Positions 1-43,791 of a stretch of DNA of 43,791 bases are shown in pieces (position 1 is the stretch's first letter; each line of letters begins with the position of its first letter). Location: NCBI GenBank assembly GCA_038041915.1, contig JBBTFH010000022.1, positions 6,569 through 50,359 of the forward strand, written 5' to 3'. The position numbers and the translations under genes were made by a program. This stretch comes from Myxococcota bacterium. Lineage in GTDB: Bacteria > Myxococcota_A > Polyangia > JBBTFH01. The notes below the pieces were generated by a model, which was not told the origin of the DNA, searched no databases, and was given only the letters and a program-made list of their open reading frames with translations.

Positions 1-243
1 CGCCACGGCGCCACGCTCGCGCGCGTCAAGCTCGGCGACGGCCTCGGCGCCATCGACGAGATCGTCGCCGCCGTCGTCCTCGATCCGCACGCGCCGGAGC
101 TGCGCGCGCTGCTGCGCGATCTGGTCGCCGCGAGCCCGGACCCCGCCGCCGCCCGCGCGCACCTCCATCGCGCCGCGGCGCCCCTCCCCGCGCGTCTGCG
201 CGGCGAGATCCTGGCGCTCGCGTCCGACGGAAAACCGCATTAA
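1..243 (+). CDS. 3' end of an unidentified protein-coding gene (partial, runs off the window start)
   Basis: Frame 1 is open from base 1 to TAA at 241-243, with strongly G/C-biased third codon positions (...GEILALASDGKPH*). No family recognised. Confidence 0.35.
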   Translation, partial: RHGATLARVKLGDGLGAIDEIVAAVVLDPHAPELRALLRDLVAASPDPAAARAHLHRAAAPLPARLRGEILALASDGKPH

Positions 244-256
244 GCTACGCGCCGTC

Positions 257-1408
257 GTGCCGCCGACCGTCCTGATGGTCTCGAAGCCAATCGCGCCGCC
301 GTGGAACGACAGTGGTAAGAACCTCGTGCGCGACCTCGCCCGTCACGGCTCGCGCTACGGGTACCGGCTGCTGACCACGCGCGCCTACGCCGAGGAGAAG
401 CGGCGCGCCCCGCCCAACGGCGCCTCACACCTGACGTGGGAACCGCTCTACCCGACGCGGGGCTCCTTTACGCCCGCGCTCGGCCAGAACCTGCGCGTGC
501 TCGCGCGTCTCCTGGCGCGTGACGACGCCGACATCCGCCACTTCTTTTTCGCGCCCAACCCGCGCACCGTGGCTGCCGCGCGCGTCGTGCAGCGGCTGCG
601 ACGGACGCGCACCGTGCAGACGGTGATGAGCGCGCCACGCGAGGGGTTGGCGCTGGCGAAGCTGCTGTTCGCCGATCGCATCGTGGCGCTCTCGGCGTGG
701 AGCCGAAGCCGACTGATCGACGCCGGCATCGACGCGGAGCGCATCGCGCTGATCCCGCCGGGGATCGCGCTCCCGCCGCGGTCGGCCGCGATTCCGCGGC
801 GTGACGCGGCATCGCGCGCGCGGCACGGTCTTGGCGCCGAGCCGGTCGTGCTCTTCGCCGGCGACTACGAGTTCTCCCACGCGGCGCGCACCCTGGCCGA
901 CGCGATCCCACTCGTCCTCGCGCGCGCCCGCGCCACGTTCCTCTTCGCGTGCCGCCTCAAGACGCCGGCCGCGCGCACTGCCGAAGCGCGCGTGCGCGAG
1001 CGCGTGCGCGCGAATGGCTCGGCCGCCCGGGTCGTCTTCCGCAACGACGTCGACGACATGCCCTCGCTGGCCGGGGCGTGCGACCTGTGCGTGATGCCCG
1101 CCGAGTCGCTGTACGCCAAGATGGATCTGCCGCTCGTGCTGCTCGAGGCGATGGCGCGCGGGACTCCGGTGGTGGTCGCCGGCGCCGGACCGCTCGGCGA
1201 GGTGGTGGCCGGCGGCGGCGGCGTGGCGGTGCCGCCGCGCGACCCGGCGGCGCTCGCGCGCGCCCTCGGCGACCTGCTCCTTGACGGCGACGCGCGCGCG
1301 CGGATGGGAGAGGAAGCACGGCGCGTGGCCGAGGCGCGCTTCGACGCGCGCGAGGCCGCGCGCCTGCACGAGGCGCTCTATGACGAGATGATGGAGATTC
1401 GGCAGTGA
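257..1408 (+). CDS. Glycosyltransferase, GT-B fold (GT4-like)
   Basis: GTG start at 257. C-terminal GT4-type block PAESLYAKMDLPLVLLEAMARGTPVVV. The stop overlaps the next start (GTGA). Confidence 0.85.
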   Translation: MPPTVLMVSKPIAPPWNDSGKNLVRDLARHGSRYGYRLLTTRAYAEEKRRAPPNGASHLTWEPLYPTRGSFTPALGQNLRVLARLLARDDADIRHFFFAPNPRTVAAARVVQRLRRTRTVQTVMSAPREGLALAKLLFADRIVALSAWSRSRLIDAGIDAERIALIPPGIALPPRSAAIPRRDAASRARHGLGAEPVVLFAGDYEFSHAARTLADAIPLVLARARATFLFACRLKTPAARTAEARVRERVRANGSAARVVFRNDVDDMPSLAGACDLCVMPAESLYAKMDLPLVLLEAMARGTPVVVAGAGPLGEVVAGGGGVAVPPRDPAALARALGDLLLDGDARARMGEEARRVAEARFDAREAARLHEALYDEMMEIRQ

Positions 1409-2118
1409 GCCTCAAGCGGCCGCAGGCCTACTACGACGAGTTTTCCAAGACCTACGACGACGGTCGCGACGACGGTTATCATCTGTTGGTCGACGAGCTC
1501 GAGAGCGCCATCGTGCAGCGTCACGTCCGCGCCGGCGGCCGCGTCCTCGAGATCGGATGCGGCACCGGCCTGATCCTCGAGCGGCTCGTGCGCCACGGGC
1601 GCGCCATCGGGGTCGACCTCTCGCGCGGCATGCTTCTCCGCGCCCATGCGCGCGGGCTCACGGTCGTGCAGGCGTCGGCGACAGCCTTGCCCTTCCGCGA
1701 CGGCGCGTTCGACACCGCGTGCTCGTTCAAGGTGCTCGCGCACGTCGAACGGATCCGCGACGCCACGGCCGAGGTCGCGCGCGTGCTCCGCTCCGGCGGC
1801 CACGCCGCGCTCGAGTTCTACAACCGGCTGAGCCTGCGCTACCTCACGTTCCGCCTGCGCCGCGGCGCGATCTCGCAACACACCACCGAGAAGGACGTCT
1901 ACGTCCGCTACGATCGCCTCGCCGACATGCGCGCCTACTTTCCGCCCGCGATGCGCATCGTTGACCTCCACGGGGTCCGAGTCGTCACACCGCACGCCGC
2001 GCTCTTGCGCGCGCCGCTGCTGCGAGGGCTCCTCGGCGCGCTCGAACGCCGCTGTGCGGATGCCCCGGTCGTCCGCCGCCTCGGCGGCTTCCTCGTGCTG
2101 GTCGCGCGGCGGGAGTAG
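1405..2118 (+). CDS. Class I SAM-dependent methyltransferase
   Basis: SAM motif I VLEIGCGTGLI followed by AIGVDLS and FDTACSFKVLAHV blocks. Translationally coupled to the upstream GT. Confidence 0.85.
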   Translation: MSLKRPQAYYDEFSKTYDDGRDDGYHLLVDELESAIVQRHVRAGGRVLEIGCGTGLILERLVRHGRAIGVDLSRGMLLRAHARGLTVVQASATALPFRDGAFDTACSFKVLAHVERIRDATAEVARVLRSGGHAALEFYNRLSLRYLTFRLRRGAISQHTTEKDVYVRYDRLADMRAYFPPAMRIVDLHGVRVVTPHAALLRAPLLRGLLGALERRCADAPVVRRLGGFLVLVARRE

Positions 2119-3588
2119 GTGCGGCGGCTCGTCCTCGCGTTGCCGATCGTGGCCGGAGCGACGGCGTACGCCAACGTGGCCGCGAACGGTTTCGTCCTCG
2201 ACGACGTCCACGTAATCCTCGAGAATCCCGCCGCCCGGCGCCTCGCCTCGCCGCTGCGGCTCCTCACCCCGATCGTGACGCCGGGCGGCGCGTTCTACCG
2301 GCCGCTCGGCGTCGGTCTCTTCGCCGTAGACCACGCGCTCTTCGGTTGTCGACCGTCCGGCTACCACCTCCTCAGCGCGCTTTTGCACCTGGTCGCGACC
2401 TTCCTCGTCGTCGCTCTGGGCACGCGTCTCGCGACGCGCGCGGCCGGCGGGCTGGGCGGCTTGATCTTCGCCGTGCATCCCGTGCACACCGAAGCGGTCA
2501 CGGCGATTGCCAATCGGTCGGAAGTGCTCGCCACGATCTTCCTCGCCTGGGCGCTTTTCGTGCACGCACGGCCGGGCCGCGTCGGCATGGCAAGGACGGT
2601 CGCGCTGAACGCGCTCTGCTTCCTGGCGCTGCTGTCCAAGGAGAGCGCGATCACGTTGCCACTCGCGTTGGCGGCCACGAGCTGGCTGGTCCGCAAGGAT
2701 TCGCCGCTGCTCGGCGCCGCGCGAGTCGCGCCGGCCGTGCTGCTGTACCTCGCCCTTCGCCACCACGCCCTCGGTTCGCTCGTCTATGATTCGCCGCTCG
2801 GCTACTTCACGGAGGAGAGCGTGGCCACGCGCGTGCTGACGGTCGCCACGCTGCTCCCGCGCTATGCGCTCCTGCTGATTTTCCCGCACCGCCTGTCCGC
2901 CGACTACTCCGCGCACGCCATCCCGACCGTCCACGGGCTCACGCCGCTCGTGATCGCCGGCTTCGCGTTCGGCGTGGCGGCGGCCGCCGCGGTCGTGGTG
3001 GCGCGCCGCCGCGCGCCCGTCGTCGCGCTCGGGCTCGCGCTGGCGCTGATCGCGCTGCTGCCCTATCTCCACTTCACGACGCTCGGCAGCGTCATGGCGG
3101 AGCGATTCCTCTACCTGCCGAGCGTGGGCTTCGCCATCGCCGTGGGTGCGGGCGGCGCGCACGCCGCCTCGCGGCTGCCGCGGCCCTTCCTCGCCTGGGC
3201 CGGCGCGTTGATCATCGCGAGCTGGTTCGCGATCCGCACGGCCGACCGCAACCGCGACTGGCGCGACGCGCGCACGCTGTGGGAAGCGACCGTCGAGACC
3301 ACGCCCGACAGCGCCTTCGCGCACGCCAACCTGGCGCTCGCGCTGCTGGCCGACGGGGAGGACCGGCGCGCCGCGGACGAGCTGCGGCGAGCGATCGACC
3401 TGGTTCCCGAGCATTGGCTCTTCCGCCTCGAGCTCGCACGCCTTCACCACTCCTCCGGAAGACACCGAGAGGAGCTCGATACGCTGGTGGAGGGCTATCG
3501 CGGCCCCGACACGGCGCCGCAGCTAATCGACCCCGCGCTGGCAGCCCTCGAGGAGATGCGCTCCGGCCCCGTCGACGAATGCCGGTGA
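2119..3588 (+). CDS. Polytopic membrane GT-C-type glycosyltransferase-like protein with C-terminal TPR repeats (TMTC/PMT_2-like)
   Basis: GTG immediately follows the upstream TAG. Many hydrophobic helices. N-terminal ANGFVLDDVHVILENP block. C-terminal TPR-like repeats (AFAHANLALALLADGEDRRAADELRRAI). Clear paralogue of 11585-13153. Confidence 0.75.
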   Translation: MRRLVLALPIVAGATAYANVAANGFVLDDVHVILENPAARRLASPLRLLTPIVTPGGAFYRPLGVGLFAVDHALFGCRPSGYHLLSALLHLVATFLVVALGTRLATRAAGGLGGLIFAVHPVHTEAVTAIANRSEVLATIFLAWALFVHARPGRVGMARTVALNALCFLALLSKESAITLPLALAATSWLVRKDSPLLGAARVAPAVLLYLALRHHALGSLVYDSPLGYFTEESVATRVLTVATLLPRYALLLIFPHRLSADYSAHAIPTVHGLTPLVIAGFAFGVAAAAAVVVARRRAPVVALGLALALIALLPYLHFTTLGSVMAERFLYLPSVGFAIAVGAGGAHAASRLPRPFLAWAGALIIASWFAIRTADRNRDWRDARTLWEATVETTPDSAFAHANLALALLADGEDRRAADELRRAIDLVPEHWLFRLELARLHHSSGRHREELDTLVEGYRGPDTAPQLIDPALAALEEMRSGPVDECR

Positions 3589-3594
3589 CGAGGC

Positions 3595-4809
3595 TCAGCC
3601 GGCGAGACGCGCCCCGTAGCGTCGCTCACCGAGCCCGACGAGCTCCTCGTACGCCGCCTCCGTGCGCGCGGCCACGCTCGGCCAGGAGAAGCACTTCTCG
3701 ACCAGGCGGCGCCCTCCCGCGCCCACGCGCTGCCTTAGCTCGGCGTCTTTCAGCAGCGCGATGAGCGTATCCACGATGCTTCGCGAAGAGCCCCGCTCGA
3801 TGAGCATCACGTTTTCGCCTGGCCGCAGCAGCCCTCGGCCGAACGCGTCCTGGTCGATGGATGAGACGACGGGAACGCCGGCGGCCATCGCCTCCATCGC
3901 CGCGATGCCCAGGCCCGGTCCGGAGCCGAGCCAGTGCGCCTCGATGGTCGCCGCCGAGAGATAGTCGCCGATCTGCTCGTGGGCGACGGCGCCCGCGAAG
4001 ATCACGCGCGACTCGAGACCGAGGCTTCGCGCCAACGCGATCGGCCGTTGCGTGTAGATGTCGCCAACGACCAGCATGCGCGCGTCGGGAACTTGCCGCA
4101 GAACCCCGGGCATGGCCGCGATGAGATCACAGCGATCACGCAGATTGTGGACATGTCCCACGGACAGAATGACCGGGCCTTCCCCGATTCCGTGACGGCG
4201 ACGCACCTCGAGTCCGCGCGATTCGCTGGTCGCCGGGGAATCGACGCCGTAGGGAATCTCCACCACGCGACGGTGCCGATAACGCCGCGCGATGTAGTCC
4301 ACGACTGTCCTGTCCGGCGCGACCAGCATGTCGGCGGGCTCGATGATGAGACGCCGCACGACCGTGCGATCGAGCGCGCCAAGAAGAGCGTGATACAGCG
4401 GCGTCGTGTGGTGCGCCGGCGTGTGAATCGTGTTGACGAGCGGCAGCCGCAGCTTGCGCGCGAGTCGCACCGAGATCAGCGCAAGATCGAAAATCTGGCC
4501 GTGTTGGTGCAGGAGGTCGAATCGCTTGTCGCGACACAGGGCTTCGACGCGCCTCAGGTTGCCCGGAGTCAGAGTGAAGGAGAGGTGGCGAAAGCCGTGC
4601 GCGATCTGCATGCGCGGCAGCATGCGGCAAGACAAGCGATGGATCTCGACGCCGTGTCGGGTCTCGACGCTCGGCGCATCGACCGCCCGCGCCGACACCA
4701 CGGTCACGTCATGGCCGCGCGCCGCCAGTGTCTTCGAGAGCGCGTACGTGAAGTGCGAAGATCCGCTCGGAATCGGCGGAAAGAGGTTGTTGAGCATGCA
4801 GATGCGCAT
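3595..4809 (-). CDS. Glycosyltransferase, GT-B fold (GT4-like)
   Basis: ATG 4809 (MRICMLNNLFPPIPSGSSHF...). C-terminal block GLGIAAMEAMAAGVPVV. Confidence 0.85.
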   Translation of the reverse strand: MRICMLNNLFPPIPSGSSHFTYALSKTLAARGHDVTVVSARAVDAPSVETRHGVEIHRLSCRMLPRMQIAHGFRHLSFTLTPGNLRRVEALCRDKRFDLLHQHGQIFDLALISVRLARKLRLPLVNTIHTPAHHTTPLYHALLGALDRTVVRRLIIEPADMLVAPDRTVVDYIARRYRHRRVVEIPYGVDSPATSESRGLEVRRRHGIGEGPVILSVGHVHNLRDRCDLIAAMPGVLRQVPDARMLVVGDIYTQRPIALARSLGLESRVIFAGAVAHEQIGDYLSAATIEAHWLGSGPGLGIAAMEAMAAGVPVVSSIDQDAFGRGLLRPGENVMLIERGSSRSIVDTLIALLKDAELRQRVGAGGRRLVEKCFSWPSVAARTEAAYEELVGLGERRYGARLAG

Positions 4810-4820
4810 CGGCGGAACTC

Positions 4821-4853
4821 GATGATAGCAAGGCTCGCCGCTGCGGTATCATC
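4821..4853. promoter_or_regulatory. Inverted repeat GATGATA-N19-TATCATC in the 51-bp divergent gap between the GT gene and the sigma-54 regulator gene
   Basis: Arms at 4821-4827 and 4847-4853 are exact reverse complements. This is the only non-coding DNA between two divergent starts (4809 and 4861). Confidence 0.3.
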
Positions 4854-4860
4854 GACTCGA

Positions 4861-6288
4861 ATGAGCCTGGAGCCGACGCCGATCACCGGGCGTGTCCTCG
4901 TCGTCGATGACGAGCCGAGCCTGCGCGAGTTCCTGTCCATCTGCTTGCGCCGCGCCGGCCACGAGGTCGAGACGGCGGCAAGCGCCCGCGCCGCCATCGC
5001 ACGGCTCGAAGCCGACCCCTTCGATCTGATCATCACCGACCTGCGCATGGAGGAGGACCTCGGCGGGCTCGACGTGCTCCGCCACGCGCGCGATCGGTCG
5101 CCGCCGGCGGAAGTGCTGGTCGTGACCGCCTACGCGACGCCCGAGTCGGCGGTCACGGCGCTCAAGGACGGCGCCTACGACTACCTGACCAAGCCGTTCC
5201 GCGTCGACGACGTGCTTCACGGCGTCGCGCGCGCGCTCGAGCGCCGAACGCTCGTGCGCGAAAACGTCGCGCTCCGGCGCGAGATCGAGTCGCGCCAGGG
5301 CCTCGATCGCATGGTCGGCAAGTCGCCGGCGATCCGTCGCGTCTTCGAGCTCGTGCGCAAGGTCGCCGCCGCCCGGACCAACGTGCTGCTCCTCGGCGAG
5401 TCCGGCACCGGCAAGGACATGGTCGCGCGCGCCCTTCACACGCTCAGCCCTCGCGCGGAGGGGCCTTTCGTCGCCGTCAACTGCGGAGCGATCCCCGACG
5501 CGCTGCTCGAATCGGAGCTGTTCGGCCACGTCAAGGGCTCCTTCACCGGCGCCGTCTCGCACCACGAGGGGCTCTTCGTCGCGGCCCGCGGCGGCACGCT
5601 CTTTCTCGACGAGGTCGCCGAGTTGCACCTCTCCATGCAGGTCAAGCTCCTCCGGGCGCTTCAGGAGCGCCGCGTGAAGCCCATAGGCGGCGTCAACGAG
5701 CGCGAGGTGGACGTGCGGATCATCGCGGCCACCAACCGCGATCTCGCGCTCGCCGTCGAGGAAGGGCGCTTTCGGGAAGACCTCTACTACCGCCTCAACG
5801 TCATCACGGTCCACCTGCCGCCGCTGCGCGACCGCCGCGAGGACATCCCGTTGCTGGTCGAGACGTTCCTCCGTCGCTACGCCGCCGAGCAGAAGAGGAG
5901 CGGCCTGGGCGTGAGCCCCGAGGCGCTGCAGCTCCTCTGCCGCCGCCATTTTCCCGGGAACGTGCGCGAGCTCGAGAATCTGGTCGAGCGCGCCGTCACG
6001 CTCTCCTCCGGAGCGGTCATCGAGGCCGAGCTGTTCGCCGATCTCGGCGGTCCGCGCGCAGTCCGCTCCGCCTGGCCCGATCTCTCGGCCGACGGCGTCG
6101 ACCTCGACGCGCTGGTGGGCGAGCTCGAGCGCGATCTGCTCTGCCAGGCGCTCGAGCGTGCGAGCGGCGCACGCGCCGAAGCGGCGCGCCTCCTCGGCAT
6201 CACGCTGCGCTCGCTGCGGTATCGACTCGACAAGCACGGCATCGGGTCCGCCGAGGACGACAGCCCAAGCGAAGCCGAAAGACCCTAG
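4861..6288 (+). CDS. Sigma-54-dependent response regulator (NtrC/PilR-type bacterial enhancer-binding protein)
   Basis: Track ORF 3934-6288 trimmed to ATG 4861, because the upstream part is antisense to the GT gene. Receiver domain ([14 protein letters not shown]...[11 protein letters not shown]). AAA+ domain ([19 protein letters not shown]). C-terminal Fis-type HTH ([21 protein letters not shown]). Confidence 0.9.
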
Positions 6289-6360
6289 TGCCGCGCGGCC
6301 GATCCGAAGGCATTTGACACCCGGATGCGCCGGCGCGTAACGTTTTGTGCGGAGGTTTCA

Positions 6361-6897
6361 GTGAAAAGCGAGCGCGGCGTGACGCTGATCGAGTTGATGG
6401 TGGTCATCGTCATCGTCGGCCTGCTCGCGGCCGTGGCGACGGTCGGGTACGAGCGTTACCGCAAGCGGGCGCTGGCGAGCGAAGCGCAGGCCAACCTCGC
6501 GCTCATCGCGGTGTCCCAGGAAGCCTACAAGGCCGAGATCGGCTCCTACGCCAACGTCAATTCGCCCAACCCCGCCGCGCTCCCGCCATGCGGATCGAGA
6601 CGCGGCCAGTGGAGCACCGCCATCGCGACCTGGAACCAGCTCGGGTGGCGCCCGGAAAATTCGAACGTCGCCTTCCAGTACGACACGTGGGCCGGGGTCG
6701 GTGCGGGCGCTCCGGCCTGGGCGGCTCCCCCGCCTGCGCCTGGCAACTTCCCCTGCTTTCCGACGACGGCTCTGCAACTGGCACGCGGCTGGTTCGCCGC
6801 GACGGCCACCGCGGACCTCGCGTGCGGCGGCGTGAACACCGAATACCGCGCGGTCCATTGCACGAGCACGCTGGTCCCGCTGAACGAGTTCGAGTAG
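6361..6897 (+). CDS. Prepilin-type N-terminal cleavage/methylation domain protein (pilin or pseudopilin-like)
   Basis: GTG 6361 preceded by GGAGG. Leader VKSERG then VTLIELMVVIVIVGLLAAVA with Glu at +5. Four Cys in the C-terminal half. Ends ...NEFE. Confidence 0.8.
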   Translation: MKSERGVTLIELMVVIVIVGLLAAVATVGYERYRKRALASEAQANLALIAVSQEAYKAEIGSYANVNSPNPAALPPCGSRRGQWSTAIATWNQLGWRPENSNVAFQYDTWAGVGAGAPAWAAPPPAPGNFPCFPTTALQLARGWFAATATADLACGGVNTEYRAVHCTSTLVPLNEFE

Positions 6898-6991
6898 CTC
6901 TCGGGACAATTTTCGGCCCACGAGCGACGAATTTCAGCCCCCACAACCCACTGCGTGTCAGCAGATACGACTACTTAGACTCTCTCAAAAG

Positions 6992-7007
6992 CGGCATGTT
7001 TCTTGCT
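6992..7007 (+). promoter_or_regulatory. Sigma-54 (-24/-12) promoter upstream of the first PilA-type pilin
   Basis: cGGCATG-tttc-TTGCT. GG at 6993-6994 and GC at 7005-7006 sit in the exact register of the consensus TGGCACG-N4-TTGCW. It lies in an AT-rich gap about 55 nt upstream of ATG 7062. Confidence 0.6.
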
Positions 7008-7061
7008 ACTAACTCTATCCAACGCAATCAGCCCCACACCGGGGCGGGAGGAGGAGTCAGC

Positions 7062-7604
7062 ATGATTTCAAGAATGAGATCACGAATTACGTCGGGCTTC
7101 ACGCTGATCGAGTTGATGATCGTCGTGGCCATCATCGGAATCCTGGCCGCGGTGGCGATCCCCGCCTTCGTGCGCTACATCCGGCGCGCCAAGACGGCCG
7201 AGCCGACCGAGGCCCTGGACAAGATTTCGGGCGGGGCGAAGGTCTATTTCCAGGCCGAGCACGTGAACACGAACGCCATACTCTTGGCCCGGCAGTTCCC
7301 GACCAGCGCCGACCCGAATCCGGCCACCGACTGCGCCTCTGCCCCGGGTGACAAGTGCTCGTCGACATGGACCGGCTCCACTTGGCAGTCGCTCTCGTTC
7401 GCGCTCGAGAACAACCACTACTATCAGTATCAGTTCTTGACCACCGCGGCGACCGACACCTCGGCCATTTTCACGGCGTTTGCCCTCGGCAACCTCGACG
7501 GCGACGCGGTCAGCGCGACCTATCGCCGCACCGCCAGCGTGACGCTCGAGGGCGAGGTCAACGTCGGCGGCGTGATCATCGAGACGGATCGGGAGATCGA
7601 GTAG
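7062..7604 (+). CDS. pilA: Type IV pilin, PilA-like (copy 1)
   Basis: ATG 7062 preceded by GGGAGGAGGAG. Leader MISRMRSRITSG then FTLIELMIVVAIIGILAAVAIPAF (class III signal, Glu5). Full-length paralogue of 8530-9111. Ends ...REIE. Confidence 0.85.
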   Translation: MISRMRSRITSGFTLIELMIVVAIIGILAAVAIPAFVRYIRRAKTAEPTEALDKISGGAKVYFQAEHVNTNAILLARQFPTSADPNPATDCASAPGDKCSSTWTGSTWQSLSFALENNHYYQYQFLTTAATDTSAIFTAFALGNLDGDAVSATYRRTASVTLEGEVNVGGVIIETDREIE

Positions 7605-7627
7605 CCGTTGAACCTTCCGCATCGGAC

Positions 7628-7669
7628 CAGGGCGCCGATCATGATGGTCGGCGCCCTGTCTTTCTTTCC
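7628..7669 (+). terminator. Intrinsic terminator or attenuator hairpin directly after pilA copy 1
   Basis: Perfect 11-bp stem CAGGGCGCCGA/TCGGCGCCCTG (7628-7638 and 7648-7658) with a 9-nt loop TCATGATGG, followed by TCTTTCTTTCC. Confidence 0.65.
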
Positions 7670-8540
7670 GGTGCTCCTTTCGGCGCGTTCCGATCTCGCC
7701 GCACGACACGACGGGGCGCGCCTTCGGGCGCCGGACACGCGCTACGGCGTCTCGCGCAAGGCCATCGTCCCCATGTCGCTTCGTTTCCGTGAGGCGTCGG
7801 CGGATCTGCTGTGGGTTCGCACCCTGCTCTACTTCGGCTCATCGAGCGAGCGGCGGCTCCCGCCCAAGCACATCTCGCAGCATTTCGACGATGTCTTCGA
7901 GCTCGACCCCTATTTCCAAAAACCCTACCGGACGGCCGCCTTCCTGGCGCTGCTGGAGCCCGGTCCGCGTGACGCCGTCGTTCGCAAGGCCATCGGCTAC
8001 CTCGAACGCGGCGAGCGCGCTTTTCCGGATGACTGGCAGTTTCCCTTTTACGCCGGCTCGCTCTACTTGAACGACATGCCGGCGCGGGGCCCCGAAGAGC
8101 GCCGTCGGTGGCGTGCGATGGCGGCCGAGCATATTCGCCGAGCCACCACGCTCGGCGTGGGCCACGGCGCCCCCGACTGGCTGCCCACACTCGCGGCGAC
8201 ACTCTTCACGGAGCTCGGACGACGCGAAATGGCCGTCCGGCAGCTCGAGGAGTCGCTTCTGGCCGCCCCGGACGAGCCGACGCGCGCGAAGATCGAGGCC
8301 AAGCTGGCCCACCTCCGCAACTGGGTCGAGGCCGAGCGCGCGGCCGAGGCCGTCCGCGTTCTCCTCGATCGGCGGCGCCGGGCGTTTCCCTACGCGCCGG
8401 TGGATCTGTTCGTGCTGCTGGGCGACCGGCCCCCCGCGCGACCGATCGACCCGTGGCCGCTGGCGGGCGACCCGGATCGTGCCATGGCCGCGCCCGCCGA
8501 GGATAGAGACGCTGAAGGGAGCATCGACCATGCCGACTAG
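7641..8540 (+). CDS. Hypothetical helical (TPR-like) protein encoded between the two pilA paralogues
   Basis: Track ORF 7608-8540. I prefer ATG 7641 (MMVGALSFFPVLLSA, signal/TM-like); ATG 7773 is the alternative. Good third-position GC. The 3' end overlaps the next pilin start by 11 nt. No family recognised. Confidence 0.6.
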   Translation: MMVGALSFFPVLLSARSDLAARHDGARLRAPDTRYGVSRKAIVPMSLRFREASADLLWVRTLLYFGSSSERRLPPKHISQHFDDVFELDPYFQKPYRTAAFLALLEPGPRDAVVRKAIGYLERGERAFPDDWQFPFYAGSLYLNDMPARGPEERRRWRAMAAEHIRRATTLGVGHGAPDWLPTLAATLFTELGRREMAVRQLEESLLAAPDEPTRAKIEAKLAHLRNWVEAERAAEAVRVLLDRRRRAFPYAPVDLFVLLGDRPPARPIDPWPLAGDPDRAMAAPAEDRDAEGSIDHAD

Positions 8541-9111
8541 CCCTGCGTCGACCGAGCCAAACGAGGTTGGGGACGTCGGCGGTTTCACGCTGATCGAGAT
8601 GATGGTGGTGGTCGTAATCATCGGCCTGCTCGCGTCCGTCGCAGTCCCCGCGTACGTTCGCTACATGCGCCGGGCGAAGACGACGGAGGTCAGCGAGGCG
8701 CTCGACAAGATCTCGAGCGGCGCGCGCGTCTACTTCCAGGTGCCGCACATCGATCCGGCGACGGGAGCGACGCTTCCGCGGCAGTTTCCCGATTCGGAGG
8801 CGCTCACGCCCACTACGGGCGCGTGCTGCACTCCGCCGGGCGAACGCTGCTCCGCCGACGGCGCGAACTGGACGACGGCGCCGTGGACCTCGCTCTCCTT
8901 CAGCCTCGAGGGACCGCACTACTACCAGTACCAGTTTGTTTCGGTGGGCACGGATCTGGCGGGAACCTTCACGGCCATCGCGGTGGGTAATCTCGACTGC
9001 GATACCGTCGAGGCGACCTTCCAGCGCCGCGGTCGAGCCATCGACGAAGAAGGGCGCGTCCAGGTGGTCGAGCGGCAGGTCCTGGGCGGCGCGCACATGG
9101 AGATTGAGTAG
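8530..9111 (+). CDS. pilA: Type IV pilin, PilA-like (copy 2)
   Basis: ATG 8530 within track ORF 8113-9111. Leader MPTSPASTEPNEVGDVGG then FTLIEMMVVVVIIGLLASVAVPAY. Shares LDKISxGAxVYFQ, W(Q/T)SLSF, HYYQYQF and GNLD blocks with copy 1. Ends ...HMEIE. Confidence 0.85.
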   Translation: MPTSPASTEPNEVGDVGGFTLIEMMVVVVIIGLLASVAVPAYVRYMRRAKTTEVSEALDKISSGARVYFQVPHIDPATGATLPRQFPDSEALTPTTGACCTPPGERCSADGANWTTAPWTSLSFSLEGPHYYQYQFVSVGTDLAGTFTAIAVGNLDCDTVEATFQRRGRAIDEEGRVQVVERQVLGGAHMEIE

Positions 9112-9124
9112 GCTTTGAGCCGGG

Positions 9125-11512
<2,388 letters not shown>

Positions 11513-11584
11513 GGCTTATACGGCCTCAGTGGCTCACGCATGATCCGCGAGGCGTTTCGGGGGTACGCGAGACGGCGTTGGCAG

Positions 11585-13153
11585 TCAAGGGGTTGCCCTC
11601 CCCGTCGCCTGGCGGAGGCGCGCCGCGCGGCCGGCGGCCACGCGCCCGGCGTCGATGGGGAGGCGCGCCAGCGAGTCGAGCAGGCGCAAGGCGTCATCGG
11701 TGGCGCCGCTCCGCGCCAGCGCGTCGGCCAAAGCCAGCCGGCACTCGACGTCGCGCGGTCGAGCGGCGCAGGCGCGCCGTAGCGCGCCAACGGCCTCGCC
11801 ATGCCGCCCGAGGCTGCCGAGCGCGGTGCCCTCGTTGAACCAGGCATCGGCGAAGGACGGGTCGAGCGTTCGGGCCACGCGCAGCTCGTGGAGCGCCTCG
11901 TCGATCCGGCCGCGCTCGGCGAGCACGGCGCCCAGGTTGGCGTGAGCGCGCGCGGATGCCGGCGAGACGCGCGTGGCGTCGGCCCACAGGTCGAGCTCGT
12001 CGGCCCACACCCGGGACCGCCGCGCGGTCGCCGTGCAAAGCACGAACGCGAGCGTCACGGCCCCGGCGACGGCGATGGCCGGGCGCGCACGCGCCGCGAC
12101 GCGCTCGAGCGCGATGGCGACCGCGACGATCGGTCCGACCGACGGAAAGTAGAGGTGGCGTTCCGCGAGCACGTCGGCGAACGGGACGATCGAGTTGGTC
12201 GGCGCGATCGTGACGGCGAACCACCCGATGGCGAGCGCGAGCAGCGGCGCCCGCCCGCGCGCCGCGGCCCAGGCCCACAGCGCGAGCGCGGCGGCCACGG
12301 TCAGCGCCGGCAGAACGAAGGACGGCTCGAACCAGCCGGCCGGCAGTGGCAGCGCGTGCTCGACCGTCTGCCCGACCGGCCACACGAGGAGACGCGCAAG
12401 CGAAAGGATCGCGGCCGGCTCGGCACGCAGATGCGCGGCGGCTTGCGGAACGGACGCGCCGATCGTGCCGGCGTGCGGGCTCGGGAAAACGGCGAAGATC
12501 AGCGGGAGCGCGAGCGCCGCCGGCACCAGCAGCCACGCGCGGCGGCGCGGCGCGCCCGCACGCGGCAGCACGACCAGCCACGCGAGCGGCGCGAGCACCG
12601 CACCGACCTCCTTGGCGCCCACGCAAGCGACGGCGAGCAGCGCCGCCGCCGCGCCACCCAGGCGCCCGAGGCCTGGACGCGCCGCGACGAGGAGAGCGCC
12701 GAGGCCCAGGAGCGTGCACAAGATGCCCGAACGGCTGTTGACGTAGGCGACCGACTCGACGTGCACGGGATGGAGCAGGAAGATGCTCGCGGCCAGCAGC
12801 GCCGCGGGAGATGCCGCGCCCAGGCGCCGGGCGAGCAGCGCCACCAGCGCGCCGCACGCGAGATGAAGCGCCAGGTTGGTCGCACGAAACGGCAGCGGCC
12901 GCACGCCGAAGATTCCGGCGTCGAGCGCGAGCGAGAGGTTGTAGACGGGACGCGTTCCCTGCCAACCCGAGAAGAGCACGCCGACCAGATCTCCGGGCTT
13001 GCGAAGCGCCGCGTTGCGCGCGACGTGAGGGAGATCGTCGAAGACGAACGGCCCGCGGAGAGACGGTGCGTAGGCCAGCACCGCGAGCGCCGCACCCGCG
13101 GCGAAGGTCGCCGCCGCGACACGGCCTTGGATCGCTAGGCTTCCTCGATCCAC
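11585..13153 (-). CDS. Polytopic membrane GT-C-type glycosyltransferase-like protein with C-terminal TPR repeats (paralogue of 2119-3588)
   Basis: Track ORF 11585-13492 trimmed, because its 5' part overlaps the cyclophilin gene out of frame. Candidate starts are GTG 13153 or GTG 13081. Contains [15 protein letters not shown] block, many TM helices, and TPR repeats at the C-terminus ([30 protein letters not shown]...). Confidence 0.75.
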
Positions 13154-13614
13154 ACGCGGCGCATGATGTCGCCTGCGCGGATCTTCTGGACGACGTCCAA
13201 GCCCTTGACCACGCGACCGAAGACGGTGTGCTTGCCGTCGAGGTGCGGCTGGGCTCCTCGGCACACGAAGAACTGGCTGCCGCCCGTGTCGGGGCCCGCG
13301 TGCGCCATCGAGAGGCTGCCGTCGAGGTGCTTGTTCGGGTTGATCTCGCACTTGATCTTGAAGCCGGGCCCGCCGGTGCCGTTGCCGACCGGGCAGCCGC
13401 CCTGGTTGACGAAGCCCTCGATCACGCGGTGGAAGGTCAGCCCGTCGTAGAAGGGCCGCTTCACCTTGCCCCCGGTCTTCGGATCGGCCCATTCCTTGGT
13501 GCCGGCCGCCAGTCCGACGAAGTTGGCGACCGTGTTCGGCGCGTCCTTCTCGTAAAGCTCGATGACCATCTCACCGCGATCCGTCTCGATGTGCGCTTGC
13601 TTCATCCTCGTCAT
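13135..13614 (-). CDS. Peptidyl-prolyl cis-trans isomerase, cyclophilin type (no signal peptide)
   Basis: [30 protein letters not shown] and [12 protein letters not shown] signature blocks. Confidence 0.9.
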
Positions 13615-13626
13615 CCTCCTCTTGCG

Positions 13627-14928
13627 CTAACCCGCCAGCGCCTCCGCCGGCTCCATTCGCGCCGCGCGCCGCGCGGGAACGAAGGCGCCCGCGAGCGCGC
13701 AGACAACCGCGAGCGCGACGGAGCCTAGCAGAAGCGCGGGCGGGAAGTGAAAGTAGGTCGCAGGCTTGAAGGGAAAGTCGGGTAGCGCGCGCGCGGCGCA
13801 GAAGTCGCAGGCGCGGGCCGCCGCCCAGGCGAGCGCGAGGCCGCCGACGCCGCCGACGAGACCGACCACGCCCGCCTCGCCCAGCACGATCGCGCGCACG
13901 TCGCCGCGGCTCGCCCCGACCGCGCGCAACACGCCGATCTCGCGACGACGCTCGGCGACGATCATCAGGAACGTGTGCGCCACGCCGAGCGCCGAGACCA
14001 CGATCATCGCCACGCTGATCAGCGCGAACAGCAGCGTGCCGAGCGTGACGAACAGGCCGACCCGCTCGGCCTCGGACTCCGCTTGCTCGAGGCCGAGAGA
14101 CTTCACGTGCGCGACGAAGGACGTCGCGTCGCGCTTGTCGCGCACGCGCACGACGATGCTCGAGTACTCGCGCGCCTCGCGATCGCCCGCCCATCGCGCA
14201 TTCCAGCGCCGCACGTAACCGAGCGGCACGGTCATGCCGAGCGTCATCGCCTTGTCGCTGATGCCGACGAGGCGGAAGCGGCGCTGCGCGGGCGCGGCGC
14301 GCGACGAGGTATCGCCGAGGTACGAGCGGCCGAGCTCGACGGTGAAGGTCACGCCGTGAAAGCTGCTCGTCATCCAGTCGCGGATGAGCGGCCAGCCGTG
14401 CGCCTTTGCGATCGAGCCGTTGTAGAGCTCGAGCAGGTGTCGCGACACGATCACGGGCACGGGCCGGTCGGCATCGGACGTGTCGGCCTCAAAATCGGAA
14501 AACTCTCCTCCCGGCAACTCGCCGGCGACCAGCCGCGGGTCGATCCCGTCGAGGAATCCCGACACTTCGAAGGCGAAGTCGCGCCCGAGCAAGCTCTTGC
14601 CACCCCATCCGCGCGCGGGAAAGGCCAGCTTCATCTTGGGGTGAACGGCGCGCACGTCCGGTCGCCCGGCGAGCCGGCGCGCGACGCCGTCGTCGAGCTC
14701 GACGCGGCGGCCGAGGAGGTCAGCCGCGAGGCTCGCCCTCGGCGCTACCACCTCGAGGCGGTCGAGCGGGAAGATCTCGCCGAGCAGAAGCCGCCGTGCC
14801 CCGGCGCCGAGCGCGAGGAAGAAGGTGAGCGTCCCGATCCCGACGACGATGCCGGCGGACGCGAGCGCGTGGGAGCGCGCGTGACGACGAAGATTCTCGC
14901 CGACCAGCCGCGCGAGCTTGCGGTTCAC
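13627..14928 (-). CDS. ABC transporter permease, FtsX/MacB-type
   Basis: Track ORF 13627-15660 trimmed to GTG 14928, which overlaps the ATPase stop (GTGA). N-terminal TM, large extracytoplasmic domain and a C-terminal FtsX-type helix bundle. Confidence 0.85.
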   Translation of the reverse strand: MNRKLARLVGENLRRHARSHALASAGIVVGIGTLTFFLALGAGARRLLLGEIFPLDRLEVVAPRASLAADLLGRRVELDDGVARRLAGRPDVRAVHPKMKLAFPARGWGGKSLLGRDFAFEVSGFLDGIDPRLVAGELPGGEFSDFEADTSDADRPVPVIVSRHLLELYNGSIAKAHGWPLIRDWMTSSFHGVTFTVELGRSYLGDTSSRAAPAQRRFRLVGISDKAMTLGMTVPLGYVRRWNARWAGDREAREYSSIVVRVRDKRDATSFVAHVKSLGLEQAESEAERVGLFVTLGTLLFALISVAMIVVSALGVAHTFLMIVAERRREIGVLRAVGASRGDVRAIVLGEAGVVGLVGGVGGLALAWAAARACDFCAARALPDFPFKPATYFHFPPALLLGSVALAVVCALAGAFVPARRAARMEPAEALAG

Positions 14929-15626
14929 GGCACGATCCTCCCATCCTCGAGGCGAATCGTCCGGCTGGCGGCGCGGGACACGCGCTCCTCGTGGGTGACG
15001 ACGACCAGCGTCAGGCCGTCCTCGGCGACGATGCGGGAGAAGAGCGCGATCACCTCCTCGCCCGTGTCGGCGTCGAGGTTGCCGGTCGGCTCGTCGGCGA
15101 AGACGATCGACGGCCGCGTGAAGAGGGCGCGCGCAATCGCCACGCGCTGCCGCTGGCCGCCCGACAGCGCCCCCGCCTTCGTGCCGGCAAGCGAGCCGAG
15201 CCCGACGCGCGTGAGGGCCGCGCCCGCCCGGCCGCGGGAATCCCGATCGTCGGCGGACGCCGCGGCGAAGAAGCTCGGCAGCCGCACGTTCTCGAGGCAG
15301 GTGAGCGGCTCGAGCAGGTTGAAGCACTGGAAGACGAAGGCGACCCGCTGGTTGCGGAAGCGCGAGAGAGCGCGATCCGGCAGCGCGGCAAGGTCGAACC
15401 CCGCGACGCGAGCGTCGCCGCGGTCTGGCCGACACAGGCCGCCGGCGACGTTGAGCAGCGTGGTCTTTCCCGAGCCGCTGCGGCCATTGATCGCCACGAA
15501 CTCGCCCGCTTCCACCCGCAGCGACAGGCCGCGCAGGACCGGCTGGCGGCCATACGATTTCTCGATGCCCTGCAGCTCGATGATCGGCGCCGGCAACGCG
15601 GCGGATATAGCACATGGACTGGACAT
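14925..15626 (-). CDS. ABC transporter ATP-binding protein (LolD/MacB-type)
   Basis: Walker A GRSGSGKTT, signature LSGGQRQR, Walker B IVFADEPTGNLD and H-loop VVTHE. Start ATG 15626 (alternative 15641). Confidence 0.9.
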   Translation of the reverse strand: MSSPCAISAALPAPIIELQGIEKSYGRQPVLRGLSLRVEAGEFVAINGRSGSGKTTLLNVAGGLCRPDRGDARVAGFDLAALPDRALSRFRNQRVAFVFQCFNLLEPLTCLENVRLPSFFAAASADDRDSRGRAGAALTRVGLGSLAGTKAGALSGGQRQRVAIARALFTRPSIVFADEPTGNLDADTGEEVIALFSRIVAEDGLTLVVVTHEERVSRAASRTIRLEDGRIVP

Positions 15627-15697
15627 GGCTCGTCCGGGCATCCGCGTGATAATGTGGCAACGTTCGTCGTGTCGTCGTCGATAATCAGAGTGGACGC

Positions 15698-16015
15698 ATG
15701 AAGATCCAAGGCCCCGGCGATACCCCGCCTGCCTCGCCGACCGAGGCCGGCGGCGCGGAGGCTTCCGCGCCCGTGGCTGCCACCGAGCCGACACGCGAAG
15801 CGGCCGGGGTCGACGCGCTGCGGGCGCTCGCGGAGGATCTGCGCACGGGTCGGATCACGTCCGGGCAGGCGCTCGACCGTCTGGTCGAACGCGCGGTCGC
15901 CCAGGTTGCGGGCGCTGCCAGTTCGGACACGCTCGAGCGACTGCGCGCCGCGCTGCTCGACCTCGCGACGCGCGACCCGATCCTCTCCGAGAAGCTGCGC
16001 CGGCTCGACCGTTAG
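15698..16015 (+). CDS. Small hypothetical protein (105 aa), the only plus-strand gene in this block
   Basis: ATG start and good GC3. Disordered Pro/Ala N-terminus followed by helical repeats. No family recognised with confidence. Confidence 0.5.
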   Translation: MKIQGPGDTPPASPTEAGGAEASAPVAATEPTREAAGVDALRALAEDLRTGRITSGQALDRLVERAVAQVAGAASSDTLERLRAALLDLATRDPILSEKLRRLDR

Positions 16016-16047
16016 CCGTCCGACGGGACGCTCCGCGAACGCCGCGG

Positions 16048-17514
16048 CTAGAAGCTCGCCTTCGCGCCCAGATAGATCTCGTCGTTGCGATCGTAGAAGG
16101 CGCCGAGGCTCCCTTCGCGTCCTTCGAAGACGTGGGCGCCGGCGCGCAGCGACCACGTATCCGACACGCGATAGACGACCTGCGGGCTCGCGACCAGCGA
16201 CCGGCGCGTCGCTTCGAGCACGGCGAGCGCGCGCAGCTCGAGATCGCCGTCCATGAGCGCCCAGCGCAGCAGCAACGCGGCGCCGTAGAGACTTGGACCG
16301 CCGAAGAGCAACTCCTGCCCCTCCGGGTCCTTGAGCATCCGCTGGTGGAACGCCTCGGCGTGCAGCACCACGTCCTCGACACCCGCGTACTCGACGCCGA
16401 GCGTGGTGTCGACCGCGCCGCTGTCGATCGACGGACGAAAGTGTTCGTCGTCGATCGAGCGCAGCGGGAAGGCCCCGCCGAGCGGGTACTCGCGGCGCGG
16501 CGTGAAGGCGCCGTCGGCGCGCACGCCGAAATCGCCGAGGTTGGTGCCAAAGCTCGCGCCCGCTGATAGCGAGCGCCGGTAGTACGCGCGATACCCCGCG
16601 CGCGCGGCGTCGAAGTCGCCGGCGGCGAGCGCCGCGAACGCGTCGGCGTCGATCTCGATCGTCGGCAGACGCGCCCATCCGTAGAAGACCTGCGCCGCGA
16701 CGTCGTAGCCGCCGGCGCTCGAAGAGAGGCGCGCGCCCACGGATCCGTTCGCGGCCGTCTCGTCGGGCATCTCCGTCTGCAGCAGCACGGGCTGCGCCTT
16801 ATCCTCGATCGAGTCGTCGATCGAGTCGTCGAGCGCGTCCGCGAAGCCGCGCAGCGCCGCCGGTGCGCCCGGGCCGAAGAGCGCCCAGTCGCCGCCGAAG
16901 AGATCGACCCGGTCGGCGCGAAAGAACGGCACCCACAGCGCCTCCGCCGAAAGCGGACCTACCGGCGCGCGCGCGCGCAGCGCCACGACCGGAAGCCGCG
17001 CCGTCTCCGGCTCGAGGGAGACGCCGTGTCGGCGGTCGCGTGGGTTCACGACGTCGTTCGGGTTCACCAGATCGTTTTGACCCCAGACGACGATCAGGTG
17101 TCCGGCGGTGAGCGCGACCCGCGCAAGGTCGGCGTCGACGAACGCTTCGCCCAGCGTCGCCTCGTGCTCGGCCTTCCAGCGCTCGCCGTTCGCAATCACG
17201 AGCGCGTCGTCTCCGCGCTCGCCCGTCAGCCACCAGTCGAGCCAGCCGTCGAGGTGCAGCCTGAGGCGCGAGACGCGGTAGTCGGCGCGCGCGAAGGCCT
17301 GCGCACGGAGCGTCATCGCGTCCTCGCGCACGTCCGTCTCCTGCACCGTGTCCTGCGCAAGCTCCGTCGAGAAGAAGCCCCCGGCCTGCGCCTCGGGCGC
17401 GAAGCCCTCGGCCGCAGAGCTAGAGCCGCGGCCGGGGCCGCCCTCGTCGTCAGCGATAATCTCGATCTGCGCGCTTGCCGCGGTCGCGACGAGCGACGCG
17501 AGCGCACGGGACAC
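16048..17514 (-). CDS. Putative outer-membrane beta-barrel protein (DUF1302-like by recollection)
   Basis: Track ORF 16048-18087 trimmed to GTG 17514, which overlaps the upstream TAG by 1 nt. Signal-like VSRALASLVATAASAQ. Block HLIVVWGQNDLVNPNDVVNPRD. C-terminal ...YLGAKASF (terminal aromatic residue). Confidence 0.7.
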   Translation of the reverse strand: MSRALASLVATAASAQIEIIADDEGGPGRGSSSAAEGFAPEAQAGGFFSTELAQDTVQETDVREDAMTLRAQAFARADYRVSRLRLHLDGWLDWWLTGERGDDALVIANGERWKAEHEATLGEAFVDADLARVALTAGHLIVVWGQNDLVNPNDVVNPRDRRHGVSLEPETARLPVVALRARAPVGPLSAEALWVPFFRADRVDLFGGDWALFGPGAPAALRGFADALDDSIDDSIEDKAQPVLLQTEMPDETAANGSVGARLSSSAGGYDVAAQVFYGWARLPTIEIDADAFAALAAGDFDAARAGYRAYYRRSLSAGASFGTNLGDFGVRADGAFTPRREYPLGGAFPLRSIDDEHFRPSIDSGAVDTTLGVEYAGVEDVVLHAEAFHQRMLKDPEGQELLFGGPSLYGAALLLRWALMDGDLELRALAVLEATRRSLVASPQVVYRVSDTWSLRAGAHVFEGREGSLGAFYDRNDEIYLGAKASF

Positions 17515-18299
17515 TAGCCCTGCTCGAGCTTCTGGACGGTGAAGTCGCTGACCGGGATGTCGTCGCGAAAGTCGATCTTCTCGATCACGAACGTCGTCGC
17601 GTGCGACTTGTCGGCCGCCTCCATGCGCGACTCGGTAATGACGATCTTGCCCTCCACCGTCTCGATGCGGCTTACGGAGAGCGTCTTCACGAGCTTTCCG
17701 CCGGCGCCGTAGAAGCGCGTCCTGACGCCGACGCCGTTGTCCTGCCGAATCCACGTCTCGAGGCGCGCATACGGCGATCCGGCGCCCTTTTGCGGGGTGG
17801 CCTCGATCACCCAGCACGGCTTGCCGGGGTGCCTCACCCCGTCCGACGGGACGCAAGCGGCCTCCTCTCCCTTCAAGCGGTAGCTCGCCTCCTCGATGTC
17901 GCGTCCCTCGAGGTCGGCGTAGGAAAAGTCGCTGCCCATGAAGCTCTGGTTCTTCTGGCCTCCGCTGATGCGCCGCACGCGGCGCAGCGCGGGCAGCCAC
18001 AGGAACTGGTCGTCGTCGCGTCCTTTGTTCTCGATCAGCAGGAAGCGCGTGCCGGCGACGTCCGCGGGAGAGAGGAAGTTGACCCACGAGCGCGCGAGCC
18101 CGCCCTCGGCGCGGCTTTTCACGTAGAGGCGCCGGTCGCGCTTCTCGCCGCGCTTGTTCTCGAGCACCATGCGCACCTGCATCTCGGCGCCACCCGTGCG
18201 GAAGGCGACGTGATCGAGCGAGCGCCGGACGATCGCCGCCGGGTCCTCGGCCGCCGCCACGCCGGCGGCGAGCACCGCCGCGAGCACGCGAGCCGTCAT
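17514..18299 (-). CDS. LolA-like outer-membrane lipoprotein-sorting family protein
   Basis: Track ORF trimmed to ATG 18299 (MTARVLAAVLAAGVAAA signal). Blocks FLWLPALRRVRRISG and SFMGSDFSYADLEGR match my recollection of the LolA_like family. ATGA overlap with the upstream gene. Confidence 0.8.
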   Translation of the reverse strand: MTARVLAAVLAAGVAAAEDPAAIVRRSLDHVAFRTGGAEMQVRMVLENKRGEKRDRRLYVKSRAEGGLARSWVNFLSPADVAGTRFLLIENKGRDDDQFLWLPALRRVRRISGGQKNQSFMGSDFSYADLEGRDIEEASYRLKGEEAACVPSDGVRHPGKPCWVIEATPQKGAGSPYARLETWIRQDNGVGVRTRFYGAGGKLVKTLSVSRIETVEGKIVITESRMEAADKSHATTFVIEKIDFRDDIPVSDFTVQKLEQG

Positions 18300-18586
18300 G
18301 GCTCGTCCCGCTGGTTCATTCCCGCCGCGGTGTGGCGCGCCACCAGCTCGCGCGCGTGTGGCGAGAGGAACACGGCCTCGAGATCGAAGGTTGCGAGGGC
18401 ACGCGCGAGAACCGACACCTTCTCGCCCGGCGACGATCGCCGGTCGACGATCACGCGCCACTCGCCCTTCACCTTGCAGAGCCCGCCACTCGACATCCCT
18501 TCGCCGGTCAGCTCCGCGTAGACGACCTTCACGCCGACCTGCGCGCACGCGGCCTCGAGCTCCTCCTGGATCTTCGCGAGATTCAT
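18296..18586 (-). CDS. Small hypothetical protein (about 96 aa), translationally coupled on both sides
   Basis: ATG 18586 has AAGGAG 5-6 nt upstream; an in-frame GTG 18592 overlaps the upstream TGA. The stop overlaps the LolA-like ATG. No family recognised. Confidence 0.6.
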   Translation of the reverse strand: MNLAKIQEELEAACAQVGVKVVYAELTGEGMSSGGLCKVKGEWRVIVDRRSSPGEKVSVLARALATFDLEAVFLSPHARELVARHTAAGMNQRDEP

Positions 18587-18588
18587 GT

Positions 18589-20271
18589 TCACTCCTTCTT
18601 CTCCTCTTCCGCCGCCGCCTTGTCGAGGTCGAGGATCTCGGTGCCTCCGACGTACGGCTTGGTCTCGTAGCGGGTGATTCTGCCGATCTTGCGCACAATC
18701 TCGGCCATGCGCTCCGCCTCTCTCGCGATCGTGTCGATCGCGGGGCGCTGCGGATCGTCGGCGGCGATGCGCCGCCGCACCAGCTCGGCGTAGGCGAGGA
18801 TCGACGTCAGCGGTTGATTGAGCTCGTGCGCGGTCGTGCCGGCGAGTTGGGTCACCAGCGCCTGCTTCTCGCTGATCTCAAGCTTCTCCTGCGCGTGCCG
18901 CAGGCGCTCGGCGGTGCGCAGGTGCTCGCGCAGGTCCGAGAACACGCCGATGGTCGCGACCTCTTCGTCGCCCTCGTGGACGATCGCGGCGGCGAGCTGC
19001 ATCGGGATGATCTCGCCCGACTTTGAGAGCCCGTCATGGCGGCTCTCGACGATCCGTCCGCGTCCGCCGTGCTGCGCGCTGCGCAGCAGGCGCATCACCG
19101 CCTGCGCGCCGCCCGGCGGATACAGGCGTTCGACGGAGAGCCGGCCCACCACCTCGTCGGCGCTGTGGCCGTAGATGCGTTCGGCCGCCTTGTTGAAGAG
19201 GATGATCGTGCCCTCGCGATCGGCCGCGACGATGCCGTCGGGCGCCGAGTCGATGAGCTTGGCGAGGAAGTCTTTCGTGCGGCGCAGATCGATCTCCAGC
19301 GCGCGCGCCTGCGTGACGTCGCGGAAGTGGAGCAGCGCGACGTGCGAGTCCGAGAGCAGCGTCCCGATCGACGCCGAAACGACGAGCGGATCGCCGCTGG
19401 TCGTGCGCAGCTCGAGATCGAAGCTGGCGAAGCGCGCGCCACCGGCGGCCTCGCGCAGCATCTCGATCAGCATGCCGCGGTGGTGCTCGGCGACAATCGC
19501 GCTGAACGGCTGGCCCACCAGGCCCGTGCGCGAAAACCCGGTCATCTGAACGCCGGCGCGGTTCAGATAGATGATCAACCCTTCGGCGTCGAGCACGACC
19601 ATGCCGTCGGGCGCGGTCTCGAAGAGGTCGCGGTACTGCGCGAGGGCGCGGATGCGGCGCTCGGCCTCGATGCGGCTCAGCGCCACGCGATTGGTCTGTT
19701 CGCTGATCGCCTCGCGAAAGCGCGCCCCCGACAGCGCCAGGCCGAGCGCAGCCGCCGCGATTCGGCCGATCGTCTGGCGCGCCGGATCCAGGTCGGGCCG
19801 CTTCTCGCTGCGGCGGAAGAGCAGGACGGCGCGTGGGTGGCCCTCGACCAGCACCGGGAAGAGAAGCAGCGAGCCGATGCCGCGCGCGGTGATCAGCGCC
19901 GAGACTTCCTTCAGAAGGGGGTGATTGGGCGCGTCCTCCACGACCAGCGGCTGCGTCGACTGCAGCACGGCGGCGACCTCCGGGTAGCGGTCAAGCGCCA
20001 CCCTCAGGCGCGCGAGCGCCGGCTCGTCGCTGGCCGCGACGACGTGGAGCGTCCCCGGCTCTTCGCCGCGCAGGAACACGCTGCCGGTGTCCGCCTCGAG
20101 CGCGTCGCACGCGCGCGCGATGAACTCGTGCAGCGCCTGGCGCGCGTCCGCGCCGGTCGACAGGGCCTCGCAGATCGCCAGCGCCGTCGCCTCCAGTCCG
20201 GCGGGCTCGGAGAGCTTGCGCGTGGAGCGCGGCGTCGGAGTCCGGTCAAGCTCGGTGGTCTTGTGGTCCAT
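18589..20271 (-). CDS. GAF-PAS-PAS-HisKA signalling protein with no recognisable HATPase_c domain
   Basis: GAF-like N-terminus and two PAS-like modules (DGMVVLDAEGLIIYLN..., DGIVAADREGTIILFN...). H-box TAHELNQPLTSILAYAELV. The protein ends about 60 aa later (RITRYETKPYVGGTEILDL...EEEKKE*). Confidence 0.85.
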   Translation of the reverse strand: MDHKTTELDRTPTPRSTRKLSEPAGLEATALAICEALSTGADARQALHEFIARACDALEADTGSVFLRGEEPGTLHVVAASDEPALARLRVALDRYPEVAAVLQSTQPLVVEDAPNHPLLKEVSALITARGIGSLLLFPVLVEGHPRAVLLFRRSEKRPDLDPARQTIGRIAAAALGLALSGARFREAISEQTNRVALSRIEAERRIRALAQYRDLFETAPDGMVVLDAEGLIIYLNRAGVQMTGFSRTGLVGQPFSAIVAEHHRGMLIEMLREAAGGARFASFDLELRTTSGDPLVVSASIGTLLSDSHVALLHFRDVTQARALEIDLRRTKDFLAKLIDSAPDGIVAADREGTIILFNKAAERIYGHSADEVVGRLSVERLYPPGGAQAVMRLLRSAQHGGRGRIVESRHDGLSKSGEIIPMQLAAAIVHEGDEEVATIGVFSDLREHLRTAERLRHAQEKLEISEKQALVTQLAGTTAHELNQPLTSILAYAELVRRRIAADDPQRPAIDTIAREAERMAEIVRKIGRITRYETKPYVGGTEILDLDKAAAEEEKKE

Positions 20272-20286
20272 TACCCCGAGGCGCTC

Positions 20287-21912
20287 CTAGTTCGCCGCGC
20301 CCATCGTCGGCGTGGCATCGACGGTCCAGTCGCTCGCCTGATCGCCGCCGCCGTCATAGGCGATCGAGCTGCCGGCGGAAAGCCCGCCGACGGAGACGAA
20401 CTGGTCGTTGGTCCAGATGCCACCGGAGAGCGCGGCGGCCTCGCGCGTGTGGTTGGCGGCGCCCCACTGCACGTAGTCGCGGATGTTGGCGCCGTTCGAG
20501 AAGCCCGAGTTGTTCTGGAAAAGCGCAAGCTCTCCGTCGGCGTCGCCCAGGCCCGCCTTGGGGCCGGTGTAGATATCGGTCGCGGTGTTCGTCCCCGATT
20601 CGTTCCAATGGACGACGACATAGCCGCCCGCCGGGATCGTGATGCTCGGCAAACCCCAGTACGCCGCCGGGCCGATGCAGAGAAACCAGCCGGCCATCGG
20701 CGCGTCGATCGGCCCGAGGTTGGCCAGTTCGACCAGCTCGTCGTCGGCGCCCGCGGGCGCGAAGATCACCTCGCTCAGCACGACGTCGTTGCACCCGACC
20801 GAGCGGCTGGTCGTCGCCTCCGACACGTCCGTGCACCCGTCGTTGTCGTCGTCGTCGTCGCAGGCGTCGCCATCGGCGTCGCCGTCGAAGTCGAGCTGAT
20901 CGGCGTTCGCTGCCAGAGGGCAGTTGTCCGCGCCGTCAAGGTCGCCGTCGCCGTCGTCGTCGTCGTCGCAGGCGTCGCCGTCGCCGTCGCCGTCGGTGTC
21001 GAGCTGATCGGCGTTAGCCACGAGCGCGCAATTGTCGGCCGCGTCGAGGTCGCCGTCGCCGTCGTCGTCGTCGTCGCAGGCGTTGCCATCGCCATCGCCG
21101 TCGGTATCGAGCTGATCGGCGTTAGCCACGAGCGCGCAGTTGTCGTCCACGTCGTCCGTCCCGTCGTTGTCGTCGTCGGCATCGCAGGCGTCGCCGACGT
21201 TGTCGTCGTCGGCGTCAGCCTGATCGGCGTTGGGGACCAGAGGGCAATCATCGGCGCCGTCCGGCCAGCCGTCGTCGTCGGAGTCGATCTCGCCGTCGCA
21301 CGCGTCGCCGAGTCCGTCCTCGTCGTCGTCCGTCTGATCGACGTTGTCGACGACCGGGCAATTATCCTCGCCGTCGTCGATGCCGTCACCGTCGTCGTCG
21401 TCGTCGCAGGGATCGCCCGTGCCGTCGAGATCCAGGTCCGCCTGGTCGGCGTTGGGGAGCAGCGCGCAGTTGTCCGCCACGTCAGAGGCGCCGTCGCCAT
21501 CGTCGTCGTCGTCGCAGGCGTCGCCGTCGCCGTCGCCGTCCGTATCCGTCTGATCCGCGTCGGCGACGAGCGGGCAGTCGTCCGCTTCGCTAAGGACGCC
21601 GTCGCCGTCGTCGTCGTCGTCGCACGCGTCACCGTCGCCGTCACTGTCGGTGTCGCTCTGGTCGGCGTTCGCGAGCGACGGGCAGTTGTCCTCGCCATCG
21701 GACACGCCGTCATCATCCGCGTCGTCATCTTCCGACTCGGATTCGGATTCGGATTCCGACTCGGATTCGGACTCCGCCTCGGATTCCGCCTCGGACTCGG
21801 CCTCGGACTCGGCCTCGGACTCGGCCTCGGACTCCGCCTCGCCCTCGGCCTCCCCGCTCTCTCCGCACGCGGTGGCCAGCAGCAATCCCCAAACAAGCAA
21901 ACGCACGCGCAT
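20287..21912 (-). CDS. Acidic lipoprotein with about 8-9 thrombospondin type-3 (calcium-binding) repeats and a C-terminal lamin-tail-like (LTD) domain
   Basis: ATG 21912 with AAGGAGG 7 nt upstream. Lipobox LLLATAC. (AESE)n/(SE)n linker. Repeats of the form [31 protein letters not shown]. C-terminal [22 protein letters not shown]...GELALF block typical of LTD domains. Confidence 0.85.
21731..21852 (-). repeat. Coding hexa/dodecanucleotide microsatellite (GAxTCx units) encoding (SE)n and (AESE)n
   Basis: Plus strand reads ccgactcggattcggattcggattccgactcggattcggactccgcctcggattccgcctcggactcggcctcggactcggcctcggactcggcctcggactccgcctcg. Confidence 0.8.
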
Positions 21913-22128
21913 CGCTAGCCTCCTTTATCGTCCCATGTTTCACCGCGGCTCATCGAATGAACAGGGTGACTTTTATCGGACCTTGCGTCCAACCGCCAGC
22001 GCGCCTACAGGCCGACACGCACACGATCTTCCACCGCTCGCCGATTGAGTGGATCGACGTCCCGCGCCCGGTCTCTGACCTGGCCGAAACTCGCACCCCG
22101 TGCGAGCGCGCGCTTCGCGCTGGCAAGA

Positions 22129-22143
22129 AGCAACGGGCGTGCC
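22129..22143 (-). promoter_or_regulatory. Sigma-54 (-24/-12) promoter upstream of the TSP3/LTD lipoprotein gene
   Basis: Minus strand reads cGGCACG-cccg-TTGCT, with GG at 22143-22142 and GC at 22131-22130. Apart from the first T this is a full match to TGGCACG-N4-TTGCW. It sits 11 nt after the upstream stop and about 200 nt before ATG 21912. Confidence 0.55.
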
Positions 22144-22154
22144 GGAGCGGGTCC

Positions 22155-22916
22155 TTACTCGTCGCCCTCTTCCGACTCGCTCTCCTCACCGTCTTCGTCC
22201 TCGAACTTCCCGTCTTTTTCGTCGTCGTGGTCGTCGTGGTCGTCGTCATCGTCATCATCGAAACGGACGCCACCGGCCACGACCTCGTCGTCGCCGCCGG
22301 GCTCTCCATCGCGATCGACGTCGCGGTAGAGCGTCGCCGAAGCGGCGACTCCGTCGAGGAAGCGGTCGATTGCGCCATCGTTGGCCTCGCCGTCCAGGCG
22401 CGCCGAGCCGTCCACGATCGGCAGCTCCTCGGGAGCGATGCCCGCGAGCAGCACGGCGCGGTCGAAGACGATGATCGCCGCCGCGTCGTCCGCGATTCCC
22501 GAGTCCTGTGCTTCGAACGCCAGGGCAAACGGGCGCTCCGGCGTGATCCGCAGCGGCGTGCCGTCGGCGAGCGCGCCGGTCCAGTCGATCGCGTCGACCT
22601 CGAGACGCACGCCGCAGAGAGGCTGCGTTCCCGGCAGGACGGCGACTTGCGCGAACCCGTCCGAGGCGAGGTCCACTTCCGCCAGCGGCTCGTCGATGAC
22701 TTCCTCGCTCGCGCCGCCGCCGCCGTCGCACGCCTTCGCCCGGGATGCGACGACGCGCGCGCTCGAAACGGGGGCGCGCTGTAGCCGCGGCTGATCGGCC
22801 GAGGGCTGTCCCGTGGCGCCGAGGTAGAGCGCGACGCCGTTGCCGGTTTCCGTCCCGACTTGCGGCGAGCACGCGGCGAGCAGGATGGCGAAAGATCCGA
22901 TTCGAGCGAGGATCAT
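22155..22916 (-). CDS. Lipoprotein with an extremely acidic C-terminal tail
   Basis: Track ORF 22155-23369 trimmed to ATG 22916 (MILARIGSFAILLAAC lipobox). ATGA overlap with the upstream gene. Tail DDDDDDDHDDHDDEKDGKFEDEDGEESESEEGDE. Confidence 0.7.
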   Translation of the reverse strand: MILARIGSFAILLAACSPQVGTETGNGVALYLGATGQPSADQPRLQRAPVSSARVVASRAKACDGGGGASEEVIDEPLAEVDLASDGFAQVAVLPGTQPLCGVRLEVDAIDWTGALADGTPLRITPERPFALAFEAQDSGIADDAAAIIVFDRAVLLAGIAPEELPIVDGSARLDGEANDGAIDRFLDGVAASATLYRDVDRDGEPGGDDEVVAGGVRFDDDDDDDHDDHDDEKDGKFEDEDGEESESEEGDE

Positions 22917-23815
22917 GGCTGGCTCCTGTCCTTCTCCCGGCGCGGGCGTGGCGCCGAGCCGCCGGGACGGCGCGTGAGCGGGAAGAGCTGAATGTTGAGC
23001 TGGTACACGGCTTCGCGCGCTTCGCCAGCGTCGCACGCGCACATGGCTTCCAGCAGCATGCGGCGAAGCTCGTGTACGCGGGCGACGATTTGCGCGGCGC
23101 GCGCGCGCGACATGGCCACCGTCAGGCTGCTCGCGTGGCGCTCCTCCACCGGCAGGCGATCGAGGGCCTCTTCGGCGCGCTGGATCATCGCGCGGTGGAA
23201 ATTGCGGACGGCGAGCGATTTCACCTCGGGGCCCGTCGACAGCACGGCGTCCGCCTGGACGAGTCGGCCGTCGCCGTCGCGCCGCAACAGATCGAGCCGC
23301 AGCAAGAGGTCGAGGCTGTCGGCGGCCTGCGCCGGCGTGATGGCCGGCTCGAGCTGGCGCGCGATCCACGCCGGCTCTTCGCGAAAGCCTTCCACGGCGA
23401 CGAGCTCGCGAATCGGCGGGGCGTACCAGGTGGAGTAGTAGTCGTACTCGTCGCGCTCCAGCCGGCGCACGCGCAGGTAGCTTTTCATGTGGCTGAGACG
23501 GTCGTAGTGGAGGTTGCGCTCGCCTTCGCTGCGCGCCTGCTCCATGAGTACGAGGTGGGTGAAGAACTCGCGCTGCGCGCGATCGAGGCGCAGCGCCTTG
23601 GCGAAGCGCAGGATGCTCGAAGGCGTGAGGTTGCGCCGGCCGTCCATCACGAGCTTGAGGTAGTTGGGCGCGGCGAACCCGGCCTGGCGCGCGAAGTACC
23701 GGTGCGAGAATTGCGGCTTGGTCGCCTTGAGGAAGGCGTAGGTGTCGCGCAGGAACGCCCGATAACTGCGATAGGCGAAGAGGTCGGGCTCCTGCGGGGG
23801 CGGGGTCGTCGTCAC
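22913..23815 (-). CDS. TIGR02147/DUF4423-type protein (putative HTH regulator)
   Basis: YRSYRAFLRDTYAFLKATKPQFSHRYFARQAGFAAPNYLKLVMDGRRNLT matches my recollection of the TIGR02147 N-terminus. Start placed at GTG 23815, because the track's upstream extension to 23917 runs through an AT-rich promoter-like region containing a palindrome. Confidence 0.75.
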   Translation of the reverse strand: MTTTPPPQEPDLFAYRSYRAFLRDTYAFLKATKPQFSHRYFARQAGFAAPNYLKLVMDGRRNLTPSSILRFAKALRLDRAQREFFTHLVLMEQARSEGERNLHYDRLSHMKSYLRVRRLERDEYDYYSTWYAPPIRELVAVEGFREEPAWIARQLEPAITPAQAADSLDLLLRLDLLRRDGDGRLVQADAVLSTGPEVKSLAVRNFHRAMIQRAEEALDRLPVEERHASSLTVAMSRARAAQIVARVHELRRMLLEAMCACDAGEAREAVYQLNIQLFPLTRRPGGSAPRPRREKDRSQP

Positions 23816-23872
23816 GAGCGTGTCCAGAATGCCGGTATGAGCGCGAGGGCGCAAGCCATAAAGAGCAATAAT

Positions 23873-23892
23873 CCGTATTCTGGAGAATACGG
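23873..23892. promoter_or_regulatory. Perfect palindrome CCGTATTC-TGGA-GAATACGG in the AT-rich divergent region
   Basis: 8-bp arms with a 4-bp spacer. Located between TATAAT/TATTAT-like hexamers (23903-23909) and the TIGR02147-type gene start. Candidate operator. Confidence 0.4.
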
Positions 23893-24023
23893 ACATAAGT
23901 CGTATAATATGTAGCATATCATCATGTTATAACTGATTCGTGACGTTTGTCATGTGTGCTCATGATGCTTGACGGAATTCACCCGGGAGGCCAGAGTGCA
24001 TGCAAGAAAGGGAGGGCAAACCC

Positions 24024-24713
24024 ATGCACCTCAGACTCACGACGATTTCACTTCTGCTTCTGGCCGGGTGTCCGAGCGAAGACGAGGCGGCCGACGGCGA
24101 GGCCACCGGCGGGCTTCTCTGCGACGACGCCGACGACGGCACGACGACGTGCGGCACCGACGAGAACGGCAACGGTGCCCTCGACGAGGCCGAGGTCGCG
24201 TGCAGCGACAACGATCCCGCGGAGACGGGGGAGAAGGACGATGACGGGGAGAAGCACGATGACGGGGAGAAGGACGACGACGACGTGGAGTGCAAGGACG
24301 GCGTCGATGCGAAGACCGGCGCCGCGTGCGAGGACGACGATGAGGGCGAGGAAGAGGAGAAGGACGACGACGACGTGGACTGCAAGAACGGCGTCGATGC
24401 GAAGACCGGCGCCGCGTGCGAGGACGACGACGAGGGCGAGAAGGAAGAGGACGAAAAGGACAAGGACGATGACGAAGACGGGAAGAAGAACGACGACGAC
24501 GACGGGGAGAAGGACGACGACGACGCCGAGGAGAAGCTCGAGGACGACGACGGCGACGGCATCCTCAACGGCTCCGACTGCGACGAGGTTCTGAAGGACA
24601 CGGAGGAGGGCGGCGAGTACGAGGATGACGAAGACGATGACGACGACGATGACGAGGACGCCGACGATGACGAGGATGAGGACGACGACGACGACAAGAA
24701 GGACGACGCCTAA
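24024..24713 (+). CDS. Extremely acidic (Asp/Glu-rich) lipoprotein with an internal tandem duplication
   Basis: ATG 24024 preceded by GGGAGGG. Lipobox LLLLAGC. Repeated module DDDDV(E/D)CK(D/N)GVDAKTGAACEDDDEGE. Poly-D/E tail. Confidence 0.75.
   Translation: MHLRLTTISLLLLAGCPSEDEAADGEATGGLLCDDADDGTTTCGTDENGNGALDEAEVACSDNDPAETGEKDDDGEKHDDGEKDDDDVECKDGVDAKTGAACEDDDEGEEEEKDDDDVDCKNGVDAKTGAACEDDDEGEKEEDEKDKDDDEDGKKNDDDDGEKDDDDAEEKLEDDDGDGILNGSDCDEVLKDTEEGGEYEDDEDDDDDDDEDADDDEDEDDDDDKKDDA
24270..24449 (+). repeat. Two tandem 90-bp in-frame repeat units inside the acidic lipoprotein gene
   Basis: Units start at 24270 and 24360. The first roughly 81 nt differ at only 3 positions by eye. Confidence 0.8.
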
Positions 24714-24762
24714 CCCGCCTCCCGACCGCCCCGACGTTCCTCGCTAAAACCCCAGCAATCCA

Positions 24763-24791
24763 GGCGTCGCCGCAAGATGCGCGGCGACGCC
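24763..24791 (+). terminator. GC-rich hairpin downstream of the acidic lipoprotein gene
   Basis: Perfect 11-bp stem GGCGTCGCCGC/GCGGCGACGCC with a 7-nt loop. There is no clear U-tract, so terminator function is uncertain. Confidence 0.45.
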
Positions 24792-24825
24792 ACACTCACG
24801 TCGCCACCCCCCGTGTGTCTCATTG

Positions 24826-24879
24826 TGTGTAGTTTCATGTGTCGTATCTCTTGACGATTCAGACACATATTGCTACACA
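24826..24879. promoter_or_regulatory. Inverted repeat flanking a TTGACG -35-like hexamer upstream of the RHH antitoxin gene (candidate TA operator)
   Basis: The left arm is TGTGTAGtttcATGTGTC (24826-24843) and the right arm is GACACATattgCTACACA (24862-24879), giving 7+7 complementary positions. TTGACG lies at 24851-24856 between the arms. Confidence 0.45.
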
Positions 24880-24885
24880 TCCTGC

Positions 24886-25239
24886 ATGATCGACAGCGAC
24901 GGGGTGCTGGCCCGATGGGCGCGCGAGGCGACGCCCGCCTACGCCAAAGAGACGACGCGGCTCAATCTCCAGCTCCCTCTTGGCATCAAGGTGGCGCTGG
25001 AGCGGATCGCAAAGGCCGAAGGGCTTGCGACGCCGGAGCTGGCGCGCCGCCTGCTGGCCGCCGACGTGCGGGCGTTGGAGCGTGCCGCGCTGGGGCGCCA
25101 GGCGAGGGAATCGTATGCCGCCACGATCGGGCTCCGTCGCGGCATTTCGGACACGTGGCAGCAGGTCGATGAACGGTCCCTGGCCGATTGGCCTCGCTCG
25201 AAGCCGCGGGGGCGCCGCCGTGCCGGCAAGACGCGCTGA
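24886..25239 (+). CDS. Ribbon-helix-helix (CopG-like) antitoxin candidate
   Basis: ATG 24886 within track ORF 24823-25239. TRLNLQLPLGIKVALERIAKAEGLATPELARRLL fits a beta-strand/helix-helix RHH pattern. Overlaps the downstream toxin gene by 20 nt. Confidence 0.65.
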   Translation: MIDSDGVLARWAREATPAYAKETTRLNLQLPLGIKVALERIAKAEGLATPELARRLLAADVRALERAALGRQARESYAATIGLRRGISDTWQQVDERSLADWPRSKPRGRRRAGKTR

Positions 25240-25570
25240 CCTCGTCGCCCTCCGGAGCCAGCGGATCGGGTTCGCGCGAAAGGCGGACCAGACCGCCGCC
25301 CTCGCCGTCGTCGTGCAGAACGACGACCTGTGTGCGGTGGCGGCGCAGGTTCTGCTCGTGCCGCTCGTCCGCGTGGCCGGAGCGCAGCCCGCGTTTCCCG
25401 GCTGGGTCGTTCTCGACGGCGAGCCGGACCTCGGTGGCCGATGGATCGCCGCCACCGACGAGCTTCGCCGAGCTTCCCTCGAGGCCGTGGAGCCGGGCGT
25501 GCGCGGTCGCCTCAGCGACGACGCGATGCGTCGCATCGGCGCCGCCCTTCGGTGGGTCTTCGATCTGTAG
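25220..25570 (+). CDS. MazF/PemK-like toxin candidate
   Basis: GTG 25220 within track ORF 24980-25570. The pattern ADLVAL...ALAVVVQNDDL...VLLVPLV...WIAATDELRRASLEAV...GRLSDDAMRRIGAALRWVFDL follows the MazF/PemK layout. High GC3. Confidence 0.6.
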   Translation: MPARRADLVALRSQRIGFARKADQTAALAVVVQNDDLCAVAAQVLLVPLVRVAGAQPAFPGWVVLDGEPDLGGRWIAATDELRRASLEAVEPGVRGRLSDDAMRRIGAALRWVFDL

Positions 25571-25589
25571 CGTGACGGGTCGATCGATC

Positions 25590-26240
25590 TCAGTACCCGT
25601 ACCCGCCGCCGGGCGTCTTCTTGGGCTTGGGCTTCGCCGCGGGCGCCTCGTCTTCGGCCGCCTCGGGCGCGGCGAGATCGTCGAGCGTGAAGAAGCCACG
25701 CACGGCAATCGGCGCGGCGCCGAAGAACGTGCCGGCGGTCGAGTCGAGGAGGTCTTCGTGCAGGACGACGCCCTGCGCGGGGCCGACGGTGAGGCCGACC
25801 TCGTAGCCGGCGCGCGAGACGCCGACGTCCGAGCCGAGGTCGAGGTCGGTGGCATAGTGCCAGCCCTCGGCGATGCCGACGACGGGCAGCAGCGGCGCCT
25901 CGAACGCGTCGCCGGTGTCGACGTTGGTGAGCGTCAACGCGACGTCGAGATAGGGGACGAAATCGCCCGCGTTGCGGCCGCCGAGAAGCGGGCCGGCGTA
26001 GCGGATCTGCGCCTCGAAGTGGTACGTGCCGGCGGCGACGTCGGCGGGAGGGATGCCCCACGCCTCGGTGAGCGACGCGATCTCGAACTTCAGCGTCGCG
26101 GCGCCGCCGGCGATCGGCGTGGCGTCGATGACGACGACCTCTTCCTCGAGAGAGGGCAGCTCCGTCGCCTCCGTCGGGATCGGCTGGTCCTCGCACGCGG
26201 CGAGAAGCAGGAGGGTAGGGATGAGGGTCAGGCGCTTCAT
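25590..26240 (-). CDS. Lipoprotein consisting of a P19/FetP-like (Iron_transport-type) domain
   Basis: Lipobox LLLLAAC. Blocks YHFEAQIRYA, GGRNAGDFVPYLDV and AEGWHYATDL resemble the P19 blocks HLEADIHA, PYL and DGPHYG as I recall them. Lys/Pro/Gly tail ...KPKPKKTPGGGYGY. ATGA overlap with the upstream gene. Confidence 0.7.
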   Translation of the reverse strand: MKRLTLIPTLLLLAACEDQPIPTEATELPSLEEEVVVIDATPIAGGAATLKFEIASLTEAWGIPPADVAAGTYHFEAQIRYAGPLLGGRNAGDFVPYLDVALTLTNVDTGDAFEAPLLPVVGIAEGWHYATDLDLGSDVGVSRAGYEVGLTVGPAQGVVLHEDLLDSTAGTFFGAAPIAVRGFFTLDDLAAPEAAEDEAPAAKPKPKKTPGGGYGY

Positions 26241-27751
26241 GGGATCACCTCCGTCTGCGCCAGCTCGTCGGCTTGGAGCAGGCCGTTCATCGTCGCGTTC
26301 AGGCTCTCGACCAGCGTCACGGCGTCGCCTTGCGCGAAGGTCGTGGAGTCGCGCTCCTCGAACGCCTGAATCAGCACGGCGTCGTCGTCGGCGGCGAAGA
26401 GGTACGCGATCGTCCGGTAGAACGCGCGCGCCTCGACGCGCGCCTTGTTGTAGCCGGCGTCGTCGGCCACGAGGATCTTCTCGCGCATTGCGATGATCTC
26501 GTGGACGACCGCGAGGTACTCGACCTGGAGCAGCTCGCGTTCGACCACCGCGCGCGCCGCGTCGAAGCCGGCGCCGCCGCCGATGAGGATCGCGTTGGCG
26601 CCGCTAAGCAGCGCGGCCTCGATCGCCGCCTCCATGCCGCAGGCGATGCCGGCGCCGAAGCGGCCATCGTCGCAGTTCGTCTGCCGCTTGCCCGCCGTCG
26701 CTTCGAGCGCGCGAAAATACGCCCACGCCTCGTCCCACTTGTGCGCGGCGCCCTCCACCGCGTCGAGCGCGCCCTCGGCGATCGCCCGGCGCGCCTCGTC
26801 GATCTCGTGAAGGATCGACAGGTAGAACGCGCGCTCGATGCCCTTCTTGATCCATTCCTTGCACTCGGACGCGACGACCGCGCCGCCGGTCAAGCAGTCG
26901 GGCGCCGGGCCCGTCTGCGCGAGCGCGCTCTCGACGTTGGTCGAGAGATCGGCGAGCTGGGCTTCCGTGATCCCGCGCGCCGCGTCGTAGCCGGCGACAT
27001 CCATGCGCCCCTCGAACATGCCGGCGAGCGACGCCTCGAAGCTCGCCGCGGCGCCGGAAAAGTCATTCGCGTCGAGCGCCGCGAGGATGTCGGCGTAGGC
27101 GGCCACGCGATCGAGCTGCTCCTCGACGTCTCCGACCGGCATCTGCAAAATGCCGCCGAAGGCGACGTCACGGTCGAAGAGGACCAACGGCTCGACGCGC
27201 GCGAACAGTCCGGACGGCGGCGAGGCGTCCGCGTGCGTGGCGATCGTCATCGCGGGCGCAAGCGTGACCGTCACGCGGTACGCGTCCTCGAACGGATCGG
27301 CTTCGGAGTCGCCGGGTGGCAGGAGCACGTTGGAGGCGTAGTGCCAGCCCTCGGCGTGGCCGGCGTGAGGCACGAGGTCCATCTCGATGGTGTCGTCGGC
27401 GGACGCGGTGGTGGTGTTGACGATCGTGACGTGCACCTTCTGGTAGGGCACGAACTCGCCGGCGTTGCGGCCGCCGAGCACGTTCGCCGCCGCGTAGCGG
27501 AGCTGGAGCTCGAGATGGAAGTCGGCCAGGCCGTCCATCTCGACACCGTTCAGCAGCGTCGGGACGGTGAAGTCGAGCGGAGCCGCCTCCAGCTCCGCCT
27601 CGACGGCGCCGCCGTAGAGATCGTTCTCGGAGAGCACCTGCTCGGCCGCGAGCGCGCGCGTGCGCGGGTGCTGCGGCGGGCCTCCGGCCTCTTCGGCCTC
27701 TTCGGCGCGCGCCGCGGTGGCGCACAGCAATGCGAAGGTCAGTCGTTTCAT
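26237..27751 (-). CDS. Secreted protein: N-terminal P19/FetP-like domain fused to a long helical C-terminal domain
   Basis: ATG 27751 with a GAGAGGA Shine-Dalgarno sequence. Signal MKRLTFALLCATAARA. Blocks FHLELQLRYA, GGRNAGEFVPYQKV and AEGWHYASNV are paralogous to 25590-26240. I do not recognise the C-terminal roughly 300 aa, which are helical (KWDEAWAYFRA, LHEIDEA, VHEIIAM). Confidence 0.7.
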   Translation of the reverse strand: MKRLTFALLCATAARAEEAEEAGGPPQHPRTRALAAEQVLSENDLYGGAVEAELEAAPLDFTVPTLLNGVEMDGLADFHLELQLRYAAANVLGGRNAGEFVPYQKVHVTIVNTTTASADDTIEMDLVPHAGHAEGWHYASNVLLPPGDSEADPFEDAYRVTVTLAPAMTIATHADASPPSGLFARVEPLVLFDRDVAFGGILQMPVGDVEEQLDRVAAYADILAALDANDFSGAAASFEASLAGMFEGRMDVAGYDAARGITEAQLADLSTNVESALAQTGPAPDCLTGGAVVASECKEWIKKGIERAFYLSILHEIDEARRAIAEGALDAVEGAAHKWDEAWAYFRALEATAGKRQTNCDDGRFGAGIACGMEAAIEAALLSGANAILIGGGAGFDAARAVVERELLQVEYLAVVHEIIAMREKILVADDAGYNKARVEARAFYRTIAYLFAADDDAVLIQAFEERDSTTFAQGDAVTLVESLNATMNGLLQADELAQTEVIP

Positions 27752-27761
27752 GTTTTTCCTC

Positions 27762-29186
27762 TCATGCGGCGGTGAGCGCCTGCGTCTCGATCAGGCGCGG
27801 ATCGTTGCCGACGCGGTAGATGCGGGCGCGCTCGGGCGCTTCCGACCCGGCGATCTGCCGCGCGGCGAGAAAGCCCATCTCCATGGCGGCGTCCATGAAC
27901 ACGTAGCGGAACAGGCCCTGGCGCCCGGCCGTCCAGACGTTGCGGAAGCGTTCGACGCCGGCGAGCAGCGCGTCGCAGTCCTGCCGATAGGTCAGGTGAT
28001 AGATGGGATATCCGTGCTCGACGCGCTCGGAGAAGACGCCGAGCATGTGCGGGCGCACGTCGAAGCCGAGCGAGGCGAGGTCGCCCAGCATGCGCTCGGC
28101 CAACTCCGCGTCGGGCACGGTCCAGAGCGCGTCGCCCGGCTGGCACGGGATCTCGAGCATCAGCGAGGTCTTGCCCGGCGGCGCCATCTCGGGGCTGCGC
28201 CGGCGCGGCTCCTGGATGCGGCTCATCGGGTAGCGCGGGTCGGACACGTACATCCACGTGCTGTCGGAGACGTCGGGCAGATCGAGCAGCAGGTTCAGGA
28301 AGCGCAGGCCGCGGAAGCGCAGGCGCGAGGCTGCGGCGGTGGCAAGGCCGGGCGCGAGCTGACGCGCGAGCGCGGCCAGCGGGATCGTCGAGACGACGTG
28401 CGAGCAGGCGACGGTGCGCGCGCGGCCTTCAAAGTCGCGGAAGGTAACGGCGGCGACAGAATCGCGCTCGACCTCGAGGCCGGTGACCTCCGCGCCGAGG
28501 ATCACCTCGCTGCCGCTCGCGGAGACGTGGTCTGCGAGCCTCGCGAAGAACTGCCCCATGCCGAGGCGCGGGTAGAGGTAGCGCCGCGCATACGTGCGCA
28601 CGGGTGCGCGGCGCAGGCCCGCGAGGCGCAGCGCGACGTCGCCCAGATCGAGCAGCGAGATGCGCTGTGCCGCCCAATCGCCGGAGATCTGCGTCGCGGG
28701 GACGCCCCACAGCTTTTCGGTGTATGGGCCGAAGAAGCGGCGGTAGAGCGGCGCGCCGAAACGCGCGGTCACCCAGCCCGCGAACGTGGCGTCGTCGCGC
28801 GGGGCGAAGCGGCGGCGCAGCCGCTCCCACAGAAAGCCGCCGAGCGCGGCCACGTTCGCGCGCACGCCGAGGTTGCGGAGCAGATCGCCGGCGGCCAGCG
28901 GGTAGCGGAAGCGCTTCCCGCCCGCCAGCACGACGCTCTTTCGCTCGGCCTCGAGCAGGAGGTCGCCCGCCAGCGCGGTCACGCGCCGCTGGAGCTCGCG
29001 GTTGCCGGTGATGAAGCGGTGGCCGCCGAGATCGAAGCGCCAGCCGCGGTGCTCGACGGTGGCGCAAAGGCCGCCGGGCCGCGTCTCGCGCTCGAGCACG
29101 ATCGACGGCACGCCGCGGTCGCAAAGCTCCCACGCCGCCGCGAGGCCGCACGGGCCGCCGCCCAGGATGAGGACGGGATCCGTCAT
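27762..29186 (-). CDS. FAD/NAD(P)-binding oxidoreductase (amine-oxidase / protoporphyrinogen-oxidase-like superfamily)
   Basis: Track ORF 27762-29897 trimmed to ATG 29186 (MTDPVLILGGGPCGLAAAWEL dinucleotide-binding motif). No signal peptide. The start shares 1 nt with the porin stop (TGATG). Confidence 0.85.
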   Translation of the reverse strand: MTDPVLILGGGPCGLAAAWELCDRGVPSIVLERETRPGGLCATVEHRGWRFDLGGHRFITGNRELQRRVTALAGDLLLEAERKSVVLAGGKRFRYPLAAGDLLRNLGVRANVAALGGFLWERLRRRFAPRDDATFAGWVTARFGAPLYRRFFGPYTEKLWGVPATQISGDWAAQRISLLDLGDVALRLAGLRRAPVRTYARRYLYPRLGMGQFFARLADHVSASGSEVILGAEVTGLEVERDSVAAVTFRDFEGRARTVACSHVVSTIPLAALARQLAPGLATAAASRLRFRGLRFLNLLLDLPDVSDSTWMYVSDPRYPMSRIQEPRRRSPEMAPPGKTSLMLEIPCQPGDALWTVPDAELAERMLGDLASLGFDVRPHMLGVFSERVEHGYPIYHLTYRQDCDALLAGVERFRNVWTAGRQGLFRYVFMDAAMEMGFLAARQIAGSEAPERARIYRVGNDPRLIETQALTAA

Positions 29187-30514
29187 CAGAAGATGAAGCC
29201 GCCTCCCAGGAAGATCGAATCGGCGGCGGGCTCCGCGGCGTCGGAGACCTGGTGCTGGTATTCGCCCTTGACGACGACCTGCGCGAGAGGCTTGAAGTCG
29301 AGCCCGGCGGCGATCGCGACAATGCGGCGCGCCTCGTCGGCGGAGCGGCCGGCGATCTCCGGCACGTCGCGCTGCGTGTCGACGCGCTCGATCCGAGTCC
29401 ACGGCGCGAGCGACCAGGTCGCGGTGCGCGAGAAGAGCGGCACCAGATCGTAGGTCGCTTCGAAGTACCCGCCGAAGACGTCGGAGGCGACGAGACTCGT
29501 CCCGTCCGGATCGACGGTGAGCGAGAGCTGCCCGGCGTTGCGGACATGGCCGATGGCTCCGAGCGCGCGCAGCTCGAGGCCGCCCACGCGAAGCTGCGCG
29601 TGCCCCTCGCCGAGCGTCGTCTCGACGGAGAGCTCGTCGCCGGCGGCATCCACGACCTTGCCCTGGTCCGCGCCGCCCCAGTAGAACGAGCCGCCCGCGC
29701 GCACGTGGCGTCCGGCGTCGTAGTCGACGCGCGCGACGATCGCGACGTCCTCGCCGACGGCGTTGCGGCCGTGCTGGCGGCCCGCGGCCCAGCCGCCGGC
29801 GGAGAACTTCGTCGCGTCCATGCCGGTCACGACGTAGAGCCGGTAGAGCAGGCCCTCGAACGGCTCGCCGAAGATTCCGGCGCCGATCTCGCGCCACGTC
29901 GTCGGGATGACGCGGCGCTCGACGAGCGGCCGTAGGTTGCCGCGATACACGGTCGGCTCGTGCATCTCGTTGATGATGCCGACCGGCAGCAGCATCAGGC
30001 CCGCGCGCAGGTTGATTTCGTCCGCCAGCAGGAAGTCGAGATACGCGAACTCGACCTCCGCGACCTCCGCGTGCTCGAACTCGAACTCGACGTTCATGAG
30101 GATGCGCGGCGAGAACTTGTAACCGCCGTAGAGCACGACGCGCGGGATGTCGAAGCGGTCGACGTCGGCCGGCGCCGCGTCGGCCACGACGTTCTGGTAG
30201 TGGAACTCGCCGTAGCCGCCGAGCGAGAGGCCGCGCGTGGCTTGGTAGACCTTCGAGGCGGCGGGACCGAGGCCGTAGGCGCTTCGGTATTCTTCCTTTT
30301 CGGGCAGCACCATCTGCTCGCGCAGGCGCGCGACCTCTTCGGCGAGGATGTCGACCTTTCGATCGATCTCTGCTTCGTGCTCCGCCTCGTGCTCCGCTTC
30401 GTGCTCTTCTTCGTGCTCCGTTTCGCGCGTAGCCGCGGGCAGCGGCTCGGCGAGGCTTCCATCCGCGAGAAGGAGCGGCGTGATGAGAATGAAAGTCAAA
30501 ATCACTTTCAACAT
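29186..30514 (-). CDS. Outer-membrane porin-like beta-barrel with a His/Glu-rich N-terminal segment and a coiled-coil
   Basis: Signal MLKVILTFILITPLLLADG. ETEHEEEHEAEHEAEHEAE tract. Coiled-coil DILAEEVARLREQ. Alternating beta pattern. C-terminal ...FLGGGFIF. Confidence 0.8.
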   Translation of the reverse strand: MLKVILTFILITPLLLADGSLAEPLPAATRETEHEEEHEAEHEAEHEAEIDRKVDILAEEVARLREQMVLPEKEEYRSAYGLGPAASKVYQATRGLSLGGYGEFHYQNVVADAAPADVDRFDIPRVVLYGGYKFSPRILMNVEFEFEHAEVAEVEFAYLDFLLADEINLRAGLMLLPVGIINEMHEPTVYRGNLRPLVERRVIPTTWREIGAGIFGEPFEGLLYRLYVVTGMDATKFSAGGWAAGRQHGRNAVGEDVAIVARVDYDAGRHVRAGGSFYWGGADQGKVVDAAGDELSVETTLGEGHAQLRVGGLELRALGAIGHVRNAGQLSLTVDPDGTSLVASDVFGGYFEATYDLVPLFSRTATWSLAPWTRIERVDTQRDVPEIAGRSADEARRIVAIAAGLDFKPLAQVVVKGEYQHQVSDAAEPAADSIFLGGGFIF

Positions 30515-30520
30515 GGCGCT

Positions 30521-30549
30521 TATCTAGCCGAGGGTCTCGTGGCTGTCAA
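30521..30549 (-). promoter_or_regulatory. Sigma-70-type promoter candidate for the porin operon
   Basis: Minus strand reads TTGACA (30549-30544), 17 nt, TAGATA (30526-30521). Only 6 nt separate the -10 from ATG 30514, which implies a leaderless or near-leaderless mRNA. Confidence 0.4.
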
Positions 30550-30630
30550 CAGAAAAGACACACTAGATTACAAGTCGCTGTAGTTGCTTAATTCTTCAGC
30601 TTCGACAAAATAGTACTTGAAACTGACTTT

Positions 30631-30649
30631 GATTTTTGATTTCATTCAT
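30631..30649. promoter_or_regulatory. AT-rich Fur-box-like element immediately upstream of the FMN_bind gene
   Basis: GATTTTTGATTTCATTCAT loosely resembles GATAATGATAATCATTATC. It overlaps a TTGAAA-N17-TTTCAT promoter-like arrangement (30617-30645). Confidence 0.25.
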
Positions 30650-30654
30650 GACCG

Positions 30655-31215
30655 ATGCGGCGGCTGTCCCTCATGACGCTTCTCGTGGCCACGGGCGTTC
30701 AGGCGGAAGTCTTCCACTCGAAAGAGTCCGCGCTGCGCCTCGCGTTCCCCGACGCCGACACCGTCACGCCGAGGAACTTCTTCATCAGCGACGCGCAGAA
30801 GGCCGAGGCCGAGGCGCTCGGTGGCGCGGCGCTCGAGTCGCGCATGGTCACCTGCTACGTCGGCGCGCGCGCTGGGCAGATCCTCGGCTACGCCTTCATC
30901 GACACGCACCTCGTGCGCACGCTGCCCGAGACGTTGATGGTCGTGCTCGCGCCGGACGGCCGCGTCCGCGCGACACACCTGCTCGCGTTCCACGAGCCGC
31001 CCGAGTACCAGCCGCCGCGCCGGTGGCTGCGCCAGTTCGCCGAGCGCCGCCTCGGACCGTCCGTGCGCCTCGGCGCCGACATCGTCGCCATCGCCGGCTC
31101 GAGCATGACCTCGGAGGCGGTGACGGCCGGTATCCGCCGCGTCCTCGCACTCTACGAGGTGCTGCTGCGCCCGAGCGGTGGCGCGCGCGCCGGCGGCGTC
31201 CGGCCCGGCGCGTAG
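30655..31215 (+). CDS. Secreted FMN_bind-domain protein (likely ApbE flavinylation substrate)
   Basis: Signal MRRLSLMTLLVATGVQA. C-terminal ADIVAIAGSSMTSEAVTAGIRRVL aligns with the FMN_bind motif VDAISGATxSSxAV. Confidence 0.7.
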   Translation: MRRLSLMTLLVATGVQAEVFHSKESALRLAFPDADTVTPRNFFISDAQKAEAEALGGAALESRMVTCYVGARAGQILGYAFIDTHLVRTLPETLMVVLAPDGRVRATHLLAFHEPPEYQPPRRWLRQFAERRLGPSVRLGADIVAIAGSSMTSEAVTAGIRRVLALYEVLLRPSGGARAGGVRPGA

Positions 31216-31221
31216 GGCACG

Positions 31222-31728
31222 TTGCGCTTCGTCGTCACCGGTGAGTGGGGAAGAAATCGCCTCCTGCGGGTGATCCTCTCGCTGTTCCTCTGCTACGTGG
31301 CGCTCTTCTGGGTCACGAACTTCGTTCTGTACTTCGGCAAGATGACGCTCGCGCCCTCGTCGGTGGTCGCGTACTACCTGGGCGACGAGTCGCGCTTCAT
31401 GCAGCCGCGCTCGCTGCAGGGCCTCGCGGAGGTCGCGCACTTCCATCTGTTCGCGATGGGCATGCTGGTGATGACGCTGACGCACCTGCTGCTGTTCGTG
31501 CCGTCCTCGCTGCGCCTCAAGGGGACGCTCATCATCGCGGCCTTCGCGGCGGCGCTGCTCGACGAGGGCTCCGGATGGCTCGTACGCTTCCTGCACCCGG
31601 GGTTCGCCTACGTGAAGGTCGCCTCGTTCCTGACGCTGCAAGGCGCGCTGGCGGGGCTGATCGCGCTGATCGTGCGCGGGCTGGCGTTTCCGGAGCGCAA
31701 CGCGTACCGCGATTCGGAAACGACGTGA
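31222..31728 (+). CDS. Four-TM integral membrane protein with conserved-looking His residues
   Basis: TTG 31222. Helices LLRVILSLFLCYVALFWVTNFVLYF, VAHFHLFAMGMLVMTLTHLLLFV, LIIAAFAAALL and VASFLTLQGALAGLIALIV. The stop overlaps the apbE start. Confidence 0.65.
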   Translation: MRFVVTGEWGRNRLLRVILSLFLCYVALFWVTNFVLYFGKMTLAPSSVVAYYLGDESRFMQPRSLQGLAEVAHFHLFAMGMLVMTLTHLLLFVPSSLRLKGTLIIAAFAAALLDEGSGWLVRFLHPGFAYVKVASFLTLQGALAGLIALIVRGLAFPERNAYRDSETT

Positions 31729-32624
31729 AGGCGGCGATGCTGCTGATGGCGGCGGGCTGTGCCAGCGCGCCGCCGGCGGTCGCTCGGCCCGCACCATCGG
31801 TGGAGCGCGCCCGCTGGGTGATGGGCACGCGCCTGCGCATCGTCGCGTTTCACGAGAGCGAGGCGAAGGCCGCCGCGGCGATCGAGCGGGCGTTCGGAGA
31901 GGCGGAACGGCTCGACGCGCTGCTCAGCCATTACAAGGCGGACAGCGAGCTCTCGGCGATCAATCGAGACGCCGGCACCTGGCGCGAGGCTTCGCCCGAA
32001 ATGCTGACGTTCGCGCGTGCGTGCCTCGACGCGGCGGCGCGCACCGACGGCCTCTTCGACCCGACGGTCGGCCCGCTGGTTCGCGCCGGCGGCGCGACCG
32101 ACGCGCGCGCGCTCGTCGGCTGGCGCCTGCTCGAATTCGACGGCACGCGGGTGCGGCTGGCGCGAGCCGGCATGGCGCTCGATCCGGGCGGCATCGGCAA
32201 GGGCTACGCCGTCGACGCGATGGTCGCGGCGCTGCGCGCGGCCGGCGTCTCGCGCGCGCTCGTCGACTTCGGCGAGTCGAGCTTCTATGCGTACGGCGAG
32301 CCCGGCTTCCGCATCGCGGTGCGCGACGCCTCGGGCCAGCCCTTGGGGCCCCACGTCGAGCTGCGCGACGCCTCGCTCTCGACCTCGATGACGCGCACGT
32401 TCCCCGACCGGCGCACGCACATCTTCGATCCGCGCACCGGGCTCGCCGTCGAGACGGCGCGCACGGCCGCGGTGGTCATGAAGTCGGCGACGATGGCCGA
32501 CGTGCTCTCGACCGCGCTCTGCGTCGGCGGCGCCGAGCGCATGGACCTCGTCGAGCGCTTTCCCGGCACCTGGGCGTGGTTTCACGAACAAGGTTCCCCG
32601 CCCGTCGAGCGGCGGGCGCGCTGA
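31725..32624 (+). CDS. apbE: FAD:protein FMN transferase (ApbE family) lipoprotein
   Basis: GTG 31725 within track ORF 31245-32624. Lipobox MLLMAAGC. Blocks SELSAINR, DPTVGPLV, LDPGGIGKGYAVD and HIFDPRTG are typical of ApbE. Confidence 0.9.
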   Translation: MKAAMLLMAAGCASAPPAVARPAPSVERARWVMGTRLRIVAFHESEAKAAAAIERAFGEAERLDALLSHYKADSELSAINRDAGTWREASPEMLTFARACLDAAARTDGLFDPTVGPLVRAGGATDARALVGWRLLEFDGTRVRLARAGMALDPGGIGKGYAVDAMVAALRAAGVSRALVDFGESSFYAYGEPGFRIAVRDASGQPLGPHVELRDASLSTSMTRTFPDRRTHIFDPRTGLAVETARTAAVVMKSATMADVLSTALCVGGAERMDLVERFPGTWAWFHEQGSPPVERRAR

Positions 32625-32639
32625 CAGACAGGCTTTGGC

Positions 32640-33280
32640 TTAGACGGTACGGATCTCGGCGCGGGCCGAGTCGGCTGCCGCCGCTTCGAGGTGCGCGACG
32701 TCCGGCGACGACATGCCGCCGTGACCGCTGCCTTCTCCCAGGTGGTAGCCGGCCTCGCCGTGAGCCGTATCGTCCAGACCCTGCTCTTCCGCTTCGGCGC
32801 TGGGCCTGAGACCGAGGACCGCCTTCAGCGCAAACGCGAGCACGGCCGCTCGCGGTCACGGACAGGGCCAGCGTCAGGCCGATCGTGCAGCAGGGCGAAC
32901 TTGGTTCCGCCCAGAAGCGAGCTTCCGCCGGCGAATGCGAAGCTGTAGCCAATCGCCCACCAGATTGCCGTGACCAGGCCCGCGCAGCCCAGGCACTGCG
33001 CCAGGACCGACAGGACGTTCTTCCGTTGGACGAGGCCGCCGTAGAAAAGGGCCAGGCCCGGAAGCGTCATGAACAGCACCAAGGCGGTCGACGTCATCAT
33101 CCAGGCGTTGTGACCAGGCCCCGGGGCGGAAAGGATCTTGGGTGCGCCGTTGGTCACGTACGCCTCGAGGTCTGCCACGCGTTGCGCGAGATCGGGCGCC
33201 TCCCCCGCAAGCGCCATCTTCGCGGCCAGGGTGGCGAGGCAGACCGCCGCACCGACCATTGCTGTTTTGCCGATTCTCAT
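32640..33280 (-). pseudogene. amt: Ammonium transporter (Amt family) remnant with a large internal deletion and a frameshift
   Basis: The N-terminal roughly 115 aa are intact (NAWMMTSTALVLFMTLPGLALFYGGLVQRKN...IGYSFAFAGG). They then run into a stop at 32825. The C-terminal end is found in two other frames (TIGLTLALSVTASG, then VLAFALKAVLGLRPSAEAEEQGLDDTAHGEAGY). The roughly 270 central residues expected for the family are absent. Confidence 0.8.
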
Positions 33281-33323
33281 TGGGATGGCTTTCCTTTCTC
33301 AGAGGGGAGGCGACTAAAGGCCG

Positions 33324-33887
33324 ATGACGCTACCGAGCATTGGTTTCATGTGCCGGGAGACTACGCGCGGCTTGTTTCTGGGATGTGTCCAGCGAATGGC
33401 GACTCGGAAAATCGGGCGGGAATTTCTGGGTGCCAGTTGGGCACACGCGTGCCGCGGCGTCGCGCTCGGCGAGGTGCTCGTCGATACGCCCACGCTGCTC
33501 GTCCGCGCGCTCGCCGCGCCGCAACTGCTCGCGATGAAGCTGTGCGCTTGGCGCGACGACGTCGACATCGGCGACGCGCTCGTGGCTCGGCAGTGGGTCG
33601 CGGACGCTGCGCGCGCCGGCATCGTTTGGACCACCGTCGCGCCTCCCACGCGGTCGGATCCGATCGCGATCGCCGTGGGCGCCGGAGTCGTCGAGTTGCT
33701 CGCCGCGCGGGCCGGGCATGAGCCGCCGCCCTGGACCACGCTCGTCCCGGGGGCGCCGCACCCGGTGTTCCTGGTCCGGGCTGGCGAGACCATGCCGCGC
33801 CTGCGGCGGGCCTGCGAAATCGACGGACCCGAGCCGCTGCGTCGTCGGCGCCTCCTCGCTCCCGCGGATTTCCTCACCGCGGCGTGA
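33324..33887 (+). CDS. Hypothetical protein, possibly a gene remnant
   Basis: Coding-like GC3 appears only from about 33470 onward. PQLLAMKLCAWRDDVDIGDA resembles the C-terminal motif of nucleotidyltransferase-type (AbiEii/DUF6036-like) proteins. The N-terminal part looks non-coding. Confidence 0.35.
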   Translation: MTLPSIGFMCRETTRGLFLGCVQRMATRKIGREFLGASWAHACRGVALGEVLVDTPTLLVRALAAPQLLAMKLCAWRDDVDIGDALVARQWVADAARAGIVWTTVAPPTRSDPIAIAVGAGVVELLAARAGHEPPPWTTLVPGAPHPVFLVRAGETMPRLRRACEIDGPEPLRRRRLLAPADFLTAA

Positions 33888-33901
33888 GTGACGGGGCGCC
33901 G

Positions 33902-34972
33902 CTATGGCGCGCACGCGTGGCAGCCCCGTCGGCCGCCGCCGGCGGCGCGCAGGCAGCCGGCGCACAGGACGTGCAGGCGGTCGTCGCAGAGGCCGAAGGC
34001 CAGGACGCCCGCGGCGCACGCGTCGCAGCCTACCGGGTCGAGTTCACGCGTGAGCGCGCTCGCGTGCAGGCGCACGTCGCGCTCGGCCTTGCGGCGGCGC
34101 ACGCGCAGATCGATCGCCACCGAAGGCGCGCGCACGATCGCCACCGCGACGGGCGTGAGCTCGATCGCGACGGCGAAGCGGGGCGCGAGCGCTTCGATTT
34201 TCGCATCGAGGTCGGCCGCGAGCGAGCTCAGGCGTCGCTGTTGCGCCGTGGTGTCGCTGCCGCGCGCGCGGCGGCGGGCGATCTCGGACCGCACCTCGAC
34301 CTCGAGCGCGCCGTAGTACTCGCGGAGTCGGCCTCCGTCGCGCGCCTTGCGCCGGCGGACGCCGTCGACGAAATCGGCAAGGCGCTCGCGCGCCGCCCGC
34401 GCGGCGATGCGCGCGATACGCGCCGCCAGCGTGACCGTGTCGACCACGGCCGGCGCGGGCCGCATGTCGTCGATGCGCTGCTCGAGCGCCGTCGTGGCCG
34501 CAGGCGTCTCGCCGCCGGCCGGCCCGCAGGCGATGGAGAAGAGCGTCTCGCGTTGCTCGTCGGCGCGCGCGACCGCGTGGAAGTGCAGGATCGCGTACAC
34601 GGCCTCGCCGGGGCCTTCGCTCGCGCCCGCGATCACACCGTTCAGAATCTGCACCCTGTCTCGCGCCGAGCGGGCCGCCGAAGCGGGCGGGGTGTCGTCG
34701 ATTGCCAGGCCGACGGCGCTCGGCGCCGCGCACGCCTCGGCGACGAGGCGATCGAGGCGCGCGCTGCCGAAGCCGACGCCGGCGCCGTCCCGAGCGTCGG
34801 CGGGCGCGTCGAGGAGCCGTCCGGCCTCGGGCAGGCCGAGCGCCGCCGTGGCCTCGGCGGGCAGCACGTAGTCGAGCGCCCCGCCTGGCGATCGCTCGGC
34901 CAGCGCGCCGCGCGCGGCCAGCAGCGCCGCCGCGAAGTCGAGCGCGTCGCCTGTGCCGGAACCCTCGATCAT
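33902..34972 (-). CDS. Hypothetical protein with a C-terminal multi-Cys zinc-ribbon-like motif, coupled to the SNF2 helicase
   Basis: Track ORF 33902-35698 trimmed to ATG 34972, which overlaps the helicase stop (ATGA). C-terminus CDACAAGVLAFGLCDDRLHVLCAGCLRAAGGGRRGCHACAP. Central coiled-coil/Arg-rich segment. No family recognised. Confidence 0.65.
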   Translation of the reverse strand: MIEGSGTGDALDFAAALLAARGALAERSPGGALDYVLPAEATAALGLPEAGRLLDAPADARDGAGVGFGSARLDRLVAEACAAPSAVGLAIDDTPPASAARSARDRVQILNGVIAGASEGPGEAVYAILHFHAVARADEQRETLFSIACGPAGGETPAATTALEQRIDDMRPAPAVVDTVTLAARIARIAARAARERLADFVDGVRRRKARDGGRLREYYGALEVEVRSEIARRRARGSDTTAQQRRLSSLAADLDAKIEALAPRFAVAIELTPVAVAIVRAPSVAIDLRVRRRKAERDVRLHASALTRELDPVGCDACAAGVLAFGLCDDRLHVLCAGCLRAAGGGRRGCHACAP

Positions 34973-37314
34973 GCTTCGTAGTCTCGGCCGAACAGCGCCT
35001 CGTCGAGCGCCCGCGCGCGGTCGTAGCCGAGGCGTGCCTCGGCCAGCTCGGCGCCGAGCCGGTCGAACGCCTCGTGCACCTCCGCGTCGTCGCGGGCGTG
35101 CGCGTAGATGTCGAGGATGCGCGATCCAAGCTCGCGCTCGTCGGCGAGCTGCCCGAGCACGAGGTCCAGCTCGCCGACGACCAGCTCGAAGAGGTTGATG
35201 CGCCGCTCGAGCACGCCGAGCATCCGCTCCTCGGCGGTGCCGCGCGCGGCCAAGTTGTAGACCGACACCTCGCGCGTCTGGCCGAGGCGGTGCAGTCGCC
35301 CAATGCGCTGCTCCAGGCGCATGGGGTTCCACGGCACGTCGAAGTTGACGAGCGTCGAGGCGAACTGGAGGTTGCGCCCTTCGCCGCCGACCTCGGTGGC
35401 CAGCAGCACGGGGACTTCGTCGCGGAAGCGCGCGACCGCGGCGTCCTTGGCCTGGGCCGTCATCCCGCCCGAGAAGACCGCGAATGCGACTCCGCGGGCC
35501 GCGAGGCGTTCTGCGAGATAGGCGAGCGTGTCGCGGAACTGCGTGAAGACGACCTTCTTTTCGCCGCCCGCCGTGACGAGACCGAGCAGGTGCTCGATCT
35601 TGCGCGTGTCGGCGAGCGCGGCGGCGCGCGCGCCGAGGTCGCGCAGGTCGCTCGCGGCGGCGGGCGCGAGCGTGTCGCCGGCCGCGAGGCGTGCGCACGT
35701 GCCGGCGAGCGCGCGCGGGCTCGACCCGGCGCGTTCGAGCATCTGGCGCAACGCCAGCGGCGCCAGCGCGCCTTTGTGCGCGCGCACGATCTCGACCGCG
35801 CGGGCGTAGAGGGACGCCTCGGCGTCCGGCGGGTCGACGACGATCGTGGTCGCGCGCCGTGGCGGAAGCCGCACGCCCGCGAGCGCGCGCGTGTTGCGGA
35901 TCATGACCTCGCCGAGCAGCGCGCGTAGCCGCTCGCGGTTGCGTGGCGAGGTCGGGTCGTCGGGATCGACGAACTGCCGCCGGAAGTCGGCCGGTGTGCG
36001 GAAGTGGCCGGGGCGGAGCAGCGTGACCAGCGCGTAGAGCTCGTCGAGGTTGCGCTCAACGGGCGTGGCCGTGATGAGCAGAAGGAAGCGGCTGCGGAGG
36101 CCGTCGACGAGCGCGTGCGCTCGCGTCGATCGGCGCTTGAGGTGGTGCGCCTCGTCGACCAGGACGAGGTCGAAAGCCTGCGCGCGCACGGCGTCGCGGT
36201 TGCGCGCCGATGCGGCGGTGGCGAGCGACGCGACCAGGATCCCGGCGCGCTCGAAGAAGCGCGGCCCCTCGCGCGCGTAGTCGGCGTCCTCGGTGGTCGC
36301 GCACGCGAGGCCAAACTTGGCGGCCAGTTCCTCCCGCCACTGCGAGACCAGCGCCGGCGGCGCCAGCACGAGCGCGCGTCGCGCCATGCCGCGCACGACG
36401 TACTCGCGCAGAACCAGGCAGGCCTCGATGGTCTTGCCCAGACCCACCTCGTCGGCCAGCAGGGCGCGCCCGCGGAGCGATCCGAGGACGCGGCGCACGG
36501 CGTCGAGCTGGTAGGTCAGGCGCTCGAGCCCGCTCGTTCCGGCGAGGCCGAGGATCTCGTCGAACCGGCCGGCAACGGCCAGGCGGTGGCCGAGGAGCGC
36601 CGCTCGGCGCGCCGGGAGATCGCCCGCGCCGGCGGCGGCGAGCGCGAGCAGCGCGGCGGAGTCGCCCACGCGGACGTCGACGGCAGGCGGGTCGTTCTCG
36701 GGGCGGCGGGCGGGCGCGGGCAGCGTCGGCGCCGGCGTCGGCTCAGCTCGCGGCGTCGCCGCGCGCGCAACCAGCGGCGCGATCTCCAGCGGGCGCGCGA
36801 TCTGCGACGTCGGCGGGATGTGACGGCGCTTGATCTCGGCGAGCCGCGCCTCGAACGTCCGCCGGAAGTGCAGCGCGTCGAGGGGCTTCATCTGCGCGCG
36901 ATTTCCCGTGGTGACGACGTGCAGGCCGCGCGCGAAGGCCGCGCGTGCCGCATCGGATCGGCTGGCCGCGAGCTCGAGATCGCCCAGCTCCTGGAGCGCC
37001 CACGGCGCTCCCTCGCCGGCGCCGAAGCCGAGGCGGAGCGCCTCGCGCTGCTCGTGGGCGCGGCCCAGCGCGCGAGCGGCCTCGTAGCGGAGGCGGTGCG
37101 CATCGAGCGAACGCGGCAGTCGCGCGCCCGCCCGCCGCGCGCAATCCAGCGCTTCGGCGAAGCGGCCGTCGCGAAGCGCCTCGCGCCCGTCGAGCACGAG
37201 CAGGAGAGCGCTCCGCCGCTCGGTCCGCGCCTGTCTCGCGCGGCTTCGCGCTCTCTGCCCGCTTCGGTCCCGTTCCTTGCGAGAAGCGCGCGACACGCAC
37301 GCGCAGCAAAGCAA
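34969..37314 (-). CDS. SNF2/RapA-like DEAH-box helicase (superfamily 2)
   Basis: Motifs LLADEVGLGKTIEA (I), LVLVDEAHHLK (II, DEAH), LLITATPVERNLDEL (III), the helicase-C block VFTQFRDTL...LATEVGGEGRNLQ, and QRIGRLHRLGQ (VI). The N-terminal roughly 280 aa are Ala/Arg-rich and TPR-like. The exact start is uncertain, about 37200-37314. Confidence 0.85.
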   Translation of the reverse strand: MLCCACVSRASRKERDRSGQRARSRARQARTERRSALLLVLDGREALRDGRFAEALDCARRAGARLPRSLDAHRLRYEAARALGRAHEQREALRLGFGAGEGAPWALQELGDLELAASRSDAARAAFARGLHVVTTGNRAQMKPLDALHFRRTFEARLAEIKRRHIPPTSQIARPLEIAPLVARAATPRAEPTPAPTLPAPARRPENDPPAVDVRVGDSAALLALAAAGAGDLPARRAALLGHRLAVAGRFDEILGLAGTSGLERLTYQLDAVRRVLGSLRGRALLADEVGLGKTIEACLVLREYVVRGMARRALVLAPPALVSQWREELAAKFGLACATTEDADYAREGPRFFERAGILVASLATAASARNRDAVRAQAFDLVLVDEAHHLKRRSTRAHALVDGLRSRFLLLITATPVERNLDELYALVTLLRPGHFRTPADFRRQFVDPDDPTSPRNRERLRALLGEVMIRNTRALAGVRLPPRRATTIVVDPPDAEASLYARAVEIVRAHKGALAPLALRQMLERAGSSPRALAGTCARLAAGDTLAPAAASDLRDLGARAAALADTRKIEHLLGLVTAGGEKKVVFTQFRDTLAYLAERLAARGVAFAVFSGGMTAQAKDAAVARFRDEVPVLLATEVGGEGRNLQFASTLVNFDVPWNPMRLEQRIGRLHRLGQTREVSVYNLAARGTAEERMLGVLERRINLFELVVGELDLVLGQLADERELGSRILDIYAHARDDAEVHEAFDRLGAELAEARLGYDRARALDEALFGRDYEA

Positions 37315-37362
37315 AGGCCAAGCGCGTGATCAAGCGATTCCTTCCAGGGAAGTGAAAGTCGG

Positions 37363-37380
37363 TAGAGCTGACCGGGCTCG
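37363..37380 (-). repeat. Partial duplicate of the tRNA-Ala 3' end (att-like scar)
   Basis: tagagctgaccgggctcg compared with the tRNA 3' end tggagctgaccgggatcg (37441-37458). There is a 12-nt exact core gagctgaccggg, in the same orientation, 60 nt from the tRNA 3' end. Confidence 0.5.
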
Positions 37381-37440
37381 TCTCTCGGATCTGACGGCGG
37401 CGGTCGAAGCGAAGCTAGCGAATCAGCGAGGGGAATTCTG

Positions 37441-37513
37441 TGGAGCTGACCGGGATCGAACCGGCGACCTCATGAATGCCATTCATGCGCTCTCCCAGCT
37501 GAGCTACAGCCCC
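37441..37513 (-). tRNA. tRNA-Ala (anticodon GGC)
   Basis: Minus strand reads GGGGCTGTAGCTCAGCTGGGAGAGCGCATGAATGGCATTCATGAGGTCGCCGGTTCGATCCCGGTCAGCTCCA. It folds as a cloverleaf with a 7-bp acceptor stem containing the G3:U70 Ala identity pair. Anticodon loop AT-GGC-AT. T-arm GGTTCGATCC. CCA is not encoded. Confidence 0.95.
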
Positions 37514-37562
37514 AAGATACGTCAGATACGTCGCGCGGGCGTCGCCGCGCGGGTCGGAATCG

Positions 37563-37934
37563 TCAAAAGCTGGTGAAGCCGCCGCCGCCGCGCTCGCCCG
37601 GATCCGGCTCGTCGTCGTCTTCGACGTCGAGGTCGTCGTCTTCCGGTTCGTCGAAAGCGTCGGGCTGGCCTTCGGCCCCGGGCGGTGTCGCCTCTGGCGC
37701 CAGCGGCGGGAACGTCGACGCGGCCGTCGCCGGAATCGACCGTACGACCGCGGGCTTGGGCGCCGCCGCGCGCTGCGTCACGGGCTTGCGCGCCTTGGCT
37801 CTCGCCTTCGCCTTGACCCTCGGGCGTCGCGCCGCGGCGCGCTTACCCTTGCTCGGTTTCGCCTTCGCCTTGGTCTTGCGCGCCGCCGCCTTCCGCCCCT
37901 TGCCGCCTTTCTTCTGCGCTGGTTTGGCTGCCAT
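37563..37934 (-). CDS. Lys/Ala/Arg-rich histone-H1-like basic protein with an acidic C-terminal tail
   Basis: Track ORF trimmed to ATG 37934, which has AAGGAG 8 nt upstream. Sequence MAAKPAQKKGGKGRKAAARKTKAKAKPSKGKRAAARRPRVKAKARAKARK... then DAFDEPEDDDLDVEDDDEPDPGERGGGGFTSF. Confidence 0.7.
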   Translation of the reverse strand: MAAKPAQKKGGKGRKAAARKTKAKAKPSKGKRAAARRPRVKAKARAKARKPVTQRAAAPKPAVVRSIPATAASTFPPLAPEATPPGAEGQPDAFDEPEDDDLDVEDDDEPDPGERGGGGFTSF

Positions 37935-38044
37935 GGCCGTGCTCCTTTCTCCTCGCCGGTGCGATCTTTTTCGCACTTCGTTTCGCACCTAACAACCTTC
38001 CCCCCGCTTGTCAAATGGACAAAACGATCAATTCGGCGACGGAA

Positions 38045-40447
38045 TCAGTCGACGACTTCGATCTCTTCCGGCTGCTTGGTGCGGAAATTGGCGTCGATGT
38101 GATCGATGAGCTCGATGAGCAGTGTCTCCATCTGGGCGGAGCCGGCGACCACCGAGTCGAGGTAGAAGGTGCCCTGTTCGCAGCCGTCGCCGTCCTCGGG
38201 CGCCGGGTCCTGGGGGAGCTCGAAGCCGGGGCGGCAACGGCCGTCGACGTAGACGACGATGAACTTCTGGTAGCGCTTCGCGGGGTCGGGGTTGACCATG
38301 AAGTTGGCCGGCAGCACCGAGAGATCGACCAGATCGCCCGGCGACATGCCGTAGCCGTGCAGGAAGTAGACGACGGGGTAGGTGCGAGCGGCATTCTCGG
38401 GCTCGAAGTAGCCGGGCGGGAGGAAGAGCCCGTACGGACGCTCCTGGCCGGTCGACGGGCTCACGAACGACTCGTTCTCGCGAAAACTCTCCACGCCGGT
38501 GTTGAGCGGCGCATCGTCGCGGTCGCCGCCGGGCCAGCGCGCGTCGATGAAACCGAAAAGCGTGAAGACGCGATTGATCACCTGGCTGACCGTGCCGACG
38601 TGCCGCCCGTCGCCCTGGTTGATGCGCGAGTCGCTCGCGTCGGGATCGCCGTAGCGCACGTAGATGTGCTTGCCGAGCGTCGCGAAGTCGACGTCCTCCG
38701 TCGAGCCGTAGTGGAAGTCGTCCTCGCTGCCGTCGAGCGTGTAGAACTGGTCGTAGACGCGCAGGCCGCCGGTGAGGGACTGCAGCACGCCGGCGAGCTG
38801 GTTGGTCGCGACGTGCGCGTTCAGGAAGTCGCGGATGCCGGCGTCGAGCAGGATGTCCATGTCGGCGAGCGCGCGCGGATCCATCGCGAACAGCCGGTGG
38901 CGCGGATCGTGATCGAACCAGCGCAGCGTGCCGAGCGCGTAGTCGAACTGGGCGTTGCCCTCGCCGTCGTCGTAGCAGTCGTCGCCGTCGCCGTCGCCCA
39001 ACTGGCACGTTCCTTCGACGCCGTCGACGCCGAAGTCGTCCCACGGCTCGCCGTCGTCGTACTGCCAGTTGCCCTCGGCGCCGAGCGGGTTCTTCGAGTA
39101 GTGATAGTCGTCGGCGGACGGGTCGGGATTGTCGTTCGCGTCGTAGCCGGGCTCAAAGGCGCTCGCGAGGCCGTCGGCGCCCACGTCCTCGAAGTGCTCG
39201 TAGGAGTGCAGCACTATGGGCTCGCCCGAGTCGCGCCTGCCGCTTTCGTTCACGTCGACGGCGAGCAGCACCTGCGCGGGGCTGGTCGGCTCGAGGCTGG
39301 GATCGAAGACGCCCAGGCCCAGCTCCGAGCTGTCGACGCCGTCGCAGAACGTGATGACGGGCCACGCGCCGTCGGGGTTGTACTCGCGGTCGTGAAAGCC
39401 CCGCAGGACGACGGGCTCGGCGCACTGCTCCGCGGCGGTCTTTTCGAGGTAGCTCTCGGGCACGCCGGGCGGCAGGTAGAGGCTCTCGGGGTTCGAGTAC
39501 GCCGGGTTGCCGAACGCGCGGCTGACGTCGCGCAGCGCCTTGGTGTAGAGGTTGCGGCGCAGCGTGAGCCCGGTGCCGGTGCCGCCTTCGTAAATCTGCG
39601 CTTCGTACGACGAGGGACGCTCGAGCTGGCGCACGAGCGGCGCACGCGGCACGGGGCAGAGCTCGCCGATGGAGCCGTTTCCGGCGGCCTCGTCCTCGGC
39701 GGTGCAAAAGCCGCCGAGAAAAAAGTCCTGGAAGTAGCCGGCCATGTACGTGAGGTCCGCGCCCGGATCGGCGCCGAGCGGCGCGACGATGTCGAAGAGC
39801 TCGGGGTGGCGCATCGCGATCATCGCCGAGGCGACGCCGCCCATCGAGATGCCGGCGATAGCCCGCCACAGGTGGCGGCGCGTGCGCGGCGTGCCGGCGT
39901 TCTCGCGCACGCCGAGTTGGAAGATGCCGAGCTCGTCGGTGAGGAAGCTCGCGCGGCCGGCGGGTAGATCGATCAGAAGGTTGGCGACCGCCGGCGAGAG
40001 GGGCTCCTGAGCGCCGTCGCGCTGCCAGAAGAGCTGGATGTGGCCGCGGTGCGCGCCGTCGCGAAACTGCGAGCAGCGCAGCGGCAGCGTGACCTTCACC
40101 TCGCGCGCGAACAGGCGCGGCGCCGGCGTGATCGCGATGGCCTTGCCGACCGGCACGAAGCCGTCGGGGAGGATGTCGTCGGCGCAGGCGGCGTCGACGT
40201 CGACCGCGTCCAGCGCATGGCCGGACGGCCCTTCGAGCGCGAACCCCTCGAGGTCGCCGAAGTCGGCGCCGACAGCCTCGACGCGCGTGCCGTCGAAGCT
40301 CGCGGAAAACGCGCTTTGGCAGCCGACGAAGTTTTCCGAGGTGCAAACGCCGCCTCCGTCCGCGCCGCCATCGGCGCCTCCGCCTCCGCCGTCGCCGTCG
40401 CCGCAGGCCGTGAGCAGGAGCACCAAGCCGAAGAGGGAGCGCCGCAT
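38045..40447 (-). CDS. Large (800 aa) lipoprotein with esterase/alpha-beta-hydrolase motifs in permuted order
   Basis: Lipobox LLLLTAC. Nucleophile elbow AIAGISMGGVASAMIAMRHPELFD at about aa 197-220. The motif that normally precedes it (YPVVYFLHGYG...FIVVYVDG...LIELIDHIDANFRT) sits at about aa 690-790. Confidence 0.8.
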   Translation of the reverse strand: MRRSLFGLVLLLTACGDGDGGGGGADGGADGGGVCTSENFVGCQSAFSASFDGTRVEAVGADFGDLEGFALEGPSGHALDAVDVDAACADDILPDGFVPVGKAIAITPAPRLFAREVKVTLPLRCSQFRDGAHRGHIQLFWQRDGAQEPLSPAVANLLIDLPAGRASFLTDELGIFQLGVRENAGTPRTRRHLWRAIAGISMGGVASAMIAMRHPELFDIVAPLGADPGADLTYMAGYFQDFFLGGFCTAEDEAAGNGSIGELCPVPRAPLVRQLERPSSYEAQIYEGGTGTGLTLRRNLYTKALRDVSRAFGNPAYSNPESLYLPPGVPESYLEKTAAEQCAEPVVLRGFHDREYNPDGAWPVITFCDGVDSSELGLGVFDPSLEPTSPAQVLLAVDVNESGRRDSGEPIVLHSYEHFEDVGADGLASAFEPGYDANDNPDPSADDYHYSKNPLGAEGNWQYDDGEPWDDFGVDGVEGTCQLGDGDGDDCYDDGEGNAQFDYALGTLRWFDHDPRHRLFAMDPRALADMDILLDAGIRDFLNAHVATNQLAGVLQSLTGGLRVYDQFYTLDGSEDDFHYGSTEDVDFATLGKHIYVRYGDPDASDSRINQGDGRHVGTVSQVINRVFTLFGFIDARWPGGDRDDAPLNTGVESFRENESFVSPSTGQERPYGLFLPPGYFEPENAARTYPVVYFLHGYGMSPGDLVDLSVLPANFMVNPDPAKRYQKFIVVYVDGRCRPGFELPQDPAPEDGDGCEQGTFYLDSVVAGSAQMETLLIELIDHIDANFRTKQPEEIEVVD

Positions 40448-40494
40448 GGCGCGCAGCCTAGCGAAAGCGCGCGTTGTTTGCTACGAAGCCTGCC

Positions 40495-40914
40495 ATGTTC
40501 GCGTTTCCAAGTGTCGAGTGGGTCGCGGCGTACAAGGACGCGCTGGGCGCGAGCGAAGCCTACCGCAAGGCGGCCGCCGGCTGGACGCACGGCGCGGTCG
40601 CGCTGGTGACCCGCGCCGATCCGGCGGTCGGGCTCGCCGAGGACACGGCCATCTGGCTCGACCTCGATCGGGGAGTGTGCCGCGAGGCGCGCATCGCCTC
40701 TGCGGCGGAGGCGCAGCAGGCGCCTTTCTGCATCACCGGCGAGTACGCGCGCTGGAAGCAAGTACTGAAAAAACAGCTCGATCCGATCCAGGGAATGATG
40801 CAAAGGAAGCTCGAGCTGCGCGGGCAGATGACGATCATCGTGCGCTTCGTGCTGGCCTCGAAGGAGCTGGTCGAGGCGGCGCAGCGCGTGCCGACGAAGT
40901 TTCTCGACGAATAG
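40495..40914 (+). CDS. SCP2 sterol-carrier-like domain protein
   Basis: ATG 40495 within track ORF 40474-40914. FCITGEYARWKQVLKKQLDPIQGMMQRKLELRGQM follows the SCP2 C-terminal pattern. Confidence 0.75.
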   Translation: MFAFPSVEWVAAYKDALGASEAYRKAAAGWTHGAVALVTRADPAVGLAEDTAIWLDLDRGVCREARIASAAEAQQAPFCITGEYARWKQVLKKQLDPIQGMMQRKLELRGQMTIIVRFVLASKELVEAAQRVPTKFLDE

Positions 40915-40920
40915 GCGGCG

Positions 40921-42069
40921 ATGGTCAGCTACGGCGCCGATCTCTCCTTCCGCTACGTGCAGAGCGCGCGCGTGATGTTCGGCGCGGGCGTGGCGGGCGA
41001 GGCGGGCCTGGAGGTGAAGGCGCTCGGCTGCGAGCGGGCGCTGCTCGTGACCGATTCTTTCCTTCGCGGCAAGACCGATCTTTGCGCGCGCGTCGAGAAG
41101 GCGCTCGGCGCGCGTCTCGCGGGAATCTTCGACGGCGTCGTGCCCGACGCGTCGGTCGAGACCATCGACGAGGGCGCGGCGATGGGGCGCCGGCTCTCCG
41201 CTGACGCTCTGGTCAGCCTCGGCGGTGGCAGCGCCATCGACACGGCCAAGGGCATCGCCGTGTGCCTGACGCTCGGCGGCGGCATTCGCGATCACCAGGG
41301 CACGCAGTTCCTGGGAAAGCGCGCCACGCCGCACGTCGCGATCCCGACGACGGCGGGCACCGGCAGCGAGGTGTCGATGTACGTGGTGGTCAAGGACCCG
41401 GTCGCGCGCGAGAAGATGCACTACGCCGACGAGCGGCTCATCCCCGACGTGGCGCTGCTCGATCCCGAGGTCACGCTCGGGCTGCCGCCGGCGCTGACGG
41501 CGGCGACCGGCTTCGACGCGCTCACGCACGCGGTCGAGGCCTACACGTCGACCAACCGCAACCCGCTCTCCGACGCGCAGGCGCTGCACGCCATCGGGCT
41601 CGTCGCCGAGCACCTGCCGCGCGCACTGAAGGACGGGGGCGACCTGGTCGCGCGCGGGCAGATGCTGCTCGCGTCCAACCTCGCCGGCGCTGCGATGTCG
41701 AACTCCGGCGTCGGGCTCGTGCACGCGATAGCGCACGTCGTCGGCGCGCGCCACGGCGTGCACCACGGGGCTGCCAACGCGATCGCCCTGCCGCACGTCA
41801 TTCGCTGGAATGCAGACGAGCCGGCGCTGGCGCCACGCTACGCCGACGTGGCGGCGGCGCTCGGCGCCCGCGGCGGCGACGCGGCCGACGCCAGCAAAGC
41901 GCTGCTCGCGCGCTGCGGCCTGCCGTCGCGCTACCGCGACGTTGGCGTGCCCGAGGCCGATCTGGCGGCGATCGCGCAGGCCGCCATCGGCGACGGCGCG
42001 ATCGTCTACAACGGCAAGTTCGCCGCCGAGGCTTCGCTCGTCCTCGGCGTGCTGCGGGAGGCGTGGTGA
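40921..42069 (+). CDS. Iron-containing (group III) alcohol dehydrogenase
   Basis: GGGSAIDTAK, IPTTAGTGSEV and the His-rich metal blocks (LTHAVEAYTS, GLVHAIAHVVGARHGVHHGAANA). Confidence 0.9.
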   Translation: MVSYGADLSFRYVQSARVMFGAGVAGEAGLEVKALGCERALLVTDSFLRGKTDLCARVEKALGARLAGIFDGVVPDASVETIDEGAAMGRRLSADALVSLGGGSAIDTAKGIAVCLTLGGGIRDHQGTQFLGKRATPHVAIPTTAGTGSEVSMYVVVKDPVAREKMHYADERLIPDVALLDPEVTLGLPPALTAATGFDALTHAVEAYTSTNRNPLSDAQALHAIGLVAEHLPRALKDGGDLVARGQMLLASNLAGAAMSNSGVGLVHAIAHVVGARHGVHHGAANAIALPHVIRWNADEPALAPRYADVAAALGARGGDAADASKALLARCGLPSRYRDVGVPEADLAAIAQAAIGDGAIVYNGKFAAEASLVLGVLREAW

Positions 42070-42503
42070 GCTTCGACGTCGCCGTCGATCCCGGCGCGGC
42101 CGAGAACGGTCTTGCGCTCATGCTCGCGCAGCTTGTCGAGGAGAACCTGCAAGATCCGGCCAAGCGCGCCGACTTCGACCGGCTTGAGCTGCGTCTGGGC
42201 ATCGTCGCCTCCGACGCCGGCGTGAGGCTCACGATGATCTTCTCGCGCGGCCGGCTCGCCGTGTACGACGGCCTGGCGGCCGAGCTCGATCTCATGATCA
42301 CCACGACGTCCGAAAAGATCACGGCGCTGTCGCTGCTGCCGATTCGCCGCCTCGGCCCGCTGCGGCTTCCCGACTACGCCAGCGCGCAGGGCCGCGCGAT
42401 CGTCGCCGACCTCGTGCGCGGCGACGTGAAGATCCGCGGCCTCTTGCGGCACCCGATCGCGCTCACGCGCCTGACCCGCCTGCTCTCCGTCGCCGGATCG
42501 TAG
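42066..42503 (+). CDS. SCP2-like domain protein; its 3' 242 bp are one copy of a direct repeat
   Basis: GTG 42066 overlaps the ADH stop. ...DLMITTTSEKITALSLLP...GDVKIRGLLRHPIALTRLTRLLSV. Confidence 0.7.
   Translation: MSFDVAVDPGAAENGLALMLAQLVEENLQDPAKRADFDRLELRLGIVASDAGVRLTMIFSRGRLAVYDGLAAELDLMITTTSEKITALSLLPIRRLGPLRLPDYASAQGRAIVADLVRGDVKIRGLLRHPIALTRLTRLLSVAGS
42252..42493 (+). repeat. Direct repeat copy A (242 bp), matching 43156-43397
   Basis: Colinear match by eye with scattered substitutions and no indels noticed. Both copies keep the same reading frame. Confidence 0.85.
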
Positions 42504-42554
42504 AGCGCCCCCCGTCGGGCGGGCTCACAGCGACGCGTGCTACACTGGTTGCCG

Positions 42555-42782
42555 ATGACGCTGACGCTCAGGGCCCGCGTGAAGGCAGGCCGGCTGGTTC
42601 TCGACGAGCCGGTCGATCTGCCGGACGGTTCCGAGGTCGATCTCGTTCCGGCCGACCAGGATGACGACCTCGAGGATGAGGACCGCGCTCGGCTGCACGC
42701 GGCGTTGGAGCGCTCGGTCGCGGAGTTCGCCTCCGGGAAGGCGATCGACGCACGCAAGGCGCTGAAGCGGCTGCCGCGGTAG
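42555..42782 (+). CDS. Type II antitoxin candidate (DUF104-like N-terminus plus addiction-module C-terminus)
   Basis: ATG 42555. MTLTLRARVKAGRLVLDEPVDLPDGSEVDLVP then an acidic linker and LHAALERSVAEFASGKAIDARKALKRL. Sits 7 nt upstream of the toxin gene. Confidence 0.6.
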   Translation: MTLTLRARVKAGRLVLDEPVDLPDGSEVDLVPADQDDDLEDEDRARLHAALERSVAEFASGKAIDARKALKRLPR

Positions 42783-42789
42783 CCCGCGG

Positions 42790-43098
42790 GTGAAGCGCTA
42801 CCGCGTCGAGATGTCGCCGGCGGCGCACGCGCAGGCGGATGCGATCGCGGCGTGGTGGGTGACGAACCGCCCGGCGGCGCGCTCGCTCTTCTCCGACGAG
42901 GCGCAGGCGGCGGAGAAACAGCTCGAGAAGACTCCCCTGGTTGGCGGCCGCTATCGACGCGGACGCGAGGGCATGCGTCGGCTCCTGCTGCCTCGGACGC
43001 GCTACCACCTCTACTACGTCGTAGACGAGGGCGCGCTGGTGGTGCGCATCCACGCGTTCTGGCACACGGCACGCGGCAAGGGACCGTCGCTGAGATAG
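42790..43098 (+). CDS. ParE/RelE-family toxin candidate
   Basis: GTG 42790. Layout YRVEMSPAAHAQADAIAAWW...FSDEAQAAEKQLEKTPLVG...MRRLLLPRTRYHLYYVVDEGALVVRIHAFWH is typical of ParE/RelE. Confidence 0.7.
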   Translation: MKRYRVEMSPAAHAQADAIAAWWVTNRPAARSLFSDEAQAAEKQLEKTPLVGGRYRRGREGMRRLLLPRTRYHLYYVVDEGALVVRIHAFWHTARGKGPSLR

Positions 43099-43155
43099 CT
43101 GCGCGGAGGCCGCAGTGGGCGCGCCGCCCTTGTCCACGACCCAGACACCGCCGGG

Positions 43156-43401
43156 CGGCTCGCCGTGTACGACGGCCTGGCGGCCGAGCCCGAGCTCGTG
43201 ATCACGACGGCGTCCGAGAAGATCACCGCGCTCTCGCTGCTGCCGATCCGCCGCCTTGGCCCGCTGCGGCTGCCCGACTACGCCAGCGCGCCCGGCCGCG
43301 CGATCGTCGCCGACCTCCTGCGCGGCGACGTCACGATCCGCGGCCTCTGGCGCCACCCGATCGCGCTCACGCGGCTGACGCGACTGCTCTCCGTCGCGTA
43401 A
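43156..43401 (+). pseudogene. Orphan 3' fragment of the SCP2-like gene (direct repeat copy B)
   Basis: Encodes (RLA)VYDGLAAEPELVITTASEKITALSLLPIRRLGPLRLPDYASAPGRAIVADLLRGDVTIRGLWRHPIALTRLTRLLSVA*. This is colinear with the last roughly 80 aa of 42066-42503 but has no N-terminal half. Confidence 0.8.
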
Positions 43402-43404
43402 GTC

Positions 43405-43775
43405 GCCTCGCGGGGCGGGCCGATCGGGACCCGCAGCAATACGTGCGAGCGGGCACGGCCTGCGGCGGCGGAATGCGCGAAGCGGCGCTACGGCGCGTAG
43501 CGGCCGCCGGTGCCCCTCGTTACCGAGGGCGCGGTGCGCTCCTACCGCACCTTTTCACCCTTGCCTCGGCGCGAGCGCCGGGGCGGTCTCTTCTCTGTGG
43601 CACTGTCCTTCGAGTCGCCTCGGTTCGACGACGGGCCGCTGGGCCGTGCGTCTCGGAGACGGCGGGCTGGGGTCTACTCCGCCTCTCGATTGCGGCGCGC
43701 TCATTCTGCGTCGGAAGGAAGCGCTCCTCCGTCCAGCTCGAACTCGCATGTGCTGTCGGCTGCCTCGCACTCATC
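43405..43775 (-). ncRNA. rnpB: RNase P RNA-like element (type A specificity-domain motifs present, catalytic-core motifs not recognised)
   Basis: Minus strand contains AGUGCCACAGAGAAGAGACCGCC (43604-43582), GGGUGAAAAGGUGCGGUAGGAGCGCACCGC (43560-43531) and a CCCUCG-GUAA-CGAGGG hairpin. These closely match the E. coli M1 RNA J11/12-P12 and P13/P14 regions. The ends GCGAGGCAGCCGA/UCGGCCCGCCCCGC could form P1/P2. Boundaries are approximate. Confidence 0.45.
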
Positions 43776-43791
43776 CGTTTCCACGTGCGCC

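Follow-up and report, generated by a model that had tools for sequence, protein, structure and literature searches.

Does a tight run of five same-strand genes behind a sigma-54-type promoter match form one dedicated envelope system, or does it join modules that evolve independently? The question is raised by a metagenome-assembled genome of groundwater Polyangia (Myxococcota), of which we analysed one stretch of 43,791 nucleotides (the window). The initial annotation described the run as a sigma-54-driven operon encoding a calcium-binding lipoprotein, a HisKA-only sensor, a small protein, a LolA-like protein and an outer-membrane barrel. Gene calls and domain searches confirmed five minus-strand genes, here G1 to G5, at 16048-21912 (Table 1), and the gene content with its domain calls was borne out by profile searches, structure models and coordinates. 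The biochemical roles given below for the five products are predictions from sequence. Among sequencing runs, the sequence turned up only in DNA runs from groundwater metagenomes and in no RNA run.

Three of the four junctions can be read directly from the sequence as originally described: a 15-nt gap between G1 and G2 (20272-20286), an ATGA shared by G3 and G4 (4-nt overlap, 18296-18299) and a single nucleotide shared by G4 and G5 at 17514 (TAG/GTG). The remaining one, between G2 and G3, had been given as a 4-nt GTGA overlap at 18589-18592, which would extend G3 to 18296-18592, and is probably a 2-nt gap instead. The more likely G3 start is the ATG at 18586, because AAGGAG lies 5 nt upstream of it and it fits both the 96-aa database gene call and the homologue alignment. 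The spacers are thus tiny or negative, as first noted, and too short for internal promoters or terminators, so that on spacing alone the five genes are probably co-transcribed. Inside G1-G5, the promoter scan returned a single weak sigma-70-like match. At the other end, transcription probably stops in the spacer between the convergent stops of G5 and the 105-aa gene c105; the hairpins there lack a U-tract, and the terminator scan did not pick them up. Given that independent assemblies and contigs span all junctions of the string, the arrangement is not a chimera. An assembly chimera at the G1/G2 junction was ruled out by independent contigs crossing it, and the many apparent joints within G1 are artefacts of its TSP3 and SEAE repeat arrays.

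Table 1. The five-gene string and neighbouring features, in window coordinates
Feature	Coordinates	Strand	Description
Backbone genes outside the string	13135-15626	-	ABC ATPase, 14925-15626; FtsX/MacB-type permease, 13627-14928; cyclophilin, 13135-13605
c105	15698-16015	+	Convergent 105-aa gene; conserved directly behind G3 at 22 related loci; marks the G4-G5 insertion slot
G5-c105 spacer	16017-16047		Between convergent stops; two GC hairpins, 16047-16033 and 16030-16017
G5	16048-17514	-	488-aa predicted outer-membrane beta-barrel, divergent DUF1302 relative
G4	17514-18299	-	261-aa predicted secreted LolA-like protein (PF17131, TP_0789-like)
G3	18296-18586	-	96-aa predicted cytoplasmic protein, motif GGLCKVKGEWRVIVDKR; uncharacterised family
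G2	18589-20271	-	560-aa predicted cytoplasmic GAF-PAS-PAS-HisKA sensor
G1	20287-21912	-	541-aa probable lipoprotein, signal peptide with Cys16
Putative leader/intergenic region ahead of G1	21913-22128	-	Hairpin with UUUC; Shine-Dalgarno sequence AAAGGAGG
Sigma-54-type -24/-12 match	22129-22144	-	CGGCACGcccgTTGCT; GG-N10-GC geometry
Upstream same-strand pair	22155-23815	-	DUF4423/TIGR02147 protein, 22913-23815; 253-aa acidic lipoprotein, 22155-22916

What drives the string is less clear-cut than the label of a near-perfect sigma-54 promoter implied. A match with the right geometry does exist: CGGCACGcccgTTGCT has one mismatch to TGGCACG-N4-TTGCW, with GG at -24, GC at -12 and 10 nt between them, and begins 11 nt after the upstream lipoprotein gene ends, 217 nt ahead of the G1 ATG. 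By itself, however, it is not statistically distinctive. It is the sole match with at most one mismatch in the window, where 0.48 would be expected by chance; at least one match of such quality occurs in 40 of 100 shuffles of the window, and related loci contain 0.38 per 43.8 kb. It is only its intergenic, correctly oriented position, which by our own arithmetic has a chance of about 0.02, and not the count, that makes it unlikely to be fortuitous. It also closely resembles the pilA-proximal site CGGCATGtttcTTGCT at 6992-7007. The sigma-54 pilA promoter of Myxococcota is the natural comparison: the form CGGCAyG-N4-TTGCT lies 67 nt upstream of the pilin gene in the window, which also encodes a PilR/NtrC-type activator (4861-6288). 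Unlike that promoter, the putative G1 site is far from the start codon and directly behind a stop codon, and therefore any enhancer-binding site would fall inside the upstream coding region. In contrast to the pilA type, no activator site was identified for it; a search upstream of the -24/-12 element for enhancer-like repeats turned up nothing beyond repeats in the coding region and inverted repeats that were short and weak. No sigma-54 sites were found ahead of the G2-type operons of relatives, and a search for G1 orthologues by which to gauge promoter conservation, made with the C-terminal domain, yielded only a same-species fragment. Use of the site as the promoter of G1-G5 is therefore plausible, at roughly even odds.

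The competing possibility, to which we give somewhat less than an even chance, is that the match is fortuitous and that G1-G5 are read through from the DUF4423-lipoprotein pair or transcribed from a promoter within the 242-nt gap that escaped recognition, which would imply a seven-gene unit or a sigma-70 operon. The match frequencies in random and related DNA and the position of the site just behind a stop codon fit this reading. Moreover, the promoter scan placed a sigma-70-like promoter at 23953-23924, ahead of the upstream pair, and the terminator scan found no strong terminator between the pair and G1, making the pair a possible source of read-through transcription. The low probability of an intergenic, correctly oriented match and the likeness to the pilA site point the other way, as does a short hairpin in the leader (22107-22084), with UUUC behind it, which could terminate the upstream transcript. 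The leader also carries a strong Shine-Dalgarno sequence, AAAGGAGG, ahead of the G1 ATG; the predicted fold of the 219-nt leader is no more stable than that of shuffled controls (z = -0.97), and no Rfam family was detected in 15500-24100.

The promoter-proximal gene, G1, combines an N-terminal lipobox, an acidic (SEAE)n linker, eight TSP3 calcium-binding repeats and, at the C-terminus, a lamin-tail-like domain. Its description as a calcium-binding TSP3/LTD lipoprotein holds for the TSP_3 profile (162.8 bits against a cut-off of 25, E = 1.3e-48, eight stretches) and for the signal peptide, while the LTD assignment (PF00932) is sub-threshold (29.2 bits against 34.3, E = 1.3e-6). TSP3 calcium-binding arrays in a secreted protein are shared with myxobacterial surface proteins such as MtsC, a cell-cell cohesion MYXO-CTERM protein. 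G1 differs from MtsC in scoring below the cut-off of its model (NF047638, 213 against 350 bits) and in having a lipobox at one end and a lamin-tail-like domain at the other, with no MYXO-CTERM tail. Relatives of G1 were not detectable in a set of 5.8 billion proteins, and its C-terminal domain has no homologues other than the same-species fragment. As judged by these searches, G1 is lineage-specific; it may also occur in very close relatives outside the species representatives and few contigs surveyed. It would be an orphan secreted calcium-binding TSP3/lamin-tail lipoprotein, probably located at the cell surface or in the matrix.

G2 and G3 have a very different distribution. Our synteny survey covered 80 species representatives and a few metagenome contigs and loci. 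Across these, G3 is immediately preceded by G2 and/or a full kinase in 56 loci, and 47 have LarC upstream. The usual block is CNNM-CNNM-LarB-LarC-G2-(kinase)-G3, followed by the convergent small gene and then by the ABC-FtsX-cyclophilin genes; the full kinase is encoded between G2 and G3 in 17 relatives, and ABC-FtsX is found downstream of G3 in 15 loci. G2-G3 would thus be a cytoplasmic signalling pair conserved across Polyangia. In seven loci, G3 is followed by the gene for a lipoprotein, u211, with a 4-nt overlap between the two in L007 and L008; G4 is coupled to G3 by the same kind of 4-nt overlap in the window, L010 and L089. This recurrent coupling of G3 to an envelope gene, whether G4 or u211, hints at a functional link that a purely mosaic reading underplays.

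The description of G2 as a HisKA-only sensor proved accurate: profile searches detected a GAF domain, two PAS domains and HisKA (2.5e-13) and no HATPase_c, the ATP-binding CA domain. All 24 orthologues compared (24/24) likewise lack HATPase_c, end about 30-80 residues past HisKA and share the C-terminal tail RITRYETKPYVGGTEILDLDK. None of the window genes scanned was recognised as a kinase carrying HATPase_c. The input domains, the FixL-type dimerisation/phosphotransfer domain and the H-box AHELNQPL, with its phospho-acceptor His intact and conserved, resemble those of FixL/AtoS/NtrB-type HisKA-HATPase_c kinases; unlike these, G2 has no catalytic domain, and this absence is kept in the orthologues. 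Lacking the ATP-binding domain, G2 should be unable to autophosphorylate alone. In this it is functionally nearer to the phosphotransfer proteins Spo0B and ChpT, but with sensory domains. Considering that the His has been kept and the ATPase domain is absent, G2 would have to act with a complete kinase, sensing through its GAF and PAS domains and being phosphorylated in trans by that kinase, forming a heterodimer with it or serving as a phosphatase/phosphotransferase alongside it.

G3 belongs to a family of 1601 clusters. It matches no Pfam or NCBIfam family, none of 31 members has a Pfam family, and profile searches returned no PDB relatives. The G3 model (pLDDT 83) has an alpha-beta3-alpha2 layout, and Foldseek gave weak matches only (E ~0.06), to the N-terminal part of Mtb PrpR, to IrrE/PprI and to MATCAP zincin-like folds. 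Since these matches are weak and G3 has no HExxH, the zincin-like fold is a lead rather than a result. A distant 212-aa family member has no adjoining kinase, and one more distant locus, L092, keeps the link; the association with a kinase therefore holds for the Polyangia core and L092 and not for the whole family. Within that core, G3 would be an accessory protein of the kinase module.

A tentative reading of these data is that the true unit of interest is G2-G3 itself, forming with the optional complete kinase a new branched or split two-component module. In such a module, G2 would have kept the phosphorylatable His and lost its ATPase domain throughout Polyangia, and would always be followed by G3, from its large unnamed family. 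The pair would be set among genes for LarB/LarC (nickel-pincer cofactor) and for CNNM proteins (Mg/Co efflux-type) and be translationally coupled to u211 or G4. G3 may then dock on the kinase as a zincin/ImmA-IrrE-like domain without catalytic activity.

The last two genes of the string are again distinct. G4 is LolA-like, as first annotated: its PF17131 match reaches 184.7 bits (cut-off 30; E = 1.7e-54), with a weak DUF1329 match besides, and the protein is related to solved LolA-superfamily structures (9tp6, 4.4e-32; 4z48, 1.5e-27; 3bk5, 4.8e-20). Its N-terminus, MTARVLAAVLAAGVAAA|ED, reads as a signal peptide ending AAA|ED, with no lipobox Cys. For G5, the barrel assignment was upheld by the structure model, Foldseek and homologues, while G5 itself has no DUF1302 profile match: no Pfam family, DUF1302 (PF06980) included, matched it even at E <= 1. 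Homologues at 33-35% identity do match DUF1302; two of five family members match PF06980 (best E-value 4e-11), and the precomputed PF06980 matches on the homologues P0002-P0005 are weak. The G5 model (pLDDT 70) has about 18-20 strands, and its Foldseek hits are porins and AlgE (probability 1.00, TM about 0.48). The modelled G5 is a large AlgE-like outer-membrane barrel, encoded beside the LolA-like gene.

Adjacency of the G4-G5 type recurs in L002, in a JGI contig and in L010. In L002 and the JGI contig, the pair occurs without G1-G3, and elsewhere a pair of this type closes an OEP-MFP-ABC string. This agrees with the earlier statement that LolA-like/DUF1302-like pairs travel with exporters, which has also been reported (Price et al., bioRxiv 10.1101/072470). 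In the literature on DUF1329/DUF1302 pairs, export of an envelope component or fatty-ester handling has been proposed and a two-protein complex predicted. Proteobacterial pairs of this kind (Shewanella Sama_1589/1588, Pseudomonas putida PP_0766/PP_0765) likewise consist of a LolA/LolB-like gene adjoining the gene for a large AlgE-like barrel of about 18 strands, and are often linked to exporters. Here, in contrast, the carrier gene comes first and the barrel second, G5 falls below any Pfam threshold, no BNR or RND partner is present in the window, and the pair is coupled to a cytoplasmic signalling pair. Downstream of G3, G4 and/or G5 were found only in L010, L089 and L090 among the 80 species and metagenome loci; one other species has both genes (L010) and one metagenome relative has them in part. 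G4-G5 would be a mobile cassette of two envelope genes, the counterpart of the proteobacterial DUF1329/DUF1302 pairs, inserted between G3 and c105, in which a periplasmic LolA-like carrier and a DUF1302-like barrel presumably pass a hydrophobic molecule between periplasm and outer membrane.

An FtsX/ABC pair had been pointed out next door to this LolA-like module. The pair is indeed nearby, but the conserved convergent gene c105 separates it from G5, and the ABC-FtsX-cyclophilin trio is a backbone kept downstream of G3 in relatives with or without G4-G5, so that the adjacency loses its suggested meaning. LolA/LolCDE lipoprotein sorting is the obvious parallel, given that G4 is in the LolA superfamily and that, next door, the ATPase most resembles LolD, DevA and MacB and the permease is FtsX/MacB/LolC-like. 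The differences are that the transporter falls far short of the equivalog thresholds (LolD, 193 against 308; LolCE, 50 against 362), that it belongs to its own conserved transcription unit on the far side of a convergent gene, and that there is no LolB. It is nevertheless conceivable, if unlikely, that G4-G5 are tied to this neighbourhood, filling the u211 slot and working with a MacB/LolCDE-type ABC-FtsX transporter in a lipid or lipoprotein route tuned by G2-G3. The 4-nt coupling of G3 to G4 and its counterpart with u211, the recurrence of ABC-FtsX after G3, the affinities of the ATPase and the ending of an OEP-MFP-ABC string elsewhere by such a pair all speak for this, whereas the intervening convergent gene and the low LolCDE scores speak against it, as do the presence of G4-G5 in L010 without ABC-FtsX within 6 kb and the presence of ABC-FtsX without a LolA-like gene in most relatives.

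The neighbourhood survey also bears on whether the five genes are one system. G1 lies upstream of G2 in 0 of 80 species-level relatives and in no metagenome contig examined, and it was not found upstream of the G3 block in any of the 80 species representatives and metagenome loci. The order G2-(kinase)-G3-G4-G5 occurs only in L010 among the relatives examined, and the full five-gene order, which the initial annotation treated as one system, recurs in no other genome examined (80 species and metagenome contigs). We consider it improbable that the five genes are a dedicated sigma-54-controlled system in which an envelope trafficking module for exporting or anchoring the calcium-binding adhesin is governed by the sensor and the small protein. 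The tight or overlapping junctions, the one plausible -24/-12 element and the export signals on all three envelope proteins agree with such a system, but its parts occur separately, G1 is without orthologues and G2-G3 are normally accompanied by LarB/LarC/CNNM rather than by envelope genes upstream. Given that the combination is found in no other genome examined, it would be a chance assembly and not a new envelope system: the string is probably a lineage-specific operon that joins three independently evolving modules, G1, G2-G3 and G4-G5.

For annotation, the lesson is that close packing behind a consensus-like promoter is not enough to define a system; comparing gene order among relatives sets a conserved signalling core apart from two accessory acquisitions. 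The locus adds myxobacterial members to the LolA-like/DUF1302-like outer-membrane pairs. The most interesting by-product is the conserved ATPase-less sensor with its uncharacterised partner family, which is testable as a new form of two-component wiring.

The five minus-strand genes G1 to G5 (G1 promoter-proximal) of the initial annotation agree with both a codon-usage gene call and database gene calls, and most of what it had observed proved correct, although its interpretation of them as one five-gene system is unsupported. Its junctions are also as described, except for a 'GTGA overlap' between G2 and G3. The start of G3 is most likely the ATG at 18586, judging from AAGGAG 5 nt upstream, the 96-aa gene call and the homologue alignment; the overlap is therefore probably a 2-nt gap. 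In several runs, independent contigs extend across the promoter region and each of the junctions, which rules out an assembly artefact as the source of the gene order. The window has a G+C content of 70%, a contig of the metagenome-assembled genome GCA_964365345.1 matches it, and groundwater metagenomes hold near-identical DNA.

Features of the G1–G5 region and its neighbours in the window
Feature	Position	Strand	Description
Type IV pilin cluster	4861-9111		includes PilR/NtrC-type activator (4861-6288)
N_methyl pilin-like genes (three)	6361-6897, 7074-7604, 8530-9111		within pilin cluster
CGGCATGtttcTTGCT	6992-7007		sigma-54-like site, 67 nt upstream of pilin gene
Convergent 105-aa gene	15698-16015	+	no family; FliX match only, E = 0.028
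G5	16048-17514	-	outer-membrane barrel, DUF1302-carrying homologues
G4	17514-18299	-	clear LolA_like/TP_0789-like, 1.7e-54
G3	18296-18592 as first described; start probably 18586	-	no family match
G2	18589-20271	-	GAF-PAS-PAS-HisKA, without HATPase_c
G1	20287-21912	-	16 N-terminal residues (not shown); (SEAE)n acidic linker; eight TSP_3 repeats, 1.3e-48
CGGCACGcccgTTGCT	22144-22129	-	putative sigma-54 site, canonical GG-N10-GC geometry
DUF4423-lipoprotein pair	22155-23815	-	DUF4423/TIGR02147 protein (257 bits) overlaps 253-aa lipoprotein by 4 nt
Sigma-70-like promoter	23953-23924		of DUF4423-lipoprotein pair
PF10634/Fea1-like pair	25590-27751	-	adjacent genes, Fe2+ transport (PF10634) and Fea1-like domains
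Flavoprotein gene	27762-29186		amine-oxidase type, upstream of PF10634/Fea1-like pair

Because G3 is central in the string and well conserved, it served as the synteny anchor, retrieving 80 species-level loci and several metagenome contigs, onto which all window proteins and extra neighbours were mapped. All these relatives belong to the Polyangia (Myxococcota), namely Nannocystis, Haliangiales, Kofleriaceae and many uncultured genomes. The five-gene order does not recur among them, which argues against the single system that the initial annotation had itself tied to such recurrence. G1 lies upstream of G2 in none of these loci and contigs, and G4 and/or G5 follow G3 only in two Logan contigs (L089 and L090) and a groundwater genome, L010, which has kept LarB-LarC-G2-kinase upstream; between G2 and G3 of L089 there are three small genes. 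The string is most likely a mosaic of three parts, G1, G2-G3 and G4-G5, which belong to already known kinds.

G1 is most likely an orphan lipoprotein of the surface or matrix. For its C-terminal domain, 5.8 billion proteins yielded no relatives bar one same-species fragment; the lamin-tail match of G1 falls just under the threshold (29.2 vs 34.3 bits), and its score against the MtsC equivalog is under the cut-off. Owing to the TSP3 and (SEAE)n arrays of G1 (20840-21830), short metagenome contigs aligned to the window gave numerous spurious 'joints' and depth spikes, and the repeat copy number may be unreliable.

The conserved core of the string is most likely G2-G3. The common order in relatives is [kinase]-CNNM-CNNM-LarB-LarC-G2-[full PAS-HisKA-HATPase kinase]-G3, followed by either the small convergent gene or u211, which encodes a lipoprotein, and further on by ABC-FtsX-cyclophilin, a Ser/Thr kinase with PEGA domains, and pilin and PilR genes. 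The block up to G3 was seen at 513-8288 in L004, 1619-10290 in L010 and many other loci, and we found no literature description of signalling genes linked to nickel-pincer cofactor and CNNM genes. Directly upstream of G3 we found G2 alone in 22 loci, G2 plus a full kinase in 17 and a full kinase only in another 17, at least two of the last being contigs that break off inside G2; 47 loci have LarC upstream of G3. The H-box AHELNQPL is kept in all 24 G2 orthologues examined, which also have the tail RMAEIVRKIGRITRYETKxYVGxxxILDLDK in common and end with no ATPase domain. On this domain content, G2 is predicted to be a protein that cannot autophosphorylate alone, and it would partner a complete kinase or else serve as a phosphatase or relay. 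Such a kinase adjoins G2 in 17 species; none was found among the window genes scanned. The family of G3 is large (1601 clusters at 50% identity) and has no name; its members have the invariant motif GGLCKVKG (alignment A1), and neither a Pfam family nor a solved relative was found for it. The confident G3 model (pLDDT 83, alpha-beta3-alpha2) gives weak fold matches to N-terminal regions or halves of zincin or ImmA/IrrE-type proteins, and the HExxH motif is absent.

G4-G5 is most likely a cassette of the DUF1329/DUF1302 kind. Among solved structures, G4 has relatives in 9tp6, 4z48 and 3bk5; G5 gave no Pfam match itself, DUF1302 being present in its homologues, and its model is a barrel of ~18-20 strands matching porins and AlgE, the fold reported for DUF1302 (PMC13499233). 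A complex of both proteins has been predicted, their structure and biochemical function not being established (PMC13499233), and published fitness data tie such pairs to RND/BNR genes and envelope or fatty-ester phenotypes (including Price et al., bioRxiv 10.1101/072470). The pair also occurs without G1-G3, once beside dciA and once in L002 (1846-11734), where it closes an OEP-MFP-ABC-ABC-ABC2-ABC2-CAP string and is really attached to an exporter; this nine-gene same-strand string has a sigma-54-like site, TGGCATTGGTGTTGCT, 62 nt ahead of it and a divergent MMPL gene upstream.

In the window, the stop codon of the convergent 105-aa gene lies 32 nt beyond G5, with two short GC hairpins in between. 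In 22 related loci this conserved gene directly follows G3, and it marks the G4-G5 insertion point; past it, a separate unit consists of the ABC ATPase, the FtsX-type permease and the cyclophilin. Alternatively, G4-G5 may be a functional substitute in the slot after G3 rather than a random insertion, since a G3-coupled envelope gene upstream of a MacB/LolD-like ABC-FtsX pair is a recurring theme: a 4-nt overlap joins G3 to G4 in the window, L010 and L089, and the same overlap joins G3 to the unrelated u211 in L007 and L008, u211 following G3 in seven loci in all. We consider this unlikely because of the convergent gene, because G4-G5 of L010 has no ABC-FtsX nearby and because many relatives carry the transporter but no LolA-like gene. 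The ~211-aa u211 product has a lipobox and no Pfam family; its gene occupies the slot of G4 in L007 (861-1499) and L008 (8273-8908), and also occurs in L070, L077, L087 and L061.

The 'near-perfect sigma-54 promoter' of the initial annotation fits in geometry and position, but by count it is within chance, and sigma-54 drive is plausible, though unproven. CGGCACGcccgTTGCT is the window's only match with at most one mismatch; 0.48 are expected by chance, at least one is present in 40 of 100 shuffles, and the density of same-quality sites in related loci (1.26 Mb) is 0.38 per 43.8 kb. Intergenic DNA makes up only ~6.5% of the window, so that by our arithmetic ~0.02 intergenic matches in the right orientation are expected, and the position favours CGGCACGcccgTTGCT, as does its resemblance to CGGCATGtttcTTGCT, which adjoins the PilR/NtrC-type activator gene. 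Against it, the upstream lipoprotein gene has its stop codon 11 nt before CGGCACGcccgTTGCT, the G1 start codon is 217 nt away, and nothing recognisable was found upstream or in the leader. Otherwise, transcription could read through from the DUF4423-lipoprotein pair with its own sigma-70-like promoter. Judging from these features, the chances that CGGCACGcccgTTGCT is the working promoter of the string appear about even.

The tail of the 253-aa lipoprotein is very acidic and D/E/H-rich. The G2 orthologue of L089, the closest metagenome relative, is immediately preceded by a gene (3-71) ending in ...RKTLYRKLEEYG, a Fis-type HTH tail as is typical of sigma-54 activators. Relatives also keep the type IV pilin neighbourhood beside the G3 block. 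The PF10634/Fea1-like genes may be an iron-uptake cluster unrelated to G1-G5.

Of all elements of the string, only the conserved pairing of G3 with an ATPase-less sensor, in its LarBC/CNNM context, might repay more work.

Follow-up and report, generated by a model that had tools for sequence, protein, structure and literature searches.

Organization of the locus

Seven genes were confirmed in the window, which is the whole 43.8-kb stretch of DNA analyzed here. They form two tightly packed operons diverging from a 140-bp spacer with a GC content of 39%, against ~70% across the window. The original prediction had described this gene content and an AT-rich region between two divergent operons, and both hold, as do the coordinates. 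The features are as follows.

25590-26240, minus strand: P19-like lipoprotein, 216 aa (PF10634, 38 bits; GA 21)
26237-27751, minus strand: secreted P19-Fea1 fusion, 504 aa (PF10634, 38.9 bits; PF07692, 27.9 bits)
27762-29186, minus strand: cytoplasmic FAD protein, 474 aa (NF005547, 410 bits; PF01593)
29186-30514, minus strand: porin-like outer-membrane beta-barrel, 442 aa (Pfam matches of orthologues)
30368-30424, minus strand: E/H-rich tract of the porin, ETEHEEEHEAEHEAEHEAE (read from the translation)
30490-30510, no strand assigned: Fur-box-like operator 1, TGAAAGTCAAAATCACTTTCA (7-7-7 palindrome)
30515-30654, no strand assigned: shared divergent control region, 140 bp (39% GC)
30618-30644, no strand assigned: Fur-box-like operator 2, TGAAACTGACTTTGATTTTTGATTTCA (TGAnnn hexamer array)
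30655-31215, plus strand: secreted FMN_bind-type protein, 186 aa (PF04205, 19.1 bits; orthologues)
31087-31113, plus strand: predicted flavinylation motif A-I-A-G-S-S-M-T-S (consensus of 81 orthologues)
31222-31728, plus strand: 4-TM inner-membrane protein, 168 aa (PF27139, Aq_1264_TM)
31725-32624, plus strand: ApbE flavin transferase lipoprotein (PF02424, 171 bits)

The ATG of the FAD gene overlaps the porin stop codon by 1 nt, and the FAD gene appears to be translationally coupled to the porin gene. The start of the P19 lipoprotein gene overlaps the preceding stop by 4 nt. On the other strand, the GTG start of ApbE overlaps the stop of the 4-TM gene, which itself begins with TTG and encodes an N-terminus conserved from residue 1. 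A scan of the GC3-supported ORFs of the window revealed no FTR1, FeoB, or TonB-dependent receptor. An ABC importer had also been predicted to be missing; the scan gave a single ABC ATPase domain, at 14925-15854, ~10 kb from the locus.

A conserved four-gene core

The conserved unit consists of the porin, FMN_bind, 4-TM, and ApbE genes, and not of the seven genes that had been proposed as a set. This core is widespread and previously undescribed. At least 80 loci carry it, and these belong to many uncultured phyla, whereas the FAD, P19-Fea1, and P19 genes were seen in only 3-4 genomes and are absent from >95% of the core loci. All 80 listed loci come from MAG or isolate-bin assemblies, so that the carriers are so far metagenome-derived; they include Myxococcota, Binatia, Krumholzibacteriota, Latescibacterota, Entotheonella, Bdellovibrionota, Wallbacteria, and others. 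An FMN_bind orthologue lies immediately upstream of the 4-TM gene in all 79 testable loci; in 63 of 71, a porin homologue is found no more than 3 kb away from the 4-TM gene, and 52 of 58 have ApbE within 3.8 kb. Genes for 4-TM-ApbE fusions also occur. In one locus (L023), a di-cytochrome c-FTR1 permease stands in the porin's place, downstream of Fur, and a partial hit found by tblastn only (L042) matches this arrangement.

The FMN_bind-type protein and the 4-TM protein

The presence of ApbE together with an FMN_bind-type substrate, as originally predicted, is borne out by the PF02424 score of ApbE, which also has the lipobox MAAGC, and by the orthologues of the FMN_bind protein. The window protein itself reaches 19.1 bits against PF04205, below GA 22, and its orthologues score 25.7-34.1 bits. 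The flavinylation motif has the family consensus G-[IV]-[TAS]-G-[AS]-[TS]-L-[ST] in 81 orthologues. In the window protein, it would comprise residues 145-153, and its A-G-S-S departs from the canonical S/T-G-A-T/S. Ser150 is the likely flavin acceptor, and the protein is a predicted ApbE substrate, judging from its sequence.

The 4-TM protein belongs to PF27139 (Aq_1264_TM). Its proposed assignment to DUF4405 was rejected; it matched none of DUF4405, PepSY_TM, and Ferric_reduct in Pfam. No PDB relative was found by fold or by sequence, no similarity to known cytochromes or quinol dehydrogenases was detectable, and no similarity to known transporter folds was found. Across phyla the protein keeps 55-69% identity, with conserved residues on both membrane faces, and its AF2 model has a pLDDT of 86. 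The invariant residues are E70, H73, H75, H88, W119, R122, and K132. Only three histidines are thus invariant, and tandem 8-TM forms retain three in total, which makes them a poor fit to a classical bis-His di-haem wire. Both termini are cytoplasmic, because C-terminal fusions are cytoplasmic domains. One such fusion (P0161), a singleton from one short contig, joins the 4-TM protein to a cytoplasmic DtxR-type metal-binding domain and a FeoA domain. The 4-TM protein may serve as an electron or quinol link, or as an Fe2+ channel.

The porin and the lineage-specific genes

The porin-like protein begins with a signal peptide, contains a coiled coil in its N-terminal part, and ends in ...GGGFIF. 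It has no Pfam match itself; among 43 orthologues, 11 matched Porin_O_P (best E 7.7e-7), 11 BBP2, and 10 OMP_b-brl. The expected outer-membrane beta-barrel is therefore supported, but the His-rich character assigned to it is not a family feature. The E/H tract (residues 31-49) separates the signal peptide from the coiled coil, and no comparable tract was found in 72 porin homologues; from these sequences, it is specific to this lineage.

The predicted P19-like domains are borne out by both profile and fold. The P19 profile matched FetP, P19, FtrA, and HftA in the PDB at E ~1e-11, and in a Foldseek search the 504-aa fusion matched HftA, FetP, and P19 at probability 1.0. The lipoprotein (lipobox LLAAC) is a second copy of the domain, as proposed from the sequence. 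It keeps the copper-site His and has Val for the Met ligand and the motif H-F-E-A-Q. In the fusion, His stands at the FetP Met90 position and Gln at that of Asp48, and the noted H-x-E-x-Q in place of H-x-E-x-D is present in both P19 domains. The C-terminal helical domain of the fusion, at first described as unrecognised, is of the Fea1 type, with 27.9 bits against PF07692 (GA 25) and the invariant motifs LHExDE, GAAHxxDEAW, and VHE. The AF2 model has a mean pLDDT of 78, with ~90 in the C-terminal domain, and Foldseek gave no match for this domain, including none to imelysin or EfeM. The fusion also matched NF038033 at E 1e-15, below the model cutoff. Fea1 is an iron-assimilation family. Ferric iron is bound by Fea1 relatives (PMC7676907).

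The FAD protein lacks a signal peptide, as predicted, and passes the NF005547 cutoff (380). It belongs to the amine-oxidase/UDP-galactopyranose-mutase superfamily (PRK07208.1-3), and its best PDB relatives are UDP-galactopyranose mutases (E 4e-18, full length). Its homologues lie beside Fea1-like genes in 8 unrelated metagenome loci without the core. Since the protein is mutase-like and accompanies Fea1-like genes at other sites, it probably does not serve as an electron donor, and a role as redox input is doubtful. In the window and in two other loci (L001 and L003), the three add-on genes separate the porin gene from the other core genes, and start and stop codons overlap. The order in L002 is DtxR, cytochrome c-FTR1, P19-Fea1, P19, and a porin homologue; its P19-Fea1 protein is a distant relative, paired with cytochrome c-FTR1 and with no flavin module.

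Control region and iron regulation

Two Fur-box-like matches were found in the window, where 0.04 were expected, and both lie at the spacer ends. Operator 1 is a perfect palindrome overlapping porin codons 2-8, and the end of operator 2 falls 10 nt before the FMN_bind ATG. Together they make a 20-nt inverted repeat with 85% complementarity. The pattern TGAAAAT-N-ATTTTCA, one position per half-site off the classical Fur box, recurs in core-module promoters across loci, and 57 of the 92 matches in 1.09 Mb scanned fall in module promoters. Several loci have near-classical Fur boxes, such as TGATAATGATTTTCA and TGATAATCATTATCG. The core is often flanked by Fur or DtxR genes; a cluster that occurs in 26 loci contains a Fur-family gene, and a DtxR-type gene adjoins the porin in 5 loci. 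The linkage of the two operons exceeds chance: L001 carries the seven genes collinearly on a single strand, with short gaps. Together with the Fur-box-like sites common to both operons, this order supports a functional link between them.

Proposed mechanism and alternatives

We propose that the locus is a Fur-regulated, iron-starvation-induced, reductive iron-acquisition system of separable modules, a reading to which we give an even chance. ApbE would attach FMN covalently to Ser150 of the secreted FMN_bind protein. The 4-TM protein, probably a dimer, would join this flavoprotein to the membrane quinol pool or a cytoplasmic donor by way of the invariant cluster of Glu and His residues where TM2 meets the periplasm and of His88, which lies deeper in the bilayer. 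The reduced flavin would then reduce Fe(III) species entering via the dedicated porin. As an add-on in this lineage, the P19-Fea1 fusion and the P19 lipoprotein would hold iron in the periplasm, with the Fea1 domain binding Fe(III) and the P19 domains binding Fe(II) beside a modified, Met-less, His-rich copper site, and would pass it to an inner-membrane importer encoded outside the window. The FAD protein would more likely have a link with the Fea1 protein than a part in supplying electrons. The iron role is argued from the Fur/DtxR neighbours, the cytochrome c-FTR1 in the porin's place, and the Fea1 domain. Of the envelope metal reduction and capture pathway first envisaged, the iron role is thus backed, but the add-on genes are not conserved with the core. 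As the window encodes no inner-membrane iron importer, the pathway as drawn is incomplete. FTR1 may be present elsewhere in this genome, because relatives of both modules pair with cytochrome c-FTR1 fusions.

The 4-TM protein could itself be an inner-membrane Fe2+ (or Mn2+) channel replacing FTR1, with Glu70/His73/His75 and His88 lining the ion path and the FMN protein reducing Fe(III) via an unlinked donor. In most core loci, as in the window, no other inner-membrane protein is encoded, and an uptake path without 4-TM has no permease. FMN_bind and 4-TM also occupy the place of cytochrome c and FTR1 when the window is compared with L002, and an E-x-x-H-x-H at the periplasmic mouth together with one His deep inside looks more like a metal path than a haem wire, as do the three histidines of the tandem forms. 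The DtxR-type and FeoA domains of P0161 point the same way, but from a single short contig. However, no resemblance to a known transporter fold was found, and L023 encodes FTR1 and 4-TM together, with matches to both in L042, so that they are not simple alternatives. A channel would also leave the flavoprotein with no encoded electron source, unlike every other described ApbE-associated system, and we consider it unlikely. It is less likely still that the FAD, P19-Fea1, and P19 genes are a separate iron-binding unit using FTR1 elsewhere and sharing only iron regulation with the flavin core. Their absence from most core loci indicates that they may act independently; the L002 proteins, the FAD homologues in core-less loci, and the unrelated genes after P19 in L088 are consistent with this, whereas their position inside the core in three loci and the one-strand order of L001 argue against it.

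Electrons might also flow in reverse, with the FMN and 4-TM proteins taking up electrons from Fe(II) that is oxidized in the periplasm at P19 or FTR1, by analogy with FtrB/FtrD of FtrABCD or EfeB of EfeUOB. FTR1-type uptake couples transport to ferroxidation and requires an electron acceptor (PMC9174327). The module lies directly behind the cytochrome c-FTR1 fusion in L023, with the matching hit in L042, and P19 is the Cu/Fe protein of such systems. Most core loci, however, have no FTR1 or P19, and the P19 domains here have no copper-site Met ligand. In addition, an FMN of low potential would accept electrons from Fe(II) poorly, as expected from general flavin redox chemistry, and we regard this reading as very unlikely. 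Highly improbable is a substrate other than iron, namely Cu, Mn, Zn, or a non-metal oxidant under Zur-, Mur-, or MntR-type regulators. P19 proteins bind copper, members of the DtxR and Fur families also sense Mn or Zn, and the box deviates from the classical one, but FTR1, Fea1, and P19 all indicate iron and near-classical Fur boxes occur in several loci.

Comparison with known systems

Among the flavinylated extracytosolic systems known so far, none does without a membrane partner for electron transfer, and several have ties to iron assimilation (PMC8238504; PMC10979944). The described classes include PepSY-like, MsrQ-like, and DUF4405 partners (Méheust et al., 2021 eLife, PMC8238504; Huang et al., 2024, PMC10979944). 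The present locus shares with them ApbE, a secreted FMN_bind protein, and a small membrane protein, encoded next to these, that has invariant His residues, and, from its Fur-box-like sites, would be iron-regulated beside iron transport genes. It differs in its membrane partner, which falls outside all of the described classes and is a PF27139 protein with four TM helices, three invariant His, and no PDB relative, and in the dedicated outer-membrane porin of the conserved unit. P19-associated flavinylation clusters comprise 260 with P19, FTR1, and FMN_bind, mostly in Gram-positive bacteria (PMC8238504). P19-family proteins likewise lie beside FMN_bind and ApbE here, but in a Gram-negative host with a porin, with no FTR1 in the locus, one P19 domain fused to Fea1, and the copper-site Met and iron-site Asp46 replaced.

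A periplasmic P19-fold Cu/Fe protein is common to this locus and C. jejuni P19-cFtr1, E. coli FetMP, Bordetella/Brucella FtrABCD, and EfeUOB. Unlike FTR1-dependent systems, the locus encodes no FTR1 permease, cupredoxin, polyferredoxin, or DyP peroxidase. The originally predicted departure from FTR1 systems therefore stands for the window, but relatives of both modules pair with cytochrome c-FTR1 (L002, L023, L042), and in this the distant relatives L002 and L023 resemble FTR1 systems. In the P19-Fea1 fusion, a beta-sandwich metal domain is joined to a helical domain of the iron-binding kind, which recalls the Cup-M75 layout of EfeO, but the Fea1-like domain did not match imelysin or EfeM in structure.

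With its C-terminal 300 aa above the Pfam Fea1 threshold, the fusion resembles the algal FEA1/ISIP2a phytotransferrin family (PF07692), which is induced by low iron and whose members bind Fe(III). The protein here is instead bacterial, periplasmic, and P19-fused, and reaches only 57 bits, where the cutoff is 250, with the NCBIfam model for FEA1-related lipoproteins. The Listeria flavin-based extracellular electron transfer locus (Ndh2, EetA/EetB, PplA, FmnB) leads to Fe(III) reduction. The likeness is one of logic alone, with a flavin transferase, an FMN_bind lipoprotein, and small membrane proteins, and the FAD protein here is UDP-galactopyranose-mutase-like and not an NADH dehydrogenase.

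Gene organization of the locus

Genes were defined by ORF calling with codon-position GC and then by profile searches, which confirmed the original prediction of seven genes in two divergent operons.

Genes of the two divergent operons
25590-26240, minus strand: P19 lipoprotein, 216 aa; its start overlaps the preceding stop by 4 nt
26237-27751, minus strand: P19–Fea1 fusion, 504 aa, secreted
27762-29186, minus strand: FAD protein, 474 aa, signal-less; its ATG overlaps the upstream stop by 1 nt
29186-30514, minus strand: porin-like protein, 442 aa, with a signal peptide and C-terminal GGGFIF
30655-31215, plus strand: FMN_bind protein, 186 aa, secreted
TTG start at 31222, plus strand: 4-TM protein, 168 aa; 6-nt gap after the FMN_bind gene
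GTG start at 31725, plus strand: ApbE lipoprotein; overlaps the stop of the 4-TM gene

The two operons do share an AT-rich control region, a spacer of 140 bp with 39 % GC in a window of ~70 % GC. A sigma-70 promoter scan of 25300-33000 gave no sites; the genome is GC-rich and probably myxobacterial, and such a scan is uninformative there. The claim that FTR1, FeoB and TonB-dependent receptors are missing also stood, as none was found among the GC3-supported ORFs scanned across the 43.8-kb window. For FTR1 (PF03239), there was no match among these ORFs, nor within 20 kb around L001, a homologous locus from a Deltaproteobacteria MAG.

The genes flanking the locus are unrelated to it and encode a DUF4423 regulator, acidic lipoproteins, a thrombospondin-repeat protein and an SNF2 helicase. 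The DUF4423 regulator gene (22913-23917) is flanked by two lipoprotein-like ORFs (24000-24713, plus strand; 22155-23369, minus strand) with extremely Asp/Glu-rich tails containing poly-Asp runs, one of them DDDDDDDHDDHDDEKDG. Neither ORF has a Pfam match, and both could encode cation-binding envelope proteins. At 24823-25570 (plus strand), a small ORF and, after it, a weakly PemK/MazF-like ORF (17 bits, sub-threshold) converge on the P19 lipoprotein gene and are a possible toxin-antitoxin pair; a match to a ParE toxin lies at 42766-43098. On the other side, the ORF at 32825-33298 (minus strand) ends ~200 bp from the ApbE 3' end. Of the 399 positions of the ammonium-transporter domain it has just the first 72. 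It appears to be what is left of a truncated amt gene, and this edge of the cluster may thus have undergone a rearrangement or insertion.

A conserved four-gene core

The conserved unit of the locus is a four-gene core of the porin, FMN_bind, 4-TM and ApbE genes. Taking one genome per species, we obtained 349 stretches encoding the 4-TM protein, fetched 80 loci and searched them locally by tblastn.

Partner genes around the 4-TM gene (tblastn; loci with enough sequence)
FMN_bind orthologue immediately 5' of the 4-TM gene: 79 of 79 loci
Porin orthologue within 3 kb: 63 of 71 loci, 60 on the same strand
ApbE within 3.8 kb: 52 of 58 loci

ApbE is assigned by profile (PF02424, 171 bits against a GA of 25.6) and is extracytosolic, with the lipoprotein signal MKAAMLLMAAGC. 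The window FMN_bind protein, which has a signal peptide, scores 19.1 bits with PF04205, just under the GA of 22, and orthologues 43-57 % identical to it score over the Pfam threshold (34.1 and 25.7 bits). The family motif is G-[IV]-[TAS]-G-[AS]-[TS]-L-[ST], the canonical flavinylation motif being [S/T]-G-A-[S/T]. The window motif, A-I-A-G-S-S-M-T-S, falls inside the family range and has Ser at the acceptor position. The window porin has no Pfam match. Among 43 porin orthologues, Porin_O_P is matched by 11 (best E 7.7e-7), BBP2 by 11 and OMP_b-brl by 10, and all have a C-terminal aromatic residue and an N-terminal coiled coil. The His/Glu-rich tract of the window porin (residues 31-49) was found in none of 72 homologues and was rejected as a feature of the family.

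The seven genes taken together are not the conserved unit. In L001, a single strand carries the porin, FAD, P19–Fea1, P19, FMN_bind, 4-TM and ApbE genes, which argues that the two operons of the window form one functional set. A second locus, L003, agrees with this order up to the end of its contig. Of the core loci, just these two have the P19 and FAD genes (L012 is the same contig as L001). We also scanned metagenomes for further close copies of the seven-gene set, which gave only distant Fea1-like genes. In another homologous locus, L002 (37 % identical), the P19 genes adjoin FTR1 and there are no flavin genes; it encodes, in this order, a DtxR-type repressor, a cytochrome c–FTR1 fusion, P19–Fea1, P19 and a 27 %-identical porin homologue.

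Association with iron regulators and FTR1

The core is associated with Fur, DtxR and FTR1 genes. A Fur-family gene lies ~4.8 kb upstream, in a cluster found in 26 loci, and DtxR-type genes adjoin the porin gene in five. In the homologous locus L023, a Fur gene comes first, then an 812-aa di-cytochrome c–FTR1 fusion that replaces the porin, and then FMN_bind, 4-TM and ApbE. L042 gave a matching cytochrome c–FTR1 hit by tblastn on a contig of 2 kb.

Fur-box-like sites, putative operators, are enriched in the core promoters. The window has a perfect palindrome, TGAAAGT-N7-ACTTTCA, at 30490-30510, and a related hexamer array at 30618-30644 forms a 20-nt inverted repeat with it. The generalised box, TGAAAAT-N-ATTTTCA, departs from the classical Fur box by one base in each half-site. 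Allowing up to 3 mismatches, it matches 92 times in 1.09 Mb (69 loci), and 57 of the 92 matches are either in the 500 bp that precede the porin or in the ApbE promoter bin. The window has just two matches (30496-30510 and 30618-30632), where 0.04 would be expected.

A conserved ORF of ~100 aa, with the motif ...EELKAAAEKLG...REEKLLREVGYR.RSG and no Pfam match, immediately precedes the Fur gene in core loci of the Binatia type and the Deltaproteobacteria type (L013, 5025-5330; L023, 5115-5513; L026, 2706-3053).

The 4-TM protein as a candidate membrane partner

The window 4-TM protein (P0009) and 119 listed homologues carry the precomputed Pfam assignment PF27139.1 (Aq_1264_TM). The family has more than 1,758 homologues, 55-69 % identical across phyla, in 807 clusters at 50 % identity. 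Its invariant residues include E70, H73, H75, H88, W119, R122 and K132, with all three invariant His on TM2, and the N-terminal segment MRFxVTGEWxRN is conserved. The AF2 model (pLDDT 86) consists of four TM helices and a short loop helix.

The flavinylation-associated DUF4405, PepSY-like and MsrQ-like cytochromes are recognized by a profile match together with a four-His core forming two bis-His haem sites, on six TM helices in DUF4405. We rejected this whole group, DUF4405 included, for the 4-TM protein: it has four TM helices and three invariant His, and the search gave no Pfam match to any of them at E ≤ 0.1. Neither did Foldseek with the 4-TM model give a meaningful structural relative (best E 0.6, TM < 0.5), and LTC4 synthase/MAPEG, as well as haem A synthase at rank 13, were rejected on these values. 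A profile search of PDB sequences with the family found nothing, and our literature search found no paper on Aq_1264 or PF27139. Two surveys of flavinylation name other partners, namely NapH-, MsrQ-, PepSY-, DsbD- and Nqr/Rnf-like proteins and DUF4405 (PMC8238504; PMC10979944).

Fused and tandem members (P0146, P0152, P0153, P0132, P0133, P0171, P0147 and P0161 among them), all from uncultured material, are informative about topology. In the ApbE fusions, a K/R-rich linker and a fifth TM helix connect the two parts. Other fusions carry a PilZ domain or, in one singleton, a DtxR C-terminal metal-binding domain and a FeoA domain. These C-terminal partners place the C-terminus, and hence also the N-terminus, in the cytoplasm, so that E70, H73 and H75 would be at the periplasmic end of TM2 and H88 near the cytoplasmic end. 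In the tandem 8-TM forms, the first half alone retains E70 and H73, and the second half alone retains H75 and H88. This complementary loss argues for a dimer of the 4-TM protein, and the split retention leaves three His per pseudo-dimer. Such a count would be easier to reconcile with one interfacial site and one deep His than with a classical four-His di-haem wire.

The 4-TM protein could be either a quinol/electron link to the flavin protein or a channel that itself conducts Fe2+. We favour the electron link over a metal channel because known flavinylated extracytosolic proteins all need a membrane electron partner, and because L023 encodes FTR1 and the 4-TM protein together.

P19-like and Fea1-like domains with altered metal ligands

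The two proteins predicted to contain P19-like domains belong to the P19 family by profile, with PF10634 scores of 38.0 and 38.9 bits (GA 21). A profile of 8 P19-like domains retrieved FetP, HftA, FtrA, CjP19 and Tp34 from the PDB at E 1e-11 to 1e-8. By fold, too, the N-terminal domain of the fusion is a P19 beta-sandwich: its AF2 model matches 8T7M, 3NRP, 3LZL and 8VV5 with a Foldseek probability of 1.0 and target-normalised TM scores of 0.55-0.67, the model pLDDT there being only ~60-70.

The alignment points to changed metal sites. The P19 copper site is made of three His and one Met (FetP H44, M90, H97 and H127'). His44, His97 and His127 are kept in the P19-like domains. Met90 is replaced, by His in the fusions (VPHAGH) and by Val, Gly or Ile in the lipoproteins. 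In CjP19, the iron (Mn) site is formed by Glu3, Glu44, Asp46 and Asp92 (PMC9174327). Glu44 is kept here (FetP Glu46), Asp92 is replaced by Glu (FetP Asp94), and an invariant N-terminal Glu may correspond to Glu3. The predicted H-x-E-x-Q in place of H-x-E-x-D is present in both P19 domains, and this change touches a metal ligand, since the Gln replaces Asp46 (FetP Asp48). Two further proteins, P0007 and P0008, have two P19-like domains with a hydrophobic segment between them, and the copper-site His and the Glu of H-x-E are replaced (for example DLRLQV and DIYLQL). P19 folds that probably no longer bind Cu or Fe canonically thus exist.

The helical part of the 504-aa fusion is Fea1-like. PF07692 (Fea1) covers residues 205-350 with 27.9 bits (GA 25), and the NCBIfam FEA1_rel_lipo equivalog threshold is missed (57 bits versus 250). 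The C-terminal 300 residues give a confident helical AF2 model (pLDDT ~90) with invariant His/Glu/Asp motifs. The suggested likeness to imelysin/EfeM was not borne out: the Fea1-like domain has no PDB sequence match at E ≤ 10, and imelysin/EfeM is absent from the 50 best listed Foldseek matches of the fusion. An analogy to EfeO by way of an imelysin-like fold was therefore rejected. The Fea1 relatives ISIP2a and Ot-Fea1 bind ferric iron (PMC7676907). P19–Fea1 proteins are rare, only 8-10 among 5.8 billion proteins, and the fusion with its Met-less, four-His site offers a natural experiment in retuning P19 metal sites.

In marine metagenome loci (L089-L168), Fea1-like genes are often beside ABC genes that look FecBCD-type as read from sequence alone; putative ATPase genes were seen in 29 loci, binding-protein genes in 19 and permease genes in 18.

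The FAD protein

The predicted signal-less FAD/NAD(P) oxidoreductase is indeed an FAD protein without a signal peptide, but its nearest solved relatives are non-redox. It matches Amino_oxidase and NAD_binding_8 in Pfam and passes the NCBIfam PRK07208.1-3 model, whose only annotation is hypothetical protein. Its best solved relatives are eukaryote-type UDP-galactopyranose mutases, aligned over the full length (E 4e-18), with which the HGYP and GRxGxxRY segments are conserved. A role as a dedicated NAD(P)H-linked donor was rejected on this relationship.

Of 80 metagenome loci, 8 have an FAD homologue together with a distant Fea1-like lipoprotein gene, which argues that the FAD protein partners Fea1 rather than the flavin core. 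In these loci (L091, L093, L094, L095, L098, L129, L147 and L165) the homologues are 25-33 % identical over the full length, and the two genes are directly adjacent in at least five. The arrangement suggests a Fea1/UDP-galactopyranose-mutase-like gene pair, perhaps serving glycosylation. As read from sequence alone, the neighbours of the pair in L094 are a putative NAD-dependent epimerase, a putative family-2 glycosyltransferase membrane protein and a putative Fe3+-type binding protein. The L094 Fea1 protein has a long Ser/Gly linker.

Proposed pathway and comparison with known systems

Flavinylated extracytosolic proteins are emerging as a third extracytoplasmic electron route, beside cytochromes and thioredoxins. 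To our knowledge, each described case relies on a known class of membrane partner. The PF27139 family, with matches in 349 species-representative genomes, is a further candidate partner, here in a clear iron-regulated setting and with its own porin. In the pathway we propose, electrons would enter through the 4-TM protein to an FMN_bind protein predicted to be flavinylated at Ser150, Fe(III) would be reduced in the periplasm and captured by Fea1 and P19, and import would be by a transporter encoded elsewhere.

With somewhat less than even confidence, we suggest that PF27139 is a new class of inner-membrane partner for ApbE-flavinylated proteins, forming with the dedicated porin a compact pathway of iron acquisition under Fur control that is used in many uncultured Gram-negative phyla and can work without FTR1, with the 4-TM protein as a new quinol/flavin electron link or a new Fe2+ channel. 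If true, Myxococcota, Binatia, Latescibacterota and related groups known mostly from metagenomes would have a compact iron-uptake route, and its four small proteins would be directly testable in E. coli.

Two defining features of P19–FTR1 systems, the FTR1 permease and the copper-site Met, are missing here, and the 4-TM protein lacks those of the DUF4405/MsrQ/PepSY cytochromes. In kind, the locus belongs with the ApbE-dependent extracytosolic redox systems that are linked to iron assimilation. What sets it apart from them is its undescribed family of membrane partners and its dedicated porin, the P19–Fea1 fusion in this lineage and the lack of an FTR1 in cis.
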